From Gammaproteobacteria bacterium (GTDB lineage: Bacteria > Pseudomonadota > Gammaproteobacteria > GCA-001735895), in NCBI GenBank assembly GCA_030066085.1, contig JASJCI010000001.1:132380-196379 (forward strand): a stretch of DNA of 64,000 nucleotides, in the 5' to 3' direction. The notes beneath the pieces were generated by a model, which worked only from the letters and a program-made list of their open reading frames with translations, made no database searches and was not told the DNA's origin. Shown piece by piece: positions 1 to 64,000 of the stretch. Numbering within the stretch: position 1 is the first letter of the stretch; every line of letters starts with the position of its first letter. A program made the translations under genes and the position numbers.

Positions 1-179
1 AGCGAAGCCATCTGCACCGACATGCGCCTTTCCTGGTCGCTGGCGGCGGCAAAACGATCGGGATGATAGGTCGACTGGAGGCGCTGTTGGGCACGCTGCA
101 GGTCAACCGAATCGATATCGAAAATCGCCTGCAGGCCGAACAACTCGAAGTAATTCTGGCTAGGATCCGGGGTTTGCAT
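1..179 (-). CDS. hscB: Fe-S cluster co-chaperone HscB, N-terminal J-domain fragment (continues beyond window start)
   Basis: Minus-strand ORF from ATG at 177-179, not in ORF track because it is truncated. Translation MQTPDPSQNYFELFGLQAIFDIDSVDLQRAQQRLQSTYHPDRF... carries the J-domain HPD motif. Position immediately downstream of iscA matches isc operon order. Confidence 0.6.
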   Translation of the reverse strand, partial: MQTPDPSQNYFELFGLQAIFDIDSVDLQRAQQRLQSTYHPDRFAAASDQERRMSVQMAS

Positions 180-188
180 CGACAGTGA

Positions 189-512
189 TCAGACGGTAAA
201 ACTCTCGCCGCAGCCGCAGGCGTCCTTGGCATTCGGGTTACGGAACTGGAATCCTTCCTGCAGGCCAACCTTGGCAAAGTCTACCTCGGTGCCGTCGAGA
301 TAGACGAGGCTCTTGCGATCGACGATCACCTTGATGCCGCGCGATTCGAAAACTTCGTCGTCGTCGTTGACCTCGTCGACGAATTCGAGCACGTAGGCCA
401 GCCCGGAGCAGCCCGTGGTCTTGACCCCGAGACGCAACCCGACTCCCTTGCCCCGGTTTGCAAGAAAGTGTTGTACGCGTTCCGCCGCGACCTGGCTGAG
501 TTCAATTCCCAT
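189..512 (-). CDS. iscA: Iron-sulfur cluster assembly A-type carrier IscA
   Basis: 107 aa, near-colinear with E. coli IscA ([27 protein letters not shown] ... CGCGESF, three conserved Cys). Confidence 0.85.
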
Positions 513-523
513 CGAGATAGTCT

Positions 524-1672
524 CTATCCGGCCGCACGGCGCATGACCGCCGGCAACCTGTTAATCAAATCGTGCAGTTTCGACAGCAGTTGTTCGACAT
601 CGTCGAGACTGTTGTCCATGCCGAAGCTCGCACGCACCGCGTTCAGCGCGAGACCGTCGTCTACACCCATCGCCTTGAGCACGTGACTCGGGCTGGTGAC
701 TTCGCTGTGGCAGGCCGAGCCGCTGGAGAGGGCAAACCCGGCGCGATCGAGCTCCATCAGCAGCGTTTCGCCGTGATAGTACGGTACCGCAAAATAAGTC
801 GTGTTCGGCAGCCGGGGCGCTCCCGCGCCAAATACGACGCTGCCGGGTATATCGGCGAGGCCAGCTTCGAAGGCGTCTCGCAGCTCCTTCATGTGGCGCT
901 CGCGCGCGCCCATTTCAAGCCTTGCGAGCTGGGCTGCCTTGCCGAGACCGACGATCAGCGCGACATTTTCGGTACCCGCCCGGCGCTGTTTCTCCTGCTC
1001 GCCACCGGCGATCAATGCCCGCCGCGGTTTGGACCGCGTAACCAGCGCCCCGATACCCTGCGGCCCGCGCATCTTGTGCGCGGAGAAACTGATCGCGTCG
1101 ACATCGGTCTGCGCCAGGTCCAGCGGCAGCTTGCCGACCACCTGGGTTGCGTCGCTGTGTAGCAGGCAGCGCTCGCGTTCGACCATGGTCGCCAGGGTAT
1201 CGACCGGCTGCATTACGCCGGTTTCGTTGTTGGCCAACTGCACGGTCATCATCTGCGGATCGGCCGCGGCCAGCACTGTCGCCGAGGCATCGAGATCAAC
1301 CCGGCCATCACTGTTTATCGGCAGCCAGACTACGTTTCTGCCCTCGGCTTCGAGCTGATGCAGGGGCTCGATCACGCTGGGATGCTCGGTAGCGGCGCTG
1401 ACTACCGGTCGATCGGACCGGTAGTCGAGAAACCCCTTGATGAACATGTTGTTGGCCTCGCTGCCGCCCGAGGTGAATATGATCATCTCGGGTGTACAGT
1501 TCAGCAGTTCGGCAACCTCGGCGCGCGCCGACTCGATCGCCGATCGAGCCATGCGGCCAAAGCTGTGCAGGCTGGAAGGATTAGCCGGCGGTTGCTGCAA
1601 AAACGGCATGATGGCCGCGGCAACCTCAGGGTGCATCGGTGACGTGGCGTTGTGGTCGAGATAAATCGCCAT
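524..1672 (-). CDS. iscS: Cysteine desulfurase, short NifS/IscS-like class V aminotransferase
   Basis: 382 aa with PLP-lysine region [16 protein letters not shown] and active-site SSGSACHS motif. Lacks the C-terminal extension of E. coli IscS. Sits between iscR and iscA. Confidence 0.85.
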
Positions 1673-1679
1673 GGCGAAA

Positions 1680-2135
1680 CTAGAGGATCGACGACTTCTG
1701 GCGCAAATCGTGCGCGCGCGATATCTCGCGCACCTCGTCCTTGGCGATCATGTCCGCCAGTGAAATCGTGGTCAGGAAGTTCTCGATCTCGGCACTCAAC
1801 TCTTCCCAAAGCTGCTCGGTCAGGCAGGGTTCGTAGCCGCCGCCGGACCCGTTGCCGCGACGCTCATCGACCCGGACCACTTCGTCGACGGCATTGATCA
1901 CGTCGGCAATACAGACCCGGTCGGGGCTGTTACCGAGGCTGTATCCGCCACCGGGCCCGCGCGTGCTCACGACCAGCTTGTTGCGTCGCATCTTGGCGAA
2001 CAATTGCTCGAGATAAGACAGGGAAATACCTTGCCGCACCGAGATATCGGCGAGGGAGACAGGACCCTGGTCGGAATGCATGACCAGGTCGAGCAGTGAA
2101 GTCACTGCGTAACGGCTTTTGGTGGATAATCGCAT
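1680..2135 (-). CDS. iscR: Rrf2-family transcriptional regulator IscR
   Basis: 151 aa Rrf2 wHTH (MRLSTKSRYAVTSLLDLV...SLADISVRQGISLSYLEQLFAKMRRNKLV) heading the isc operon. Confidence 0.8.
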   Translation of the reverse strand: MRLSTKSRYAVTSLLDLVMHSDQGPVSLADISVRQGISLSYLEQLFAKMRRNKLVVSTRGPGGGYSLGNSPDRVCIADVINAVDEVVRVDERRGNGSGGGYEPCLTEQLWEELSAEIENFLTTISLADMIAKDEVREISRAHDLRQKSSIL

Positions 2136-2195
2136 CGTTGAAGGCGTCAGTGTTTGACCGCGTCAGTATACAATCCTGACTAAAATGGTCAACTA

Positions 2196-3491
2196 TTATC
2201 GAGCCAGTTTGACCGTAACCCCTGTGCCCTGTCCCGGGACGCTGTCGATGTGCATTTCGCCGCCGTGCGCGACGACGATGAGGTGACACAGGTAAAGCCC
2301 GAGCCCGTAGCCACCGGTGTCGCGCTGGCGCGCGCTGTCCGGACGGTAAAAAGCCTCGGTCAGGCGCGGAATCTCGTCGGCTTCGACACCGATGCCGGCA
2401 TCGGTGACGGTAATCACGAGCTGTTGCTGCAAGGCCTGCAGGCCGACTTCGATTGGCCCATCCTCGGGGCTGGAATAACGACCGGCGTTGTCGAGCAGGT
2501 TCTTCAGCAGCAGGCGCAGGCGCAGGTTGTCCACCTCGGCCTCGACGGGTGCAAGCTTGGCCACGATACGATCCCTGCAGGCGTGGTCCGCGATCACCGA
2601 TTCGATCAGCTCATGCACGGCACAGCGGCTCTTGTTGAGCGGAGCATGGCGGTCGCCAAGCCGTTCCGACTCGAGGATCGCGCCCACCAGCGCCTCCATT
2701 TCCCGCAGGTCCTCGATCAACTGTTGCTGCGTTTCGCCGGGTTCGAGCAATTCGAGGTTTACCCGCATTCGCGTCAGGGGGGAACGCAGCTCGTGGCTGA
2801 TCGCAAGCAGCAAACCCGACTTGGCATCGAGCATCGAGCGAATCCGTTCCGACATGCGATTAACGCCGCCGGCCAGCAACGCCAGTTCACGGCTACCGCT
2901 TTCATCCAGCCTTTGCTCGAGATCACCGTCGCCGATCTTGTCGACCTGTTCCGAGATCGCCGCAATGGGACGAAACAGGCGACGAATGGCCAGGTACAAC
3001 AGCAGCAGCGCCCCGCCGAGAACGACGAACAGCACCCAGAATCGCTGCCGGGATCCACGGTTGAAACGCTCGTCCAGCGTGAACAGGTAGCGATAGCTCC
3101 CGCGCTCGACCAGCAACAGCTCATCCCGCCGGTGATGGCCGATGAAAACCCCGTCATACGGCGGCGGGGCTGGCCGCAGGCGATAGCTGTACACGGGGCG
3201 CAGACGCGGGGTCGACGACCAGTCCACGCCCGGGCCCTCCACTCTTATTTCGAATGGCAGGCTGGCGGCCAGGTTGGCCGCGGTATCGAGGTCCGGCGGC
3301 GTGCCGATATCGGCAATGATGTAATCGATGTATCGCTCGACGTTGGGCAGAATATCGCTGCGGAAATGCGGTTGAAAGCGATAGGCGAAACTGGCGGCCA
3401 GGAGCAGGCCGATCGCCAGCATCGAGAGCAGGAAATAAAACAGCAGCCTGAAGACCAGGCTTTGCCAGCGCCTGCGCAGAAAATTCAGCAT
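2196..3491 (-). CDS. Two-component sensor histidine kinase, CpxA/EnvZ-like envelope-stress type
   Basis: 431 aa with two N-terminal TM segments, HAMP, H-box (LLLAISHELRSPLTRMRVNLELL) and HATPase (DTGGYGLGLYLC...GQGTGVTVKL). Start overlaps the upstream response regulator stop by 1 nt. Confidence 0.85.
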   Translation of the reverse strand: MLNFLRRRWQSLVFRLLFYFLLSMLAIGLLLAASFAYRFQPHFRSDILPNVERYIDYIIADIGTPPDLDTAANLAASLPFEIRVEGPGVDWSSTPRLRPVYSYRLRPAPPPYDGVFIGHHRRDELLLVERGSYRYLFTLDERFNRGSRQRFWVLFVVLGGALLLLYLAIRRLFRPIAAISEQVDKIGDGDLEQRLDESGSRELALLAGGVNRMSERIRSMLDAKSGLLLAISHELRSPLTRMRVNLELLEPGETQQQLIEDLREMEALVGAILESERLGDRHAPLNKSRCAVHELIESVIADHACRDRIVAKLAPVEAEVDNLRLRLLLKNLLDNAGRYSSPEDGPIEVGLQALQQQLVITVTDAGIGVEADEIPRLTEAFYRPDSARQRDTGGYGLGLYLCHLIVVAHGGEMHIDSVPGQGTGVTVKLAR

Positions 3492-4155
3492 CAGCGGTCT
3501 ACGAACTGGTAGCCGTGGCCGCGCACGGTGCGGATGATCTCGGGTCGTTCGAGCTTGTGTCGCAGGCGACTGACGAGTACGTCGATCGCGCGGCTATAGA
3601 TGTCGGCATCGACGCCACGCAGCGCCAGCATGATGTCGTCGCGCGACAACACCCGGTCACGGTTGCTAACCAGTAAATCCAGCAGGCCGAACTCGGCCGC
3701 GGTCAGCGGCAGCGGCTGGCCGGAGCGGGTCAACACCTTCTTTTTCCGGTCGAGCAGGAATTCGCCGATTTCGACAGCCTCGCCGTCGCCGGACTGGCGG
3801 CTGCGGCGGAAGATATTCTGGATACGCGCCACCAGTTCGCGTGGTTCGAAAGGCTTGGGCAGATAATCGTCGGCACCGAGTTCGAGACCAACGACCCGAT
3901 CCATGACTTCACCGCGGGCGGTCAGCATCACGATCGGAACATCGCTGAACTGGCGTATGCGTCGACAGGTTTCGAAACCGTCGATCCCGGGCAACATGAC
4001 GTCGAGAATGAGCAGGTCGAAGCTATCCCGGCGGATCCGCTCGATAGCCTCCAGCGGTCGTGTTTCAGCCTCGAGTGCCAGGTCGAAACGCGTGAAGTAT
4101 TGTTGCAGCGCTTCGGCCAGGCGTTCGTCATCGTCGATGATCAGGATTTTATGCA
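3491..4155 (-). CDS. OmpR-family response regulator
   Basis: Receiver (MHKILIIDDDERL...LILDVMLPGIDGF...KPF) plus winged-helix C-terminus (VLTRSGQPLPLTAAEFGLL...TVRGHGYQF). True start taken at MHKIL (ATG 4153-4155), not the upstream track start at 4231. Confidence 0.85.
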
Positions 4156-4233
4156 TCAGCCGGGGCCAGTCAGGCGGAACCCTATTGTACCGCGCGGCCT
4201 CCGCCAGGGAAGCCGCGCGGCGCTTGCACACGC

Positions 4234-4707
4234 TTACTGCGAACCGGCGTGACTGCCGTGCCGGTGGCGGTAGTGTTGCCGACGATGCTCGATAAATTCA
4301 CCCAGCTCCTGCTTCTGTCCGGGTTGCAGCGAATCGAGGAAAAGCGCGAGCGAAGCGATTACCTCGGGAGCCTTGTCGTCCAGCATGCGGGTTTTTTCGC
4401 GCACCATCTGCAGTGCCAGCGCCTGGTCGAATACGGGTGCAGTCAGCATTTGCTCGACCTCGGCCAGCTGTTCGGCCTTGCTGGCACGGGCATCGATGAC
4501 AATTTGCGCCACGAGTTCGGCAAGGGCAGCAAAATTCTGCCGCTGCAAATCGTCGAGTTCGAGATGTTTGCTTACCCGCTCGGTGGCAAACTCGACCTTT
4601 TCCGCTGGCGTCATGTGCCAGTGGCCGTGCTTGGCGAAGGCATAGGCAGCTCCGGTGCTGCCGATAATCAGGACGGTTGCTGCGATCAGGGTTCGGGATG
4701 TTTTCAT
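4234..4707 (-). CDS. Periplasmic CpxP/Spy/ZraP-family (LTXXQ) stress protein
   Basis: 157 aa with signal peptide MKTSRTLIAATVLIIGSTGAAYA, LTxxQ-like repeats (LDDLQRQNF, LQPGQKQELGEF) and His-rich C-terminus. Directly upstream and co-directional with the response regulator/kinase pair. Confidence 0.6.
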   Translation of the reverse strand: MKTSRTLIAATVLIIGSTGAAYAFAKHGHWHMTPAEKVEFATERVSKHLELDDLQRQNFAALAELVAQIVIDARASKAEQLAEVEQMLTAPVFDQALALQMVREKTRMLDDKAPEVIASLALFLDSLQPGQKQELGEFIEHRRQHYRHRHGSHAGSQ

Positions 4708-4823
4708 GGCCTTGTCTCCGTTGAGTGATTGACGAAGACCAGTGTATGCAGCCGCCCGTTACCAAGCCTCTCGGGCCGGTAACGATTTGTAACACAATGT
4801 AACGCTGCCGCGAGCGGCGCGTA

Positions 4824-5549
4824 TCACCGCTCGAGCCGTCGATCGAACGCGCTCAGGGTGCCACGCAGGATGTTGATTTCATTGCGGGTCAGGTCCGAAC
4901 GCAGGTAAAGCCTGCGCAGGCGCTGCATGATCTGCCCCGGCTTTTGCGGATCGAGGAAACCGCTGCGCTCCAGGTTCTGCTGGAGGTGGCTAAAAAAAGA
5001 CTCGACCTCCGCGCTGTTTGCGCGCGGCTCCTGTGGTTCGGCCTCCTCCACGGGATTACTCGCGTGCTGGTGAGCGAAAATCTGGTAACACAGGATTTGA
5101 ATGGCCGCGGCGACATTGAGCGAGCCGAACTCGGGATTGGTCGGGATAACCACCATGCGATTGCAAAGCTGCAGCTCGTCATTGCTGAGACCGGAATGCT
5201 CCGGGCCGAATACGATTGCCGCGCGCGAGCCGGCAGCCTGCTGCTGCAACCATTCGGCTATGCCGCGGGGATCGCTTTCGGGCCAGCTCAGCGAGCGGCG
5301 GCGGGCCGAGGTTGCAACAACGCAGTTACAGTCGGCGATGGCATCGGCCAGCCCGTCGTGGAACTGGCAATCGTCGAGAATATGATCGGCCCCGGAAGCG
5401 CGCGCATAGGCCACGGCATCGATATCACATTGTGGATCGACCAGCGCCAGTCGGCTGAAACACATCGTGTGCATGGCGCGGGCCGCCGCACCGATGTTGC
5501 CGGGATGGGTTGTGCCCACCATGACGATCTTGATCTCCTGCGTCAACAT
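4824..5549 (-). CDS. trmJ: tRNA (cytidine/uridine-2'-O)-methyltransferase TrmJ (SpoU family)
   Basis: 241 aa SPOUT methyltransferase (VMVGTTHPGNIGAAARAM ... VFGPEHSGLSNDEL ... SLNVAAA). Conserved position between suhB and iscR as in enterobacteria. Confidence 0.8.
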   Translation of the reverse strand: MLTQEIKIVMVGTTHPGNIGAAARAMHTMCFSRLALVDPQCDIDAVAYARASGADHILDDCQFHDGLADAIADCNCVVATSARRRSLSWPESDPRGIAEWLQQQAAGSRAAIVFGPEHSGLSNDELQLCNRMVVIPTNPEFGSLNVAAAIQILCYQIFAHQHASNPVEEAEPQEPRANSAEVESFFSHLQQNLERSGFLDPQKPGQIMQRLRRLYLRSDLTRNEINILRGTLSAFDRRLER

Positions 5550-5638
5550 TTTGCCGTGCCTCCTGGTTATCCACGCCGCTGGTTTCCGCGTCCCCCGTTT
5601 GCTAGACTGCGCGCCGTTTCCAGCTGCCGGTCCCGCCC

Positions 5639-6424
5639 ATGCAAGCCATGCTCAACATCGCGATACGCGCGGCCCGACAGGCGGGGGATTTTATTCTGCG
5701 CAAGGTCAACAAGCTACCCGACTTGCAGATCGAAGTAAAAGCGCGCAACGACTATGTCAGTGAAGTCGACCGTGGGGCCGAGGCACGCATCATCGAAGCC
5801 CTGCTGAAGGCCTACCCGCAGCACGGTATCCTGGCCGAGGAAGGCGGTGCCCACGAAGGTGACGGCGAGTACCGCTGGATCATCGATCCTCTCGACGGCA
5901 CTACCAACTTCCTGCACGGATTTCCGCACTACGCGGTATCGATTGCCTGTGAACAGCACGGGAAACTGCTGCATGGCGTCGTCTACGATCCGTTCAAGCA
6001 GGAGCTGTTCGCGGCCAGCCGCGGCGACGGCGCCACCCTTAACAACCGCAAGATCAGGGTCGGCAAGGCCAGGTCGCTTCAGGGCACCCTGCTGGCAACC
6101 GGTTTCCCGTTCCGTAATCGCGATCAGCTCGACAGTTTTCAGCGCCTGTTTGCTGCCTTCTACGACGATGTCAGCGATATCCGCCGCGCAGGCTCGGCAG
6201 CGCTGGACCTGTGTTACGTTGCAGCCGGCCGACTGGATGGTTACTGGGAGTCAGGCCTCAGTGCCTGGGATCTCGCCGCCGGGGCGCTGATCGTGCGCGA
6301 AGCGGGCGGGCTGGTTACCGACTACGCAGGCGATGAAAACTTTCTCGAGAAAGGCGAAGTCGTGGCGGCGAACCCGAAAGTCCTGGCCGAGATGCTGCGC
6401 CAGATTCATCGTAACCGAACCTGA
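5639..6424 (+). CDS. suhB: Inositol monophosphatase family protein SuhB
   Basis: 261 aa with IMPase motifs (WIIDPLDGTTNF, metal-binding DP.DGT, GG...DY). Colinear with E. coli SuhB N-terminus MLNIAVRAARKAG. Confidence 0.85.
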   Translation: MQAMLNIAIRAARQAGDFILRKVNKLPDLQIEVKARNDYVSEVDRGAEARIIEALLKAYPQHGILAEEGGAHEGDGEYRWIIDPLDGTTNFLHGFPHYAVSIACEQHGKLLHGVVYDPFKQELFAASRGDGATLNNRKIRVGKARSLQGTLLATGFPFRNRDQLDSFQRLFAAFYDDVSDIRRAGSAALDLCYVAAGRLDGYWESGLSAWDLAAGALIVREAGGLVTDYAGDENFLEKGEVVAANPKVLAEMLRQIHRNRT

Positions 6425-6449
6425 CAACGATCGGACAGGTTCAGACCAC

Positions 6450-7049
6450 CTAGCGGTAGTTTCGCAGCTGGCCCACCAGCACGCCGTGGATCGTGACCCT
6501 CTCGGCGGGGTAAATCATCGGTTCCATCTCCGGGTTTTCCGGGATCAGGGCGACCTGGTCGTCACCCCGGCGCTTGAAACGCTTGAGTGTTGCCTCGGTG
6601 CGATCGACCATCGCGACGACGATATCACCGTCGCGGGCTACCGGCTGCTTGCGAATGATAACGTAGTCCTCATCGAGAATTCCGGCATCGACCATCGAAT
6701 CCCCGGTCACTCGCAGCGCAAACAACTCCGGCCCCATGAACATTTCGGCGAGGTTCAGTTCCTGCTGGTCCTCGATCGCCTCGATCGGCATACCGGCGGC
6801 GATCCGTCCGGCCAGCGGTATGGTCGGCGGACTGACCAGTGGCAGCTCCACCAGGCTCATGCCGCGCGAATTGTTCTTGATACGGTTAATGTAGCCCTTG
6901 TCTTCGAGCGATTGCACGTACCGATGTATGGTCCCGTGCGATGCCACGCCGATTGCCATGCCGATCTCCCTGAACTTGGGGGCATAGCCGTGCTGGGCGA
7001 TATAGTTGCGGATGAACTGGAGTGTCTTGTGTTCCTGCGAAGTCAGCAT
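6450..7049 (-). CDS. lexA: LexA repressor (SOS regulator, S24 peptidase)
   Basis: 199 aa with N-terminal wHTH (LTSQEHKTLQFIRNYIAQHGYAPKFREIG), Ala-Gly cleavage site context and Ser/Lys dyad region (VTGDSMVDAGI...KRF.). Confidence 0.9.
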   Translation of the reverse strand: MLTSQEHKTLQFIRNYIAQHGYAPKFREIGMAIGVASHGTIHRYVQSLEDKGYINRIKNNSRGMSLVELPLVSPPTIPLAGRIAAGMPIEAIEDQQELNLAEMFMGPELFALRVTGDSMVDAGILDEDYVIIRKQPVARDGDIVVAMVDRTEATLKRFKRRGDDQVALIPENPEMEPMIYPAERVTIHGVLVGQLRNYR

Positions 7050-7124
7050 GATGCGGCCCGTCTTCTCATTTTATTCTCATCGAGCATAGAGAAAAAAACG
7101 AGAACATGCAAGCCATGATCAGCG

Positions 7125-7673
7125 TCAGGCGACAATCGACGAATCGATTAAACGATTCTTCTTCATGAATTCGCGCACCTCGTTGTACCACTCGTGGGTG
7201 TCCACCAGCGTCGTGGTGTCATCGCCCGAGAGATTCTCCACCGGGCGCGGGCGCAACCAGTTCTTGGGGCCCGATCTGATCGTCGCGAATTCATCCATCA
7301 GGAACAGTCCGCCTCGCTGCCGCGCGCTACCGCGATGAAACAGCTGGTGCCCGCGCCAGATCGAAACCGTCGCTGCCATCAGCTGGTCCGAGTCGGTAAT
7401 ACGACATTCGCTGTAGCCGCCCTTGGCTTTCTTCATGCCCAGGTCGTCCTGCAGGAACTGTTCTTCCGGGTCGCCGAACAGACGCATGTTGATCGCCACC
7501 GCGCTGCTCCACTGGAACTGGAACATGATGAAACGGCGCTCGTCGTCCGGTGTCCACCAGCCGTCCCTGCGGGTAAACACCATGCCGGGTTCTAGACTGT
7601 ACGCATATTTCACCAGGGCCTTGCCGTAAATGGTCAAATGCTCCAGCTGCTGTACTTCATCGAATATGCTCAT
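7125..7673 (-). CDS. Hypothetical protein (no recognisable domain)
   Basis: 182 aa ORF, co-directional and 75 nt upstream of lexA. Lies in a locally AT-richer segment. No motif I can assign. Confidence 0.45.
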   Translation of the reverse strand: MSIFDEVQQLEHLTIYGKALVKYAYSLEPGMVFTRRDGWWTPDDERRFIMFQFQWSSAVAINMRLFGDPEEQFLQDDLGMKKAKGGYSECRITDSDQLMAATVSIWRGHQLFHRGSARQRGGLFLMDEFATIRSGPKNWLRPRPVENLSGDDTTTLVDTHEWYNEVREFMKKNRLIDSSIVA

Positions 7674-7694
7674 TGATATGTCCTGGAATTCGTT

Positions 7695-8096
7695 TTAGTC
7701 GCGAAATTTTTCCGCCTTCTTGAATTCGACGTCCTGTGGTCTTTTGATCTGCAGCATTATCCATGCGTTCGAAATCTTGTTGCCGCGCATGGCATTGCAG
7801 ACTTTTGCCGGCGATTTATATGCCTTGTCGTTGTAATAAAAACGTCCGTCCCTGAGCGTCGCTACCTGCCATTGGTCGAAGTAACGCGTGCGTAGTTCAG
7901 TACCCGGCGGCAATTCCACCTGGTCCCAGATGTAACCGCCTTCGCGGTATCCCGGCCTGGTTTCGTGGTCTTCGGCTGTGCGGTCGAGAAAGTCACCGAT
8001 CACGTCGTCGATCGCTAGCGGATAGTCCTCCTTGTAGCGCTCGATCAGCCGCAACAACAACTCGTTGTTGAGCGGAACGTAAGTCGTGTTTTTCAT
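7695..8096 (-). CDS. Hypothetical protein (no recognisable domain)
   Basis: 133 aa ORF, 21 nt upstream of the 182-aa ORF on the same strand. First gene of a putative three-gene unit ending in lexA. Confidence 0.45.
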   Translation of the reverse strand: MKNTTYVPLNNELLLRLIERYKEDYPLAIDDVIGDFLDRTAEDHETRPGYREGGYIWDQVELPPGTELRTRYFDQWQVATLRDGRFYYNDKAYKSPAKVCNAMRGNKISNAWIMLQIKRPQDVEFKKAEKFRD

Positions 8097-8099
8097 GGC

Positions 8100-8135
8100 T
8101 ACTCTATTAAGTACTTTATAGTGCTTATTAGAGTA
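8100..8135 (-). promoter_or_regulatory. Imperfect 12-bp inverted repeat TACTCTATTAAG-N12-CTTATTAGAGTA abutting the start codon of the 133-aa ORF
   Basis: Read directly: arms at 8100-8111 and 8124-8135 with 11/12 complementarity and a 12-nt spacer, 4 nt from the ATG at 8096. Candidate operator or RBS-sequestering hairpin. Confidence 0.3.
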
Positions 8136-8420
8136 ACAACAATCAGATTGCGAATCAACCCTGGTTCAGGGATGCGTTTTTCAGGCTCAGGGAGGAATTC
8201 GATCCAGGGCGCGGATCCCGTGGATTCACCAGAGCAAGAGTCGATCGGGCAAACTACCCAAAGTGGGGCAGAACGCCGATGTCTGCATCGGCGACGACGT
8301 TCGAAGTCGCCCTTCTCAGGTGAGATCAGCGGGTGATTTGGTGCTCAAAGGAACCGATGTGTTACGGATTTACCCACTGACAAATAAAGAATAATCAGTA
8401 TCGGTTTTTTCAGGGGCTTT

Positions 8421-8436
8421 TGGGCGCGGATTCGCA
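8421..8436 (+). promoter_or_regulatory. Candidate sigma-54 (-24/-12) promoter TGGGCGCGGATTCGCA upstream of DUF4212-symporter operon
   Basis: GG and GC dinucleotides at the canonical 10-nt spacing of TGGCAC-N5-TTGCW, about 145 nt upstream of ATG 8579. An NtrC-family activator (CbrB-like) is encoded nearby. The match is weak (TCGC for TTGC). Confidence 0.25.
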
Positions 8437-8578
8437 TTGGACGCGCTTTAGGGGTATCCCGGGATTTGATATTGTGCAGCGCAACAATCAAGGCTCTGTC
8501 TTTCGCTTCCCGTCCGACAAGAGTCCTCAACCAACAGCGACGGGAAAACACAAACCTTACAAGGGGGCATTAATAACA

Positions 8579-8824
8579 ATGCAAAATCTGACCTACTGGC
8601 AGAAAAATCTGCGCCTGATCTTCCGCTGCCTGGCGATCTGGTTCGTGGTCTCTTACGGATTCGGCCTGTTGCTGGTCGAACCGTTGAACTCGATCCGACT
8701 GGGCGGCTACAAGCTGGGATTCTGGTTCGCTCAACAGGGCTCGATCTACGTGTTCTGCGTGCTCGTTTTTTACTATGCCTGGGCGATGAACAAGCTCGAC
8801 CAGGAATTCGACGTCAAGGAATAG
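8579..8824 (+). CDS. DUF4212 small membrane protein (small subunit partner of SSF-family symporter)
   Basis: 81 aa from internal ATG 8579 (MQNLTYWQKNLRLIFRCLAIWFVVSYGFGLLLV...) with two TM helices and RBS-like AAGGGGG upstream. Immediately precedes the SSF symporter, as in actP/yjcH-type pairs. Confidence 0.7.
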   Translation: MQNLTYWQKNLRLIFRCLAIWFVVSYGFGLLLVEPLNSIRLGGYKLGFWFAQQGSIYVFCVLVFYYAWAMNKLDQEFDVKE

Positions 8825-8836
8825 GAGCGTAACGAC

Positions 8837-10588
8837 ATGGATCTCAAAACACTGACTTATATCATCGTATTCGGCACCTTCGGCCTGTACTTTGCGATCG
8901 CCTGGTGGGCGCGGGCTGCCTCTACCAGCGATTTCTACGCCGCCGGCGGCGGCGTCGGACCCATCGCGAACGGCATGGCAATCGGCGCCGACTGGATGAG
9001 CGCCGCGTCCTTCATCTCGATGGCCGGCCTGATCGCGTTCCTCGGCTACGGCGGATCGGTTTTCCTGATGGGCTGGACCGGCGGCTACGTATTGCTCGCC
9101 ATGTGCCTGGCGCCCTACCTGCGTAAACACGGCAAATTCACCGTGCCGGAGTTTATCGGCGATCGCTATTACTCCGATACCGCGCGGATCGTTGCGGTAG
9201 TCTGCCTGATCATCGCGTCGGTGACCTACGTCATCGGCCAGATGAAAGGCGTCGGCGTTGCGTTCTCGCGCTTCCTCGAAGTCGAATACGGCATCGGCCT
9301 CGCGATCGGCATGGGCGTCGTCTGGGTTTACGCGGTGCTCGGCGGTATGAAGGGCATCACCTACACCCAGATCGCGCAGTACTGCGTCATGATCTTCGCC
9401 TACACGGTGCCGGCGGTCTTCATTTCGCTGCACCTGACCGGCAACCCGCTGCCGCAGCTCGGCCTCGGCAGCACGCTGGCCGACGGCAGCGGCGTATACC
9501 TGCTCGACAAGCTCGACCAGGTCGTCACCGATCTCGGCTTCAAGGAGTACACCACCGCGGTGCTCGGCAACGACATCAACATGTTTGCCTACACCCTGTC
9601 GCTGATGGTCGGTACCGCCGGCCTGCCGCACGTCATCATGCGTTTCTTTACCGTACCCTCGGTCAAGGCGGCGCGCGCCTCAGCCGGTTACGCGCTGGTG
9701 TTCATCGCGGCGCTGTACACGGTGGCCCCGGCGGTTGGCGCCATGGCGCGACTCAACCTGATGACCACGATCGAACCGGCCCCGGGCGAGAACCTGGCCT
9801 ACGAGCAGCGGCCGCAGTGGTTCAAGGACTGGGAAAAGACCGGCCTGCTGGTGTTCGAGGACAAGAACAACGACGGCAAGATCCAGTATGTCGCCGATCC
9901 GGACGCCAACGAAATGGTCAAGGTCGACCGCGACATCATGGTGCTGGCCAACCCGGCGATCGCTAACCTGCCCAACTGGGTCATCGCGCTGGTCGCCGCG
10001 GGTGGACTGGCCGCCGCGCTATCCACCGCGGCCGGACTGCTACTGGCGATATCCTCGGCCATTTCGCACGACCTGATGAAGGGTGTGCTGACACCGGACC
10101 TGTCGGAAAAGAACGAGCTATTGGCCGGCAGAATCGTGATGACAATCTCGATCCTGTTCGCCGGCTACCTCGGACTCAATCCACCGGGCTTCGCAGCCGG
10201 GACGGTCGCGCTGGCATTCGGACTTGCCGCGTCGTCGATCTTCCCGGCGTTGATGATGGGTATCTTTTCACGCAAAATCAGCGGCAAGGCCGCGGTCTGG
10301 GGCATGTGCGCCGGCATCGGCGTAACCATGCTGTACGTATTCCAGCACAAGGGCGTCATGTTCATTCCGGGCACGTCGTTCCTCGGCGACATGGAAGCCA
10401 ACTGGTTCTTCGGCATTTCGCCGAACGCCTTCGGTATCGTCGGTGCGATCGTCAACTTCGCGACCGCGTTCATCGTCGGCAGGATCACCGGCCCAGCGCC
10501 GGCGGAGATCCAGGCCATGGTGGACAACTTCCGCGAGCCGGGTGCGGCCGGGGGTACGCAGGAGCCCATACCCGCGCACGCGCACTAG
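8837..10588 (+). CDS. Sodium:solute symporter family (SSF/SLC5) permease, cation/acetate symporter ActP-like
   Basis: 583 aa with 13-14 predicted TM segments and typical SSF N-terminus (YFAIAWWARAASTSDFYAAGGGVGPIANGMAIGADWMSAASFISMAG). Confidence 0.85.
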   Translation: MDLKTLTYIIVFGTFGLYFAIAWWARAASTSDFYAAGGGVGPIANGMAIGADWMSAASFISMAGLIAFLGYGGSVFLMGWTGGYVLLAMCLAPYLRKHGKFTVPEFIGDRYYSDTARIVAVVCLIIASVTYVIGQMKGVGVAFSRFLEVEYGIGLAIGMGVVWVYAVLGGMKGITYTQIAQYCVMIFAYTVPAVFISLHLTGNPLPQLGLGSTLADGSGVYLLDKLDQVVTDLGFKEYTTAVLGNDINMFAYTLSLMVGTAGLPHVIMRFFTVPSVKAARASAGYALVFIAALYTVAPAVGAMARLNLMTTIEPAPGENLAYEQRPQWFKDWEKTGLLVFEDKNNDGKIQYVADPDANEMVKVDRDIMVLANPAIANLPNWVIALVAAGGLAAALSTAAGLLLAISSAISHDLMKGVLTPDLSEKNELLAGRIVMTISILFAGYLGLNPPGFAAGTVALAFGLAASSIFPALMMGIFSRKISGKAAVWGMCAGIGVTMLYVFQHKGVMFIPGTSFLGDMEANWFFGISPNAFGIVGAIVNFATAFIVGRITGPAPAEIQAMVDNFREPGAAGGTQEPIPAHAH

Positions 10589-10623
10589 ACGAAAACCCGT
10601 ATTTCGTTTGGTGATACCATGCA

Positions 10624-10650
10624 GAGGCCCCGCGAGGGGCCTCTTTTCTC
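10624..10650 (+). terminator. Rho-independent terminator (GAGGCCCC-GCGA-GGGGCCTC + TTTTCTC)
   Basis: Perfect 8-bp GC stem with 4-nt loop followed by a T-tract, 36 nt after the symporter stop. Confidence 0.6.
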
Positions 10651-10659
10651 GGCCCTGAC

Positions 10660-11103
10660 ATGAACAGAGATAAGAAAATCGCGTTGTTCCTGGCGCCCTT
10701 CCTGCTGATCGGCGGCTACGCCGCAACCGATCAATATCTCGATTCGCGCCAGGAGCCGACCGAATTGTTTCAACTGGAGACGAGCGGTGACTGCCGTCCG
10801 TTCGACGGCGACTGCATCCTGCAGTCCGGCGACGTACAGGTCAACGTCACCGACAGCGGCGGGCTCACCACGGTCAATTCGAGCTTTCCGGCCGACAGCG
10901 TCTCGCTGTCGCTGGTGTACCGTGACGGACGCGAAGTCATCTACGGACTCGACCGGCTCGACAATCCGCAGTACTGGCAGAAAGAAACCGCCATCCGCGA
11001 AGCCATCGCTGCTTCGCAGGCCGCCGATCGCCTGCGCATCGTGGTGCAGATCGAGGGCGGCCATTTCCTGGGGGAATTCAGCCCGATGTTACCGGTTCAG
11101 TAG
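10660..11103 (+). CDS. Hypothetical exported protein (signal peptide, no known domain)
   Basis: 147 aa. N-terminus MNRDKKIALFLAPFLLIGGYAA looks like a Sec signal or lipoprotein-like leader. Lies between the symporter and the DUF294 gene on the same strand. Confidence 0.5.
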   Translation: MNRDKKIALFLAPFLLIGGYAATDQYLDSRQEPTELFQLETSGDCRPFDGDCILQSGDVQVNVTDSGGLTTVNSSFPADSVSLSLVYRDGREVIYGLDRLDNPQYWQKETAIREAIAASQAADRLRIVVQIEGGHFLGEFSPMLPVQ

Positions 11104-11117
11104 GAGCAACAGCCGTC

Positions 11118-12974
11118 ATGGAAGTAGAACTTGTCGAGATTCGGGACTTCGTATCCCGGCACCATCCTTTCGATCTGCTGTCGATCGAACTGCTCAACGA
11201 GTTGACCGAAATGCTCGAAGCCCGCTACCTGCGGCGCGGCGAGAAGTTTCCGCCCCGGGATAACCGCAGGTCCCACCTGTACATGGTCCGCTCCGGCGCG
11301 ATCGAACTGCACGATGTCGACGATCAGTTTCTCGGCCGTCTCGGCGAGGGCGATCTCTACACGGCCCAATGCCGCCTGACCGGCAGCGACTATCGTTCCA
11401 ACCACCGCACCCTGGAAGACAGCCTGATTTACCAGGTCAGCTGCGACAACCTCAAAAGCCTGTGCGCGCGTGACCAGGAATTCTGCCAGTACTTCGAAGC
11501 GGGTACCGACGAACGAATGCGCCTGGCGGCCAGTTACTCGCCGGCCCAAACGGACGCCGACCTGTCCGGCATGACCGTCGAGATCGGCAAACTCATCCGG
11601 CGCGCACCGATCACGCTCGACATCGACAGCAGCATTCGCCAGGCCGCCGAAGTCATGACCGAACACAATGTTTCGTCGATGATGCTGACCCGGGAAGGCA
11701 AGCTCGCCGGCATCCTGACCGACCGCGACCTGCGCCGACGCTGCGTGGCCGCCGGGATCGACCTGTCGCTGCCGGTGAGCGAAGTCATGTCCGCCGACCC
11801 GATGACGATGCGCAGCGACGACCTGGTGCTCAACGCGCTGATGACGATGACGCGTTCGCACATCAACCACATCCCGGTGGTCGACGACGACGACATCGTC
11901 GGCATGCTGTCCGCCAGCGACCTGTCGCGGAGCAGCAGCGCAAACCCGGCCTACCTGAATACCAAGATACGCCGCGCGGCCTCGCTCGAAGAACTCAGGA
12001 TGATTTTACGGCGGCTGCCCGAACTGCAGCTGCTGCTGGCCAACACCGGGATCTCGGCGCGTCACATCGGCGAAACCATTTCCACCATGACCGATATGCT
12101 CACCACGCGCCTGATCGAACTCGCGCAAGCCGAAATCGGGCCGGAACCGGTGCCCTTCGTCTGGGTCTGCGGCGGCTCGCAGGCGCGCCACGAGCAAAGT
12201 TCGCACTCCGACCAGGACAACGCGATGATCCTGTCGGACGACGTCCGCGACGAACACCTGCCCTACTTCACCGAGCTCGCCAAGCGGGTTTGCGACGGGC
12301 TCGACGAATGCGGTTTCATCCACTGCCCCGGCGATGCGATGGCGATGAACGACCAGTGGCGACAGCCGCAGGCGGTCTGGCACGGATACTTTCGCGAGTG
12401 GATCGAAACACCCGAGCCGATGGCGCTGATGCTGGCGTGCATCTTTTTCGACTTGCGCCCGGTGCACGGCGATTTCCAGCTGCACCGCGAACTGCAGAAC
12501 CGGATGCTCGAAATGAGCCGCAACAACACCGTGTTCACCGCGCACATGGTCGGCAATGCACTCAAGCATCGCCCGCCGATCGGCTTCTTCCGCACCTTCG
12601 TGCTGATTCGCGACGGCGAAAACGACAATACCTTCGACATCAAGCACCGCGGCATCGTGCCGATCATCGACATCGCCCGGGTGCTGGCGCTGGCCGAGGG
12701 AATCCCGCGGGTCAACACCTGGGAGCGCCTGCAGGCGCTTGCCGGCACGCCTTCGATGAGCAGCGAGCTGTCGAGCAACCTGCTCGATGCTTTCGAATTC
12801 ATTTCCAACCTGCGAATTCGACACCAGGCCGCCCAGATCGGCAGCGGCGTCGCGGCGGATAATTTTCTGCCGCCCGACAGGCTGTCTTCGCTCGAGCGCA
12901 AGCACCTCAAGGATGCCTTCGACGTGATCAAGGACGCGCAGGATGCGCTCGGCAACCGCTACAAGCTGAGCTGA
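11118..12974 (+). CDS. Cyclic-nucleotide-binding / tandem CBS / DUF294 nucleotidyltransferase-domain signalling protein
   Basis: 618 aa with N-terminal cNMP-binding fold (RRGEKFPPRDNRRSHLYMVRSGAIEL), two CBS domains (...SSMMLTREGKLAGILTDRDL...; ...HIPVVDDDDIVGMLSASDL) and a nucleotidyltransferase-type middle domain (VWVCGGSQARHEQSSHSDQDNAMIL) plus C-terminal DUF294_C-like region. Confidence 0.8.
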   Translation: MEVELVEIRDFVSRHHPFDLLSIELLNELTEMLEARYLRRGEKFPPRDNRRSHLYMVRSGAIELHDVDDQFLGRLGEGDLYTAQCRLTGSDYRSNHRTLEDSLIYQVSCDNLKSLCARDQEFCQYFEAGTDERMRLAASYSPAQTDADLSGMTVEIGKLIRRAPITLDIDSSIRQAAEVMTEHNVSSMMLTREGKLAGILTDRDLRRRCVAAGIDLSLPVSEVMSADPMTMRSDDLVLNALMTMTRSHINHIPVVDDDDIVGMLSASDLSRSSSANPAYLNTKIRRAASLEELRMILRRLPELQLLLANTGISARHIGETISTMTDMLTTRLIELAQAEIGPEPVPFVWVCGGSQARHEQSSHSDQDNAMILSDDVRDEHLPYFTELAKRVCDGLDECGFIHCPGDAMAMNDQWRQPQAVWHGYFREWIETPEPMALMLACIFFDLRPVHGDFQLHRELQNRMLEMSRNNTVFTAHMVGNALKHRPPIGFFRTFVLIRDGENDNTFDIKHRGIVPIIDIARVLALAEGIPRVNTWERLQALAGTPSMSSELSSNLLDAFEFISNLRIRHQAAQIGSGVAADNFLPPDRLSSLERKHLKDAFDVIKDAQDALGNRYKLS

Positions 12975-12976
12975 GC

Positions 12977-13669
12977 GTGCTGGACCGATTTCGATCCTTT
13001 AACAAGCGTCGATCACGCGCGCTCGACCGGGCGACGCACCCGGTCATGCAGAAGTACCTGTCGAAACCTTTCCCGGAGGAACGCGACGACTGGCAATCGA
13101 CACAAATCGTGGCGCTGGACTTCGAGACCACCGGGCTGGATCCCGCGCGCGACCAGTTGCTGAGCTACGGCTGTATCGATATCGATCGCGGCTCGATTCG
13201 TTTCGGCAGCGCGGTCCACGAGTACATCCGCAGCGACAGCCCGTTGCCCGCATCGTCGGTGGTCATCCACCACATCACCGACGATACGGCACGCGCGGGC
13301 CGGCCGTTGAAACAGGTCCTGCCGCAGCTGCTCGAACGCCTCAGCGGCAAGCTGCTGCTGGCGCACTACAAACGCATCGAGCTGGGCTTTCTCGATACGG
13401 TTTGCCGGGCCTGCTACGGATCGCCGTTCATCATCCCGACCATCGATACGCTGGAACTCGCCCAGCGCGTGCTGGGACCGCAGGACGACCGCGCCGGCGC
13501 CAGCCAGCTGCGCCTGTTCAACCTGCGCGACCGCTACGGCCTGCCACAATACAGCGCGCACGACGCCCTCTACGATGCGATTACCACCGCCGAGCTCTTG
13601 CTGGTACTGGCGGCCGAACTGTCGCCGAAATCGAGCCTGCGCGTCGGCGATTTACTGACCCGCAGGTAA
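12977..13669 (+). CDS. DEDDh 3'-5' exonuclease (DnaQ/DNA Pol III epsilon-like)
   Basis: 230 aa from a GTG start. Exo I motif VALDFETTGLDP, Exo II HHITDD-like, Exo III YSAHDALYDAITTAELLL. Its GTG start overlaps the DUF294 gene stop context (2-nt gap). Confidence 0.8.
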   Translation: MLDRFRSFNKRRSRALDRATHPVMQKYLSKPFPEERDDWQSTQIVALDFETTGLDPARDQLLSYGCIDIDRGSIRFGSAVHEYIRSDSPLPASSVVIHHITDDTARAGRPLKQVLPQLLERLSGKLLLAHYKRIELGFLDTVCRACYGSPFIIPTIDTLELAQRVLGPQDDRAGASQLRLFNLRDRYGLPQYSAHDALYDAITTAELLLVLAAELSPKSSLRVGDLLTRR

Positions 13670-13691
13670 CAACCGGCCGCTGCCGACAGGC

Positions 13692-13717
13692 AAAAAAAAG
13701 CCCCGCAGCAGCGGGGC
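13692..13717 (-). terminator. Rho-independent terminator for acs (GCCCCGC-TGCT-GCGGGGC followed by T8 on minus strand); hairpin shared with convergent exonuclease gene
   Basis: Plus strand reads A8-GCCCCGCAGCAGCGGGGC. On the minus strand the hairpin is followed by eight T residues, 25 nt after the acs stop. Confidence 0.6.
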
Positions 13718-13741
13718 TCTGTTCGTACCGGTCGTGACCGC

Positions 13742-15688
<1,947 letters not shown>

Positions 15689-15767
15689 GCTGTCTTCCTC
15701 GATTAGAATTATTCGGCTTTTTGCGGGTTCTCAATGCTTACACAATCGCTGTCGGGCGACAAGCAGC

Positions 15768-15783
15768 CTGGCCCGCGCATCGC
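15768..15783 (+). promoter_or_regulatory. Candidate sigma-54 promoter TGGCCCGCGCATCGCC upstream of cbrX/cbrA-like genes
   Basis: GG-N10-GC spacing with one mismatch in the -24 element. Resembles the motif at 8421. Lies about 110 nt upstream of ATG 15896. Low confidence. Confidence 0.2.
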
Positions 15784-15895
15784 CGGCACCGCCGCTGCTT
15801 AATTGATCGATGTCAATAGGCAAGTCACGGCAATTGACGCCAGCGTCACTATAGGTAACACTTTTGCCCCGAACCTGGTAACCAGGGGTAACACC

Positions 15896-16096
15896 ATGTC
15901 GCTGTTTTCGAGCGATTTGCGCCCAACCGAAATCACGATCGTCGTGCTGCTGATTGCGCTGCTGGTCCTGCTGCCGCCCCTGTTACGGCTGTGGATTACG
16001 GTCGACGTACCCTGGTTTACGCCCTACCTCGTGTGGGCCGCAATCATTGCGCTCGCCTACTGGCTGCAGCGTTTGCTGAGCCGACATGCAGTTTGA
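15896..16096 (+). CDS. Small membrane protein, CbrX-like leader ORF translationally coupled to the sensor kinase
   Basis: 66 aa from ATG 15896 (MSLFSSDLRPTEITIVVLLIALLVLLPPLLRLWITVDVPWFTPYLVWAAIIALAYWLQ...) with two hydrophobic helices and RBS AGGGG 8 nt upstream. Its stop TGA 16094-16096 overlaps the ATG 16086 of the kinase. Confidence 0.5.
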   Translation: MSLFSSDLRPTEITIVVLLIALLVLLPPLLRLWITVDVPWFTPYLVWAAIIALAYWLQRLLSRHAV

Positions 16097-19019
16097 GCTC
16101 TGGCAGCTGTTTGTCGTCGGGGTGCTCTACCTCGGCCTGCTGTTCATCATCGCCACCGCCACCGACCGCGGCTGGATACCCAAGTCGCTGGCCGGTCACC
16201 CGCTGGTCTACTCGCTATCGATCGGCGTTTATGCCACCTCCTGGACATTTTACGGCAGCGTCGGATTCGCGCAAAAAGAGGGTTTCAGTTACCTCACCAT
16301 ATATCTCGGTGCGACGCTGGCCTTCGTCGCCACCCCGATCCTGCTGCGCCCGATCCTGAAGCTGACCCATACCTATCGCCTCGCTTCGCTGGCCGACCTG
16401 TTCGCGTTTCGCTACAACAGCCAGGCCGCCGGCGTGCTGGTCACGCTGCTGGTGCTGACCGGCACCCTGCCCTACATGTCGCTGCAGATCCAGGCCGTCA
16501 CCAATACCCTGCAGCTGATGACCAGCGAAACCCAGCAACAGCTTATCGCGTTGATGTTCTGCATCATGATCGGTATGTTTTCGATCCTGTTTGGCACCCG
16601 CCACATCGCGCTGCGCGAAAAACACCGCGGCCTGGTGGTCGCGATTGCGTTCGAATCGCTGGTCAAACTGTTTACCCTGATGAGTGTCGGCCTGTTCGCG
16701 GTGTTCGGTATCTTTGGCGGATTCGGCGAACTCGGCCGCTTTCTGCAGGAAAACCCCGAGGCCCACGAAGCCCTGTTTGCCCCGGTACACGAAGGCCCCT
16801 GGGCCACCCTGCTGCTGCTGTCCTTCGCCGCGGCCTTCCTGCTGCCGCGCCAGTTTCACATGATTTTTGTCGAAAACATCCGCGAAAAGAACATCATGAC
16901 GGCGAGCTGGGCCTTTCCGCTGTTCCTGCTGCTGCTCAACCTGTCGATTCCGCCAATCCTGTGGGCCGGCCAGGCCAGGCAACTGACCATTCCCGCGGAT
17001 TTTTACGTGCTCGGCATCACGCTGGAAAGCGGTTCGACGTTGCTGCCGATCCTGACCTTCATGGGCGGCCTGTCCGCCGCCAGCGCGATGATCATCGTCA
17101 CCACGCTGGCGCTGTCGTCGATGTGCATGAACCACTTCGTGCTGCCGGCGAGTTTCCCGCCCAAGCTCAAGGGCGGCACCAACATGTACGAGTGGCTGAT
17201 CTGGGGCCGGCGTTTCGTCATCATGTCGATCATCGGCATCGGTTACGCGTTCTACCTGATCCAGGAGCAGAATCCCGGGCTGGCCGGACTGGGCCTGATT
17301 GCGTTCGTTGCCGTGGCGCAGTGCCTGCCGGGCATCCTGGGCCTGCTCTACTGGCCGCGCGCCAACCGCAAGGGTTTCATCGCCGGCCTGCTGGTCGGCG
17401 CGACGGTCTGGGCGCTGACGCTGTTCGTACCCCTGTTCGAGCGTGCCGGTATCATCGAAACCCTGTTCTTCACCATCCCGGAACTGTCGATGAGCACGAC
17501 AGACGCCGCGCTCTGGTCACTGACACTGAACAGCCTGACCTTCGTCATCGTATCCTTGCTGACGCGCCAGTCGCTGGAGGAACGCGAGGTCGCCGACGCC
17601 TGCAGCCGGGAGATCTACCTGATTCCGCACGGTGAGGTCAAGGCCGCATCGATCGCAGAGATCGAGCAACAGCTGGGGGCGATCGTGGGCGACGATATAG
17701 CGCGGACCGAGGTCGACCGGGCGCTGGCGGATCTCGGCCTGGTGCGCGGAGAGGTGACCCAGGCTGACCTCGCAAGGCTGCGGGCGCAGATTGATCGCAA
17801 CCTTTCCGGCCTGGTCGGTCCCGTACTGGCGCGGATGATCGTCAACGAACACCTGCAGATCGACCGCGCAACCAAGTCAGCGCTGGCCGACACCATACAC
17901 TTTGCCGAAAACAGCCAGGAAAAGTCCCGCAGCGAACTGCGCGGCGTCTCGAGCGAGCTGGACATCCTGCGCCGTTTTCACCAGCAGGTGCTGCAGGACC
18001 TTCCGCTCGGCGTGGTCTCGATCGATGACCAGGGGCGCATCGTCAGCTGGAACAAGCAGCTCGGCCAGATGACCGGTATCGACGAGGCACGGGCGGTCGG
18101 CGGCACGATCGATCAGCTCGACCGCCCCTGGGACGACCTGCTGGCCGGATTCGTCGCCAGCGACGATTTCCTGATCAACAAGCTCAAGATTCCGGTCGCG
18201 GGTCAGCTGCGGGTATTCAACCTGTTCAAGGCGGTAGTCAGCGAGGACCGCGAAAACCGTGGCGGCATCGCAATCCTGATCGAGGATCACAGCGAACGGT
18301 ATTCACTCGAGGAAAAACTCGCGCACAGCGAACGCCTCGCGTCGATAGGCCAGCTTGCCACCGGCGTGGCGCACGAAATCGGCAACCCGGTGACCGGTAT
18401 TGCCTGCCTCGCGCAGGATCTGCGCACCGACCTCGACTCTCCCCTGGCGGACGAAGGCCTCGATCGCATCCTCACCCAGACCGATCGCATCGCGCGCATC
18501 GTCGGTTCGCTGTCGAACTACAGCCACGCCGGCGCGCCCGACGAGCACCCGGCCGATGCCGTCGATATCAACCAGGTCGTCGAGGAAGCGATCAACCTGG
18601 TGTCGTTGAGTCATGCCGGCAAGCAGATGTCCTTCGACAATCGCTGCCTGCCCGGCCTCGCCGTCACCGGTTACGCACAGAAACTGGTGCAGGTGTTCGT
18701 CAACCTGCTGACAAACGCCACCGATGCTTCCGAGCCCGGGCAGACGATCGTGATCGAATCGGTCGAGTCAGCCGGTGAACTGCGACTGGCCGTCATCGAT
18801 GAAGGCAAGGGTATAGAAGACGAGCACCTGCCGAGAATCTTCGAGCCATTCTTCACCACCAAGACGGTAGGCGAAGGCACCGGCCTCGGCCTGTCGCTCA
18901 CCTACAATATCCTGCAGGAGCACGGCGGATCCATATCGGTAAGCAAAAATCGAGCACGCGGCTGCCGTTTCGAAATCGTACTGCCAGCCATCGATCTGAC
19001 CCGGGTGGCGCAGGCATGA
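16086..19019 (+). CDS. CbrA-like hybrid sensor histidine kinase with N-terminal SSF/SLC5 transporter domain
   Basis: 977 aa. About 500 aa of 13-TM SSF-type permease, then PAS ([23 protein letters not shown]), H-box ([21 protein letters not shown]) and HATPase ([10 protein letters not shown]...GTGLGLSL). No receiver domain, so the architecture is CbrA-type rather than CrbS-type. Confidence 0.85.
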
Positions 19020-20353
19020 GCAGCATTCTCGTCGTCGAGGACGAACCCATCATCCAGGAAAGCCTGGTTCGCCTGTTACGCCGCCAGGGACACGATGTCA
19101 CCGGGGTCGCGTCGGTGGCCGAGGCCGAGGAGAAATCGATCAATACCTACGACCTGATCATCTCCGACCTGCGCCTGCCGGGCGAGCCCGGTACCGAGCT
19201 GATCGGTCGCGCTGCACCTACCCCGGTGCTGATCATGACCAGCTACTCGACCGTGCAGTCGGCGGTGGAAGCAATGAAACAGGGCGCGGTCGATTATATC
19301 GCCAAACCTTTCAATCACGACGAGATGATCCTGACCGTCAAACGGATCCTGGAAAACTCGAACGTGGAGCAGCAAAACACTCTCCTCAAGGGCGAAATCG
19401 CGCGCAACTATCCAATCGACGGCATGATCGCCGAATGCGATGCAATGCTCGATATCGTCGCGCGAATTCGGCGCGTTGCCGCGACCGACAGCACGGTGCT
19501 GATCCAGGGCGAGACCGGCACTGGCAAGGAGCTGGCAGCGCGCGCAATCCACTCACAAAGCCAGCGACGGACGCAGGCGCTGGTACCGGTCAATTGCGCC
19601 GCTTTTGCCGAAAGCCAGGTCGAATCGGAGTTGTTCGGACACGAGCGCGGCGCCTTTACCGGTGCGCTGGAAATGAAAAAAGGCCTGGTAGAGGCAGCCA
19701 ACGGCGCCACCCTGTTTCTCGACGAGATCGGCGAACTTTCGCTGGACGCGCAGGCGCGGCTGCTCAATGTACTGGAACAGGGCGAGATCCGCCGCGTCGG
19801 ATCCAACAAGCTAACCCGGATCGATGTGCGTGTACTCGCCGCGACCCACAAGAACCTCCGCCAGATGGTCGAAGCCGGCAGTTTTCGCGAAGACCTGTTC
19901 TACCGTCTGAACGTGGTCGAGATTACCCTGCCGCCGCTGCGCGAGCGCGGCCGCGACATTCACCTGCTGGCGGACGCGATCCTGACCAAGATGGCACAAA
20001 GGATCCACCGCAAGCCCATGGCCTTCGACGACGAGGCTTACGCGCAGTTGACCGCCTACGCCTGGCCCGGTAACGTGCGCGAACTCGAAAACGTGATCGA
20101 ACGCGCCGTCATCGTGTCGCAGGACGATGTCATCGAGGCCGCGGAACTGGCGCTCAACAATGTCGAAACCGCGAGCCAGCTGCCGCTCTACGAGCTCGAG
20201 AACCGACTGTCGCTGGACGAGTATTTCGTCAGCTTCGTCAAGAAGTATCAGCCCCAGTACAATGAAACCGAGCTTGCGCGCATGCTCGGGATCAGCCGCA
20301 AGAACCTGTGGGAAAAGCGGCAGCGCCTCGATATCCCGGCGCGCAAACAATAA
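19016..20353 (+). CDS. Sigma-54-dependent (NtrC-family) response regulator, CbrB-like
   Basis: 445 aa with receiver (ILVVEDEPIIQESL...DLIISDLRLPGEPG), AAA+ sigma-54 activator core (GETGTGKELAARAIH..., GAFTGA, ESELFGHE) and C-terminal HTH. Start overlaps the kinase stop (ATGA). Confidence 0.85.
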   Translation: MSSILVVEDEPIIQESLVRLLRRQGHDVTGVASVAEAEEKSINTYDLIISDLRLPGEPGTELIGRAAPTPVLIMTSYSTVQSAVEAMKQGAVDYIAKPFNHDEMILTVKRILENSNVEQQNTLLKGEIARNYPIDGMIAECDAMLDIVARIRRVAATDSTVLIQGETGTGKELAARAIHSQSQRRTQALVPVNCAAFAESQVESELFGHERGAFTGALEMKKGLVEAANGATLFLDEIGELSLDAQARLLNVLEQGEIRRVGSNKLTRIDVRVLAATHKNLRQMVEAGSFREDLFYRLNVVEITLPPLRERGRDIHLLADAILTKMAQRIHRKPMAFDDEAYAQLTAYAWPGNVRELENVIERAVIVSQDDVIEAAELALNNVETASQLPLYELENRLSLDEYFVSFVKKYQPQYNETELARMLGISRKNLWEKRQRLDIPARKQ

Positions 20354-20373
20354 CCCTTCGGCCCAGGACTCGA

Positions 20374-22113
20374 ATGGACAGACCGGTTAAAGGCCTCCCG
20401 CTACAGATCGCATCCACGGTCCTGAACGGGTTCAATCGCCATTTCACGATCTTCAGCAAGATTACCAAGGGTGCGAAGGAACGTTTCGAGAACGCCGACT
20501 GGCATGCCGAGCGCGCAGCATCGCGCGAACGCATCGCGTTTTACGACAAGCGCGTCAAGGACGCGATCGCGGACCTGCAAAAAATGTTCAACCTCGAGCC
20601 TTTCGACAGCCGGCTGTGGTTCGACGTCAAACGCGAGTATGTGCAGCTGATCAGCGATCACCTGCAGCCGGAACTGGCGGAGAGTTTCTACAACTCGGTT
20701 TTTTGCGCGCTTTTTCACCGCGACTATTTCGGCAACGACTACATCTTCGTGCGCAGCGCGGTGTCGACCGAGTTCATCGATTCCGACAAGCCTTCCTACC
20801 ACGTGTATTACCCGGCCAGGCGCGGTATCCGCTCCTCCATCAAGCAGGTCCTGCTCGACAGCGGCTTCAACCTGCCGTTCGAGAACATCGACCGCGACGT
20901 GCGCTACATCACGCGCTCCCTGATTCGGCATACCTTCCCGCACCCGCGGCGCGTGCACCTGAACTTCCAGTTCCAGGTCATCAGCGCGGTGTTTTATCGC
21001 AACAAGGCCGCCTACATCGTCGGCCGCGCGATGAATTCGAACAAGGTCGTCCCGTTCGCGATCCCGATCCTGCACGGCGGCGAGGATACGATCTACTGCG
21101 ACGCGATCATTATCGGTCGCCAGGGTCTCGCGCGCCTGTTCGAGTTTTCCTACGTTTATTTCATGGTCGACCACCCCGTGCCGTCGTCGATCGTGACCTT
21201 TCTGCGGCGCCTGATTCCGACGCGCAACAAGGAATCCTTTTACTCCGCGATCGGTTTCCACAAGCAGGGCAAGACGGTCTTTTTCCGGGAGTTCCTGCAT
21301 CATCTGAAACACTCCGAGGACGAGCTGGTTTTTGCTCCCGGGATAAAAGGCATGGTCATGGCCGTTTTCACGCTGCCGTCCTACCCCTACGTGTTCAAGG
21401 TCATTCGCGACCGTTTCCCGCCGCCGAAAAAGACCACGCGCCAGGAGGTGCTGGACACCTATCGCCTGGTCAAGATGCACGACCGCGTCGGCCGGATGTC
21501 GGATATTCTCGAGTATTCGCACGTCGCGCTGCCGCGCAATCGGTTTTCCGCGGACCTGCTGGAAGAGCTCTACGACACCTGCGCCAACAGTATTTCCGAG
21601 GAAGGCGACCAGATCGTAATCAAGCACCTGTACATCGAGCGCCGCATGACGCCGCTCAACATTGCCGTCGCGGAAGCCGACGACGAGTATCTCGACAAGT
21701 TGATGAAAGGCTACGGCCAGGCGATCAAGGACCTGGCGGCAGCCAACATCTTCCCGGGCGACCTGTTGCTGAAAAACTTCGGCGTAACCGGCCAGGGCCA
21801 GGGCCGCATCGTGTTCTACGACTACGATGAAATCTGTTACCTGACCGAATGCAATTTTCGCGAGATCCCGGCAGCGCGTTACCCCGAGGACGAATTTGCC
21901 GCCGAGCCCTGGTACAGCATCGCCGCCAACGATATTTTTCCGGAACAGTTTGCGACCTTCCTGTTTGCCGACCAGCGCGTGCGCAAGGCTTTTCTGAAAT
22001 ATCACCGCGACCTGCTCGATGCGGATTTCTGGATTCAGAAACAACGCAACATAGAGGACGGGATCTACGAGGACGTGTTTCCCTACCCGCAGAAAATCCG
22101 CTTCAAACGCTGA
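20374..22113 (+). CDS. aceK: Isocitrate dehydrogenase kinase/phosphatase AceK
   Basis: 579 aa from ATG 20374 (MDRPVKGLPLQIASTVLNGFNRHF...), colinear with AceK along its length including the kinase-domain region (VIKHLYIERRMTPLN...GDLLLKNFGVTGQGQGRIVFYDYDEI). Confidence 0.9.
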   Translation: MDRPVKGLPLQIASTVLNGFNRHFTIFSKITKGAKERFENADWHAERAASRERIAFYDKRVKDAIADLQKMFNLEPFDSRLWFDVKREYVQLISDHLQPELAESFYNSVFCALFHRDYFGNDYIFVRSAVSTEFIDSDKPSYHVYYPARRGIRSSIKQVLLDSGFNLPFENIDRDVRYITRSLIRHTFPHPRRVHLNFQFQVISAVFYRNKAAYIVGRAMNSNKVVPFAIPILHGGEDTIYCDAIIIGRQGLARLFEFSYVYFMVDHPVPSSIVTFLRRLIPTRNKESFYSAIGFHKQGKTVFFREFLHHLKHSEDELVFAPGIKGMVMAVFTLPSYPYVFKVIRDRFPPPKKTTRQEVLDTYRLVKMHDRVGRMSDILEYSHVALPRNRFSADLLEELYDTCANSISEEGDQIVIKHLYIERRMTPLNIAVAEADDEYLDKLMKGYGQAIKDLAAANIFPGDLLLKNFGVTGQGQGRIVFYDYDEICYLTECNFREIPAARYPEDEFAAEPWYSIAANDIFPEQFATFLFADQRVRKAFLKYHRDLLDADFWIQKQRNIEDGIYEDVFPYPQKIRFKR

Positions 22114-22164
22114 AGGCCGGCGTTGCGACCGCTCGCACGGCCGTCGAGCCGCGACCTGCAGGTG

Positions 22165-23418
22165 CTACAGCGATCCGAGGTGCGCCTCGATCATCCTGAT
22201 CTTGTCGCGCGATTTTTTCAGGAACTCCAGGATCTCTTCGATCGCAAGTCCGCCCATACCGAGCTTGGCGAAGGCCGGCAGCGCCGCAATCGGCGGCAGG
22301 TTTTTCTGTTCGGCGCTACCGATCATCGCGTGGTAGCGGGCAATCAGCACCAGGTCGCACAGGTCGGGGGTATCGGCCGGATTACGGAACCAGTCCCCGC
22401 ACTGCTGCCCCACATCGACCATTTCGGGGCCGAAATTCCATTCCTGCAACAGCATTCCGGTTACCTGGGGACGCAGTGCCATCACGGCCTGTCGCAGCCT
22501 CGCCGGATCGTTGCGCATTTCATCGTTTTGCTGCGCGTACTGCAGGATGGCGACTTCACCGATCCCGTGCACCAGGCCCGCCAGCTGTGCCTGCTCGGCG
22601 TCGAATCCATCGAGCCGCTCGGCCAGCAGGCGACACAGGCTGGCCACGTGCATGCTGTTTTTCCAGGCTGCCTGCATCTGCGTTTTCATCGCCGAGGTCT
22701 TGCTATCGAACAGGTCCTTGACCACGTAGCTCATTACCAGTTTGCGCGTATTCTCGAGGCCGAGCCGCACGACCGCCTGCTGCAGGCTCTCGATAGTTGC
22801 ATGACCGCGATACAGCGCGCTGTTAGCGACCATGATCATCTTGGCGGTTATTACCGGGTCTGACTGGATTATTACGCCAACCGTACCGGGTGTTACCAGG
22901 TTGTCGGCAAATGCCTGCTGAATACGCTGGGCAACGTCGGGCAAACTGGGCAGCACCAGGTTACCGGCGAGCAAATCGTTGAACAGCTGGATTTCGAACA
23001 TGGACTGTTCGGCGGTGTCGTCGATTGCGAAGGGATCCGCGCCTTGCGCCGGCTCCGGGTCGATCTCGCGCCGGGCAAACTCGCCGAGCTGCTCCGGGTA
23101 CAGCTTGATGAAGCGCGCCTGGTCCTCGGCCACGATGCGATACATGCTGGGGCGAATCCCGGCAACCGGATAGATTTCCCCGTCCTCGCTGCCGCTGTAG
23201 CGGATTTGCTGACGATCGTGCGTGCTTCCCTGCAGCGCACCCTCGACAAGGTAGAGACTGGAGTTTTCGGTACTTCCCAGTTCGACCAGACAGGATCCGG
23301 CTGGCGCCGTCTCGATTTGCAGGGTGTTGGCGAGGTTTTGCAGCTGCCGGTCGTCAAACTGGCTCAGGCTGCGGATTCGCCGCAGGAGGTGTATATCGGG
23401 ATGATTTGCGCCTTGCAC
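22165..23418 (-). CDS. Signal-transduction protein with N-terminal cNMP-binding-like domain and C-terminal HDOD domain
   Basis: 417 aa. N-terminal beta-barrel-like segment (SCLVELGSTENSSLYLVEGAL) and HDOD-type region (LPSLPDVAQRIQQAFADNLVTPGTVGVIIQSDPVITAKMIMVANSALY...). Confidence 0.65.
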   Translation of the reverse strand: MQGANHPDIHLLRRIRSLSQFDDRQLQNLANTLQIETAPAGSCLVELGSTENSSLYLVEGALQGSTHDRQQIRYSGSEDGEIYPVAGIRPSMYRIVAEDQARFIKLYPEQLGEFARREIDPEPAQGADPFAIDDTAEQSMFEIQLFNDLLAGNLVLPSLPDVAQRIQQAFADNLVTPGTVGVIIQSDPVITAKMIMVANSALYRGHATIESLQQAVVRLGLENTRKLVMSYVVKDLFDSKTSAMKTQMQAAWKNSMHVASLCRLLAERLDGFDAEQAQLAGLVHGIGEVAILQYAQQNDEMRNDPARLRQAVMALRPQVTGMLLQEWNFGPEMVDVGQQCGDWFRNPADTPDLCDLVLIARYHAMIGSAEQKNLPPIAALPAFAKLGMGGLAIEEILEFLKKSRDKIRMIEAHLGSL

Positions 23419-23544
23419 GCCTGTTCCGGGTATAGCTTTCAGACTTACTTAGTTTAGCTGCTCGGCGTCGTTTGCAAGGGGGTGTCCACGAAATTTCTGC
23501 CGGCAGGCAGCGGTCGGCGGCCGCCGCTTCTGCGTCGGCCCGCG

Positions 23545-24672
23545 TCACAGCGGCTGCGCACTGCGTCGAATCCTGGCCTCGACACACAGCGCATTGAGCA
23601 TTTTCCGGTCGAGTACCTCGGGGTAGAGACGATGGAAGCGATCGACTTCGAGCGCGTTCGCGCGCGCGGCACGTTCGAGCCGCTGGCGATCTTCGGACGA
23701 CAGTCCCTGCAGCATCAGCAGGCGTGGCGCGAGGCGGTCGAGGTATAGCCGACAAAGGCGGCTGTGTTCTTCCTGCACCCAGTCTTCGCGAATGAGGAAG
23801 GTCGGGAACTCGATATCCGTTGCTTCGGCACGATCGAACCAGGCCGCTCGCGGACTGGGGCCTGCGCGCTGCGCGACCAGGCTCTCGAGGCGTGCATTGA
23901 CCGGCGGGACATAATCCTCGGTTGCGTCGCGCTCGTCCTCGATCGGCATCTGGCTGGCAGGCATGGCAGCCCATACGGGTCTTACCATCGGTTTACCGAA
24001 GTCCTCGCTGTCGGCGCACGAGCGCAATAGCGCCAGCGGCTTTTGTTCGCATCGATCCAGCAGCCAGTATTCGAAACGATCGCTTGCGGGATACGGCAGC
24101 TGTGAATCGGAAATCCAGGCGCAAAGGCGCTCGATCGTGCGCGCCACGACCTCGGTAGCAAACACCGGATGCAGCGACAGCCGCTGCAGGCCCGCCGGCG
24201 TGATGCTGGCGACGGCGGTATACTTTTCACGCGCTGTATTCGTATCGGCGCGAGTCGAACCGGTGTCGAGCGCGAAGCGGAACTGAATCTCCCAGTTTTC
24301 ACCGTCCATGCTCAACGCCCTCGCATCGCCGCACTCGACGATCTGCAGCTGCCCGCTAAAGGGCGGCAGCATTCGTTTGGAGTAGGCATGTAGCGCGCCA
24401 TCCTGCTCCCCGCTGGCGCGCGTTACCGCCTCGGTTGGCGCCGCAGGGCCTTGCTCGACACCTCGTGCCGATCCGGCATCCATGCCGCCGCCCCGGTGTC
24501 GGCGAAACCAGGATATCGGCTTGAACAAGTCGCGTAACATGATGCTCCGGATGCTGCGGGTCCTATCGGGTGCGGGCATTATTGCCTGTTGTCCCGCACA
24601 TATCCATCCCGTGCGACCCCGGTCGCGCGGGCAAGCAAGTCCGGGGAAACACCCCGGGACCGGCAACGGCAA
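23545..24672 (-). CDS. Hypothetical protein (start uncertain; possibly at MLRDLFKP, 24540)
   Basis: 375 aa GC-rich ORF co-directional between the HDOD and TPR-like genes. No recognisable motif. Confidence 0.4.
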   Translation of the reverse strand: MPLPVPGCFPGLACPRDRGRTGWICAGQQAIMPAPDRTRSIRSIMLRDLFKPISWFRRHRGGGMDAGSARGVEQGPAAPTEAVTRASGEQDGALHAYSKRMLPPFSGQLQIVECGDARALSMDGENWEIQFRFALDTGSTRADTNTAREKYTAVASITPAGLQRLSLHPVFATEVVARTIERLCAWISDSQLPYPASDRFEYWLLDRCEQKPLALLRSCADSEDFGKPMVRPVWAAMPASQMPIEDERDATEDYVPPVNARLESLVAQRAGPSPRAAWFDRAEATDIEFPTFLIREDWVQEEHSRLCRLYLDRLAPRLLMLQGLSSEDRQRLERAARANALEVDRFHRLYPEVLDRKMLNALCVEARIRRSAQPL

Positions 24673-24844
24673 TCATCATCGCCAGGGTATGGGTCGATCC
24701 CGGCAGGATCCGGACCGAGCCGGGTGCAGCGACCACCGGGTTACCGATCCGCGACAGGCGCGGGTCAGGCGGTGTAATCGCGCGCCTGCAACGGGGCCGC
24801 GCCTGCCAGACAACGAACGCCGCAACAGCTCGGGCGCGCCCCGC

Positions 24845-26515
24845 CTAGTCCGTCTCGACGGCCCGCATCGCGGCCTGGGCACAGTGACAGGAAGCGCCTA
24901 CCGGCAGGTCGGAACGGGCTGCGGCCAGTTCGAGGCGCTGACGGATCATCTTCGCTTCCGCCGTATCGTCGGCGCCGCGCCGGCGCAGGCACTCGTCGAG
25001 TCCCTTGAGACTCCAGATGTTGTCCGGATGGATGCAGGCTCGCGGCAGTTTACCGGCGAGGCCGAGATCCTCCCGGTAGGCCAGCTCGGCCTGCTCGACC
25101 AGGCCCTGTTCCAGCGTCAGGGCACCGAGCGCATGGCGTACGGGCTGTATCCATCCCCAGGGTTCGTCGTAGGGTAGCGCATCTTCGAGCTCGATCGCTT
25201 TACGCAGGTGGGCAAAAGCACGGTCGTGATTTTGCTTGCGGTACTCCAGTTCACCATCCAGCATGTGCTCGGCTATGTCGAGCAGGTCGAGACAGCGGAT
25301 ATTGTGCAGGTAGCGGCTGTCGGCGACCTCGGCACGCGCCTCGAAAAACTTCGCGCGCTCCGCTTCCGACTCGGCCACTTCACCCAGCGCGGCGTGAGCC
25401 ACGCCCTTCGCGTAGTGCAGCATGGCCGTGGTATGACAATAGAGCTGCCGATCCTCGGGCAGGGGCTCGGCGATGATATCGCGCCAGCGGCCAAACCGAA
25501 TCTGCACGTGAACCTTCATCGAGATGTAACTCTCGAGGAAATCGGCCATCGGCGGGCTCTGCTGGTGCAGCAACTCCACCGGAATCTCGCTGATCATCTC
25601 TTCGGCCGCGGCCATGGCCGGTTGGTATTGCCCGAGATACATCGCGCCGTAGATCGCAAAATGATAATTGTGCACGCGGTAGCCGGTGTAGAAGTTCATC
25701 CGCCCTTCTCGCTCGGCGATTTTGAGGTCGGCCTCGATCCCCTTCTGGTTCCAGTAAAGCGTGTCGCGGTAGTGACCGCACTGGATGTCGATATGGGTCG
25801 CCATGTGGATGAGGTGGCCGGCATCGGGCACCAGTTCACGCAGACAGTCGCCGGCTGCCAGCGCCTTTTCCGGGGTCGGCGACATCTCCATCAGGTGGAC
25901 ATAGAGGTGAAGAATACCGGGATGGGCGCGACCCTCGGGGGTATCGACGAACCTTTCGAGCACCTGCTGCGCCTCGATCGTGCCGGCGCCCTCGGCAACC
26001 CGGTTGTTGCGGATGTCCCACATTTTCCACGGGGTTCGATTCAGAATCGACTCTGCGTATATCGTGGCAACCTCGATATCATCGGGATAGTCCCGGTAAA
26101 CATCTTTCATCGCGGCGGCAAAATCATCGTTCCACGGCGACTGGTCTTCGATCGGTTCTCGCTGGGGGTAGCGCGCCTGCAGGGCTTCGATCAGCGCCCG
26201 TTCGACCGGGGTCGGCTTTGCGACGAGTTCGAGGGCGGCGCGGGTGCTGTCGTAGGCCCTGCCGAGAGCGTCGGCCCGGGTGGCCGCGTCCATCATCCAC
26301 CACTCGAAGTTGTAATTGGGTCCGGCCGCGTAAGCCACGCCCCAGTGCGCCATGGCACAGTCGGGGTCGTGCTCCAGTGCCTGCCGAAAGCATTCGATCG
26401 CCTGTTCGTGGTTGTAGGAATAGGTCCAGACCAGGCCGCGATCGAACCAGCGTTGTGCATCATCGGAACCTGTCGAGACCCGCCGCGAGTAGGTTCCAAG
26501 GTCGTAGTAAGCCAT
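24845..26515 (-). CDS. Hypothetical TPR-like helical-repeat protein
   Basis: 556 aa, cytoplasmic, with repeated A/W/Y-rich helical hairpins (ECFRQALEHDPDCAMAHWGVAYAAG...). No catalytic motif identified. Confidence 0.55.
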   Translation of the reverse strand: MAYYDLGTYSRRVSTGSDDAQRWFDRGLVWTYSYNHEQAIECFRQALEHDPDCAMAHWGVAYAAGPNYNFEWWMMDAATRADALGRAYDSTRAALELVAKPTPVERALIEALQARYPQREPIEDQSPWNDDFAAAMKDVYRDYPDDIEVATIYAESILNRTPWKMWDIRNNRVAEGAGTIEAQQVLERFVDTPEGRAHPGILHLYVHLMEMSPTPEKALAAGDCLRELVPDAGHLIHMATHIDIQCGHYRDTLYWNQKGIEADLKIAEREGRMNFYTGYRVHNYHFAIYGAMYLGQYQPAMAAAEEMISEIPVELLHQQSPPMADFLESYISMKVHVQIRFGRWRDIIAEPLPEDRQLYCHTTAMLHYAKGVAHAALGEVAESEAERAKFFEARAEVADSRYLHNIRCLDLLDIAEHMLDGELEYRKQNHDRAFAHLRKAIELEDALPYDEPWGWIQPVRHALGALTLEQGLVEQAELAYREDLGLAGKLPRACIHPDNIWSLKGLDECLRRRGADDTAEAKMIRQRLELAAARSDLPVGASCHCAQAAMRAVETD

Positions 26516-26737
26516 CTGCGACTAACCTCCCGTTAGCGTACGGCCCCGAGTGTAACCCCGGCCCGGGTCGAGTTTAAACTTATCAATGCATTGCCATGGC
26601 GCGGAGAACGGTGGCTCGAATCGTGACCGGGCGAACCGGTTGCGATCGACCTGCCCGCTGCATCGGGGCTCGCAGGCGGGCGTCGGCAGCCACGACACCG
26701 AGGATATTGGGTGGCAGCTGCGGACAGGGCGGAATCA

Positions 26738-27217
26738 TCAGAGCAAGGCCTCGGCGGACAGCAGGATACCGTCCTCGTCACTGTAGAGATACTCGCCCGG
26801 GCGAAACACCGCGCCGAGGAACTCGAGTGTGATGCCGGCCTCGCCCCGATCTTCCTTGACACTGCGTCGCGGATTGGTGGCGAGCGCCTTTACGCCGAGG
26901 TCCATTGCGCCGACCTCGACCGAATCGCGCAGGCAGCCATTGATGACGACCCCCGCCCAGCCGTTCTCGATCGCCTTTGCCGCCATCATGTCACCGAGCA
27001 TCGCACAGGTCAGCGAGCCGCCGTTATCGATTACCAGCACCCGCCCCTCGCCCGGCGCCCAGATCAATTCACGCACGCGGCTGTTGTCGTTATCGGAGCG
27101 TACCGTCGCGATCGGACCGTGGAAACGGGTCCTGCCGCCGAAGTTGATTAGTGCGGGCGTAACCACCTGCATATCGGAATCGGCGGCATCGAGCAAATCG
27201 GCGGTTTTGAAGGTCAT
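26738..27217 (-). CDS. rraA: RraA-family protein (regulator of RNase E activity A / 4-hydroxy-4-methyl-2-oxoglutarate aldolase fold)
   Basis: 159 aa from ATG 27217 (MTFKTADLLDAADSDMQVV...GEGRVLVIDNGGSLTCAMLGDMMAAKAIENGWAGVVINGCLRD). Confidence 0.8.
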   Translation of the reverse strand: MTFKTADLLDAADSDMQVVTPALINFGGRTRFHGPIATVRSDNDNSRVRELIWAPGEGRVLVIDNGGSLTCAMLGDMMAAKAIENGWAGVVINGCLRDSVEVGAMDLGVKALATNPRRSVKEDRGEAGITLEFLGAVFRPGEYLYSDEDGILLSAEALL

Positions 27218-27234
27218 CGAGTTTCTCCAAACTT

Positions 27235-27412
27235 TGTCCCCGATCAAGGGACCTATTACGGGGACAGTTTACTAAATTGTTTCGGGGACAGTTTAATATT
27301 GGCCCGATCTTATTGGGTTTACCTGGTCTCAATCAACTAGCAGGGCATGCAAATCATTGAAATAATGAAGGATTTCCATGGTGTCCCCGATACAAAAAAG
27401 TAAACTGTCCCG
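27235..27412. repeat. Cluster of short direct and inverted repeats (CGGGGACAGTTTA x2 direct, TAAACTGTCCCG inverted, TGTCCCCGAT x2) in the aceA-rraA intergenic region
   Basis: Read directly: TGTCCCCGAT at 27235 and 27382, CGGGGACAGTTTA at 27259 and 27283 (24-nt period), inverse copy TAAACTGTCCCG at 27401. The segment is AT-rich relative to the genome. Confidence 0.5.
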
Positions 27413-27435
27413 GAAAAACTGAAAAAATCGCAGGC

Positions 27436-27466
27436 AAAAAAAAAGCCCGCGATGAAATCGCGGGCT
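27436..27466 (-). terminator. Rho-independent terminator of aceA (GCCCGCGAT-TTC-ATCGCGGGC + T9 on minus strand)
   Basis: Plus strand reads A9-GCCCGCGATGAAATCGCGGGC, 23 nt after the aceA stop. On the minus strand it is a 9-bp stem followed by a T-run. Confidence 0.65.
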
Positions 27467-27488
27467 TTCGACCGGTTGGCGAGGTCGG

Positions 27489-28793
27489 CTAGAACTGCTC
27501 TTCCTCGGTCGAGCCCGCCATCGCGGTGACCGACGAAGAACCGCCCTGGATCGTGGTGGTGACGTCGTCGAAGTAGCCGGCACCCACTTCCTGCTGGTGC
27601 GAGACGAAGGTATAACCCTTGTCGGCAGCGGCGAACTCCGGCTCCTGCACCTTCTCCACGTAGTGCTTCATGCCTTCGCCACGCGCATAGTCGTAAGCGA
27701 GATCGAACATGCTGTACCACATGCTGTGGATGCCCGCGAGGGTAATGAACTGGTACTTGTAGCCCATCTCGGCGATCTTCTCCTGGAACGCGGCGATGTC
27801 CTTGTCGTCGAGGTTTTTCTTCCAGTTGAAAGACGGCGAACAGTTGTAGGCCAGCAGCTTGCCGGGGTGCACAGCGCGCACGGCCTCGGCCCACTCGCGG
27901 GCGAAGCCGAGATCCGGGGTACCGGTTTCACACCAGACCAGGTCCGCGTACCTGGCGTAGGACACACCGCGCGAAATCGCCTGCTCGAGACCGTTCTTGA
28001 CGACGTAGAAACCTTCCTCGGTGCGCTCGCCGGTCAGGAACGGGCGATCGGCTTCGTCCACGTCCGAGGTCAGCAGGTTCGCGGCCTCGGAGTCGGTACG
28101 GGCCAGCAGTACCGTCGGCACGCCGGAAACGTCGGCGGCCAGGCGCGCCGCAATCAGCTTCTGCACCGCTTCCTGGGTAGGCACCAGTACCTTGCCGCCC
28201 ATGTGTCCGCACTTCTTGACCGCGGCGAGCTGGTCTTCGAAATGGACACCGGCAGCGCCGGCGCCGATCATGTTCTTCATCAGCTCGAAAGCGTTCAGCA
28301 CGCCACCGAAACCGGCCTCGGCATCGGCCACGATCGGCAGGAAGTAATCGATGAAATTTTCGTCGTCCGTATCGATTCCACGGCTCCACTGGATCTCGTC
28401 GGCGCGGCGAAAGGCATTGTTGATTCGGCGGACCATGACTGGCACCGAGTCGTAGGCATACAGCGACTGGTCGGGATACATGGTTTCGGAGGTATTGCCA
28501 TCGGCGGCGACCTGCCACCCCGACAGGTAAATCGCCTCGATGCCGGCCTTGGCCTGCTGCACGGCCTGGCCCGCGGTCAGCGCGCCCATGCAGTTGACGT
28601 AGCCCTTGGTGGCTTCGCCGTTCACCTGGCGCCAGAGTTTTTCCGCGCCCAGGCGCGCCAGCGTGTTTTCCGGCTGTACCGAACCGCGCAGGCGCACGAC
28701 ATCCGCCGCGGAATAACCGCGTTCGATGTTTTGCCAACGCGGGTTTTCGCGCCACTCCCGCTCCAGCGCGGTGATTTGCTCGTCTCTCGTCAT
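27489..28793 (-). CDS. aceA: Isocitrate lyase
   Basis: 434 aa from ATG 28793 ([20 protein letters not shown]...). Carries the catalytic KKCGHMGGK signature and the ICL family pattern throughout. Confidence 0.95.
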
Positions 28794-28917
28794 CTCGTTG
28801 TTTCTCTTGAAATTTATGGTCAAATCAAAGGGTTGGAAACACGTACCCACCCGTCCCCAGGCTAGCGACTATACCCGAGTAAAGCCATTTAAAAAGCCAA
28901 TTTGCTCAATCTAGTCT

Positions 28918-28946
28918 ATTGGATAATCCAATGAAATAATCCAATG
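28918..28946. promoter_or_regulatory. Palindrome ATTGGATAATCCAAT (LTTR-type T-N11-A box) overlapping tandem ATAATCCAATG x2, in the divergent aceA / LysR-regulator intergenic region
   Basis: Read directly at 28918-28932 (palindrome) and 28923-28946 (two 11-nt direct repeats with 13-nt period). AT-rich 330-nt divergent promoter region. Confidence 0.35.
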
Positions 28947-29127
28947 TGGATAGCTTATTGTGTCGTCGTACCAACCGCGTTACCACCGACGAATCGACAT
29001 TTTCGGCTAACACCTGCAGCCCGCTGGAAATTCGCGTCTCGCGTATCGGCTGGTCAATTAAATAAATACATCCTGTTTGATTTTCGCATTGAGAAGATCA
29101 ATAATTAAGCGCTATTCGGGGGCTGGC

Positions 29128-30048
29128 ATGGCAAACACTTACTACAAGCAAAACCACCTTAAAAAACTGCGTGCCTTTTGTCAGACGGCCAAACTGGGCA
29201 GCATGACCAAGGCTGCCGAATCCCTGTTCGCCAGCCAGCCGACCATCTCGCTGCAGATCCATGCGCTCGAGGAAGAAATGAACACGACGCTGTTCGAGCG
29301 CAGTGGACCAAAACTCTCGCTGACCACCGAGGGCGCTATTCTCTACGATCTCTGCCTGCCCCACGTACAGGGGATCGACCGGCTGAAGGAAACCTTCGAC
29401 GCGCACTGCGGCAACCTGACTTCGGGCGAGCTGAGCATAGCCGCCGGCGAATCGACCATTCTTTATATACTGCCGGAACCGGTGGGCCAGTTCGCGCGGC
29501 AATATCCGGCGATCAAGCTGCGCCTGGCCAACGAGACAGGACGCAACGGCATGGAGATGCTGCGCACGGACTCGGTCGACTTCGCCGTGGGTTCGATGCT
29601 CGAAGTGCCGGACGACCTGGTTTACGACCCGATCGTGACCTACAACCCGGTCGTGATTACGCCGCTGGAACACCCGCTGGCAAGACTCGAGCGCATTACG
29701 CTCACCGATATCGGCAAGTACGGACTGATACTGCCGCCACGCCACCTGTCCACCTGGCATATCGTCAAAATGGTTTTCGCCCAGCACAACGTGAACTTCC
29801 GCGTCACGCTCGAGGCCGGCGGCTGGGAAGTGATCAAGCGCTACGTCAGCCTGGGCCAGGGCATTTCGATCGTCACCGACGTCTGTATCACCGACGACGA
29901 TCGCGCCCGGATGAGCGTAATCCCGGTCGAGCAGTATTTTCCCAAGCGCAGCTACGGCATCGTCACGCGCAAGGGGAAATTCCTGTCGGCACCGGCCAAG
30001 CGCTTCATCGAGATCATGAACGAATGTTTCGGGCGCGAGGCGGTTTAG
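29128..30048 (+). CDS. LysR-family transcriptional regulator
   Basis: 306 aa from ATG 29128 (MANTYYKQNHLKKLRAFCQTAKLGSMTKAAESLFASQPTISLQIHALEEEMNTTLFER...). wHTH plus LysR substrate-binding fold. Divergent from aceA and upstream of the prpE-like gene. Confidence 0.8.
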   Translation: MANTYYKQNHLKKLRAFCQTAKLGSMTKAAESLFASQPTISLQIHALEEEMNTTLFERSGPKLSLTTEGAILYDLCLPHVQGIDRLKETFDAHCGNLTSGELSIAAGESTILYILPEPVGQFARQYPAIKLRLANETGRNGMEMLRTDSVDFAVGSMLEVPDDLVYDPIVTYNPVVITPLEHPLARLERITLTDIGKYGLILPPRHLSTWHIVKMVFAQHNVNFRVTLEAGGWEVIKRYVSLGQGISIVTDVCITDDDRARMSVIPVEQYFPKRSYGIVTRKGKFLSAPAKRFIEIMNECFGREAV

Positions 30049-30183
30049 ACCAGCATTGTCGACAATTACGCTGTCGAAGCATTGTTTTTCCGAATATAAC
30101 GCATTAAAAACGAGATATTGTCAACAATTCCGCGCTGTAATAGCATGCGCGGCAAACAGAGACGCACAACCGAGGGGGCATTC

Positions 30184-32052
30184 ATGGCATACAAACAGGA
30201 ATACCAGGCATCGATCGACGACCCGACAGCCTTCTGGGGCGAAAAAGCCAGGGCGCTCGACTGGTACCGTGCGCCGCAAACGGTGCTGTCGACCGACGAA
30301 AACGGCATCTATCGCTGGTTTGCCGACGGTGAACTGAATACCTGTTATCTCGCGCTGGATTATCACGTCGCCAACGGCCGCGGTGACCAGCTTGCCGTGA
30401 TCTACGATTCACCGGTTACCGATCAGCAGCGCAAGATTACCTATGCCGAACTGCTCGACGAGGTCGCGAGCTGCGCCGGCATGCTCGAGGATCTCGGGGT
30501 CGGCAAGGGTGACCGGGTCGTGATCTACCTGCCGATGATCCCGGAAGCCCTGATCTCGATGCTCGCCTGTGCCCGGCTTGGCGCCGTGCATTCCGTGGTA
30601 TTCGGCGGTTTCGCTCCTCCCGAGCTCGCGGTACGTCTCGATGACGCCACGCCCAAGGTGCTGCTGACCGCGTCCTGCGGCATCGAGATCAGCCGCGTGA
30701 TCGAGTACAAGCCGATCGTCGACAAGGCGATCGAGATGGCCGCGCACAAGCCGGATCACTGCGTCGTGCTGCAGCGCCCGCAGGCGCGCGCGGAAATGCA
30801 GGACGGGCGCGACCTCGACTGGCGCGAAGCCGTTGCCGCGGCGTCGCCGGCCGCTTGCGTACCGGTCAAGGGTACGGATCCGCTGTACATTCTCTATACC
30901 TCGGGTACCACCGGCAAACCCAAGGGTGTCGTGCGCGAAAACGGCGGCCACGCGGTGGCGATGAAGTACAGCATGAGCGCGATCTACGACATCGAGCCCG
31001 GCGACGTCTACTGGGCCGCGTCCGACGTCGGCTGGGTCGTCGGTCACTCCTATATCGTTTACGGCCCGCTGATCCACGGTTGCACCACCGTGCTCTACGA
31101 GGGCAAACCGATCATGACGCCGGACGCCGGCGCGTTCTGGCGCGTGATCGCGGAACATGGCGTCAAGGCGCTGTTCACCGCGCCGACCGCGTTTCGCGCG
31201 ATCAAGAAGGAAGACCCCGAGGCCGAGCTGGCGAAACAGTACGACCTGTCCTGCCTGCAGACTATTTTTGCCGCCGGCGAGCGGCTCGATCCGCCGACCT
31301 ACGAGTGGCTGGCGGAAAAGTTCCGGGTACCGGTGCTCGACCACTGGTGGCAGACCGAGACCGGCTGGGCGATTGCCGCCAATATGCACGGACTCGAACC
31401 GATGCCGGTCAAGTCCGGTTCCTCCACCGTCCCGGTGCCCGGTTTCAACGTGCAGATCCTCGACGAGGCCGGCAACCGCGTCGCGGCCGGCGAACAGGGC
31501 TTCATTGCGATCGAGCTGCCGCTGCCGCCGAGCTGTCTTGCCACCATCTGGGGAGACGTCGAGCGTTTCAAGGAGAATTATCTCGAGACCTATCCCGGGT
31601 ATTTCACCACCGGTGATGGCGGTTACATCGACGAGGACGGCTACGTCTTCATCATGGGCCGGGTCGATGACGTGATCAACGTCGCCGGCCATCGCCTCTC
31701 CACCGGCGAAATGGAAGAAGTCGTCGGCAAGCACCCGATGGTCGCGGAATGCGCCGTCATCGGCCGCAGCGACGAGCTCAAGGGACAGATGCCGATGGGG
31801 CTGGTGGTGTTGAAAAACGCCGAGGGAGCCGATCCCGATACCATCGTCAGCGAGCTGGTCGCGATGGTGCGCCAGGACATCGGCGCGGTGGCCGCGTTCA
31901 AGGAAGCCCTGATCGTCGCTCGCCTGCCGAAGACGCGCTCGGGCAAGATCCTGCGCAAGACCCTGCGCGCGATGGTCGACGGCGACGACTACGTCGTGCC
32001 GTCTACGATCGAGGACCCGGCGGTACTCGACGAGATCAAGGCCCTGCTGTAG
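30184..32052 (+). CDS. Propionate--CoA ligase / acyl-CoA synthetase (AMP-forming), PrpE-like
   Basis: 622 aa from ATG 30184 (MAYKQEYQASIDDPTAFWGEKARALDW...). Colinear with PrpE/Acs family ([28 protein letters not shown]). Confidence 0.75.
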   Translation: MAYKQEYQASIDDPTAFWGEKARALDWYRAPQTVLSTDENGIYRWFADGELNTCYLALDYHVANGRGDQLAVIYDSPVTDQQRKITYAELLDEVASCAGMLEDLGVGKGDRVVIYLPMIPEALISMLACARLGAVHSVVFGGFAPPELAVRLDDATPKVLLTASCGIEISRVIEYKPIVDKAIEMAAHKPDHCVVLQRPQARAEMQDGRDLDWREAVAAASPAACVPVKGTDPLYILYTSGTTGKPKGVVRENGGHAVAMKYSMSAIYDIEPGDVYWAASDVGWVVGHSYIVYGPLIHGCTTVLYEGKPIMTPDAGAFWRVIAEHGVKALFTAPTAFRAIKKEDPEAELAKQYDLSCLQTIFAAGERLDPPTYEWLAEKFRVPVLDHWWQTETGWAIAANMHGLEPMPVKSGSSTVPVPGFNVQILDEAGNRVAAGEQGFIAIELPLPPSCLATIWGDVERFKENYLETYPGYFTTGDGGYIDEDGYVFIMGRVDDVINVAGHRLSTGEMEEVVGKHPMVAECAVIGRSDELKGQMPMGLVVLKNAEGADPDTIVSELVAMVRQDIGAVAAFKEALIVARLPKTRSGKILRKTLRAMVDGDDYVVPSTIEDPAVLDEIKALL

Positions 32053-32149
32053 GCAATCCCGTCGCTGCCAGCGGGCCAAGACAGCCCGTAAGGAATAGCC
32101 GGAACCCGTGTCTCGCGGCCGGGCAGGTCGAAGCGCGCAGAAGCACCGT

Positions 32150-32653
32150 CTAGCGATGCTGCGTAACCTGCAGCTGCGGGCCGTTGGCGAGGGTCTGCAA
32201 CACGACGCAATAACGCTCGGTCAGCTGCAGCAGCGAATCGAGCTGTGCTTCGTCGGCATCGGTATCCAGATCGAAAACCAGCCGAATATGGCTGAAGCCG
32301 ACCGGTGCGTCGCGCTCGACCCCGAGCGTGCCGCGAAAGTCGAGATCCCCCTCGGCACGAATCGTCGCAGCGCGCAGTTCCACGCCGATAGCGGTCGCGA
32401 CCGCGTTCAGTGTCACGCCGGCGCAGGCAACCAGCGCCTCGAGCAACATGTCGCCCGAGCACAGCGCGGTGCCATCGCCGCCGGTAGCCGGATGCAGACC
32501 GGCCTGTGCAATCGCCCGACCCGTGTCGACGCTACAGGTAATACCGTCGCCGATACGGCCTTGCGCGCGCAGCGTCACGAGCGCGCTGCCGGGATCGTCA
32601 CGGTAGCGCTGTTTCAGTGGCGCCTGCAGCGCCTTGAGCTGTTCGCTCTGCAT
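32150..32653 (-). CDS. OsmC/Ohr-family peroxiredoxin-like protein
   Basis: 167 aa with OsmC fold and conserved Cys pair (DMLLEALVACAGVT ... ERYCVV). Confidence 0.7.
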   Translation of the reverse strand: MQSEQLKALQAPLKQRYRDDPGSALVTLRAQGRIGDGITCSVDTGRAIAQAGLHPATGGDGTALCSGDMLLEALVACAGVTLNAVATAIGVELRAATIRAEGDLDFRGTLGVERDAPVGFSHIRLVFDLDTDADEAQLDSLLQLTERYCVVLQTLANGPQLQVTQHR

Positions 32654-32720
32654 CCGGTTTTCCTCCTGCCGGGTCCGGGGGCGGTCGGGCCATCGATTAA
32701 CGCGGCCAGCCCCGGGGGTC

Positions 32721-33053
32721 TTAATCGTTGTCTTTCAAAATCGGGCGTAAATCATCGAGCCTGTCGAACAGGTGCCAGATGTAGGCATCGGTGCCGTTCT
32801 CGCGGTGCGGATGCAGATCGGCGAGCGCCGGATCGCTATTGTAGTGGTCGAAAGCATCCATCGATTCCCATTCGACCAGGATCATGACCTGCCGGGGCTC
32901 GATGTCACCGGTCGCCGTCGCGCGATACTTGCCCAGCGCCACTACCCGGCCGCCATGCGCGGCAACTTCGGCCACCGAGCGTTTGGCGTAAGCCAGGTAC
33001 TCGTCACGGTTGCTGACGTTGAACAGGTTGAGCGCGTAAACCGGTGCGGACAT
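32721..33053 (-). CDS. DUF1330-domain protein
   Basis: 110 aa (MSAPVYALNLFNVSNRDEYLAYAKRSVAEVAAHGGRVVALG...), typical DUF1330/dimeric alpha-beta barrel-like sequence. Confidence 0.55.
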   Translation of the reverse strand: MSAPVYALNLFNVSNRDEYLAYAKRSVAEVAAHGGRVVALGKYRATATGDIEPRQVMILVEWESMDAFDHYNSDPALADLHPHRENGTDAYIWHLFDRLDDLRPILKDND

Positions 33054-33084
33054 CGTCGAAGCTCCGTCGTATCAATAGCCGCGA

Positions 33085-33414
33085 TTATCGCACGAGCGCG
33101 AGGAAGAAAGGTATCCAGGCGAGCAGCGTGAACAGCATCACCACCAGCTCGATGCGCGCGATGCTGGCGTAGCGCGTCGCCGCATCACCCTCGGCGTCCG
33201 CCGCCTGCACGCGCGACATGACGTAGTCGAACAGGATTACCACCAGCAAGATAGGTGCCATTACCGGCACCACCAGCGTCAGGAAAATACTGGCGAACGA
33301 CTCCTCGTTCGCGTTTACCGTTAGTGCGCCGAACTGTATCAGCAGTGGCGGCAGCGTGTTGAGCAAAGCCAGTGCGAGCAGCGACAGGCGTAAAATTCCA
33401 AGTGTACTTAACAT
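33085..33414 (-). CDS. Hypothetical small integral membrane protein
   Basis: 109 aa with three hydrophobic helices. No known motif. Confidence 0.4.
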   Translation of the reverse strand: MLSTLGILRLSLLALALLNTLPPLLIQFGALTVNANEESFASIFLTLVVPVMAPILLVVILFDYVMSRVQAADAEGDAATRYASIARIELVVMLFTLLAWIPFFLALVR

Positions 33415-33425
33415 GCTAACTACTT

Positions 33426-34568
33426 TCAGGTTGCCTGATCGATCAGGGCGATGACCAGGTCCATGACGTTGGTGTGGGTGGGACCGGTTACGAACAGCGC
33501 ATCCCGCTGCTCGAGAAACGGCCCGGCATCGGCCGCCTGCAGCGCGGCGCGCGCCGCGTCGCTATCGTTCCAGGTGGCTCCGTCGACCAGTCCGCCGGCA
33601 GCCTCGGTCGGGCCGTCGGTGCCGTCGGTACCGGCAACCAGGATCGAGATGTCGTCACGGTCGGCGATAGACTCGGACAGCGCCAGCGCGAGGCTCTGGT
33701 TGCGCCCGCCGCGGCCGGGATGCTCCGGCAGGACCACCGTCGGTTCACCACCCCAGATGTAAACGCCGGGCGCAGCATCTCGCAGGCGCTCGGCCAGCTT
33801 CGGCGCGAGTTCGAACAGGTCGCCGTACAGCGATTCCTCGTCGACAACCACCTCGAGTCCCAGTTCCCGCGCCCGGCGAGCGGCCCGCTCGCGCGCAATG
33901 CGGTTCGACGCGACTATGCTGGCGCGGCACTTCGCCCCGGCGCAGCAGCAGTCGCCCAGACCCGAGCCGATGGTCTCGATACCGTCACCCTCGACATCGG
34001 AGATTGCGTAGCTGCGCACCTCCGCACCATTGAATACCTCGATCAGCTTGCCGTCCTTGATACGGGATACCTGCTTGCGACGGGCGTTGATCTGCGCAAT
34101 GGTTTTGCCGCCGGCAATCATTTCGTCGGTCATGGCCTGCAGGTCTTCGAGGCTCATGTCGTCCGGCAATGCCTCCGCCAGCGCCGATGCTCCACCGGAC
34201 ACCAGCAACAGCAGTCGACTGCCTGCGCCGAGTTCGGCGACCCGTTCGAGCAGGCGGGCGCCGGCCCTGAGCGAATTGCGATCCGGGATCGGGTGCGCCG
34301 CCTCGATCATTTCGACCCGCGGATTGTCCAGCAGGTCCGGATCCGCGTGCTGGTACTTGGTTACCACCAGCGCCGCGGCCCGCGGGAATTGCTCGAGCGC
34401 GCCTTTCGCCATACCGGAAGCCGCCTTGCCCACGGCCACGATCAGCTCGGGCTCGAACGGGGTGTCGGTTGCGAGTGCATTCAGCACGGCCCCGCGTCCC
34501 TCGACCGCGCCCACCGCGGCGCGCCAGATTTCGAGTATCGCCTGTTCTCGTGCCTGCTTTTGCATCAT
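33426..34568 (-). CDS. Glycerate 2-kinase, MOFRL family (GckA/TtuD-like)
   Basis: 380 aa with N-terminal DUF4147-like Rossmann region (IVAVGKAASGMAKGA...LLLVSGGASAL) and C-terminal MOFRL region (LVAGTDGTDGPT...). Confidence 0.7.
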   Translation of the reverse strand: MMQKQAREQAILEIWRAAVGAVEGRGAVLNALATDTPFEPELIVAVGKAASGMAKGALEQFPRAAALVVTKYQHADPDLLDNPRVEMIEAAHPIPDRNSLRAGARLLERVAELGAGSRLLLLVSGGASALAEALPDDMSLEDLQAMTDEMIAGGKTIAQINARRKQVSRIKDGKLIEVFNGAEVRSYAISDVEGDGIETIGSGLGDCCCAGAKCRASIVASNRIARERAARRARELGLEVVVDEESLYGDLFELAPKLAERLRDAAPGVYIWGGEPTVVLPEHPGRGGRNQSLALALSESIADRDDISILVAGTDGTDGPTEAAGGLVDGATWNDSDAARAALQAADAGPFLEQRDALFVTGPTHTNVMDLVIALIDQAT

Positions 34569-34699
34569 GGGCCCTGCCAGGCCTCCGCCGAGGCGCCGTT
34601 CGCAACGCGCCAGGCGGGAGCACCCGCCGCCGCGGCGATTGGAGAAGCCGCGTCGCGAGCGTTATCATGTTTCACCGACAATTGCAGCGAGGTACTGCC

Positions 34700-35230
34700 A
34701 TGAGCACATCCGCGACCACCAGACTCAACGACGTCGATCTCGAAGCCGTCGCCGGCCTGGCCGGCAAGATCCAGCAGCAACCCGGGGTTGCTGACACCAG
34801 CTGGAGCGCCAGGGTCAGCTGGAAAGGCGGCTTCCGCTCGGAGGCGCAAATACGGGAGTTCGGGCCCATCACGTCCGACGAACCCGCGCAGCTCGGCGGC
34901 ACCGATACCGGACCCAACCCGGTCGAGCAGCTGCTGGCCGCCCTCGGCAATTGCCTGGCGGTCGGTTACGCCGCCAATGCCAGCGCCGCCGGTATCGAGA
35001 TTCGTGACCTGTCGATCGAGCTCGAGGGCGAGCTCGACCTGCACACCTTTCTCGGGCTTGCGCCGGGGGGTAATGCCGGCTACGACAATATCTCGGTGCG
35101 GGTCAGGATCGACTGCGACGCACCGGCCGCAGCGCTCGAAGCGCTGCATGACAGGGTTGTCGGTACCTCGCCGGTCGGGCACACGCTCGCGCGCGCGGTG
35201 CCGCTCAAGATCGAGCTCGATCATTCGTAA
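34700..35230 (+). CDS. OsmC-family protein (second paralogue)
   Basis: 176 aa from ATG 34700 (MSTSATTRLNDVDLEAVAGLAGKIQ...GPNPVEQLLAALGNCLAVGY...). Upstream part of the track ORF is GC-artefact. Confidence 0.65.
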   Translation: MSTSATTRLNDVDLEAVAGLAGKIQQQPGVADTSWSARVSWKGGFRSEAQIREFGPITSDEPAQLGGTDTGPNPVEQLLAALGNCLAVGYAANASAAGIEIRDLSIELEGELDLHTFLGLAPGGNAGYDNISVRVRIDCDAPAAALEALHDRVVGTSPVGHTLARAVPLKIELDHS

Positions 35231-36042
35231 AACACGAACGCGCGGGTTTCGATGCTCTCGCGCGGCGCGGCATCGGCCGGCGCATCCGGCAGGTGGATCG
35301 CGGTGTGGATGCTGCACGGCCTGCGACCGCCGTCGATCGAGTCGAAGGTGCGAAACAGCAGCACCTCGTCCGGCCGCATTCGGGGGTAGTAGAACCAGCG
35401 CTGGCGGTCCGAGTGCAGCGCCAGCTGGATTTCACCGACATGATTCGGTGCGCGCCGCTCGGTATCGACCAGGTCGTCATCGGCGAGACTGCGCGCGTCG
35501 ACCAGCGCCAGCGGGTAGTCCTCGACCGGATCGACCAGCGGCCGCCAGACGTTGACGATCTGGAAACGATCCCGTGCCAGCTGCTCGGCCTCGTCGCCGA
35601 GCTGTTCGCGCAGGCAGACGAAGCCCGAATTCGACGTGTAATCATTGTGCACCAGGGTCGCGGGCTCGCGTACCTGCTTGCGTTCGCGCAGCCCGGGATC
35701 CGAGGCGCGTACGGTGTGGTCGAAGATGTGAACCCGCGACGCACCGGTGACACGCTGCAGGAAATCGACGATTTCGGTTTCGTAAACGCTTTCGATCTGT
35801 GCCGGATCGAGAAAATTCTTCACCGCGCTGGCAAACCGCATCAAATCGAATCCCGACGGATGCTGGCCGAGCTCGCGCGCCTGCTCGTCGTCCTCGCGCA
35901 CGCGCGCATCCTCGACCGCGACCCGCACGACGCGCATCGGCTGGTCGATTTCGTGCCGCGCGTCGCGTCCCGCGCTGGATGCATAGTAGACCGGGCGTTC
36001 GCTGCGCCCGGCAAGGTACTCGACTTCGGCCTCGACGCTCAT
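35221..36042 (-). CDS. Hypothetical protein with HxD...H motifs (possible non-haem Fe/2OG-oxygenase or CmcJ-like fold; uncertain)
   Basis: 273 aa from ATG 36042 (MSVEAEVEYLAGRSERPVYY...), GAGAGG RBS. Motifs VHIFDHTVR, LVHNDYTSN, SIHTAIH. Track start at 36258 would overlap the aminotransferase gene. Confidence 0.4.
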   Translation of the reverse strand: MSVEAEVEYLAGRSERPVYYASSAGRDARHEIDQPMRVVRVAVEDARVREDDEQARELGQHPSGFDLMRFASAVKNFLDPAQIESVYETEIVDFLQRVTGASRVHIFDHTVRASDPGLRERKQVREPATLVHNDYTSNSGFVCLREQLGDEAEQLARDRFQIVNVWRPLVDPVEDYPLALVDARSLADDDLVDTERRAPNHVGEIQLALHSDRQRWFYYPRMRPDEVLLFRTFDSIDGGRRPCSIHTAIHLPDAPADAAPRESIETRAFVFYE

Positions 36043-36142
36043 GGGTGGTTGGACCTCTCTCGGGTTGGCTGGTGGATGAAAACGCGCGAACTCTTTTCGC
36101 TGGTAACATAAAGTCTCGCGCGCGAATGTAAAGCCGGGCGTT

Positions 36143-37312
36143 TCATAAATTCTCGAGGAACTGGCCGATACGTCGGCAGGCTTCGCGCAACTCGTCATCC
36201 GAGACCGTGCAGGATACGCGCACGTGACCCGCGGCACTGGCACCGAAAGCGCTGGCATCGAGCAGGGATACGCCGGTCGTATCGTACAGGCGGCGGGTAA
36301 ACTCGCCGACCTCGAGGCCCGTGCCGCGCACGTCTACCATCATGAACATCCCGGCATCGGGTAACAGCGGCTTGAGTCCCGGCATCGCGTCCAGCGCCGC
36401 GAACAGGTAGTCGCGCCGTTGGCGATAAATTGCGGCCATGCGCGCAAGTTCGTCGTTACAGTGGGTCAGCGCCTCGGCGCCGGCCTGCTGAATAAAGCCC
36501 GGCAGACCATAGAGCATGCACAGGGCCAGTTTTTCCAGGTGCGCGATCATGCGTTCGGGCGCGACCGCCCAGCCGACCCGCCAGCCCGACATCGCATAGG
36601 ACTTCGACAGGCTGCCGATGGTGACCAGGCGATCGTCGATACCGTCGACCGCGGCGGTGGGATGAAACTCACCTTCGAACACGAAATCGCCGTAGACCTC
36701 GTCGGCCACGATCCACAGGTCATGCCGCCGGGCGAGTTCGGCGATGTATTCCAGTTCTTCGCGGTTTAGCGCAATGCCGGTGGGATTGCTGGGCGAAGCA
36801 TAGAATATCGCGCGCGTGCGTTCGCTGATCGCCGCCTCCAGCGCCTCCGGGTCGAGGCGAAAACCGCGCTCGGCAGCGAGAACTACCGGCACCAGCCTGG
36901 CCCCCGGCGCCTGGATCGTGGCCTCGTAAGTAACGTACATCGGCTGCAACACGATCGCCTCGTCCCCGGCATCGAGCAGGCACTGCGCGCAGGCAAACAG
37001 CGCATTTTGCGCGCCCGAGGTCGTGATCACCCGCTTACTGTCGACCGGTCGGCCGCAGATGCGCGCATGGCGCGCGGCAATGGCGTCGCGCAGTTCCTGG
37101 TGACCGAGAATCGAGGTGTAGTGGGTGTCACCCTGCTGCATCGCGCGTACCGCGCGTTCGACGATGCGCCCCGGCGTGGCGAAATCCGGATCGCCGACGC
37201 TGAGTACGATCACGTCTTCGCCGCGCGCCTGCGCCTGCCTGGCCTCGTAGTGCAGGTCCCAGGCATCGGCGGCGTCGCCGCGCACGCGTTCGGTCAAGCC
37301 TGAATATCTCAT
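36143..37312 (-). CDS. PLP-dependent aminotransferase class I/II (aspartate/aromatic aminotransferase-like)
   Basis: 389 aa with fold-type I motifs and PLP-lysine region (IGSLSKSYAMSGWRVGWAV). Confidence 0.85.
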   Translation of the reverse strand: MRYSGLTERVRGDAADAWDLHYEARQAQARGEDVIVLSVGDPDFATPGRIVERAVRAMQQGDTHYTSILGHQELRDAIAARHARICGRPVDSKRVITTSGAQNALFACAQCLLDAGDEAIVLQPMYVTYEATIQAPGARLVPVVLAAERGFRLDPEALEAAISERTRAIFYASPSNPTGIALNREELEYIAELARRHDLWIVADEVYGDFVFEGEFHPTAAVDGIDDRLVTIGSLSKSYAMSGWRVGWAVAPERMIAHLEKLALCMLYGLPGFIQQAGAEALTHCNDELARMAAIYRQRRDYLFAALDAMPGLKPLLPDAGMFMMVDVRGTGLEVGEFTRRLYDTTGVSLLDASAFGASAAGHVRVSCTVSDDELREACRRIGQFLENL

Positions 37313-37325
37313 GAGTTTTTCGGCG

Positions 37326-37910
37326 TTATTCCCAGCCCGGTCGCAATTCGTCGAGCAGCGGAACGATCCAGGGTTTGTGCACCAGCAGTTCGTCGCGACT
37401 GTTGCCGGTCAGCTCGTAAGGCAGCACCAGCCAGTCGTCGCAGCGTTCCAGGTAGTAGTCGGGCGGTGGATTGGCCTGCAAGGGGTCCTCGCGGTAATAC
37501 GGCGCCGCCACGCGCACCTCCTGCGGCATGTTGCGCCGGGTATTCTGCCGCAGGCGATCGATGACCGCGTGCACGTTGCGCCCGGTACTGTAGACGTCGT
37601 CGACGATCAGCAGCGAGTTTTCGGCATCGAGGTTTTCGAACAGGTACTGCAGGCCGTGCGCGCGTATGTCGGTACCCTGCTGCAACTGACGGAAGTAATC
37701 ATCGCGTCCCTGGTAGGAAGTACGGATCGCGATGTGGTCGGTCTCGACCCCGAGATACTGCAGGCATTCCTGTACGTAGATCCCGACCGTCGAGCCGCCG
37801 CGCCAGACGCCGACGATGAAATCGGGTCGCAGCCCGCTGTCGTATATCAGCACCGCGAGCCGGTAGGAATCCTGCAGCAACCGGGTCTCGTCGATGAATC
37901 GTTTTTGCAT
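37326..37910 (-). CDS. Gpt-like phosphoribosyltransferase-domain protein (paralogue A)
   Basis: 194 aa with PRPP-binding loop LLIVDDVYSTGRNV and FIVGVWRGGSTVG (compare Gpt GIIAVSRGG / FIVIDDLVDTGGT). Confidence 0.65.
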   Translation of the reverse strand: MQKRFIDETRLLQDSYRLAVLIYDSGLRPDFIVGVWRGGSTVGIYVQECLQYLGVETDHIAIRTSYQGRDDYFRQLQQGTDIRAHGLQYLFENLDAENSLLIVDDVYSTGRNVHAVIDRLRQNTRRNMPQEVRVAAPYYREDPLQANPPPDYYLERCDDWLVLPYELTGNSRDELLVHKPWIVPLLDELRPGWE

Positions 37911-37932
37911 CGAAAATGTTTCCCCGCGGGGG

Positions 37933-37962
37933 CCTGTGATATTCTGCGAAGACTATCACAGG
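37933..37962. promoter_or_regulatory. Perfect 9-bp inverted repeat CCTGTGATA-N12-TATCACAGG between the divergent phosphoribosyltransferase paralogues
   Basis: Read directly at 37933-37941 and 37954-37962, centred in the 72-nt divergent intergenic region, about 20 nt upstream of ATG 37983. Confidence 0.4.
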
Positions 37963-37982
37963 CGACGCCGAATGCACCCCCG

Positions 37983-38561
37983 ATGACCGAAAAACAGTAC
38001 CTGTCGGCCCAGCAGCTGCTGGAGGATTCGTTTCGCCTGGGTGCCGAGGTAATCAGGGACGGATTTCGCCCCAGCATTATGATCGCGATCTGGCGCGGCG
38101 GGGTGCCGATGGGAATCGCGATCCAGGAACTGTTTGCCTGGTACGGCATCGACACGGATCACATCGCGATCCGCACTTCTTCATACACCGGGATCGACGG
38201 CCAGTCGCCGGAGATTCGCATTCACGGCCTGAACTACGTCGTCAAGAACTGCAGCCGCGAGGACAGCCTGTTGATCGTCGACGACGTGTTCGATACCGGG
38301 GTAACGATCGACGCCGTAATCGCACGCCTCGAGGACAGGGCGCGGCGCAACACGCCACACGACATCCGTGTCGCGGTGCCCTACTACAAACCATCGCGCA
38401 ACCGTAGCGGGCGCGTGCCGGACTACTACCTCCACGAAACCGAGGCCTGGCTCAAGTATCCGCACTCGCTCGAAGGGCTCGGCATCGAGGAAGTGGCTGC
38501 CAATCGACCGGAGCTGTACGACATCATCAAGGATCGGCTGGACTCGCCACCTGGGAAATAA
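37983..38561 (+). CDS. Gpt-like phosphoribosyltransferase-domain protein (paralogue B)
   Basis: 192 aa from ATG 37983 (MTEKQYLSAQQLLEDSFRLGAEVIRDGFRPSIMIAIWRGGVPMG...LLIVDDVFDTGVTI). Roughly 45% identical to paralogue A by eye, including shared HIAIRTS and PYY motifs. Confidence 0.65.
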   Translation: MTEKQYLSAQQLLEDSFRLGAEVIRDGFRPSIMIAIWRGGVPMGIAIQELFAWYGIDTDHIAIRTSSYTGIDGQSPEIRIHGLNYVVKNCSREDSLLIVDDVFDTGVTIDAVIARLEDRARRNTPHDIRVAVPYYKPSRNRSGRVPDYYLHETEAWLKYPHSLEGLGIEEVAANRPELYDIIKDRLDSPPGK

Positions 38562-39753
38562 CCGAGTGCCCGGCGGGCGCCGGCGTCGCCGACAGCTTGA
38601 GGAAAACACAGATACAGCCCGACGAAAACGCGAGCGCGGCAGCGGCAACAAAGGCAAAGGCGAGTTCGAACTCGGCAATCAGTCCGGCCAGCAGTGCACC
38701 GAACATGCCGACGCCGTCGAGCACGGTAAACACCACCCCCAGCGTGGTAGCCTCGGACTTGCCGGAGTATTCCACCGCCGCCGCCAGCACCACCGGGCGC
38801 ACCGCGGTCAGCATCACGACCGCCGGGGTCAGTCCGGCCAGCGCCCAGAACAGGCCGTCGCCGACACCCGCGACCAGGGCGAAAAAACTGGCGGCGAACA
38901 GCGTCAGCAGGATCAGCGGTTTGCGTCCACGAGTATCGCTGTACTTGCCGAACACGGGTTGAAACAAGCTGCCCAGCATCAGGATGGCCGCAAATATCAG
39001 GCCGGCGTAGAACGGCGACAGGCCGTGTTCGCTCTGGAAAAACAGCGGCGCCATGGCCAGCTGCCCGACCAGGGCCATGTTGTACAGGATCATTACCGCC
39101 ATCAGCGCGAGGCCTGCCGGGCGAAACCATTGCCGCGCCAGCCCGCGGAAATCGATCGGGTTGACCCGTCCCGGATTGTCGCGACTGATGCGGCTTGCAA
39201 CCGGTATGAACAGGATGCCCATCAAAACAGCCGGTAATACCAGGATTTGCAGCGTTGTCTGCCAGTCGAACCACCCTAGCAGGAACCCGGTCGACAGCGG
39301 ACCCAGCACCTCGGCACCGATGCTGCCGCCAATCGCGTGAATACCGAGCGCCTGCGCGCGGCGCTCGGGTAACTCCTTGACCAGTACGCCGGTGGCCACC
39401 GGGTGCCAGAACGCATCACCCATGACCCCGAAAGCGAGCAACAGGGTGACCGCCCAGAATCCCGGCGCCAGCGTCGCGCACAGGTAGCCGATAGCGACCC
39501 ACCAGAAACTGAGCAGCATCAGCAGTCCGGGACGCGTCGACCGATCGGACAGGATGCCCGCCGGGATGTAGGCGAGGCCGGCACCGATCCCGTTGACGGT
39601 CAGTATCAGTCCCACCTCGGTGGGTCCGAGCCCCATGCTCGCGGCAATTGCCGGCGCCAGCAGCCACAGCGTGCCGGCAACCCAGTCGTTGGTCATGTGG
39701 CCCAGCGACAGCGCGCCGAGCAGGAAACGGTGTTGGCGGGTCAGTGGCGCCAC
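38527..39753 (-). CDS. MFS transporter
   Basis: 408 aa with 12 TM segments and MFS signature context (GILSDRSTRPG). Its 3' end overlaps the convergent phosphoribosyltransferase B gene by 35 nt. Confidence 0.75.
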   Translation of the reverse strand: MAPLTRQHRFLLGALSLGHMTNDWVAGTLWLLAPAIAASMGLGPTEVGLILTVNGIGAGLAYIPAGILSDRSTRPGLLMLLSFWWVAIGYLCATLAPGFWAVTLLLAFGVMGDAFWHPVATGVLVKELPERRAQALGIHAIGGSIGAEVLGPLSTGFLLGWFDWQTTLQILVLPAVLMGILFIPVASRISRDNPGRVNPIDFRGLARQWFRPAGLALMAVMILYNMALVGQLAMAPLFFQSEHGLSPFYAGLIFAAILMLGSLFQPVFGKYSDTRGRKPLILLTLFAASFFALVAGVGDGLFWALAGLTPAVVMLTAVRPVVLAAAVEYSGKSEATTLGVVFTVLDGVGMFGALLAGLIAEFELAFAFVAAAALAFSSGCICVFLKLSATPAPAGHSVISQVASPADP

Positions 39754-39756
39754 CGG

Positions 39757-40539
39757 CTACATTTCCATCGTTTGCGCCCGCGGTTTCAGGCTGACCTGCT
39801 GCAGCTGGCGATAGAACGGCAGGTGATGGTCGAGAAAGTCGCGCAGCTGCGGCGCATCGCGACACAGCTGTTCGAATGCCTCGGCCGCGCGTCGTTCCTC
39901 GTCCGCAGCCGGGGGACGGATACCGCGCGAACTGGTGACGTCACGGTGCCATCCCTGCACGTATTGCCAGTCTTCCGGCGCGGCCGCGGGGTCCCAGCGG
40001 AGAGCCTGGTCGCGATAGTCGAGGCCCAGCATGCGCCAGAATCGACGCATCATGCCCGCGGTATCGGCCTGGACCAGTTCGGCTTCCAGTACCGGCCCCG
40101 GGACAATTCCGGCATCGAGCAGGCGGCTGTAATGCTGCCACTGGGCTTCGAGCCCGACTTCGTAGCAGGTCAATTCCGGATCGAGCCGATAGAAGGACGG
40201 AATAGCCCGCAGCGGGTTGCGTACCAGGAAACAATGCACGATGCGACGATAGAAATCACCGTGATCGAACAGCTCCGGCATCACGTAGTAGCTCATGTCC
40301 TTGACGAACACCGCCGCGGTTTCCGCCTTTTGCAGGATCAGGTCGCGGGTTTCGACGTAACTCGAGGGATGGCCGCACTGGCCGGAGAAATGCGCCAGCT
40401 CGCGATCGCCGCGCTTCGCGTAGTAGTACTGCAGGAACGGTTCGTGCAGGCAATCGAAATCGCCGCGTTCGCGCATGATGCGTTCGATCGCGGTCGACAT
40501 GGACCGCGGGTGGGCCCAGAGTACGACTATCGGAAACAT
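39757..40539 (-). CDS. Sulfotransferase-family protein (P-loop 5'-PSB-like motif)
   Basis: 260 aa from ATG 40539 (MFPIVVLWAHPRSMSTAIERIMRERGDFDCLHEPF...). PRSMST resembles the PAPS 5'-phosphosulfate-binding loop of the Stf0/sulfotransferase fold. Confidence 0.5.
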   Translation of the reverse strand: MFPIVVLWAHPRSMSTAIERIMRERGDFDCLHEPFLQYYYAKRGDRELAHFSGQCGHPSSYVETRDLILQKAETAAVFVKDMSYYVMPELFDHGDFYRRIVHCFLVRNPLRAIPSFYRLDPELTCYEVGLEAQWQHYSRLLDAGIVPGPVLEAELVQADTAGMMRRFWRMLGLDYRDQALRWDPAAAPEDWQYVQGWHRDVTSSRGIRPPAADEERRAAEAFEQLCRDAPQLRDFLDHHLPFYRQLQQVSLKPRAQTMEM

Positions 40540-40550
40540 GATCCAGGCGG

Positions 40551-41882
40551 CTACTCGCCGCGCACCACCTTGGTAATTGCAGGCAAGTAGAATAACAGCG
40601 TTGCCGCACGCAGCAACATGAATAGCGACAGTCCGAGATACAGGCCATGGTTGCCCAGGGCCGGAATGGTCACCTGCAGCAGCGCGAGGTAGAGCAATAG
40701 CGAGACGACCATGGCATTGCGCATTTCGCGGGTGTGTCCGCTGCCGATGAATATGCCGTCGAGCTGGAAACTCCACACCGACAGCAGCGGTGCCAGCACC
40801 ATCCACGGCAGGTAGCTGCGCGCCGCGTCGGCGACGCTGTCGATACTCGTGAACAGGGCGATGATGCTATCGCCCAGCAGGAAAAAGACGATCGAAGCCA
40901 GCAGCGCAATCGCTGCGCCCCACAGCGTGGTCAGCTGGATGGCGCGCCGAAACGGTCGTTCGCGGCGCGCACCGTAGGCGCTGCCCGCCATCGCCTCGGC
41001 CGCATGCGCAAAACCGTCCAGGCCGTAGGCGGTGAAGTTGAGAAAATGCAGCAACACCGCGTTGGCGGCGAGAATGACATCGCCCTGGCGCGCGCCCATC
41101 GCCGTGAAGTAGGCAAAAGCGAACAGCAGGCACAGGGTTCTGACGAAAATGTTGCCATTGGCCTGGAACAGCTGCAGCAGTGCCTTGCGCTCGAGTACGC
41201 GGCCGCGGTCGTAGCGCTGCAGGGCGAGGCCGATCTGGGTGCGCAAAAGGTAAAAACCGAGCCCGGCAGCGAGGTACTCGGCAATCAGCGACGCCAGTGC
41301 CACCCCCTGCACGCCCCAGTCGAAAGCGAGCACGAACAGCAGATCGAGCAGCATGTTGACCAGGTTCAGAAACAGCTGCAGGACAAAAACCGCGCGCGTA
41401 TTGTGCAGGCCGATCAAAACTCCCATGAACACGTAAGTGCACAGCACCGCCGGCGCGCTCCAAAGGCGGATGCGCGCATAGTCGGCGGCCAGCGCTTCGA
41501 CCGCGGCGCTGCTGTCGACCAGCTGCAGGGCCAGCCCGATCAGCGGTCGTCCGGCCAGGCAGGTCAGCACACCGAGCGCCGCGGCGAGGATCAGCACGCG
41601 CAAAATGATATCCGACAGTTCGCGCCAGTTGCTCGCGCCGTATGCACGGGCCACGAAACCGGTGGTACCCATGCGCAGGAAACCGAAACCCCAGTAGAGG
41701 AAACTGAATATCAGCGCGCCCAGCGCGACCGCGCCGATCGCTGCCGGTTCGGGCAAATGCCCGACGACGGCGGTATCGACCGCGCCCACCAGCGGCACCG
41801 ACAGGTTCGACAGGATAATCGGTCCGGCAAGCACCCAGACCTTGCGATGGTTTACTTCGAGTCCACCGCCGAGATCAGCCAT
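40551..41882 (-). CDS. MATE-family efflux transporter (NorM/DinF-like)
   Basis: 443 aa with 12 TM segments and MATE N-terminus (VWVLAGPIILSNLSVPLVGAVDTAVVGHL). Confidence 0.85.
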   Translation of the reverse strand: MADLGGGLEVNHRKVWVLAGPIILSNLSVPLVGAVDTAVVGHLPEPAAIGAVALGALIFSFLYWGFGFLRMGTTGFVARAYGASNWRELSDIILRVLILAAALGVLTCLAGRPLIGLALQLVDSSAAVEALAADYARIRLWSAPAVLCTYVFMGVLIGLHNTRAVFVLQLFLNLVNMLLDLLFVLAFDWGVQGVALASLIAEYLAAGLGFYLLRTQIGLALQRYDRGRVLERKALLQLFQANGNIFVRTLCLLFAFAYFTAMGARQGDVILAANAVLLHFLNFTAYGLDGFAHAAEAMAGSAYGARRERPFRRAIQLTTLWGAAIALLASIVFFLLGDSIIALFTSIDSVADAARSYLPWMVLAPLLSVWSFQLDGIFIGSGHTREMRNAMVVSLLLYLALLQVTIPALGNHGLYLGLSLFMLLRAATLLFYLPAITKVVRGE

Positions 41883-43272
41883 CGCGACCGGGGTCGGACC
41901 AGCGCAGCTCGTCGCCCTCTTCCGGTTCGCTCACCCGCTCACGGGTTTCGTCGTGTGCCGACAGATAAAGCTGGTTGGAGGTAGCCTGGGTCGATGGCAC
42001 CGCGACGAACGGCTTGCGCTTGTCCGGCGTACCAACTCGCCGGCGACGCGTGATGATGGCAAAAATCGACAGCAACAGGCTGATCAGCGCGAAGTAGTAA
42101 AACAGGCCGGTCGGGCCGAGGAAGTGCATGAACTGCCCCGCCACGATCGGCCCGCTGACCGCGCCCGCGCCGTAAGTGATCAACAGCGCACCCGCGACCT
42201 GCACCCGCTGATGGGCACCGACCTGGTCGTTGGCCGTGGCCGCGGCCAGCGAATACAGCGTGAAGACGAAAGCGCCGAAAATCCCCGCGCCCACCAGGAT
42301 CAGTAGAAACTGCTGCACGAAAAGTTGCCAGATCGCCGCCGCGGCAACCACCAGCGGGATCAGCACCAGCAACGGACCGCGACCAATCCGGTCGGACAGG
42401 TGGCCAACCGGCCACTGCAGGAACAGTCCGCTGATAATCAGGGTGGCCATGAAGGTCGACAGCTGCGCTTCGCTGAGGCCGATGTTGGTTGCAAACACCG
42501 GTCCGAGCCCGTGAATGCTGGCGTTGACCAGCCCGCAGCAGAAAACGCCGAACACCCCGAGCGGCGCGAGACGAAACAGTTCGGCGATTGGCATGCGCCG
42601 CGACTGCACCGGCACCGGTGCGCGCGATCGCGTCAGCAAAACCGGGATCAGCGCCAGCGAGAAAAGGATCGATGCCAGGCTGAACAGCAGGAATTCAGAG
42701 GGATCGCCGACGTTGAGCAGAAACTGGCCGCAACCCGCGGCGAAGTAATTCACGGTCATGTAGAAAGACAGGATCTGGCCGCGGTTCTGATTACTCGCAT
42801 TTTCGTTGAGCCAGCTCTCGGTGACCATGATCATGCCTGCCATGCAGAATCCCGCCACCAGCCGAAACAGCATCCACGCGTAGGCGTCGACCACAATCGG
42901 GTGCATCAATGCGGACACCGACATCATCGACGCGAAGGCCGCGAACGAACGAATGTGCCCGACTCGCGTGACGACACGACTCGCGAACAGGCCGCCGAGC
43001 AGCAGGCCGCTGAAATAGGAAGCGACGACGAAACCGACCAGCACGGTCGAAAAACCCTCGACCTGGGTGCGCACGCCGAGCAGGGTCGAAAACAGGCCAT
43101 TGGCCAGCAACAGCAGGCCGTAGCTGAGTAGCAGGGAAAAAACGGTGCCGAGCGTCTTGAGCAAGGGCGGGGTTTCAGGAAGCTGTTTGCCGCCTGTTAC
43201 TCTAGAACAATTCCCGCGCGATATCACCCGTAAACCTGCGTTACGAGCGGGTTTTTGCCCGGCCGGGCTCAT
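41875..43272 (-). CDS. MFS transporter (start uncertain)
   Basis: About 465 aa with 12 TM segments. 8-nt overlap with the MATE gene start. Confidence 0.7.
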   Translation of the reverse strand: MSPAGQKPARNAGLRVISRGNCSRVTGGKQLPETPPLLKTLGTVFSLLLSYGLLLLANGLFSTLLGVRTQVEGFSTVLVGFVVASYFSGLLLGGLFASRVVTRVGHIRSFAAFASMMSVSALMHPIVVDAYAWMLFRLVAGFCMAGMIMVTESWLNENASNQNRGQILSFYMTVNYFAAGCGQFLLNVGDPSEFLLFSLASILFSLALIPVLLTRSRAPVPVQSRRMPIAELFRLAPLGVFGVFCCGLVNASIHGLGPVFATNIGLSEAQLSTFMATLIISGLFLQWPVGHLSDRIGRGPLLVLIPLVVAAAAIWQLFVQQFLLILVGAGIFGAFVFTLYSLAAATANDQVGAHQRVQVAGALLITYGAGAVSGPIVAGQFMHFLGPTGLFYYFALISLLLSIFAIITRRRRVGTPDKRKPFVAVPSTQATSNQLYLSAHDETRERVSEPEEGDELRWSDPGRDG

Positions 43273-43330
43273 TCATTCGGGATTCAGCTCGAGTTCGCAT
43301 AATAAAAGGACCGTTTGCCACCGATATCGA

Positions 43331-43365
43331 TTTTGACAAATACCCGCCAATCGCTTTACCCTGTG
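43331..43365 (+). promoter_or_regulatory. Promoter-like motif TTTTGACAAATACCCGCCAATCGCTTTACCCTGTG (copy 1 of 2) upstream of ABC substrate-binding gene
   Basis: Contains a TTGACA -35 hexamer. About 30/35 identical to the copy at 45367-45403. Confidence 0.3.
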
Positions 43366-43483
43366 CGCCCTAACGTGGACCTGCATCGTGTCCTTAACCC
43401 GCACGGGATAGCCATGCTGGCGTCAAGATCGAGCAGTCGTTAACTACAAAAACTGAACTGAGTTTTAACCCCGAGGAGTAAAA

Positions 43484-45112
43484 ATGACAGACGTTAAATC
43501 CAAAACCGAGCTCGGTTTCCACCACCTGAGCCAGGCCGACCGCGACCTCGTCGACAAGATGGTCAGGGGCGGCAGCGGCCAGGTAACTCGACGCGATGCC
43601 CTCAAGCTGGCGATGGTCACCGGTGTATCGCTGACGGTCGCCGAGCAGTTGCTGACCGACGGCAAGAAGGTGCTGGCCGCCACGCCGAAGAAAGGCGGCT
43701 CGGTGCGCATGGCGTCCAACCTGCACGGCCCGGACGATCAGCTCGACCCGATCGTGTTCACGTCGACCATCGACTATACCCGTGGCCGGGCTACCTATAA
43801 CAGCCTGACCCAGATCACCGAGGGCCTGATCCCGTCTCCCGACCTGGCGGAATCTTTCGAGCCCAACAGCAACGCGACCGAGTGGACCTTCAAGATCCGC
43901 AAGGGTGTCACCTGGCACGACGGCAAACCGTTGACCGCCGACGACGTGGTTTACAGCATGAAGCGCCACATGGGCGAGAATTCCAAGTCCGTCATCAAGT
44001 CGGTGCTGGCCTCGGTCTCCGACTGGAAGAAAACCGGCCCGATGGAGGTCAAGGCCATCCTGAATACGCCGAACGCGGACCTGCCGGTACTGACCGGCCT
44101 GTTCCAGGCCAAGATCGTGCAGGAAGGCACCGACGGTGGCGGTATCGGCACCGGTCCGTTCGTGATGGAATCGTTCGAGCCCGGGGTAAAATCCGTGCAC
44201 GTACGTAACAACAACTACTGGCGCGAAGGCGCACACCTCGATGGTTGCGAAATCACCGCGATCACCGACCCGGTTGCGCGCACCAATGCGCTGATCTCGG
44301 GTGACATGCAGCTGGTCACGCAAATCGATCCCAAGGCTTTCCGCCAGGTCGAAAGCGCGGACGGTGTCACCCTGCTGTCGACCCCGGCGGCGCTGCAGCT
44401 CGGTATCTGCTGCCTGAAAAACGCCAGCCCGGGTGAAAACGACGACTTCGTCAAGGGTATGCAGTACATCCAGGACCGCAAGCGTATCGTCAAGCGGATC
44501 CTCAAGGGCAAGGGCACCGTCGGTAACGACACCCCGATCTCGGCCGCGCACGGACCCGACTTCTGCAACGAATTGCCGCAGCGTGAATTCGATCCGGACA
44601 AGGCCAAGTTCCACTTCGACAAGGCCGGCGTCAAGAGCGCCGAACTGTTCGTTGCACCGGTCACGTCCGGCATCGAGGACATGTGCCTGCTGGCACAGGC
44701 CAACTGCGCCAAGATCGGTTTCGACCTGCAGCTGAAGAAGGTCCCGACCGACGGTTACTGGGGCGCGGTGTGGATGAAGGAACCGCTCAACGTCGTAACC
44801 TGGAACATGCGCCCGACCGCGAATTCGCAGATGGCGATCCAGTTCGGACCCGGTGCCGCGTGGAACGATACCTTCTGGAACAACGAGCGCATGGGTGAGC
44901 TGTTGAGCCTGTCACTGGCGGAAACCGATCCTGACAAGCGTCACGCGCTCTACTGCGAAATGCAGGAGCTGATCCACAACGGCAGCGGCATGGTCATCCC
45001 GGCATTCTCCAATATCAACGACGGTATTGCCGACAACGTCATGGGTGTGCCCAACATCCCGCTCGGTCAGCTCGGTGGCAACGAGTGGCCGGAGTTCGTC
45101 TGGCTGGCCTGA
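43484..45112 (+). CDS. ABC transporter substrate-binding protein, family 5 (Dpp/Opp/Nik-like), Tat-exported
   Basis: 542 aa with twin-arginine leader (QVTRRDALKLAMVTGVSLTVA) and family-5 SBP body. Confidence 0.85.
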   Translation: MTDVKSKTELGFHHLSQADRDLVDKMVRGGSGQVTRRDALKLAMVTGVSLTVAEQLLTDGKKVLAATPKKGGSVRMASNLHGPDDQLDPIVFTSTIDYTRGRATYNSLTQITEGLIPSPDLAESFEPNSNATEWTFKIRKGVTWHDGKPLTADDVVYSMKRHMGENSKSVIKSVLASVSDWKKTGPMEVKAILNTPNADLPVLTGLFQAKIVQEGTDGGGIGTGPFVMESFEPGVKSVHVRNNNYWREGAHLDGCEITAITDPVARTNALISGDMQLVTQIDPKAFRQVESADGVTLLSTPAALQLGICCLKNASPGENDDFVKGMQYIQDRKRIVKRILKGKGTVGNDTPISAAHGPDFCNELPQREFDPDKAKFHFDKAGVKSAELFVAPVTSGIEDMCLLAQANCAKIGFDLQLKKVPTDGYWGAVWMKEPLNVVTWNMRPTANSQMAIQFGPGAAWNDTFWNNERMGELLSLSLAETDPDKRHALYCEMQELIHNGSGMVIPAFSNINDGIADNVMGVPNIPLGQLGGNEWPEFVWLA

Positions 45113-45137
45113 TCCAGGCTGCCAAACCAGCCCGCGA

Positions 45138-45172
45138 GGCCTGCATGGAGTCATCCATGCAGGCCTTTTTTC
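45138..45172 (+). terminator. Rho-independent terminator after the substrate-binding gene (GGCCTGCATGG-loop-CCATGCAGGCC + T7)
   Basis: 11-bp perfect stem followed by TTTTTTCT, 26 nt after the stop. Implies differential expression of the SBP gene versus the permease and ATPase genes. Confidence 0.65.
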
Positions 45173-45366
45173 TGGCTCCTGCAATCAGCGGGAGTCTCGA
45201 ATAAACTGGCCAAGGCAGGCACCGGCAAACTGCGCCCGTGGGCTCGATTTCGGGCCGCGGCGGGCGTTCGAACGAAGCGGATTCGATCCCTTGCCACCGC
45301 GTGCCTGGCCGCCGCGGCTTTCATCCGGGGGCCTACCACGCGAATACCTGCACCCGCGCCAATTCA

Positions 45367-45403
45367 TTTTTGACAAACACCGGGCAATCGCTTTAACCTA
45401 TGA
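45367..45403 (+). promoter_or_regulatory. Promoter-like motif TTTTTGACAAACACCGGGCAATCGCTTTAACCTATG (copy 2) upstream of permease genes
   Basis: TTGACA-N16-TTTAAC. Near-duplicate of the 43331 element, about 195 nt upstream of ATG 45598. Confidence 0.3.
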
Positions 45404-45597
45404 TTTCGACCGATGACTGCATCACGTCGTCCACGCAGATACGCGCAGCCCAGGGGCTCGAGACCTTATCCGCGGGACAGGAGCAACGCGCGAGTCGAAC
45501 CGAGACCTGGTTCGGAATTCCAGGTGGCCCGGCCGGGATGCCGGGATAATAAAAATACAGGGAAACTCGAAAAACAAAATCAGGGGGGAAGTATCCA

Positions 45598-46548
45598 ATG
45601 ATGATGCGCATGGTGTGGCAGCGGATCGGTATCGGTTTTGCCACCTTAATCGTCGTGTCCATAATCGTGTTCATCGCGACCAGCCTGTTGCCGGGCGACG
45701 TAGCCCAGATCATTCTCGGACAGAGTGCAACACCCGAAACGCTGGCCGCGCTGCGCGCGGAGCTTGGACTGGACCAACCCTGGTACGTCAGGTACTTCAG
45801 CTGGCTCGGCGACATGATGACCGGCGACCTCGGTATTTCCAAGGCCGGCGGCGCCACCATCGCCAGCCTGATCGGTGGTCGTGTTGGCAACACGCTGCAG
45901 ATGGCGGCACTGGTGGCGGTGATTTCGATCCCGATCTCGATTGCGCTCGGCCTGTGGGCCGCGATGCACCCGGGCACCTGGCTCGATCGCATCGTCACTT
46001 TCGGCACCCTGGCCACGATCTCGGTACCCGAGTTTTTCATCGCCACGGTGCTGGTACTGATCCTCGCGGTCGAGCTGCAGTTGCTGCCGTCGACGGCTTA
46101 TCTCACCGGCAACGAAAGCTTCGGTCAATTATTGAAGGCCCTGGCAATGCCCCTGGTCACGCTAGTGATCGTGGTGTCGGCGCAGATGATCCGGATGACG
46201 CGTGCCGGCATCCTCAACGTCATGAGCTCTCCCTACATCGAGATGGCGATCCTGAAGGGCGTACCGCGCAAGCGTATCATCCTGCGCCACGCGTTCTACA
46301 ACGCGATCGGCCCGATCGTCAACGTCATCGCGCTGAACCTGGCCTACCTGGTCAGCGGCGTGGTTATCGTCGAGACCATCTTCGCCTATCCGGGACTCGC
46401 CAAGCTGATGATCGACGGCGTACAGACCCGCGATCTGCCGCTGGTGCAGGCCTGCGCGATGATCTTCTGCGGCACCTACGTGGTGCTGATCCTGTTGGCC
46501 GACATCGGCTCGATCGTTTCCAACCCGCGTCTGCGGAATCCCAAGTAG
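45598..46548 (+). CDS. ABC transporter permease (DppB/OppB-like)
   Basis: 316 aa with six TM segments and EAA-like loop (MIRMTRAGILNVMSSPYIEMAILKGVP). Confidence 0.85.
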   Translation: MMMRMVWQRIGIGFATLIVVSIIVFIATSLLPGDVAQIILGQSATPETLAALRAELGLDQPWYVRYFSWLGDMMTGDLGISKAGGATIASLIGGRVGNTLQMAALVAVISIPISIALGLWAAMHPGTWLDRIVTFGTLATISVPEFFIATVLVLILAVELQLLPSTAYLTGNESFGQLLKALAMPLVTLVIVVSAQMIRMTRAGILNVMSSPYIEMAILKGVPRKRIILRHAFYNAIGPIVNVIALNLAYLVSGVVIVETIFAYPGLAKLMIDGVQTRDLPLVQACAMIFCGTYVVLILLADIGSIVSNPRLRNPK

Positions 46549-46563
46549 GCGGAGGACTGTTCA

Positions 46564-47493
46564 ATGACTGACAACGTGCAAGTAAACAAGGACAAAGAAC
46601 AGGCCGTCATCGACGAACTCGATTCCTTCGCGGAACTGCCCGACGCGCCGCCAAAACGAAAGTTTCGCCTGTCCTGGGTGGGCTGGATGTCGGTCGGCGT
46701 AGTCGTGTTCTGGCTGCTGATCTGCATCATCGGCCCGAGTATCGCGCCGTTCCACGAAATGGACATGGAAGGCGACGACAGCTTCCTCGATGCCTACTCC
46801 GGCGAATACGGTACTTTCGTGCTCGGTACCGATTACCTCGGACGGGATACCTTTTCGCGCATTCTTTACGGCGCGCGCAACACGATCGGCATATCGCTGG
46901 CCGCCACGCTGCTCGCCTACCTGATGGGGATCACGCTCGGCATCCTGGCCGCGGTCAAGGGCGGCTGGATCGATATGGCGATCAGCCGGGTAAACGATTC
47001 GATACTATCGCTACCGACGATCATGCTGGGCCTGATCGTCATCGCCGCACTCGGCAATTCGATACCGAACCTGATCGGCATCGCCTCGGTGATTTACGCG
47101 ACATCCGTGTTCCGCATAGCGCGTGCGCTCGGGCTCGACATCATGGTGCAGGATTTTGTCGAGGCGGCGCAGACACGCGGCGAAGGTATCTGGTGGATCA
47201 TCCGCGCGGAAATCCTGCCGAACGCGGCCATGCCGCTGGCCACCGACTTCGGCCTGCGCCTGGTGTTCGTCGTGCTGTTCATCTCCAGCATGAGCTTCCT
47301 CGGCCTCGGCGTACCGCCACCGGCATCGGACTGGGGCGCGATGGTGCGTGAAAACCTGCAGGGCCTGACTTACGGCTCCTGGGCCGCGATCTGGCCGGCG
47401 ATTGCGATCGCGTCCTTTACCATCGCGGTCAACCTGATCGTAGACGATATTTCCGCCAAGTCCGGCGGCAGTCTCGCCAAGAAAATGGTGTAG
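46564..47493 (+). CDS. ABC transporter permease (DppC/OppC-like)
   Basis: 309 aa permease-family sequence (SRILYGARNTIGISLAATLLAYLMGITLG). Confidence 0.85.
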   Translation: MTDNVQVNKDKEQAVIDELDSFAELPDAPPKRKFRLSWVGWMSVGVVVFWLLICIIGPSIAPFHEMDMEGDDSFLDAYSGEYGTFVLGTDYLGRDTFSRILYGARNTIGISLAATLLAYLMGITLGILAAVKGGWIDMAISRVNDSILSLPTIMLGLIVIAALGNSIPNLIGIASVIYATSVFRIARALGLDIMVQDFVEAAQTRGEGIWWIIRAEILPNAAMPLATDFGLRLVFVVLFISSMSFLGLGVPPPASDWGAMVRENLQGLTYGSWAAIWPAIAIASFTIAVNLIVDDISAKSGGSLAKKMV

Positions 47494-47497
47494 AACA

Positions 47498-49399
47498 ATG
47501 GCAGAAGACAAAGAAAAACTGTTCGAGATCGAAGGCCTGCGTATCAGCGCCAAGAATGACGAAGGCGAAGAGGTCAAGATCGTCAAGGGTGTGGATTTCA
47601 ACATCCACAAGGGTGAAGTCGTCGCGCTGATCGGCGAATCCGGCTCGGGTAAAACCACGATCTCGCTGGCGACCCTGGCCTATACCAAGCCGGGCCTGTA
47701 CTTCTCCGGTGGCGAGTGCCGCCTGTTCGGCAAGGACGTATTGTCGATGTCACCGGTCGAACAACGCGACCTGCGCGGCGGCAACGTCGCCTACCTCGCG
47801 CAAAGCGCGGCGGCAACCTTCAACCCGGCGATCACGATCAACGAACAGGTCACCGAGGCCGCCGTGTTGCACGGTCGCCTGACCCAGGAAGAAGCCAACG
47901 AGCGCGCGATCGAGCTGTACCACGCGCTGGAACTGCCCGACGCCGATCGCATCGGCTATCGTTACCCGCACCAGGTATCGGGCGGACAGCTGCAGCGCCT
48001 GATGGCGGCGATGGCCCTGTGCGGCAAACCCGACCTGATGGTGCTCGACGAACCGACCACCGCGCTCGACGTCACCACCCAGATCGAGGTGCTGAAAGCC
48101 TTCAAGAAGGTTATCCGCGAGCAGAACTCGGCCGCGATTTACGTCACCCACGACCTCGCCGTGGTGGCGCAGGTTGCCGATCACATCGTCGTGCTCTATG
48201 CCGGCGAGGTCATGGAACAGGGTTCGGCGGACCAGATCATCAACAACCCGCAACACGCCTACACCAAGCGCCTGATGGCGGCCGCGCGGCCGAAACCGAC
48301 CTCGGGCATGGGCGAGGCCGTCACCAACGAGCATCATCGCGACATCGACAATATCGAGGTCAAGGACATGACCGCGGGTTACGGCGGCATCGTCGACGGC
48401 GAACCGGTGGTGCCGATCCTGCGCGACATCAATGTCAGCGTCAGAAACGGCCACGTGGTCGGGGTCATCGGTGAATCGGGCTGCGGCAAGTCGACGCTCG
48501 CGCGCGTCATGGCCGGCATGCTGCCGCCCGCGCGCGGCGACGTGATACTCGACGGCAAGAAACTCGAGGGGTCACTGAAAAACCGTTCGCTGGAAGAACT
48601 GCAAAAAGTTCAGTTCGTGTTCCAGATGGCGGATACCGCGTTGAATCCGAAACAGCTGATCGGCAATATCATCGGCCGCCCGCTCGAGTTTTACCACGGC
48701 CTGACCGGCAAGGAAAAACACAAGAAGGTGTCCGAGATCCTGGAAATGGTCGAATTGCCACCGGCATTCGCCAGCCGCTACCCGATGGAGCTTTCGGGCG
48801 GGCAGAAGCAGCGCATCAACCTGGCGCGCTCGCTGGCGGCCAACCCGGAAGTCATGCTGTGCGACGAGGTTACCTCGGCCCTCGACAGTATCGTTGGCGC
48901 CAACGTCATCAAGCTGTTGACCGATCTGCGCAACAAGACCGGTGTATCCTTCGTTTTCATCAGTCACGACCTGTCGACGGTAGCGTCGTTTGCCGATGAA
49001 ATCGTCGTACTCTACGCCGGCCGCGTGGTCGAGCAGGGCCCCGTCAACGATGTACTGGATCCGCCTTTCCATCCCTACACGCGCCTGTTGATCAGCTCGG
49101 TTCCCGAGATGCGGATCGGCTGGCTCGAGGATACGATGCAGAAACGCGAGATGGCGGTCGGTATCGCCCGCGGTGTCGAAATCACGCGCCGCGGCTGCCC
49201 GTTCTACAATCGCTGCCCGATGGCGATCGAGGGCACCTGCGAAATGGACACCCCGCCGCTGCGGCAGCTCAAGGAAGGCCACGAAATCCACTGTCATCAA
49301 ACCATCGAGGCGCTGGAAGAAGCCGAACGCGAAGCGCAGCAGATCCTGCACGGCTACGAAAAAATCGGTGAAGACGATCAGATCCCGACGGCCCACTAA
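47498..49399 (+). CDS. ABC transporter ATP-binding protein, fused tandem ATPase (DppD-DppF-like)
   Basis: 633 aa with two complete Walker A / signature / Walker B sets (GESGSGKTT...SGGQLQRL...[11 protein letters not shown] and GESGCGKST...SGGQKQRI...[11 protein letters not shown]). Confidence 0.9.
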
Positions 49400-49420
49400 A
49401 TCAGAGCGGATGCAAATGAC

Positions 49421-49804
49421 ATGAGCGACTATCCACGTCTTAAGGAAATGGGGATCAATAATCCCCATGAAATCGAAAAATTCGGGATCTACACCGTGGG
49501 GACGACCGACGTGCTGCAGATCACCTACGATCGTAAACCGGGTTCGCTGCTGCCCGTGAGCCGGCGCTACAAGTTCCCGCAGGCGAAGAAATCGGTCATG
49601 GTGGATAGCGGTACCGACAAGGCACAGGTGCTCTACGAGAGTGTCGGTGCGTTTCGCGAAGCGGTGCACGAGCTGGAGCAGCTGCGTGCCGAGCGCGCCA
49701 AGGGCCAGGATGTGGCGGCGTTGATTCGCGAGGAACTGCGCCTGCTCGAGGAAGACATCGCGCTGCGTACGCAATACATCAACTCGCTGGTCGATCGCCT
49801 CTAG
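49421..49804 (+). CDS. Hypothetical protein (DUF3461-like), terminal gene of the ABC operon
   Basis: 127 aa, hydrophilic, with a coiled C-terminus. Confidence 0.45.
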   Translation: MSDYPRLKEMGINNPHEIEKFGIYTVGTTDVLQITYDRKPGSLLPVSRRYKFPQAKKSVMVDSGTDKAQVLYESVGAFREAVHELEQLRAERAKGQDVAALIREELRLLEEDIALRTQYINSLVDRL

Positions 49805-49814
49805 ACTGCTGCAG

Positions 49815-49840
49815 GCCGGTCTCGCCGCGACGAGACCGGC
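49815..49840. terminator. Perfect 10-bp hairpin GCCGGTCTCG-CCGCGA-CGAGACCGGC between convergent genes (no T-tract)
   Basis: Read directly. Lacks U-run on either strand, so terminator function is uncertain. Confidence 0.3.
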
Positions 49841-49841
49841 G

Positions 49842-51137
49842 CTATTCCCCTTCCCTGCCCTTCGCCTGCTCGTCGGCGTATTCTTCGCGCGCGTAGTACT
49901 GCGTCGCGTCGATAGCCGATCCCGACGGGTGTACCGCGGTCAGCGTGCTCGGTCCCTGCTTCGCCAGCGGCACGGGCGGCCGGCGCAACATCCTGAGCAG
50001 GGCAAACAGTCCCAGCAGTCCATGCGCAACGGCGATCGACCAGAACAACGCGGCATCGCCGTAGCGGTCCATCAATGCCGCGATCAGCACCGGTCCGACG
50101 ATCGCGCCGATACCGCCGGTCAATACCAGCGCACCGCTGGCGGCGATCATCTGGCTCGGATCCAGGTGGTCGTTGGCGTAGGCGATACAGATCGAGTACA
50201 GCGGAAAAGCGAGCCCGCCGAGCACCGCCACCGCGGCGAACAATACCGGTAACGAGTAAGCCGCTGCCGGTACGCAGGCGGCCGCCGCAACCGCGGTCAG
50301 CAGGCTGATCGTGGTCAGCACGATGCGCCGGTCGAAACGGTCGGACAAAATGCCAAGCGGTGCCTGCAGCACCAGGATTCCGATTACCGCGGCGGTCATG
50401 AAATACGAGATGTCGCGAATATCCAGCCCGGTACGCTGGGCGTAAACCGGGCCGAGCGCAAAAAAAGTCGCGGTGACGAGACCAACCACGAACATGCTGA
50501 CCACGCCCAGGGGCGTGATCCGGTACAGCTGCAGCAGGCTCAGGCGCACCGAGTCACGATGCGCCGGCGTCGATCCCGCGGACAACAGCAGCGGCACGAC
50601 CGCGATCGAGATCAGGATCGACGTCAGGATGAACAGCGGGTACTCTTCCGGCGGCGCCAGGTTCAGCAGCAGCTGGCCACCGCCCACGCCGAGATAGGTC
50701 ACCAGCATGTACAGCGACAGCAGGCTGCCGCGGGTTTCATTGCTGGCACGATCGTTGAGCCAGCTCTCGGCGACGATGTAGAGCCCGGCGAAACAGAAGC
50801 CCGTCACCAGGCGCATCGCGATCCACACCGGCACCGTCACGAACAGCGCGTGCACCAGGATCGCGGTCGAGGATATCGCGGCGAAGGCGGCAAATACGCG
50901 CACGTGGCCAACGCGCACGGTCAGCCATGGAGTCGCCAGCGAACCGAGCAGAAAACCGACATAGAATACCGACATGACCAGGCCGGTCAGGGTGGCGGAA
51001 AACCCGGCCAGGCCGGCACGCACCGGCAGCAGCGTGCCCTGCAGGCCGTCGCCGAGCATCAGGATGCCGAAACCGGCCAGCAGCGCCCAGGACGAGGCCA
51101 GCGCATCCAGCAATCCCGCCCTGGGCCTAGTCACCAC
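49842..51137 (-). CDS. MFS transporter (GTG start inferred)
   Basis: About 430 aa with 12 TM segments. TM1 (LLDALASSWALLAGFGILMLG) requires a start upstream of the first ATG. GTG at 51135-51137 gives an 11-nt overlap with the tetR stop. The track start at 51260 is inside tetR. Confidence 0.7.
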   Translation of the reverse strand: MVTRPRAGLLDALASSWALLAGFGILMLGDGLQGTLLPVRAGLAGFSATLTGLVMSVFYVGFLLGSLATPWLTVRVGHVRVFAAFAAISSTAILVHALFVTVPVWIAMRLVTGFCFAGLYIVAESWLNDRASNETRGSLLSLYMLVTYLGVGGGQLLLNLAPPEEYPLFILTSILISIAVVPLLLSAGSTPAHRDSVRLSLLQLYRITPLGVVSMFVVGLVTATFFALGPVYAQRTGLDIRDISYFMTAAVIGILVLQAPLGILSDRFDRRIVLTTISLLTAVAAAACVPAAAYSLPVLFAAVAVLGGLAFPLYSICIAYANDHLDPSQMIAASGALVLTGGIGAIVGPVLIAALMDRYGDAALFWSIAVAHGLLGLFALLRMLRRPPVPLAKQGPSTLTAVHPSGSAIDATQYYAREEYADEQAKGREGE

Positions 51138-51750
51138 GATCTCCCGAGCCCGGCACACGCAGCGCGACTCCCTGGCTGTGCAACAGTCGATAGCAGTCGT
51201 GGCGCGCATCCTCGAGGCTGAAGTCTTCCGCGTGCAGGCAGTATTCGAGCCACAGGCCATCGATCATTGCGATCAACTGGCGCGCAAGGCTTTCCGCTTC
51301 GAATCCGGGATCGTCGCGGCGGACAAAAGCCGCCAGGGCCCTGGCTATGCGGGCCTTGTAGTTCTGGTAGCGCTGTTCGTGCAGGACACGTAATTCAGCA
51401 TTGGTCGCGATCTCGCCCCAGACGGTGAGCCACGCCCGCAGGTTGGAGCGGCGAAAGGTCGACGCGTCAAAATTGGAATCGATCACGTGGCGCAGCACAT
51501 GCTCGGCGACCTCCGATGGAAAAGATTCGACCAGGTGCGCCGTCATCGCGGCATAAATCTGTAGCAGCAGATCTTCCTTGGTCCTGAAGTGATGGTTGAT
51601 CAGGCCGCGCGAAACCTGTGCTTCGCGACAGATGTTGTCGATCGTAAAGGCGCTGATGCCGCCGTTGCCGAGACAGCGGATACCGGCCTCGATCAGCTCG
51701 CGTTTACGCACCTCGGCGGTTTTACGGCGATATGCAATATTCCTATCCAA
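51127..51750 (-). CDS. TetR/AcrR-family transcriptional regulator
   Basis: 207 aa with N-terminal HTH (FTIDNICREAQVSRGLINHHFRTKEDLL). Confidence 0.8.
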   Translation of the reverse strand: MDRNIAYRRKTAEVRKRELIEAGIRCLGNGGISAFTIDNICREAQVSRGLINHHFRTKEDLLLQIYAAMTAHLVESFPSEVAEHVLRHVIDSNFDASTFRRSNLRAWLTVWGEIATNAELRVLHEQRYQNYKARIARALAAFVRRDDPGFEAESLARQLIAMIDGLWLEYCLHAEDFSLEDARHDCYRLLHSQGVALRVPGSGDRGD

Positions 51751-51851
51751 TTCAGTTATTTACCGGGCGTTGATGCAAAAAAAATATTGCGCCAGCATAC
51801 ACCTTGTTGTACGATCGTTCAACAAGAAACCCGGACCGAAGGCGACAGCCG

Positions 51852-53909
51852 ATGCCGAGAAATCCGCATTACGACATCCTTTTCGAACCCGTGCAGATCG
51901 GTCCTGTAACTGCACCCAACCGCTTTTACCAGACACCGCACGCCACCGGCATGGGCAACATGCGGCCCAACAGTTCGGCCGCGCTGCGTGCAACCAAGGC
52001 TGCTGGCGGCTGGGGCGTGGTTTGCACCGAATACTGCTCGATCCATCCGAGCGCGGACGAAACGCCGTACGCCTACCTCAGCCTGTGGGACGATGAAGAC
52101 CTCGAACAACTCGCGCTCACCTGCGATGCGATTCACCGGCAGGGTTCGCTTGCCGGCGTCGAACTCTGGCATGGCGGATCGCATTCCAACAATCGCGGCA
52201 CTCGTTTACCGCCCCTGGCACCCACGGGCTGCTCGACCATTTTTACCGGCGCCGGTCAGCAGGTCCGTGAAATGGACACCTCGGATATCGCCGCGCTGCG
52301 TCGCTGGCAGCGCGATGCCGCGCTGCGGGCGCAACAGGCCGGTTTCGATATCATTTATGTCTATGCCGGTCACGATTACCTGCCCTTCCAGTTCCTCTCA
52401 CCGCTGACCAATCGCCGCACGGACGAGTACGGCGGCAGTTTCGAGAACCGGGCCCGGCTGCTGCGCGAAATGATCGAAGACACGCGCGAGGTTGTCGGCG
52501 ACCGTTGCGCGGTCGCGGTCCGACTGGCGATCGACGAACTGCATGGCGCGCCTGGAATAAGCGCGGATGGTGACGGGCGACGGGTCATCGAATACCTCGG
52601 CGAACTGCCCGATCTTTGGGATATCGCGCTCGGCGGCAGCCTCGGCAACGATTCCTGCAGTGCGCGCTTCGCCGCCGAGGGTTACCAGGAGCCATACGCC
52701 GGTGTCGTCAAACAGCTGACCTCCAAACCGGTGGTTTCGGTCGGTCGTTTTACGTCGCCGGATACCATGGTCGGCCAGGTACGCCGCGGTGTGCAGGATT
52801 TCATCGGTGCCGCGCGGCCCTCGATCGCCGATCCGTTTCTGCCGTGGAAGATCGACCATGGCCACGAAGATCAGATCCGCGAATGCATCGGCTGCAATAT
52901 CTGCCGCTCGGCCAACAACGAGGGCGCACCGCTGCGCTGTACCCAGAATCCGACCATGGGCGAAGAATGGCGCCGCGGCTGGCACCCGGAAAAGATCGCC
53001 CCGGCGCGACGCGATGCCTCGATACTGGTGGTCGGCGGCGGTCCCGCGGGACTCGAGGCCAGCCTCGCTCTCGGCCGCCGCGGCTACCGGGTTACGCTGG
53101 CGGAGGCCGGCGACGAACTCGGTGGCCGCCTGTTGCTCGAATCCACCCTGCCCGGTCTCGCCAACTGGATTCGCGTGCGCGATTACCGCAGTCACCTGCT
53201 TGCGCAAATGGGCCGGATCGATGTTTACCTGCAAAGCCCGCTCGCTGCCGCCGACCTGGTCGAATTCGATGCCGATGCCATCGTGCTCGCGACCGGCAGC
53301 CGCTGGCGCCGGGACGGCGTCGGCACCCATGGACGCCAGCCGGTGCCAGTCGAATCTAGCGCGCGCGTACTCACGCCGAACGACCTGTTCGCCGACGAAC
53401 TGCCGCCAGGAGATTTTGTCATCTACGATGACGACCACTATTTCATGGCGGGCGCACTGGCCGAAATGCTGCTGCAGGCGGGGCGTCGAGTTACCTACCT
53501 GACCCCCGCAAGCAGCGTCTCCAGCTGGACCGCCATGACCGACGAACAGGATTTCATCCAGCGACGACTGCTGCAGCTGGGACTCGCCACCGGCTTTAAC
53601 CGGCGGCTGGAACGCGTCGAGCGGGAACGCCTGTTCAGCTGCTGCACCTACAGCGGCGAGGTTTTCGATTACGATTTCGATAACCTGCTGCTGGTAACCG
53701 GCAGGTTGCCGAACGACGAACTGTTTCGCCAGTTATCGATCGACGCCACGCGCATCGGCGACTGTTTTGTACCCTCGAGTATCGCCGATGCGGTTTACGC
53801 CGGGCACCGGCTTGCACGCGAGTTCGACGAGGACCCCGCCACGCTGGTAGCGAAACGTGAACGCGCCCGGCTGCAGCAACTGGATCTCGACGAGGTAGCC
53901 ATGCCATGA
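51852..53909 (+). CDS. Two-domain flavin/[4Fe-4S] oxidoreductase, OYE-like TIM barrel fused to FAD/NAD(P)-binding domain (trimethylamine dehydrogenase / DgcA / StcD N-demethylase / 2,4-dienoyl-CoA reductase family)
   Basis: 685 aa from ATG 51852. OYE N-terminus (LFEPVQIGPVTAPNRFYQTPH), Cys cluster CIGCNICRSANNEGAPLRC and dinucleotide-binding GxGxxG (ILVVGGGPAGLEAS). Confidence 0.8.
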   Translation: MPRNPHYDILFEPVQIGPVTAPNRFYQTPHATGMGNMRPNSSAALRATKAAGGWGVVCTEYCSIHPSADETPYAYLSLWDDEDLEQLALTCDAIHRQGSLAGVELWHGGSHSNNRGTRLPPLAPTGCSTIFTGAGQQVREMDTSDIAALRRWQRDAALRAQQAGFDIIYVYAGHDYLPFQFLSPLTNRRTDEYGGSFENRARLLREMIEDTREVVGDRCAVAVRLAIDELHGAPGISADGDGRRVIEYLGELPDLWDIALGGSLGNDSCSARFAAEGYQEPYAGVVKQLTSKPVVSVGRFTSPDTMVGQVRRGVQDFIGAARPSIADPFLPWKIDHGHEDQIRECIGCNICRSANNEGAPLRCTQNPTMGEEWRRGWHPEKIAPARRDASILVVGGGPAGLEASLALGRRGYRVTLAEAGDELGGRLLLESTLPGLANWIRVRDYRSHLLAQMGRIDVYLQSPLAAADLVEFDADAIVLATGSRWRRDGVGTHGRQPVPVESSARVLTPNDLFADELPPGDFVIYDDDHYFMAGALAEMLLQAGRRVTYLTPASSVSSWTAMTDEQDFIQRRLLQLGLATGFNRRLERVERERLFSCCTYSGEVFDYDFDNLLLVTGRLPNDELFRQLSIDATRIGDCFVPSSIADAVYAGHRLAREFDEDPATLVAKRERARLQQLDLDEVAMP

Positions 53910-55426
53910 CGACTCGAAGCCGCCGCCGCGCGGGCCGCAAGCCCCGCAACGCGGGTTCGATCGCGCAATTGCCCTGGCGGCAATTGCGTTACCGCCACGC
54001 GCCGCATGCATTGCTCGGCGAAGATGAACTCGAGCAGATTCATCGCACTGGCCTGCGCATTCTGCAGGAAACCGGCATGCTGATCCTGTCGGCACGGGCG
54101 CGCGATCTCTATGCCGGCGCGGGCTGCCGCGTGGATGCTGATTCACCGCGCGTGTTTTTCGATGCCGAGCTGGTGGAATCCCTGCTCGCGAGCGCGCCGT
54201 CGAGTTTCGACCTGCAGGCACGTAACCCCGACAGGAACATCCGCATTGGCGACGGTCACGCGGTGTTCACGTCGGTTGGCGGCCCGGCCTACGTGATGGA
54301 CATCGACAACGGCCGGCGCAACGGTACCTATGATGAAATGTGCAACTTCATCCGCCTGGTGCAGAGCCTGGACATCATTCACCAGGAAGGCGGCGGCGGT
54401 TTCGAGGCCATGGACCTGCCCGCCGCCAGCCGGCACCTCGACCTGTTTTATGCCCAGTGCACGCTGCTGGACAAGAACTGGGTGCCCTGGACCATGGGTC
54501 GCGGCCAGGCGCTGGACGCGATCGAAATGGCCGCGATCAGCCTGGGACGGGACCCGCGGGACCTGGTCGACAACCCGGCCCTGTGCGGCATCATCAATAC
54601 CAACACGCCGCTGCAGCTGGACATTCCGATGGCCGAGGGCCTGATCGCAATGGCCGAGTATGGCCAGGCATCGGCGATCACGCCGTTTACGCTGTCGGGC
54701 GCGATGGCGCCGGTGACGCTGGCCGGTGCGCTGGCGCTGCAGCACGCCGAGGCCATGGCCGGTATCGCGCTGACCCAGATCGTACGCCCGGGCGCACCGG
54801 TGCTGTATGGCGGTTTTACCTCGAACGTCGACATGAAGTCGGGGTCGCCGGCCTTCGGCACGCCCGAGTACCTGCAGGCCGCGCAGGCATCCGGGCAGCT
54901 GGCCCGTCGCCTCGGTGTGCCGTTCCGTTCGAGCAACGTCAACGCGGCCAACTGGACCGACGCGCAGGCCGCCTACGAAAGCTGCATGTCGCTGTGGGGC
55001 GCGATCAGCGGCCAGGCCAACATGATCAAGCATGCCGCCGGCTGGCTGCATGGCGGCCTCACTGCATCGCTGGAAAAACTGGTTATCGACGCCGAACTGC
55101 TGCAGATGGTTGCGGCCAGTCTGAAACCGTTTGCGGTCGACGAATCGACGCTGGCGCTGGATGCCATTCGGGAAGTCGGCCCGGCCGGCCACTTTTTTGG
55201 CAGCGCGCACACGATGGAACGCTACCAGACGGCGTTTTACGCGCCGCTGGTCTCGAACTGGGACAACCATGAAACCTGGCTCGAGTCCGGCGCGGTCACC
55301 ACCGAGCAACGCGCCAACCAGGTCTGGAAACAACTGCTGGCCGAATACGAGCAGCCGCCGCTGGACCCCGCGATCGACGAGGCGCTGCAGGCATACGTGG
55401 GCCGACGCAAAAAGGAACTCGAGTAG
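53906..55426 (+). CDS. MttB-superfamily methyltransferase (non-pyrrolysine trimethylamine/glycine-betaine methyltransferase homologue)
   Basis: 506 aa TIM-barrel MttB family (…ILQETGMLILSARARDLYAGAGCRVD...GGFTSNVDMKSGSPAFGTPE...). No in-frame amber codon. Start ATG overlaps the upstream stop (ATGA). Confidence 0.75.
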   Translation: MTTRSRRRAGRKPRNAGSIAQLPWRQLRYRHAPHALLGEDELEQIHRTGLRILQETGMLILSARARDLYAGAGCRVDADSPRVFFDAELVESLLASAPSSFDLQARNPDRNIRIGDGHAVFTSVGGPAYVMDIDNGRRNGTYDEMCNFIRLVQSLDIIHQEGGGGFEAMDLPAASRHLDLFYAQCTLLDKNWVPWTMGRGQALDAIEMAAISLGRDPRDLVDNPALCGIINTNTPLQLDIPMAEGLIAMAEYGQASAITPFTLSGAMAPVTLAGALALQHAEAMAGIALTQIVRPGAPVLYGGFTSNVDMKSGSPAFGTPEYLQAAQASGQLARRLGVPFRSSNVNAANWTDAQAAYESCMSLWGAISGQANMIKHAAGWLHGGLTASLEKLVIDAELLQMVAASLKPFAVDESTLALDAIREVGPAGHFFGSAHTMERYQTAFYAPLVSNWDNHETWLESGAVTTEQRANQVWKQLLAEYEQPPLDPAIDEALQAYVGRRKKELE

Positions 55427-55429
55427 CGC

Positions 55430-55816
55430 CTAGCCTGCTGCCATCAGTTCGATCTCGACGCGAAATTCCGTCCGCGTAAACCCGCTCACGATCAGCAGCG
55501 TCGAGGCCGGCAAGGCCTCGATATCCTTCAACCAGGCATCACGTGCTGCCATGTACGCCGGCATATCCTGTCGCGCAAGCACAAAAGCGCTGAGGTGCAC
55601 GACATTACGACGCTGCATCCCGGCTTCCGCCAGGATAGCGTCGAAATGCCTGAAAATCATTTGCGCCTGGTCACCGACATCGGTTGGCACATCACCACCG
55701 GCATCCAGCGCGAGTTGTCCCGAGGTACGCAACAGTCGTTGGCTGGCGGGCCAGGCGACAGCGTGTGAATAGCGGCCGAACGGTGCGGCGAGAATCGACG
55801 GGTTCAGGGTTTGCAT
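55430..55816 (-). CDS. RidA/YjgF-family reactive enamine/imine deaminase-like protein
   Basis: 128 aa (…PFGRYSHAVAWPASQRLLRTSGQLALD...RVEIELMA), chorismate-mutase-like fold family. Confidence 0.65.
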   Translation of the reverse strand: MQTLNPSILAAPFGRYSHAVAWPASQRLLRTSGQLALDAGGDVPTDVGDQAQMIFRHFDAILAEAGMQRRNVVHLSAFVLARQDMPAYMAARDAWLKDIEALPASTLLIVSGFTRTEFRVEIELMAAG

Positions 55817-56118
55817 CGGCGTCTCCGGTTCGAATGCGGGTAAAGTTACCCCGTTGGCGGATAATTGTTAATGCCGGATCGAGTGGGTGCCGCGACTTGC
55901 CGAGCACCGGACGAAGGGCTAGAATTTCGGTCCACCTCTGGCACAGGTACGTATCAACAGGGCCACTGAAGGGACGGCGTTAGGCCGCGCCCAGGCCTGG
56001 AGATATTGATGATTGTGCCCGGACTTTCCCCGGTTAATGCCTTGTCGTGCGCTGGCGCACGTACGGCGCAATGTACCTGCAAGTCGCCGAGCGACGTATG
56101 CCGGCCCGGAGGGCTTCG

Positions 56119-56922
56119 ATGAAAACACAGGCTTACTGGGCCGATCTGTCACGGCGCGACTTTACCCGGCTCGACGCCGCGGCAACGATCGCGGTACTGC
56201 CCATTGGCGCCTTCGAACAGCACGGCCCCCATCTGCCGGTTTCGGTCGATACCGATCTGACCAACGAAACCCTGCGCCGCTGTTTCGCCTATCTCGAACC
56301 GTCGCTGTCGGTGCTCGTGATGCCCGCCATCAGCGTCGGCAAGAGCATGGAACATGCGAATCATCCCGGCACCATCAGTCTCGGCACGGAAACCTTTACC
56401 CGGGTGGTGATGGAATACGGCGCCAGCGTTGCCCGCGCCGGCATCCGCAAGCTCGTATTGTGTAACGGGCACGGCGGCAATCGCGCGCCGCTGGGCAACG
56501 TGCTGCGCGACCTGCGGATCGAGCAGGGTTTGATCACGGTGCTGTGTGCGTGGAGTTCATTCTATGACGCTGCCGAAATCGTCGGCGCCGACGAGTATCG
56601 GCACGGCATTCACGGCGGCGATCACGAAACCAGCGCGATGCTGGCCTGTCGCGGCGATCGGGTCGACATGACACTGGCGCAAGATTTCCGCACCGCCACC
56701 GACGACTGGCGGCGCGAGTTCGAGTTTCTCGATATCGGCGGCCCGGCCCAGGTCGGCTGGGTCATGGACGATTTGTGCGCCTCGGGTGCCAGCGGCAATG
56801 CCGCCGCGGCCACACCCGAAAAAGGCGAAGCCATCCTCGACAATTCGGCGCGCGGCTTTGCCCGCTTCCTGGCCGAATTCGATCGTTTCGAAATGGCGTC
56901 ACGGGAAACCGGCGATGACTGA
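56119..56922 (+). CDS. Creatininase-family amidohydrolase (creatinine amidohydrolase-like)
   Basis: 267 aa from ATG 56119 (MKTQAYWADLSRRDFTRLDAAATIAVLPIGAFEQHGPHLPVSVDTDL...). Has the Creatininase fold with metal-ligand His/Asp/Glu pattern. Confidence 0.7.
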   Translation: MKTQAYWADLSRRDFTRLDAAATIAVLPIGAFEQHGPHLPVSVDTDLTNETLRRCFAYLEPSLSVLVMPAISVGKSMEHANHPGTISLGTETFTRVVMEYGASVARAGIRKLVLCNGHGGNRAPLGNVLRDLRIEQGLITVLCAWSSFYDAAEIVGADEYRHGIHGGDHETSAMLACRGDRVDMTLAQDFRTATDDWRREFEFLDIGGPAQVGWVMDDLCASGASGNAAAATPEKGEAILDNSARGFARFLAEFDRFEMASRETGDD

Positions 56923-58195
56923 GGTGCGATCAGACCTCGACGGCTATATCGCGGACCTGCGCATTCCGCTCGACCTGCTGCAAAATGTCTCCGCATTTGG
57001 CGGCCTGGCGGACGGCGATTGCCTGCACGGCGATTTACGGGTGCACGACGGTCGTGCCGAACAACTGTTACCCCCCGGACAGGCGCCGCAACACGAGGTG
57101 CTATTCGACGCGGACGGTCGCATCGCGCTTAGCGGACTGATCGAGGTACACGCCCATCTCGACAAGTGCCACACGATCGATCGACTGCACGGAATCGGCG
57201 GCGATCTCGAGCGCGCGATCGCGGCCCAGGGACCGGACAAACAGGCCTGGACCTTCGATGATATCCATCGACGCGCAAGCCGCGGCCTGGACGAGTTCGT
57301 GGCAGCCGGGTGCCGGGCAGTCCGCAGTCACGTCGACTGGGGCAACAGCGCCGACGCACCGCTGGCCTGGGAAGTGCTGAATCAGATCAGGGTCGCCCGG
57401 GCCGAGCAAATCGAATTACAGCTCAGCGCCCTGATCGACCTCGATATGTTCCACGACGGCTCGATCGTCGAAGCCATGCTGTCGCGGATTTCGGCGGATG
57501 ACGGAATCGCCGGGGTTTTCCTGCTGGGACACGCCCGGCCCGCAGCGGCCTTGCGCACCGCGTTCTCGATGGCGGACCGCTTCGGTCTCGATCTCGACTT
57601 CCACGTCGACGAAAGCCTAGCTCCCGGTCTCAATGGCGTGGAACAGATAGCCGACCAGGCCCTGGCCAGCGGTTATCGCGGGCGTATCCTGTGCGGTCAC
57701 GCCTGTAGCCTGGTCAATCGTGGCGCAGACGACCTGGCACGCATCCTCGACAAGCTTGCGCGGCTCGACATCTCGATTTGCGCGCTGCCGTCGACCAACC
57801 TGTACCTGCAGGGACGCGGTCCGGGGACACCGGACCGTCGCGGCCTGACGCGGCTGCGCGAACTGGCCGCGGCCGGCGTCAATATTACCGTCGGCAGCGA
57901 CAATGTCGCCGACGCCTTCTGTCCCCTGGGGCGCCACGATCCGATGCACTCGCTGGCCACGGCCGTGCTCGGCGCACATCTCGACCCGCCCTTCGGACGC
58001 TGGCTCAAATCGATCACGGTGGATGCCGCGCGGGCACTCGGTAGCCGGGAACGCTGGATCGACGGCAGCCAACTCGGCGACCTGTGGCTGAGCGATGCCC
58101 GTCACACCGCGGAGCTGATCAACCTCGGATTGTCTTCACCGCGAAGTTTGCAGGATTTGTGCAAACCCGCGCTCGGGGAGGCGCGCCGGGCATGA
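56915..58195 (+). CDS. Amidohydrolase-superfamily deaminase (cytosine / creatinine deaminase, AtzC-like)
   Basis: 426 aa from ATG 56915, 8-nt overlap with the upstream gene. Metal-binding HxH (LIEVHAHLD) and downstream His/Asp ligands (DFHVDES, VGSDNVAD). Confidence 0.65.
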   Translation: MTEVRSDLDGYIADLRIPLDLLQNVSAFGGLADGDCLHGDLRVHDGRAEQLLPPGQAPQHEVLFDADGRIALSGLIEVHAHLDKCHTIDRLHGIGGDLERAIAAQGPDKQAWTFDDIHRRASRGLDEFVAAGCRAVRSHVDWGNSADAPLAWEVLNQIRVARAEQIELQLSALIDLDMFHDGSIVEAMLSRISADDGIAGVFLLGHARPAAALRTAFSMADRFGLDLDFHVDESLAPGLNGVEQIADQALASGYRGRILCGHACSLVNRGADDLARILDKLARLDISICALPSTNLYLQGRGPGTPDRRGLTRLRELAAAGVNITVGSDNVADAFCPLGRHDPMHSLATAVLGAHLDPPFGRWLKSITVDAARALGSRERWIDGSQLGDLWLSDARHTAELINLGLSSPRSLQDLCKPALGEARRA

Positions 58196-59631
58196 ACGAC
58201 AGCACGCTGACCTCCGGCAAGATCAAACTCGACTGGGATGCGTTCAAGGCCGAGTTCGGCGATATCGAAATCATCGACAAACCGGCACGGGTGAAGAAAA
58301 GTTCGCGCGACTTCTTCTGGTACAGCCCGATACTCGAGCGCCAGCTGGAAGACGCCTACGGCGATATCGTCGCGCGGCCAGCCAGCCAGGAGCAACTCGG
58401 CGAATGCCTGCGCATCGCATACGCCTGGGACATGCCATGCGTGATTCGCGGTGGCGGTACCGGCAATTACGGCCAGGCCGTCCCGCTCGACGGCGGCCTG
58501 ATCATCGACATGACGCGTCTCGATCGCATCGTCGAAATCGGCGATGACCACATACGCGTCGAGGCCGGCGCGGTAATCGCCGACGTCAACCGGGCGCTGC
58601 ATCGGCACGGGCGCGAACTGCCGGTATTTCCGTCGACCCAGAATATTGCCACCGTCGGCGGCTTTATCGGCGGCGGCTCCGGCGGCATCGGATCGTTTCG
58701 CCACGGTCCCCTGGCGGCGCCCGGCATCGTGCCCCGGCTGAAAGTCATGTCGCTGGAAGAGAGCCCGCAATTACACGTCTTCGACGACGCCGACATCAAC
58801 ATCGTGCACCACGCCTGGGGTATGAACGGCGTGATCTACGAGGCGACCCTGCAAACCGTGCCGCGCTGCGACTGGATCAACGTGATCGCATCGTTTGCCG
58901 ATTATCCGACTGCATTTGCCGCGGGCATGAGCATCGGCGGCGACAGGTCGCTCGGCGCCAAGCTGCTGTCGGTGCTCGACGCCCGTTTCGCGGTCTACTT
59001 TACTGCGCTCGGCGAGCGCATTCCCTGCGACCGTGCGCTGATGAACAGCATGGTGCCGCGCGAACGACTCGATCGATTCAGGGACCTGGTCGAGTCCAGC
59101 GGTGGCAGTCTCGATCTTGCCCTCGACGAAGCCGAAACCGCGGCCGCCGAAATACCGCATGTATTCGAGTTTTCCTACAACCACACGACGCTGCAGGCGC
59201 TGAAGGCGGACAAGTCGGTGACCTACCTGCAGGTGGGCGCGCCGTTGCCGCTCGACGTCGAAAACATCAAAACATTACATGAACTGCTGCACGACGAAGT
59301 GCTGATGCATCACGAATTCAGCGTGCGCGACGACGGCCTGGCCGCCTGGGATATCCCTGTCATTCGCTACACCACGGAAGCGCGCCTGTACGAGATTATC
59401 GACATTTTTCGCCAGCATGGCTGTGCCATTGCCGACCCGCACCAGAACAACGTCGAGGGCGGCGGCATGAAAAACGCCAATTTCAAACACCTCGCGTGGA
59501 AAAAGCGGCTCGATCCGAAAGACCTGCTCAACAGCGGCAAGAGCCTGCTCTGGCCGCGGGTCAAAGACCTGCCGGCCGAACAGATCGAAAACCTGACCCG
59601 GGCCGACCTGGAACCCGGAGCAATCGCTTGA
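58192..59631 (+). CDS. FAD-binding (PCMH-type, FAD_binding_4) oxidoreductase, GlcD / D-lactate dehydrogenase-like
   Basis: 479 aa from ATG 58192 (ATGA overlap). FAD-binding motifs (PCVIRGGGTGNYGQAVP, ATVGGFIGGGSGG). Confidence 0.7.
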   Translation: MNDSTLTSGKIKLDWDAFKAEFGDIEIIDKPARVKKSSRDFFWYSPILERQLEDAYGDIVARPASQEQLGECLRIAYAWDMPCVIRGGGTGNYGQAVPLDGGLIIDMTRLDRIVEIGDDHIRVEAGAVIADVNRALHRHGRELPVFPSTQNIATVGGFIGGGSGGIGSFRHGPLAAPGIVPRLKVMSLEESPQLHVFDDADINIVHHAWGMNGVIYEATLQTVPRCDWINVIASFADYPTAFAAGMSIGGDRSLGAKLLSVLDARFAVYFTALGERIPCDRALMNSMVPRERLDRFRDLVESSGGSLDLALDEAETAAAEIPHVFEFSYNHTTLQALKADKSVTYLQVGAPLPLDVENIKTLHELLHDEVLMHHEFSVRDDGLAAWDIPVIRYTTEARLYEIIDIFRQHGCAIADPHQNNVEGGGMKNANFKHLAWKKRLDPKDLLNSGKSLLWPRVKDLPAEQIENLTRADLEPGAIA

Positions 59632-60599
59632 ACGCCTTCGAACGCCTGCAGCAAACGGCCCTGCGCGTAACCGCTCGCCGGGACGAAGCGGATGACATCC
59701 TGTCGCTGGCACTGGCGGCGCCCGACGGCAGCGAACTGCCGCCGGTCGAGCCAGGCAGTCACCTGGTCGTACATCTCGCCAACGGCCTGGTGCGCCAGTA
59801 TTCGCTGACCGACAGCGCGGGCCGTCGCGATCATTACCACCTCGGAATCCTGCGCGATCCACGCAGCCGCGGCGGCTCGGCCTTTATTCACGACCGGGTC
59901 GAAGTTGGCGCCACGCTCGAGGTAACCGGTCCGCGCAATCACTTTCCGCTGGTACCGGGCGCGGCACGATCACTGCTGATTGCCGGTGGCATCGGTATTA
60001 CGCCGATCCTGTCGATGGCGCGCAGCCTGCATGCCGCGGACGCGGATTTCGAGCTGCACTATTGCGCCCGCAGCCGCGGCCAGGCAGCCTTCGTCGACTG
60101 GCTCGAGAACTCCGGCTTTGCCGATCGGGTGCATTTCCACTTCGATGGCGGGGATCGCGCACGCGGGCTCGACGTCACGACCCTGCTGCAACCGCTGATC
60201 CCGGGCCAACACCTGTACTGTTGCGGCCCGACCGGCCTGATGGATGCGGTCGAGGCCGCGGCCAGTCACTGGCCGCGCGGCTCGGTCCACTTCGAGCGCT
60301 TCAAGGCCAACCAGGACGGGCTGGGCGACAACCGACCCTTTCGCATGGTGTTAACGCGCTCCGGGCTCGAACTCGAGGTGCCGGCGGAGCGCAGCGCGCT
60401 CGACGTGTTGCGCGACCATGGTTTCGAAATCGAGAGTATCTGCGAGGAAGGTGTCTGTGGCTCCTGCCTGGTCGATGTCGAGGAGGGTGAAATCGATCAT
60501 CGCGACCAGATCCTGACGCCGGCGGAGCGGCGTGACAACGACGTCATGACGGTTTGCTGCTCGCGAGCGCTTGGTGAAATCCTGGTTTTGAATTTATGA
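59628..60599 (+). CDS. Phthalate-dioxygenase-reductase/VanB-type oxidoreductase (flavin-binding, NAD-binding, C-terminal plant-type [2Fe-2S] ferredoxin)
   Basis: About 323 aa. Flavin-binding RQYSL, NAD-binding LLIAGGIGITPILSM and ferredoxin CEEGVCGSCLVDV...CC. Start inferred at TTG 59628, which overlaps the upstream TGA. The track GTG 59496 would overlap the oxidase by 135 nt. Confidence 0.65.
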   Translation: MNAFERLQQTALRVTARRDEADDILSLALAAPDGSELPPVEPGSHLVVHLANGLVRQYSLTDSAGRRDHYHLGILRDPRSRGGSAFIHDRVEVGATLEVTGPRNHFPLVPGAARSLLIAGGIGITPILSMARSLHAADADFELHYCARSRGQAAFVDWLENSGFADRVHFHFDGGDRARGLDVTTLLQPLIPGQHLYCCGPTGLMDAVEAAASHWPRGSVHFERFKANQDGLGDNRPFRMVLTRSGLELEVPAERSALDVLRDHGFEIESICEEGVCGSCLVDVEEGEIDHRDQILTPAERRDNDVMTVCCSRALGEILVLNL

Positions 60600-60637
60600 A
60601 ACGCCTGCCGAACCTTACTCGAATGGCGCCGATCTAG

Positions 60638-61129
60638 ATGAACGAATCGCTGGTACTGGCGGCCCAGTTTCTGCTCTGTGCCGGTATGAACGGCTGGATG
60701 CTGGTCGCGGTTTACGATAACTGGCGCCATCCGCAACTCAACAAAACGGGCGTGGCGATGGTCATGCGCTTCGACCTGATGGCGCGCGAGTACCCGGACG
60801 ATTTTCGCCAGCTGCAGCACCGCCGGATCGACAACCCGGGCATCATCCGTGCGATTTATTACTTCGTGGTCCTGTTCGAAACGGCGGCCGCGGCAACCCT
60901 GACCTTCGGCAGCCTGTGCCTGGGGCTGGCGCTGGCGGGCGCGGTCGAACCCGCATTTGCGCGTTCCGCCGCATTGGTCGGCGCACTTGTTTTTACCCTG
61001 AACTGGATCGGATTACTGATCGGCGGCAACTATTTCGCCTACTGGTACTGCCATTTCCAGGCCCAGGCGACCCATTTCCTGCTAACCCTGTGGGGCATTG
61101 CGCTGCTGCTCCTGCTGATACTGCCCTGA
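60638..61129 (+). CDS. Small integral membrane protein (DUF2165-like)
   Basis: 163 aa with four TM helices. Confidence 0.45.
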   Translation: MNESLVLAAQFLLCAGMNGWMLVAVYDNWRHPQLNKTGVAMVMRFDLMAREYPDDFRQLQHRRIDNPGIIRAIYYFVVLFETAAAATLTFGSLCLGLALAGAVEPAFARSAALVGALVFTLNWIGLLIGGNYFAYWYCHFQAQATHFLLTLWGIALLLLLILP

Positions 61130-61326
61130 TAGCCACTTCTGGCCGGGAGCCTTTTGCAAGCGGCCAGCTCGCATTGGCATGGCGTGTCGATCTGTGATAA
61201 AACACCGGATCATAAGAGGCAGATTCCCTGCTGCCCATAACAAGGCCAACAGCTAGCCGAAACTGACAACGAAGAGGCCCCAAGGCCCGAACGGAACCAC
61301 AATCAAGCAACCCTGAGGTACTACAC

Positions 61327-62931
61327 ATGGTGGACATCAAAGATCTCGAAAAAGCGGCCCGGGAAGGTAAGCTCGACCGTCGCGAATTCATCAAGCGCGC
61401 CGGCGCCCTCGGCCTCGCCGCGCCGTTTGCAACCACGCTGCTGACCCAGGCGGTACAGGCCGCAACACCGAAGAAAGGCGGCTATTACAAGCTCGGTTAC
61501 GGGCACGGCTCGACCACGGACTCGCTCGACCCCAGCACCCATGAAAACGGTTTCATGACCGCCACGGTTTATTCCTACGCCAACCACCTGTTCGAAGTCG
61601 AGAATACCGGTAAACTGGTGCCGGAACTGGCCGAGAGCTTCGAGGCCAGCAAGGACGCCACGACCTGGGTGATCAAGCTGCGCAAGGGCGTCGAGTTTCA
61701 CAACGGCAAGTCGTTCGGCGCCGACGACGTGATCGCGGCGATCAATCACCACCGCGGCGAGGATTCCAAATCCGCGGTCAAGTCGCTGCTCGACCCGGTC
61801 GTCGAAATGAAGAAAACCGGCAGTCACGAAGTGACGTTCACCCTCGCATCCGGCAACGCTGATTTCCCGTATATCCTGTCCGATTATCACCTGCCGATTC
61901 TGCCCGAGAAAGACGGCAGGATCGACTGGCAGGCGGGTGTCGGTACCGGCGGTTACATGGTGGAAAAATTCGACCCGGGCGTGAGCCTCAAGCTCAAGCG
62001 CAATCCCAACTACTGGAAAGCCGGGCGCGCGCACTTCGACGAGGCCGAACTCATTTCCCTGATCGACGTCACCGCGCGGCAGAACGCGGTCATGAACGAA
62101 GAAGTGCATGCGATCGACCGCTGCGATCCGAAGACCGTGCACCTGCTCGGTCGCAATCCGAAAATCCGGATTCTCGAGTCCACCGGCACGCTGCATTACA
62201 CGATGCCGATGCGGGTCAGCCAGGCGCCGTTCGACGATTACGACGTGCGCATGGCGCTCAAACTCGCCGTCGATCGCGAGCAGCTGGTGAAGAAAATTCT
62301 GCTCGGCCACGGTGCGATCGGCAACGACCATCCGATCTCGACCGCAAATCCTTATCACAACGGCGAAATGCCGCAGCGCGCCTACGATCCGGACAAGGCA
62401 AGGTTCCATATCAAGAAGGCCGGCATGGAAAACCAGCAGATCGATCTCAGCACCTCCGATGCCGCCTTCTCCGGCGCGGTCGACGCGGCGCTACTGGTGA
62501 AGGATTCGGCCGCCAAGGCCGGCATCAACATCAACGTCATACGCGAGCCGAAAGACGGCTACTGGTCGAACGTGTGGAACAAGAAGGGCTGGTGCACCTG
62601 CTACTGGGGCGGCCGCCCGACCGAGGACTGGATGTTTACCGCCGCCTATGTCGCGGAGAGCAAGTGGAACGACACCGACTGGCGCACCGGCCCCGCGGCG
62701 GACCGGTTCAACGAGCTGGTGGTCGCGGCGCGCTCCGAGCTCGACACTGCGAAACGGCGCGAGATGTACCACGAGTGCCAGCAACTCGTGAACGACGACG
62801 GCGGCGCGCTGGTGCCGATGTTCGCCAACTTTATCCAGGCGATCAACAAGCAGGTCGTGCATGCCGACCAGGTCGCGGCCAACTGGGACATGGACGGTCA
62901 CAAGTCGATCGAACGCTGGTGGTTCGCCTGA
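61327..62931 (+). CDS. ABC transporter substrate-binding protein, family 5, Tat-exported (second system)
   Basis: 534 aa with Tat motif DRREFIKRAGALGLAAP. About 40% identical to the SBP at 43484 in aligned blocks (PKKGG..., VTWHDGKP / VEFHNGKS). Confidence 0.85.
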   Translation: MVDIKDLEKAAREGKLDRREFIKRAGALGLAAPFATTLLTQAVQAATPKKGGYYKLGYGHGSTTDSLDPSTHENGFMTATVYSYANHLFEVENTGKLVPELAESFEASKDATTWVIKLRKGVEFHNGKSFGADDVIAAINHHRGEDSKSAVKSLLDPVVEMKKTGSHEVTFTLASGNADFPYILSDYHLPILPEKDGRIDWQAGVGTGGYMVEKFDPGVSLKLKRNPNYWKAGRAHFDEAELISLIDVTARQNAVMNEEVHAIDRCDPKTVHLLGRNPKIRILESTGTLHYTMPMRVSQAPFDDYDVRMALKLAVDREQLVKKILLGHGAIGNDHPISTANPYHNGEMPQRAYDPDKARFHIKKAGMENQQIDLSTSDAAFSGAVDAALLVKDSAAKAGININVIREPKDGYWSNVWNKKGWCTCYWGGRPTEDWMFTAAYVAESKWNDTDWRTGPAADRFNELVVAARSELDTAKRREMYHECQQLVNDDGGALVPMFANFIQAINKQVVHADQVAANWDMDGHKSIERWWFA

Positions 62932-63038
62932 TCGAGGCCTGAAAACCGGGGGCGGGTCGGCCTCGCCTCGCCCCCGTTACCTGCCGCGCAAGACCCCGGT
63001 CCACGGGGCGTCGGCAATAAAAAGGAGGGGGATTCAAC

Positions 63039-64000
63039 GTGCATCCTGTAGTACGCACCGTCTTACAACGACTCGGACTGGGTCTGGTCACGCTGTTCGT
63101 GGTATCGCTGATCCTGTTCAGCTCGATCGAGTTCCTGCCGGGTGATTTCGGCGAAGCCGTGCTCGGCCAGGCCGCGCTGCCGGAAACCGTGGCCGCGTTC
63201 CGCAAGGAACTCGGACTGGACCTGCCGATGCACGAACGTTACTGGCAGTGGCTCAAGGGCATGCTCACCGGTGACATGGGCAATTCCTTTTCCGGCCGCG
63301 GTGCCTCCGGGCAGGATCGCTCGCGCCCGGTGGTAGAGCTGCTCGGGCCGAGGCTCGCGAACACGCTATTCCTGGCCGCGATGGCGGCGGTTATCTCGGT
63401 GCCGCTGGCACTGTTTCTCGGCATTACCGCCGCGCTGTATCGCAATTCGATTTACGACCGTACGGTCAATGCCCTGACTTTGACGACCATTTCGTTTCCC
63501 GAGTTCTTCGTCGCCTACTGCCTGATCCTGATCCTGTCGTCGTTCACCAAGATATTCCCGTCGCTGGCCAACGTCGGGCCCGAGACCGAGTTCTGGGAAC
63601 GGGTGTACCTCACCGCCCTGCCCGCGCTGACCCTGACGCTGGTCATCGTCGCGCACATGATGCGCATGACCCGGGCCGCGATCATCAACCTGATGGCGAG
63701 CCCCTACATCGAGATGGCCGAGCTCAAGGGCACGCCCAAGGCCGAAATCATCCTGCGCCACGCGCTGCCCAACGCCTGGGCGCCGATCGTTACGGTCATC
63801 GCTTTCAACCTCGCCTACCTTGTCGTCGGCGTGGTCGTGGTCGAGGTGGTGTTCGTCTACCCCGGCGTCGGCCAGCTGATGGTGGACGCGGTTACCACGC
63901 GTGACGTGCCCGTGGTACAGGGCTGCGCAATGGTATTCGCGGCAACCTATATCCTGCTCAACCTGTTCGCCGACATCATTTCGATTATCACCAACCCCAG
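63039..64000 (+). CDS. ABC transporter permease (DppB-like), 3'-truncated by window end
   Basis: GTG 63039 preceded by AAGGAGGGGG. Translation VHPVVRTVLQRLGLGLVTLFVVSLILFSSIEFLPGDFGEAVLGQAALPETVAAFRKELGLD... parallels the permease at 45598. Confidence 0.75.
   Translation, partial: MHPVVRTVLQRLGLGLVTLFVVSLILFSSIEFLPGDFGEAVLGQAALPETVAAFRKELGLDLPMHERYWQWLKGMLTGDMGNSFSGRGASGQDRSRPVVELLGPRLANTLFLAAMAAVISVPLALFLGITAALYRNSIYDRTVNALTLTTISFPEFFVAYCLILILSSFTKIFPSLANVGPETEFWERVYLTALPALTLTLVIVAHMMRMTRAAIINLMASPYIEMAELKGTPKAEIILRHALPNAWAPIVTVIAFNLAYLVVGVVVVEVVFVYPGVGQLMVDAVTTRDVPVVQGCAMVFAATYILLNLFADIISIITNP

Follow-up and report, generated by a model that had tools for sequence, protein, structure and literature searches.

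Why should a bacterial genome hold two paralogous phosphoribosyltransferase (PRTase) genes head to head, and do their products work separately or together? We addressed these questions for a pair of genes, designated A and B, in a 64-kb stretch of gammaproteobacterial DNA, which we analyzed as a whole and refer to as the window. A preliminary description of the locus had reported head-to-head PRTase genes of about 190 aa located 72 nt apart, and both open reading frames (ORFs), the spacer, and the scores against Pfam entry PF00156 (32.4 bits for A and 35.7 bits for B, with a gathering threshold of 26.3) bear this out (Table 1). The ATG of B, at 37983, falls within a spurious 416-aa ORF beginning at 37311. 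The two proteins share 43% identity across 180 aa (E = 1e-52), and both contain, as previously claimed, the WRGG motif (PPi loop) and the LLIVDDVxxTG motif (PRPP-binding loop), which are invariant in 81 A orthologues and 68 B orthologues. A PYY motif, which had been assigned to distinct C termini, is indeed present, but it sits in a conserved strand that immediately precedes the base-binding Lys and not in divergent C-terminal tails.

Table 1. Features of the A-B locus (positions are those of the window)
Feature	Positions	Strand	Description
Class I/II PLP aminotransferase	36143-37312	minus	Begins 13 nt past the A stop codon
Paralogue A	37326-37910	minus	194 aa, A-type PRTase-fold protein
Divergent A-B spacer	37911-37982	none	72 nt
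Extended palindrome GCCTGTGATA-N12-TATCACAGGC	37932-37963	none	10-nt perfect arms, 37932-37941 and 37954-37963
Palindrome CCTGTGATA-N12-TATCACAGG	37933-37962	none	Inverted repeat in the A-B spacer
TATCAC	37936-37941	minus	-10-like hexamer; start codon of A follows 25 nt downstream
Dyad core TGATATTCT-GCGA-AGACTATCA	37937-37958	none	Fits TGnTAnnCT-N4/5-AGnnTAnCA
TGATATTCT	37937-37945	plus	Extended -10-like box (consensus TGnTAnnnT) towards B; putative promoter element
TGATAGTCT	37950-37958	minus	Second extended -10-like dyad half, towards A
Paralogue B	37983-38561	plus	192 aa, canonical Gpt/archaeal-type 6-oxopurine PRTase
MFS transporter	38527-39753	minus	Convergent with B, 35-nt 3' overlap; same overlap in relatives

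Within the Gpt-like family, proteins of both types are uniformly annotated as "hypoxanthine phosphoribosyltransferase." Evaluation with the curated NCBIfam equivalog models led us to reject A and B as ordinary orthologues of Gpt, Hpt, Xpt, or Apt, since all scores were far beneath the cut-offs (for B, 29.9 versus 150 with TIGR01203, 22 versus 138 with PRK09177, and 19 versus 181 with PRK09162; the Hpt, Gpt, and HGPRT scores of A were below those of B), in agreement with the earlier view of A and B as diverged Gpt-like paralogues. The Gpt and Hpt proteins of Escherichia coli resemble B in having a type I PRT fold together with the PRPP motif and in keeping both the catalytic Asp and the Lys that binds the base, and B combines an RGG loop and a stacking Trp like those of Gpt with an SSY loop and a KPSR motif like those of Hpt. 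However, the equivalog models for the E. coli enzymes scored B at 22 bits for Gpt, against a cut-off of 138, and at 30 bits for Hpt, against one of 150, BLAST against the two proteins gave E values of >0.1 (the E. coli sequences used may be approximate), and A and B are 10 to 40 residues longer.

AF2 models of the two proteins (pLDDT of 83 and 86.5) have a Rossmann-like PRT core with a hood, and the best 50 Foldseek matches of each model in the PDB were all PRTases or PRTase-fold proteins, with a probability of 1.00. Among the matches listed were PyrR, PRTFDC1-type paralogues, and one ppGpp-bound hypothetical protein, and the best ones were Sulfolobus HGXPRT, Sulfolobus APRT, and 1vdm from P. 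horikoshii. The S. solfataricus structures are those of GpT-2 for HGXPRT (4z1o/4zfn/5bqo) and of GpT-1 for APRT (4trb). The nearest relatives of A and B are archaeal Gpt-like purine PRTases, which provided the best matches in sequence (profile E = 2.8e-12 to 5e-7) as well as in fold (Foldseek E of about 1e-12 and TM of 0.6 to 0.78). They have RGG, DDxxDTG, and the PDYY...W..P hood in common with the bacterial family, and the Sulfolobus proteins also share a C-terminal extension. In contrast, the HPRT-like SSY flexible loop and KPSR are features of the bacterial family that set it apart from the archaeal proteins, and identity is limited to 16 to 30%. Given this identity and the TM range, we regard A and B as a sister family of the archaeal group rather than as demonstrated members of it.

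We then compared the active sites of A and B. To judge from its sequence, B carries every hallmark of a 6-oxopurine PRTase; it contains VDDVFDTGVT and YYKPSR as well as an SSY loop and the Trp that stacks on the base. Asp104, Thr108, and Lys136 are kept in 68/68 B orthologues, as is the stacking Trp, and the base-binding Lys is also invariant across 11 diverse B-type sequences. The general-base Asp of 6-oxopurine PRTases, located in the DDxxD[TS]G motif and equivalent to human D137, is present in B but absent from A. WRGG and the DD pair are retained in A, as are the flexible loop with S-Y and the Trp of the base stack, all of them invariant in its 81 orthologues, and A differs by the replacement of the catalytic Asp (VDDVYSTGRN), by changes of the terminal Thr to Asn and of the base-binding Lys to Arg, and by a 6-aa insertion in the flexible loop. 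None of the 81 A orthologues has Asp at the catalytic position, which is occupied by Ser (61/81), Gly (19/81), or Ala (1/81). Asn replaces Thr in 76/81, and the base-binding position is Lys in 45 and Arg in 36. Among deep A-types, two contain WPGG and one contains DN instead of DD. In a neighbor-joining tree, the A-types formed one main clade nested within the Asp-containing family, and three further Asp-less representatives were placed outside this clade. The main asymmetry of the locus, that is, an A protein without the catalytic Asp and never seen apart from B, had been overlooked in the preliminary description.

Analysis of 80 related species-level loci from Gammaproteobacteria revealed a head-to-head A-B pair in 74 of them. 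B was divergent from A at 53 to 210 nt (median, 83) in 65 loci, the spacer measured 358 and 816 nt in two loci, and a 3.2- to 3.7-kb insertion separated the genes in seven. B was truncated in one locus and missing in five, in which A was too near a contig end or the contig ended within the 3.2- to 3.7-kb insertion. The carriers are marine and sediment Gammaproteobacteria, i.e., Halieaceae, Woeseiaceae, Porticoccus, Arenicella, and symbionts. Cultured carriers are Congregibacter brevis IMCC45268, Parahalioglobus pacificus KCTC 23430, and Mangrovimicrobium sediminis. We found no A-type without a canonical partner among the sampled A-types, which included four deep-branching ones (39 to 54% identity to A), and all four of these have a canonical divergent partner 61 to 107 nt away. 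B-types were solitary in every neighborhood examined outside the paired clade (P0177, P0142, P0277, and P0139), and B orthologues are conserved at 65 to 84% identity, in the manner of a housekeeping protein. No third gene was co-conserved with the pair across the related loci, and the flanks differ between lineages. The head-to-head arrangement is clearly under selection.

The pairing and the lost residue suggest a two-part enzyme, or an enzyme with a helper, of a kind that has not been described. We tentatively favor, at a chance not quite even, an overall reading in which B acts as the HG(X)PRT and A is an obligately co-expressed partner that works with B, both genes being served by a shared bidirectional promoter. 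The locus would then be an old, conserved two-gene module of PRTase paralogues. B would be the catalytically complete 6-oxopurine PRTase, from a Gpt/archaeal-like bacterial family, and its residues and fold suggest that its substrates are most likely hypoxanthine and guanine, perhaps also xanthine, which it would convert with PRPP into nucleoside monophosphates. A would have been born by duplication of a B-type gene; its general-base Asp would have disappeared, the residues that contact the 5'-phosphate and the base would have changed, and the gene would have stayed head to head with its canonical partner ever since. We propose that A acts together with B and not alone, most likely as a heteromeric partner that would bind PRPP or a nucleotide, have weak or no catalytic activity, and modulate B, in a manner comparable to the HPRT/PRTFDC1 paralogue pair.

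All the PRPP-binding and base-stacking residues are kept in window-clade A (81 orthologues), and A would therefore also fit a fully active enzyme for another base. A and B could thus be independent salvage enzymes for complementary bases, for example, B acting on hypoxanthine and guanine and A acting on xanthine, adenine, or another base, which would be adjacent for co-regulation only, with no physical interaction. APRT, Xpt-type XPRT, UPRT, and OPRT, which are other type I PRTases, are active without the catalytic Asp, and Sulfolobus has, like the A/B locus, two Gpt-like paralogues, whose roles differ (HGXPRT and APRT) and which are both top structural matches. However, Sulfolobus APRT retains the Asp (IIDDITDTGDS) and provides no match for the change in A, and so we dismissed it as a direct analogue of A. 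Moreover, a strict head-to-head organization over families and orders, while every flank changes, is rare for independent salvage genes, solitary A-types were never found, and some deep A-types have in addition lost either the Arg of the PPi loop or one of the two Asp residues in DD. We consider independent enzymes possible but, on this evidence, rather unlikely. If A is an enzyme for a different base, its annotations are wrong in hundreds of genomes.

Enzymes for the salvage of purine bases are usually treated as single-gene homo-oligomers, and the A/B family splits into canonical and Asp-less types. Human HPRT1 and PRTFDC1 offer a parallel since, like B and A, they associate a canonical 6-oxopurine PRTase with a paralogue in which a small residue replaces the catalytic Asp (VEDVVGTGRT in PRTFDC1 versus VDDVY[S/G]TGRN in A-types). 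PRTFDC1 was matched by the profile of the bacterial A/B family, and an interaction of PRTFDC1 with HPRT has been reported, the enzymatic significance of PRTFDC1 being unclear (PMC3144895). The human pair differs in that it results from an independent duplication in another PRT subfamily and in that the eukaryotic genes are unlinked. Another parallel comes from three di-domain relatives of 367 to 402 aa, composed of a canonical N-terminal PRTase domain and a degenerate C-terminal one, and one of these relatives has 34 cluster members in Spirochaetales. The Spirochaetales protein MBR6061236.1 (367 aa) illustrates such a catalytic-plus-degenerate pairing inside the A/B family. Unlike A and B, the two domains are fused rather than divergently encoded, and the PRPP motif of the second domain is far more completely lost. 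The C-terminal domains scored equally against the A-type and B-type profiles, which indicates that they are not specifically A-type, and on these scores we view the di-domain proteins as a parallel rather than as Rosetta-stone fusions of A and B.

More specifically, the two proteins might be the subunits of an obligate heteromeric purine PRTase: B would provide catalysis, and the Asp-less A would be its pseudo-subunit, with a structural role or a ligand-sensing, regulatory one. The pair would be a hard-wired bacterial counterpart of HPRT/PRTFDC1, and the same solution would have arisen independently as the Spirochaetales fusion. We regard this proposal as less likely than not. Should A prove to be a partner or a regulatory subunit, the pair would represent a new enzyme-pseudoenzyme pairing in nucleotide metabolism, and the relationship between HPRT and PRTFDC1, which is poorly understood, would gain a bacterial model that is tractable.

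We also looked into the genes around the pair. The coordinates of the MFS gene agree with its previously described convergent overlap with B, which is identical in relatives. The aminotransferase gene is probably co-transcribed with A, given the short distance from the A stop codon. Both linkages are confined to the closest clade (L004 to L040 for the aminotransferase and A), the flanks of which include transporters, a sulfotransferase, and a CmcJ/NvfI-type oxygenase. A conserved third gene or a biosynthetic cluster was rejected, since the synteny of the aminotransferase, MFS, sulfotransferase, MatE, and CmcJ genes ends beyond that clade.

A non-salvage role had been suggested for the pair, and it could consist of the ribosylation of a modified or unusual base (e.g., a 7-deazapurine), the synthesis of a signaling nucleotide, or the inactivation of a toxic base analogue. 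The closest-clade flanks just listed are consistent with such chemistry, as is the genomic context of P0139, a B-type protein 48% identical to B that is encoded within a FolE-QueD-PRTase-QueE run on a phage-like contig. We detected no close phage relatives of P0139 in IMG/VR; more distant PRTases adjoin homologues of FolE, QueD, and QueE on four viral contigs. At the locus itself, however, the suggestion found no support: with the queries used, the window contained no 7-deazaguanine gene or other PRTase, a PADLOC search for anti-phage defense systems gave no matches, the flanking genes are not conserved past the closest clade, and B combines a complete 6-oxopurine active site with the level of identity of a housekeeping enzyme. 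We thus regard a non-salvage role as quite improbable.

Next, we examined the A-B spacer. The perfect 9-bp inverted repeat that had been described at its center was found, and it extends to 10-nt perfect arms; in an alternative reading, it has 14-nt arms, 13/14 matched, and a 4-nt loop, GCGA. The center of the palindrome, at 37947.5, is at most 1 nt from that of the spacer. This pattern occurs once in the window, versus 0.01 expected by chance, and perfect 10-nt inverted repeats in general are not rare there (16, versus 3.5 in shuffled sequences). Besides the window genome, only its closest relative (L098, with an A protein 89% identical) had the perfect arms, and relatives with 79% identity or less did not. 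A metagenome scan with the exact palindrome recovered the orthologous locus in two contigs, together with unrelated low-GC contigs that lack such PRTase genes. Within the closest clade, the B-proximal two thirds of the spacer are kept, and the ∼20 nt adjoining A are variable. Conservation in related genomes held for a weaker dyad, TGnTAnnCT-N4/5-AGnnTAnCA, and was limited to one relative for the perfect form. The dyad occurs once per locus, always in the A-B spacer, in the window and in about 26 related species-level genomes (L006 to L033), and near-perfect palindromes with differing inner sequences are present in three lineages (window, L031, and L032).

As A and B diverge from a 72-nt spacer, both promoters must sit within it. 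Each half of the dyad reads as an extended -10 box, and on this basis the dyad seems to be a bidirectional promoter of compact, symmetric form. All but one of the invariant positions of the dyad coincide with extended -10 positions. Elements of the -10 type lie on both strands at equivalent positions in all clades, as TGnTAnnCT in the close clade and as TATCATA or AGTATAGT in distant clades, where they are symmetric in the case of TATCATA. The position of the TATCAC hexamer is equivalent to that of the TATCAT/TATAGT boxes of distant relatives. A simple consensus scan of the palindrome region for a sigma-70 -35/-10 pair was negative, and no intrinsic terminator was found at the palindrome.

The preliminary description viewed the palindrome as a shared operator, which would be bound by a dedicated dimeric repressor or activator of both genes, possibly within a regulon. 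A dyad of 22 to 23 bp with symmetric invariant positions, maintained in about 26 genomes next to a freely varying A leader, would be expected of an operator, and so would the near-perfect palindromes with different inner sequences. In addition, an invariant C at -8 in both half-sites, with its G partner, lies outside the -10 consensus and could reflect a protein-binding site. Nevertheless, the perfect arms are missing from most relatives, the other invariant positions coincide with the extended -10 elements, and distant clades have a single symmetric -10 box. There is no regulator gene within 6 kb of the pair or syntenic with it, the 64-kb window and the 8-kb loci contain no second dyad or palindrome that would define a regulon, and the metagenome matches outside the orthologous locus are on unrelated contigs. 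On comparison by eye, the motifs of LexA, CRP, NrdR, PurR, and sigma-54 seem to have spacings or half-sites unlike those of the palindrome. We consider a dedicated operator unlikely, and we retain the bidirectional promoter as our working model.

A itself could be a regulator of the PRTase fold, sensing PRPP or nucleotides and acting on RNA like PyrR, through the leader, or on DNA like PurR, through the dyad. PyrR models were the best NCBIfam matches of A (E = 2e-5), PyrR structures were among its fold matches, and the sequence of the B-side leader is conserved. However, the PyrR score of A, 23.9 bits, compares with cut-offs of 138 or more, and A has no DNA-binding domain. A search of the B leader for conserved RNA structure was negative, and Rfam gave nothing at the gathering score over the whole window and only noise in the spacer at E values of up to 10. 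The spacer thus yielded neither a riboswitch nor any other known RNA element, and we consider a regulatory role of this kind highly improbable.

Symmetric bidirectional promoters, as described by Warman et al. (2021) and summarized in PMC10268837, drive divergent transcription from one short pseudo-symmetric -10 region. Divergent start sites 7 to 25 bp apart are a feature of this promoter class. The conservation of a dyad unique to the spacer and the symmetry of its -10-like boxes fit that model as it is presented there. In our preferred reading, A and B would be co-expressed from one such compact promoter region, the invariant bases of the dyad would constitute two extended -10 boxes (TGnTAnnCT), one per strand, and the palindrome would be the form of this dyad perfected in the window genome. 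The spacer would then be a clear-cut natural case of bidirectional transcription from a compact symmetric promoter, predicted to produce two mRNAs. In the TATCATA element of distant relatives, -11A and -7T pair reciprocally, as in the promoters summarized in PMC10268837. In contrast to the canonical geometry, with start sites 18 bp apart, the window clade has two TGnTAnnCT boxes 4 to 5 bp apart that read across each other.

The window holds two paralogous type I phosphoribosyltransferase (PRTase) genes, A and B, arranged head to head across a spacer of 72 nt. Both products pass the threshold of Pfam PF00156, in agreement with the two PRTase ORFs of the preliminary description, and are 43% identical to each other (E = 1e-52 in a pairwise comparison). 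The convergent MFS gene said to overlap B by 35 nt was also found, in the window and relatives alike. A contig from a gammaproteobacterial MAG (JARPNO010000308.1, GCA_029979825.1) matched the window. In a mechanical ORF list, B appears merely as the tail of a 416-aa ORF (37311-38561, plus strand), which shares the reading frame of B and whose first 224 codons are antisense to gene A and the spacer. It is an artefact and illustrates that long ORFs in the GC-rich DNA of the window are not to be trusted.

Features of the A-B locus (window positions)
Feature	Position	Strand	Remark
CmcJ/NvfI-family oxidoreductase and PLP aminotransferase	35221-37312		One side of the pair
A	37326-37910	minus	194 aa
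Palindrome GCCTGTGATA-N12-TATCACAGGC	37932-37963		In the spacer, centre within 1 nt of its midpoint
B	37983-38561	plus	192 aa
MFS, Sulfotransfer_5 protein, MatE, second MFS	38527-43272		Other side of the pair

Neither protein attained a curated NCBIfam equivalog: B scored 30 against a cutoff of 150 for Hpt, 22 against 138 for Gpt, and 19 against 181 for HGPRT, and the top matches of A were PyrR models (24 against at least 138). By sequence, the nearest solved relatives were the Pyrococcus horikoshii purine PRT (1vdm) and Sulfolobus GpT-2 (HGXPRT) and GpT-1 (APRT), and the family profile search also reached human PRTFDC1 and Helicobacter pylori XGHPRT. The AlphaFold models of A and B were both confident (pLDDT of 86.5 and 83, respectively), had 1vdm and Sulfolobus GpT-2/GpT-1 as top PDB matches (Foldseek E of ∼1e-12, TM of 0.6 to 0.78), and are closed by two short C-terminal helices past the Gpt core. 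Of 1.84 billion cluster representatives searched, 239 matched with E <= 1e-30 and 1548 with E <= 1e-3, which defines a distinct PRTase family of moderate size. Most of its distant representatives are B-like, and its members, where named at all, are called only "hypoxanthine phosphoribosyltransferase" or "phosphoribosyltransferase." Escherichia coli Gpt and Hpt, used only as outgroups in a rough neighbor-joining tree, fell far outside the family. Targeted full-text searches, not aimed directly at the family or its hosts, returned no published account of it or of the A-B pairing.

Scanning one genome per species yielded 80 loci with A orthologs (59 to 79% identity), with titles naming Halioglobus, Congregibacter, Parahalioglobus, NOR5-3, Porticoccus, Woeseiaceae, Arenicella, Oleiphilus, Mangrovimicrobium, "Ca. 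Spongiihabitans," and the Olavius Gamma 3 symbiont; a few MAGs are labeled as other phyla, probably through binning errors. B (65 to 84% identical) was divergent from A at 53 to 210 nt (median, 83) in 65/80 loci and at 358 or 816 nt in two. Seven loci, in Congregibacter-type genomes, had a gene block of 3.2 to 3.7 kb inserted between A and B, five did not show B because the contig ended too near A or within the inserted block, and one had a truncated B. No third gene family was co-conserved in the 45 loci outside the closest clade, and the conserved unit is the A-B pair alone. Synteny of the aminotransferase (downstream of A), MFS, sulfotransferase, MatE, and CmcJ/NvfI-type genes was confined to the closest clade (L004 to L040). 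The oxidoreductase matched NF041278 (267 bits against a cutoff of 80), and the top NCBIfam match of the aminotransferase was GntC-like, under its cutoff; the flanking genes could be a small-metabolite modification/export cluster without relation to the PRTases.

Several loci showed rearrangements. In the A-B spacer of MAG contig CAXMSP010000155.1 (L010:3643-4000), the extra sequence is a MITE-like insertion of ∼285 bp bounded by perfect terminal inverted repeats of 33 bp (TATTAACCCGGTGACAATATATATCGTATTCAG...), and L011 and L013 have just the last ∼18 nt of this repeat at the same position, between the spacer dyad described below and the A start codon, as if left by excision or as a solo end. 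The inserted block, seen in L059, L067 to L070, L073, L077, and L084 (Congregibacter and NOR5-3 type genomes), breaks the shared spacer and leaves A and B divergent. It comprises five same-strand genes in six loci and different genes in L067; one gene is cytochrome-c-like with a CxxCH motif, replaced by another ORF in L070 and L073. In one MAG (L038:228-296), B is reduced to its first ∼23 codons upstream of an intact A, through either a genuine truncation or chimerism of the contig; no other sampled A-type gene lacked an intact neighboring partner.

B has the full active site and fold of a 6-oxopurine PRTase, and A lacks the general-base Asp.

Diagnostic residues counted over 81 A and 68 B orthologs
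Position	B	A
PRPP loop	DDVFDTGxT	DDV[YF][SGA][TS]G[RQ]N
General-base Asp	Asp 68/68	Ser 61/81, Gly 19/81, Ala 1/81, Asp 0/81
Terminal Thr	Thr 68/68	Asn 76/81
O6-contacting residue	Lys 68/68	Lys 45/81, Arg 36/81
Flexible loop	SSY	One Ser deleted, 6-residue insertion with invariant Tyr

Despite these losses, WRGG, DD, S-Y, and the stacking Trp are invariant in the 81 A orthologs. In the rough neighbor-joining tree, Asp-less PRTases like A (A-types) formed one main clade nested within the Asp-containing family, and three more Asp-less representatives (P0214, P0216, and P0180) were placed elsewhere. Four deep A-types (P0123, P0145, P0161, and P0250; 39 to 54% identical to A) all had a divergent PRTase partner 61 to 107 nt upstream, canonical (DDxxDTGxT, Y[YF]KP) in the three with retrievable DNA. 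Two of them also lack the PPi-loop Arg (WPGG), and DN replaces DD in one. Apart from contig ends and the truncated-B locus, we found no A-type without a canonical divergent partner.

In the main alternative, A would be an independent enzyme acting on another base, which fits the strict conservation of its PRPP- and base-binding residues and the activity of APRT, XPRT, UPRT, and OPRT without the same Asp. We propose instead that B would be the HG(X)PRT of the cell and that A would work jointly with it, most likely as a heteromeric partner able to bind ligands yet weakly catalytic or non-catalytic. The closest functional analogy to B and A is the human HPRT/PRTFDC1 couple. PRTFDC1, like A, carries a small amino acid in place of the Asp; it was reported as an HPRT interactor of uncertain enzymatic significance (PMC3144895). 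Type I purine PRTases, paralog specialization, and bidirectional promoters are known already; the paralog asymmetry and the obligate pairing merit experimental follow-up.

We then analyzed the spacer, for which a shared, perfect palindromic operator had been suggested. The perfect repeat is present and extends to 14-nt arms (13/14 matches, loop GCGA), and the window contains its 18-base pattern a single time against 0.01 expected; perfect 10-nt inverted repeats are in general fairly common there (16 versus 3.5 in shuffles). Its role as an operator is weakened, as the perfect form was present only in the window genome and in L098 (A 89% identical). A search for a regulon likewise gave a single copy in the window, the remaining exact matches in the metagenome collection lying on unrelated contigs (GC of 0.34 to 0.56 versus 0.62 to 0.63 for orthologous contigs) without A or B relatives. 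Alignment of 23 closest-clade spacers showed that the B-proximal two-thirds are conserved and ∼20 nt beside A variable, and the invariant positions compose a weaker dyad, TGnTAnnCT-N4/5-AGnnTAnCA. This dyad, present exactly once per locus and always within the spacer, was found in the window (no second copy in 64 kb) and in ∼26 related species-level genomes (L006 to L033); L031 and L032 have independent near-perfect palindromes with different inner bases.

On the strand transcribing across the dyad, each dyad half can be read as an extended -10 element (TGnTAnnnT); in the outward direction, the A-proximal half also gives TATCAY, 24 to 27 nt from the A start codon. More distant clades have one strong symmetric box similarly far from A (∼30 to 50 nt in most loci), such as TATCATA, whose two strands give TATCAT and TATGAT; AGTATAGT is similar. 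The same symmetric -10 architecture is described for bacterial bidirectional promoters in a passage of PMC10268837 citing Warman et al. 2021. Consensus scans detected neither a -35/-10 pair in the spacer nor a terminator, and we found no Rfam element, no conserved RNA structure in the B leader, and no regulator gene linked to the pair. Based on these null results and the conserved -10-like dyad, we read the palindrome as a perfected form, specific to this lineage, of a putative symmetric bidirectional core promoter, from which A and B would be co-expressed. An operator overlapping the dyad is possible, as the -10 consensus does not account for an invariant C/G pair at -8. Further perfect inverted repeats in the window, with short loops and arms of at least 10 nt (1400-1426, 27442-27468, 45137-45166, and 49815-49840), are probably terminators or other hairpins.

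Outside the paired clade, all examined B-types (Asp-containing canonical PRTases like B) occur singly: one, in a MAG, neighbors an adenylate kinase gene, another is beside genes for a release factor and for an AddAB-like pair of PD-(D/E)XK nuclease and UvrD-type helicase, and two are on phage-like contigs. The non-salvage role envisaged for the pair found no support at the window locus, a hint coming from one of these phage-borne relatives. P0139, which is 48% identical to B and has a canonical active site, belongs to a run of same-strand genes with 4-nt overlaps (L107:1304-3484, Logan SRR27584576 contig) encoding GTP cyclohydrolase I, PTPS/QueD, the PRTase, and a radical-SAM QueE-like protein, i.e., 7-deazaguanine (preQ0-type) biosynthesis. 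This gene arrangement suggests that some family members may ribosylate 7-deazapurine bases. Four IMG/VR viral contigs (L115, L117, L118, and L120) encode distant Gpt-like PRTases at ∼4001-4500 (23 to 27% identical to P0139) with FolE, QueD, and/or QueE homologs within 1 to 2 kb, except that L115 has no FolE match and L118 has no QueD match and, as its QueE match, a 30-residue fragment ∼3 kb off. PRTase linkage to 7-deazaguanine genes thus recurs in phages.

Three representatives of 367 to 402 aa (P0146/P0294-P0299, P0132, and P0213) combine a canonical N-terminal PRT domain with a C-terminal one whose PRPP motif is degenerate (e.g., LLLTTDCGDGRL, WPNG). The C-terminal domains scored equally against A-type and B-type profiles, so we read these proteins as a parallel case and not as an A-B fusion. 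The cluster of the first representative counts 34 members, from Spirochaetales MAGs, and in L089 (4001-5104) the gene immediately follows dnaN.

Follow-up and report, generated by a model that had tools for sequence, protein, structure and literature searches.

A ten-gene gammaproteobacterial region that probably holds two independently inherited catabolic modules

The ten genes at positions 49842-61129 of a 64,000-nucleotide stretch of DNA from Gammaproteobacteria bacterium (GCA_030066085.1 JASJCI010000001.1:132380-196379; the whole stretch is called the window) raise the question of whether they serve one pathway. The initial annotation regarded them as a single undescribed catabolic island for an N-methylated, ring-containing compound. 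All ten open reading frames are present at the coordinates given earlier, and a second, independent gene call agrees. Every family call made earlier holds in Pfam and NCBIfam profile searches, and the Dpp/Opp-type ABC systems reported on both sides are present. The set also matches no characterised operon, as had been claimed; no protein reaches any NCBIfam equivalog cut-off. The features are as follows.

43484-49399, plus strand: upstream Dpp/Opp-type ABC importer (Pfam families on gene calls)
43484-45112, plus strand: SBP_bac_5 of the upstream importer (Pfam)
45598-46548 and 46564-47493, plus strand: permeases of the upstream importer (Pfam)
47498-49399, plus strand: fused ATPase of the upstream importer (Pfam)
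49421-49804, plus strand: DUF3461 protein (PF11944, E=1e-18)
49842-51158, minus strand: MFS transporter, 438 aa as called (PF07690, E=1e-32)
51127-51711, minus strand: BetI-type TetR (PF13977 TetR_C_6, E=6e-22)
51803-51826, TetR/OYE intergenic region: palindrome (inverted repeat), candidate TetR operator
51852-53909, plus strand: OYE/[4Fe-4S]/FAD protein of the TMADH/histamine-dehydrogenase family (PDB matches)
53906-55426, plus strand: MttB homologue, non-pyrrolysine (PF06253, E=2e-188, full length)
55401-61303, 5.9 kb: module B block from RidA to DUF2165, missing in colinear relatives
55430-55816, minus strand: RidA-family protein (PF01042, E=6e-19)
56119-56922, plus strand: creatininase-family metal hydrolase (PF02633, E=1e-64)
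56915-58195, plus strand: CodA-like amidohydrolase (PF07969)
58192-59631, plus strand: FAD_binding_4 protein, VAO/PCMH-type FAD enzyme (PF01565, E=5e-28)
59628-60599, plus strand: PDR/VanB-type reductase with C-terminal Fer2 (Fer2, NAD_binding_1 and DmmA-like_N matches)
60638-61129, plus strand: DUF2165 small membrane protein (PF09933, E=7e-24)
61327-62931, plus strand: SBP_bac_5 of the downstream Dpp-type importer, whose permeases and ATPase run past the window end

The start/stop overlaps described earlier can be read from the sequence. The OYE and MttB genes overlap by ATGA, the creatininase-family and amidohydrolase genes by 8 nt (ATGACTGA), the amidohydrolase and FAD-enzyme genes by ATGA, and the FAD-enzyme and reductase genes by TTGA, where TTG is the start of the reductase. 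The translational coupling proposed from these overlaps stands within both plus-strand operons but not for the ten genes as one packed operon. The TetR gene is co-directional with the MFS gene and divergent from the OYE-MttB operon. The RidA gene lies on the minus strand; it is convergent with MttB, 3 nt away, and divergent from the creatininase operon, with 302 nt of intergenic DNA between them. At least four transcription units follow from this arrangement: TetR-MFS (minus), OYE-MttB (plus), RidA (minus), and creatininase to DUF2165 (plus).

In two close relatives (L092 and L174; 72-78% protein identity), the DNA on either side is colinear with the window, but exactly window positions 55401-61303, from RidA to DUF2165, are missing. 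The DNA of L092 is about 75-78% identical to the window by blastn; L092 1-8907 corresponds to window 46486-55400 and L092 9056-11767 to window 61304-63998, and 148 bp stand where the window has the 5.9-kb block. This indel separates MttB from the downstream ABC importer. In GC content the block (0.630) and module A (0.639) are alike. The downstream SBP_bac_5 has a 76% identical orthologue directly after MttB in L092, and L174 has the same arrangement. The orthologues of the upstream importer in both relatives are 85-86% identical and occupy the equivalent position. The DUF3461 gene is syntenic with module A (70% identical orthologue in L092; also in L174), and the MFS transporter has a 74% identical orthologue in L092. 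The gene order of L174 is ABC, DUF3461, MFS, TetR, OYE, MttB, SBP, permeases, ATPase, 312-aa protein and sulfatase, with no module B. The DNA just downstream of the region also encodes a sulfatase as well as an OpuAC-type ABC system.

Module A is composed of 49842-55426 plus the flanking Dpp-type importers, and contains the BetI-type TetR, the MFS transporter, the TMADH-family enzyme and MttB. Module B is composed of 55430-61129 and contains RidA, the creatininase-family protein, the CodA-like amidohydrolase, the VAO-type FAD enzyme, the PDR-type reductase and DUF2165. The two modules are separable, and each is conserved independently of the other. Module A recurs without module B, and in L175 its enzyme pair, OYE and MttB, stands by itself. 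OYE adjoins MttB in nine metagenome loci, each with an MttB at least 55% identical to that of the window; TetR accompanies the pair in eight metagenome loci plus L007 and L008; and OYE, MttB, TetR and Dpp-type ABC genes are also found on Mesorhizobium and Fuscovulum plasmids. At least 590 genome loci have module B but no module A; Klebsiella, Pantoea, Rhizobium, Alteromonas and roseobacters are among their hosts. None of the 80 loci collected by MttB has any module B gene, and none of the 80 loci collected by the FAD enzyme has an OYE gene.

The region is best explained, with a probability of roughly 0.6, as two independently inherited, self-contained catabolic modules that lie side by side, and not as one pathway. 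A single pathway of all ten genes for an N-methylated ring compound, in which MttB and the flavin-FeS enzyme demethylate and the module B enzymes degrade the ring, is quite unlikely. The genes are adjacent, and the block sits between MttB and the importer that follows MttB directly in the relatives, both of which favour such a pathway. So do 3 of the 80 FAD-enzyme loci (L011, L029 and L030), which have an MttB paralogue within 10 kb of module B, adjoined in two of them by a DMGDH-type N-demethylase gene. However, these MttB proteins are non-orthologous, with 50-53% identity, which is below the ~55% where OYE co-occurs, and that of L029 belongs to a separate operon, past an opposite-strand threonine synthase gene. 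These paralogues leave some room for a loose association of methylamine genes with module B. A single pathway is also opposed by the two relatives that keep module A and the importer without module B, by both zero counts and by the opposite-strand, convergent position of RidA. The neighbourhood analysis that the initial annotation had proposed supports the co-occurrence of OYE with MttB and of creatininase with amidohydrolase, but not that of the OYE/MttB pair with module B. Its idea of an undescribed pathway for a ring-containing nitrogen compound survives for module B but not for the whole set.

Under the two-module reading, module A would be a two-step N-demethylation unit for a betaine-type compound, a quaternary amine with an acidic group. 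The MttB ligands for an acidic group, the BetI-type TetR and the downstream sulfatase and OpuAC-type ABC system are hints to this substrate. The TetR protein scores 115 and 112 bits against the BetI models, below the cut-offs of 201 and 118. The BetI-type regulator would control the operon, probably through the 24-bp palindrome at 51803-51826 (CTTGTTGTACGA followed by TCGTTCAACAAG, 92% complementary, no spacer), which is a candidate TetR operator; a similar palindrome is found in the matching TetR/OYE intergenic region of L092.

The MttB homologue matches PF06253 from end to end, and its gene has neither an internal stop nor a pyrrolysine codon. Its PDB matches are 4YYC (E=7e-107) and MtgB of D. 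hafniense (9YCE/2QNE, E=1e-99). The carboxylate ligands R312 and H348 of MtgB are conserved as R341 and H376, and Gly replaces both pi-cation residues, Y97 and F356. Glycine betaine is probably not the substrate because both of these aromatics are lost in the active-site mapping, and the residue pattern is the one reported for members that do not use glycine betaine. The retained ligands for the acidic group of the substrate are shared with the quaternary-amine methyltransferases of the MttB superfamily, MtgB, MtpB, MtcB, MtyB and MthB (PMC13080624).

Among the main ORFs between 13.7 kb (about 36 kb upstream of the region) and the end of the window, and in the 10 kb that follow it, no B12-binding domain was found. 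The absence of a nearby B12-binding gene noted earlier is thus borne out, but its reading as an anomaly is not. In aerobic Ruegeria, the unlinked MtgC and MtgD are genetically required for glycine betaine demethylation by the MttB family, and up to seven MttB (pfam06253) paralogues per genome share a single unlinked MtgC/MtgD pair (PMC12478193). An unlinked corrinoid gene is the published norm in aerobic proteobacteria (PMC12478193), so a missing linked gene is to be expected and carries no information. The MttB homologue would remove one methyl group and hand it to a corrinoid protein encoded elsewhere, by analogy with MtgB/MtgC/MtgD. It is very improbable that it is corrinoid-independent and passes the methyl group directly to tetrahydrofolate or another acceptor. 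The missing B12-binding domain and the OYE-MttB pair that stands by itself among housekeeping genes in L175 are in favour of such an enzyme, but characterised MttB-superfamily enzymes all methylate a corrinoid (PMC13080624), and the corrinoid protein of Ruegeria is both unlinked and common to paralogues (PMC12478193). The window protein and the MtgB/MtgC/MtgD system of Ruegeria pomeroyi (PMC12478193) both have full-length PF06253 without pyrrolysine, no linked corrinoid gene and a further N-demethylase that follows. Unlike in MtgB systems, the window MttB is coupled by the ATGA overlap to a TMADH-family dehydrogenase, and its import system is a Dpp/Opp-type one instead of OpuD or OpuA; corrinoid dependence of the window protein is predicted from homology.

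The dehydrogenase matches 3K30 (E=4e-203), 6L6J (E=7e-192) and TMADH (E=2e-165) in the PDB, and 2,4-dienoyl-CoA reductase at just E=1e-34. It contains an FMN TIM barrel, a [4Fe-4S] motif (C-x2-C-x2-C-x11-C) and an ADP/FAD-type domain. This three-domain architecture and the [4Fe-4S] motif are common to TMADH of Methylophilus W3A1 and to the histamine dehydrogenases of Nocardioides simplex (3K30) and Rhizobium (6DE6), as are Tyr169, His172 and Asp267, which we take to be catalytic (E=4e-203 to 2e-165). Tyr60 is also kept, in a TEYCSI motif identical to that of TMADH. Cys30, presumably the site of the covalent (6-S-cysteinyl) FMN, is replaced by Ala, a change also seen in the orphan structure 6L6J. 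Trp264 and Trp355, presumably part of an aromatic bowl of three, are Leu and Asn, so that two of the three bowl positions are replaced. Positions 79 and 358 of histamine dehydrogenase are Tyr and Asn. The active-site mapping argues against TMA and histamine as substrates. Given its family and the retained catalytic residues, the enzyme would oxidatively demethylate the resulting tertiary amine to formaldehyde and a secondary amine.

In stachydrine catabolism, the Rieske demethylase Stc2/3/4 or HpbBC is followed by the N-methylproline demethylase StcD; the dimethylglycine demethylase DgcAB is comparable. Compared by description, this proline betaine pathway and module A have a common logic of betaine demethylation and then an OYE/FeS flavoprotein demethylase, but the first step in module A is predicted to be an MttB-type methyl transfer and not a Rieske monooxygenase reaction. 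The automatic JGI name of the dehydrogenase homologues is 'dimethylamine/trimethylamine dehydrogenase'. This name, the closeness to TMADH and the identical TEYCSI motif would fit an action of module A on simple methylamines (trimethylamine, dimethylamine) and not on a betaine, but such an action is distinctly improbable. The W264->L and W355->N changes in the presumed bowl and Ala at the presumed FMN-binding Cys30 are against it, as are the acidic-group ligands of MttB and the peptide/opine type of the importers. TMA methyltransferases also need pyrrolysine (PMC13080624), which the MttB homologue lacks.

Module B, the other half of the two-module reading, is a very widespread operon that probably degrades a nitrogen-containing ring compound. 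No functional description of it was found in the literature. The FAD enzyme is its signature gene in the at least 590 genome loci; it has over 4000 homologues at E<=1e-60, whose names are without exception generic, and a PDB match to 6V42/6V43 ('FAD/FMN-containing dehydrogenase', E=1e-92). The amidohydrolase is found in 68 of 80 FAD-enzyme loci, the creatininase-family gene in 62 and the RidA gene in 43. Klebsiella and Pantoea have an eight-gene operon of PDR/VanB, amidohydrolase, RidA, creatininase, ABC transporter (three genes) and FAD enzyme. The order in Alteromonadales is RidA (apart), then amidohydrolase, FAD enzyme and PDR; in Gayadomonas and Alteromonas, too, the gene after that of the FAD enzyme is of PDR type. 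The window reductase, in which FNR-like flavin and NAD domains precede a C-terminal [2Fe-2S] domain, is 35-39% identical over its full length to the PDR/VanB proteins of the Klebsiella and Pantoea operons. It had been read as a partner of Rieske or mono-oxygenase systems, but it is a recurrent member of module B in Klebsiella, Pantoea and Alteromonadales.

The VAO-type FAD enzyme would exchange electrons with this PDR-type FMN/[2Fe-2S] reductase. The amidohydrolase keeps HxH, H214, E217, H246 and D313 when mapped on E. coli CodA, with Q156->D and D314->N. It is a predicted mononuclear-metal deaminase or hydrolase and may deaminate or hydrolyse an amidine or amide. Cytosine deaminase identity was rejected on the two CodA substitutions and on a PRK07583 score of 275 against a cut-off of 403. 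The creatininase-family protein keeps the metal ligands E34, H36, D45 and H120 and the catalytic H178, and may open a ring or remove a formyl or acyl group. Its GHYEN motif is GHGGN, with Y121 and E122 lost, and it scores 80 against 235 for the creatininase equivalog and 123 against 172 for MftE; a true creatininase acting on creatinine was rejected on the motif and the equivalog score. The RidA-family protein scores 38.8 against the TIGR00004 cut-off of 106 and lacks the canonical Arg105 (PAR -> PAS in the alignment to E. coli YjgF); it may remove a reactive imine or enamine. Creatinine degradation (creatininase, or creatinine/cytosine deaminase then N-methylhydantoinase) has two enzyme superfamilies in common with module B. 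However, equivalog scores are far under cut-off, GHYEN is GHGGN, CodA Gln156 is Asp, and creatinase, N-methylhydantoinase and sarcosine oxidase are absent here.

The context of module B points weakly to a nucleobase-like N-heterocycle as the probable substrate. RutR-type (TetR_C_3) regulators are found in several module B loci, and NMT1-type binding proteins in most distant versions. A xanthine riboswitch adjoins module B in Klebsiella, where it controls an NMT1 SBP/amidohydrolase/2OG oxygenase operon, and in Polaromonas, where it controls a Rieske oxygenase; it is absent from the window. The purine link is weak, as the riboswitch occurs at only 2 of the 88 module B loci searched. The published xanthine-riboswitch regulon, which serves purine transport and oxidation, includes NMT1, PDR, Rieske, 2OG oxygenase and amidohydrolase families (PMC7373994). 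The same families as in this xanthine (NMT1 motif) regulon and in HpxDE of Klebsiella accompany module B, but the riboswitch is not directly before the module B genes and is absent from 86 of 88 loci, and creatininase-family and VAO-type genes are not in the published regulon (PMC7373994). By analogy, the logic of module B would resemble that of the Rut pathway (RutA-G, RutR), by which pyrimidines are degraded, again with a nucleobase-like N-heterocycle as the probable substrate. Both have an NAD(P)H-dependent reductase, an amidohydrolase and a RidA-family protein (RutC analogue), and several module B loci have a RutR-type regulator. However, module B has no RutA-type monooxygenase, its oxidising enzyme is of VAO type, its hydrolases are CodA-like and creatininase-like and not of isochorismatase type, and homology is limited to the RidA family.

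Module B is unlikely to have a role in the salvage or detoxification of a heterocycle that is damaged or toxic (an oxidised nucleobase, for instance, or a product of cofactor breakdown), as opposed to a nutritional role. The RidA family typically acts in damage control, and the RidA-family member would suit such a role, as would the adjoining xanthine-riboswitch regulon in two taxa and the TonB-dependent receptors and high-affinity ABC systems of some versions, which suggest scarce substrates. However, an importer of its own and a regulator of LysR, TetR or RutR type usually accompany module B, as in inducible catabolic operons, and its location is often a rhizobial megaplasmid rich in catabolic genes. 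DUF2165 is present in 14 of the 80 FAD-enzyme loci, all within the closest group, and also in TM1040, L176 and L177; it accompanies the marine versions of module B.

The ten genes at window positions 49842-61129 do not form the single catabolic island that had been proposed in the initial annotation; they form two separable modules. Module A consists of the genes for the MFS transporter, the BetI-type TetR regulator, OYE (a TMADH/histamine-dehydrogenase-family flavin-FeS protein), and MttB (49842-55426). Module B consists of the genes for the RidA-family protein, the creatininase-family protein, the CodA-like amidohydrolase, the VAO/PCMH-type FAD enzyme, the PDR-type reductase, and the DUF2165 protein (55430-61129). 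The public gene call on identical DNA (Gammaproteobacteria MAG, GCA_029979825.1) agrees with all ten genes, and Pfam and NCBIfam bear out their family assignments. None of the proteins in the region reached an NCBIfam equivalog cut-off. The G+C content of the window is about 62%. The ten genes, each identified as an ORF and by an independent gene call, are as follows.

49842-51158, minus strand, MFS transporter
51127-51711, minus strand, TetR regulator, BetI-type
51852-53909, plus strand, OYE/FeS/FAD protein
53906-55426, plus strand, MttB
55430-55816, minus strand, RidA-family protein
56119-56922, plus strand, creatininase-family protein
56915-58195, plus strand, amidohydrolase
58192-59631, plus strand, FAD_binding_4 protein (FAD enzyme)
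59628-60599, plus strand, Fer2-type reductase
60638-61129, plus strand, DUF2165 protein

The start/stop overlaps that had been described for these genes hold within the plus-strand operons, where the junction sequences are ATGA (OYE/MttB), ATGACTGA (creatininase/amidohydrolase), ATGA (amidohydrolase/FAD enzyme), and TTGA (FAD enzyme/reductase). They do not extend to the RidA-family gene, which lies outside these operons on the minus strand. This gene is convergent with MttB across a 3-nt gap and is separated by a 302-nt spacer from the divergent creatininase-family gene, hence the region contains at least four transcription units. In scans for consensus promoters and terminators, the counts were not above those of shuffled sequence. 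When the whole region was compared with plasmids at the nucleotide level, just weak partial matches to the OYE gene and no characterised operon were returned.

Metagenome contigs were scanned with the window MttB protein, and the closest relative (L092) has an MttB that is 78% identical. Positions 1-8907 of L092 align to window 46486-55400 with 75% DNA identity, and positions 9056-11767 align to window 61304-63998 with 78.5% DNA identity. Only 148 bp separates the two aligned segments in place of the RidA-to-DUF2165 genes, which makes this 5.9-kb block an indel. The block is also absent from the colinear locus L174 (762-kb contig), whose OYE is 74% identical to that of the window and whose gene order is ABC importer, DUF3461, MFS, TetR, OYE, and MttB, followed directly by SBP, two permeases, ATPase, 312-aa protein, and sulfatase. 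The OYE-MttB pair stands alone in the 4.3-Mb genome of L175 (10001-13587), where it is flanked by a radical-SAM gene and a gyrase-type gene and adjoins the rpsP-rimM-trmD-rplS ribosomal cluster with no regulator or transporter there. The indel reflects either an insertion in the window lineage or a loss in the relatives. G+C content gives no signal on this point, as module B (0.630 versus 0.639 for module A) exhibits no contrast that would indicate horizontal acquisition.

The RidA-to-DUF2165 genes were found in none of the 80 MttB loci compared. OYE adjoins MttB in nine of those loci, each with an MttB that is at least 55% identical, and TetR is present in eight. The OYE gene was found in none of the 80 best FAD-enzyme loci. 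The co-occurrence counts relied on are tblastn-based; a crude GC3 filter was applied when the ORFs of related loci were clustered. In Mesorhizobium sp. B2-1-8 and Fuscovulum ytuae, plasmids carry OYE (63% / 47% identity), MttB (64%), TetR (40% / 34%), a Dpp-type ABC system, and a CocE/NonD hydrolase together. Together, MttB and a TMADH-family dehydrogenase without the covalent-FMN cysteine make up a compact and widely distributed two-gene unit, which bears on methylated-osmolyte turnover in marine and sediment Gammaproteobacteria.

No B12-binding domain was found in the main ORFs between 13.7 kb and the end of the window or in the 10 kb beyond, which confirms that no corrinoid gene is nearby. 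Neither a corrinoid protein, a corrinoid:THF methyltransferase, nor a RamA-type activase was found among these ORFs. The initial annotation had described this MttB as "corrinoid-less". In the aerobic Ruegeria pomeroyi, it has been reported that the MtgB proteins, which belong to the MttB family, act with the cobalamin-binding MtgC and the pterin methyltransferase MtgD, whose genes are located elsewhere in the genome and whose products are shared with a split methionine synthase (Mausz et al. 2025, PMC12478193). Where a genome has mtgC and mtgD, it often has up to seven pfam06253 paralogues as well, and a single MtgC has been proposed to serve all of them (PMC12478193). Since the Ruegeria corrinoid genes are unlinked, the missing neighbour is uninformative on the corrinoid independence of the window MttB. 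An MttB homologue without an adjoining corrinoid gene is normal in aerobic proteobacteria (PMC12478193), so the missing neighbour is only a false anomaly.

The window MttB matches PF06253 (E=2e-188) over residues 4-505 and profile positions 2-499 of 500, and its matches in the PDB include 4YYC (E=7e-107) and MtgB (E=1e-99). It is encoded by an uninterrupted 506-codon ORF without an in-frame UAG (pyrrolysine), a feature that sets it apart from the trimethylamine (TMA) methyltransferases. Its score against the TMA-specific equivalog TIGR02369 is 287, below the cut-off of 525, and TMA was rejected as its substrate. The glycine betaine site of MtgB consists of Y97 and F356 (pi-cation) and R312 and H348 (carboxylate); in other quaternary-amine MttB members R312 is kept, H348 is mostly kept, and the aromatic pair is not (Picking et al. 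2026, PMC13080624). When the window MttB is aligned by HMMER to 9YCE, whose chain numbering is offset by two, the carboxylate ligands R312/H348 correspond to R341/H376 of the window MttB and the aromatic pair Y97/F356 to G125/G384, both of which are glycine. Glycine betaine was rejected on the loss of the aromatic pair, and the aligned residues fit a quaternary amine with an acidic group other than glycine betaine as the probable substrate.

The best PDB matches of OYE are 3K30 (E=4e-203), 6L6J (E=7e-192), 6DE6 (E=8e-185), and TMADH (E=2e-165), and 2,4-dienoyl-CoA reductase is matched at E=1e-34 only. Alignments to 3K30, 6DE6, and 1DJN are full-length and cover the FMN TIM barrel and the ADP-binding domains. 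The [4Fe-4S] motif C-x2-C-x2-C-x11-C is present (CIGCNICRSANNEGAPLRC). The catalytic residues Tyr169, His172, and Asp267 (TMADH numbering) are kept, and YVYAGH is conserved. The position of Cys30 in TMADH and Cys35 in histamine dehydrogenase, the site of 6-S-cysteinyl FMN attachment, is alanine (PHATGMG versus PHCIGAG / PHCNGMG); the orphan structure 6L6J and chain 1DJQ, a C30A mutant, have the same sequence there. The aromatic substrate bowl of TMADH is formed by Tyr60, Trp264, and Trp355. Tyr60 is kept in an identical TEYCSI motif, Trp264 is replaced by Leu, and Trp355 is replaced by Asn; TMA was rejected as the OYE substrate on the two replacements. Histamine was rejected on the histamine-dehydrogenase positions 79 and 358, which are Tyr and Asn in OYE. 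The retained catalytic residues and altered substrate positions suggest that OYE is an amine dehydrogenase of the TMADH/histamine-dehydrogenase family that probably acts on a different substrate. Its close homologue 6L6J also lacks the covalent-FMN cysteine and has only the generic name "Oxidored_FMN domain-containing protein". Judged by their sequences, the module A enzymes are placed outside every substrate-defined subfamily compared in both enzyme families.

The genomic context of module A agrees with a betaine-type substrate. The TetR regulator has a BetI-type ligand domain. A 24-bp palindrome with perfect spacing (CTTGTTGTACGA followed by TCGTTCAACAAG) is located at window 51803-51826 between the TetR gene and the OYE-MttB operon, and a similar palindrome is found in the corresponding region of L092 (5316-5339; L092 is 75% identical). 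This palindrome is a candidate operator. Past the 3' end of the window (L091 15398-21605, ~1.4-7.6 kb from that end), the downstream Dpp-type ABC system is followed by genes for a ~306-aa protein, a sulfatase, and an OpuAC-type ABC system. The ~306-aa protein has no Pfam match and is conserved, being also found in L174, and the OpuAC-type betaine/choline ABC system is on the opposite strand. This segment resembles a locus for the use of choline-O-sulfate or betaine. In the route proposed for module A, the importer would take up a betaine-type compound, MttB would transfer one of its methyl groups to a corrinoid protein encoded in trans, and the TMADH-family dehydrogenase would then oxidatively remove the next methyl group. 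Such a route would be similar to the MtgBCD route of Ruegeria with a flavoprotein demethylase following.

A CocE/NonD-family (S15) hydrolase gene accompanies the OYE-MttB-TetR-Dpp module in annotated plasmid relatives (L007 19639-21648, minus strand; L008 11181-13139, plus strand). The gene at L096 17704-19797 (minus strand) was assigned to this family only through its clustering with the L007 gene. No such gene is present in the window. The CocE/NonD hydrolase hints that the imported substrate may be a betaine ester or amide. More speculatively, the peptide/opine-type importers and the presence of CocE/NonD in some relatives may point to a substrate larger than a simple amino-acid betaine.

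The distribution of module B was obtained by searching a small FAD-enzyme alignment against one genome per species. At least 590 loci were identified, and gene counts were taken from the best 80. The CodA-like amidohydrolase gene is found in 68 of these 80 loci, the creatininase-family gene in 62, and the RidA-family gene in 43. DUF2165 is found in 14 of the 80, only in the closest and mostly marine group. In the window, the four core genes and the reductase gene are co-located at 55430-60599. The closest named FAD enzymes (55-56% identity) are those of Gayadomonas and Alteromonas, whose gene order is RidA | amidohydrolase - FAD enzyme - PDR reductase. Close to these genes are DUF2165, a creatininase gene, a TonB-dependent receptor, and an NMT1-type ABC system, and MttB is absent from these loci. 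Klebsiella pneumoniae and Pantoea have an eight-gene operon (PDR/VanB - amidohydrolase - RidA - creatininase - three ABC genes - FAD enzyme), and its PDR protein is 35-39% identical to that of the window over the full length. The Rhizobium and Leisingera versions consist of creatininase, an NMT1-type ABC system, amidohydrolase, FAD enzyme, a flavodoxin-like NAD(P)H oxidoreductase, and RidA. The Ruegeria TM1040 megaplasmid has RidA | GATase - creatininase - amidohydrolase - FAD enzyme - TauD - SBP5 - DUF2165.

The slot after the FAD enzyme is occupied, depending on the lineage, by a PDR reductase, a flavodoxin-like NAD(P)H oxidoreductase, a TauD dioxygenase, or a VanA-like Rieske oxygenase with a PDR reductase. 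This variation suggests a redox or oxygenation step that is solved differently in each lineage. The initial annotation had noted that VanB-type reductases typically donate electrons to demethylating mono-oxygenases or Rieske systems. The window reductase is not the orphan partner of an absent Rieske oxygenase: it recurs within module B, and the main ORFs between 13.7 kb and the end of the window contain no Rieske domain. A Rieske oxygenase next to the reductase is absent from the Klebsiella, Pantoea, and Alteromonadales versions, and a VanA-like gene is carried by a few Burkholderiales loci. The PDR/VanB gene in the Klebsiella, Pantoea, Gayadomonas, and Alteromonas versions makes the reductase an integral but exchangeable member of module B.

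An MttB paralogue (50-53% identity) is found in three of the 80 best FAD-enzyme loci. The three MttB-near loci leave the two-module picture unchanged. In the Arenicellales locus, MttB belongs to a separate regulator-aminotransferase-dehydrogenase-MttB operon beyond an opposite-strand threonine synthase gene. In two Tabrizicola loci (L011 10674-13187 and L030 17058-19778, both minus strand), the MttB paralogue is next to a DMGDH-type (DAO + GCV_T) N-demethylase and both are within 10 kb of module B, a pairing unlike the OYE/MttB pairing of the window.

Several module B enzymes differ in key residues from the characterised members of their families. In the alignment to 1K6W, the amidohydrolase keeps the CodA metal/catalytic residues HxH, H214, E217, H246, and D313; at the substrate-recognition residues, Q156 is replaced by D and D314 by N. 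These replacements, with a score of 275 against the cut-off of 403 for its best model PRK07583, led to the rejection of cytosine. The creatininase-family protein keeps E34, H36, D45, H120, and H178. Its GHYEN motif is changed to GHGGN (NGHGGN) with the loss of the metal ligand Glu122, and it scores 80 bits against TIGR04448 (cut-off 235); creatinine was rejected as the substrate on these grounds. The RidA-family protein scores 38.8 bits against TIGR00004 (cut-off 106), and Arg105 is replaced by Ser (PAR to PAS) when it is aligned with E. coli YjgF (1QU9). Canonical RidA is a 2-iminoacid deaminase in which Arg105 binds the substrate carboxylate. The substituted residues indicate that these three proteins are not the enzymes that their names imply.

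The FAD enzyme has a solved homologue, 6V42/6V43 (E=1e-92), which is annotated as "FAD/FMN-containing dehydrogenase" and is 66% identical to the Rhizobium version. No paper on this structure was found in the literature search. More than 4000 homologues at E<=1e-60 all have generic names, and the single-sequence AlphaFold model of the FAD enzyme has a mean pLDDT of 34. No functional description of module B was found in the open literature, NCBIfam, or PDB annotations; module B is a combination of known superfamilies for which these sources gave no description. The analysis isolates a five-family operon that occurs in thousands of genomes. Its hosts include Klebsiella, Pantoea, Rhizobium leguminosarum, and Ruegeria TM1040, all of which are genetically tractable. 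With the solved but unannotated structure 6V42/6V43, the operon is a good target for function discovery, and both 6L6J and 6V42/6V43 are orphan structures that could be tied to a function.

Several module B loci carry clues to the substrate. About nine have RutR-type TetR regulators, most distant versions have NMT1-type binding proteins, and an Xdh-like gene adjoins module B in Alteromonas. The xanthine/uric-acid riboswitch RF03054 is found within a few kb of module B on a Klebsiella plasmid (L172 1384-1437, minus strand, 63 bits), where it controls an NMT1 SBP-amidohydrolase-2OG oxygenase operon, and in a Polaromonas MAG (L078 1151-1220, minus strand, 48 bits), where it controls a VanA-like Rieske oxygenase. 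Five other module B loci have homologues of the amidohydrolase that is under riboswitch control. The published xanthine-riboswitch regulon includes the same families, which are NMT1, tauA-type ABC, PDR, Rieske and 2OG oxygenases, and amidohydrolases (PMC7373994). The riboswitch is absent from the window and from 86 of the 88 loci searched. It was rejected as a general regulator of module B because the covariance model built from the two matches gave no further copy in 88 sources (1.67 Mb), and a fuzzy pattern search also gave none. Salvage of thiamine pyrimidine, which the NMT1/THI5-type binding proteins would suggest, was rejected because no TPP riboswitch was found in the window and 19 related loci. 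NMT1-annotated genes of this kind have been reported to be unrelated to thiamine (PMC7373994).

Module B most likely degrades a nucleobase-like N-heterocycle, with low confidence in the compound class. The chemistry would comprise oxidation, deamination by hydrolysis, opening of the ring or deformylation, and disposal of an imine, which would be broadly analogous to the Rut pathway. A bolder proposal, which we consider rather improbable, is that module B is an undescribed route for a nucleobase-like N-heterocycle in which a VAO-type flavoenzyme is coupled to a PDR-type FMN/[2Fe-2S] reductase that stands alone and replaces a Rieske oxygenase. In that case module B would have been recruited in this lineage between MttB and the importer, and both modules would jointly mineralise an N-methylated heterocyclic betaine such as a methylated purine/pyrimidine or a trigonelline- or hercynine-like compound.

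Other gene groups were observed in the window. An exact-match look-up of one of its histidine kinases returned no record. Upstream of the ABC importer, window 36143-40806 has an aminotransferase, two phosphoribosyltransferase-domain genes, an MFS transporter, a sulfotransferase-domain protein, and a MatE exporter. Acetate and glyoxylate-shunt genes are clustered at window 13742-32052, and the cluster includes the following.

13742-15688, minus strand, acetyl-CoA synthetase-like gene
16086-20353, plus strand, sensor kinase and sigma-54 response regulator
20308-22113, plus strand, AceK
27489-28850, minus strand, isocitrate lyase
29077-30048, plus strand, LysR regulator
30118-32052, plus strand, second acetyl-CoA synthetase-like gene
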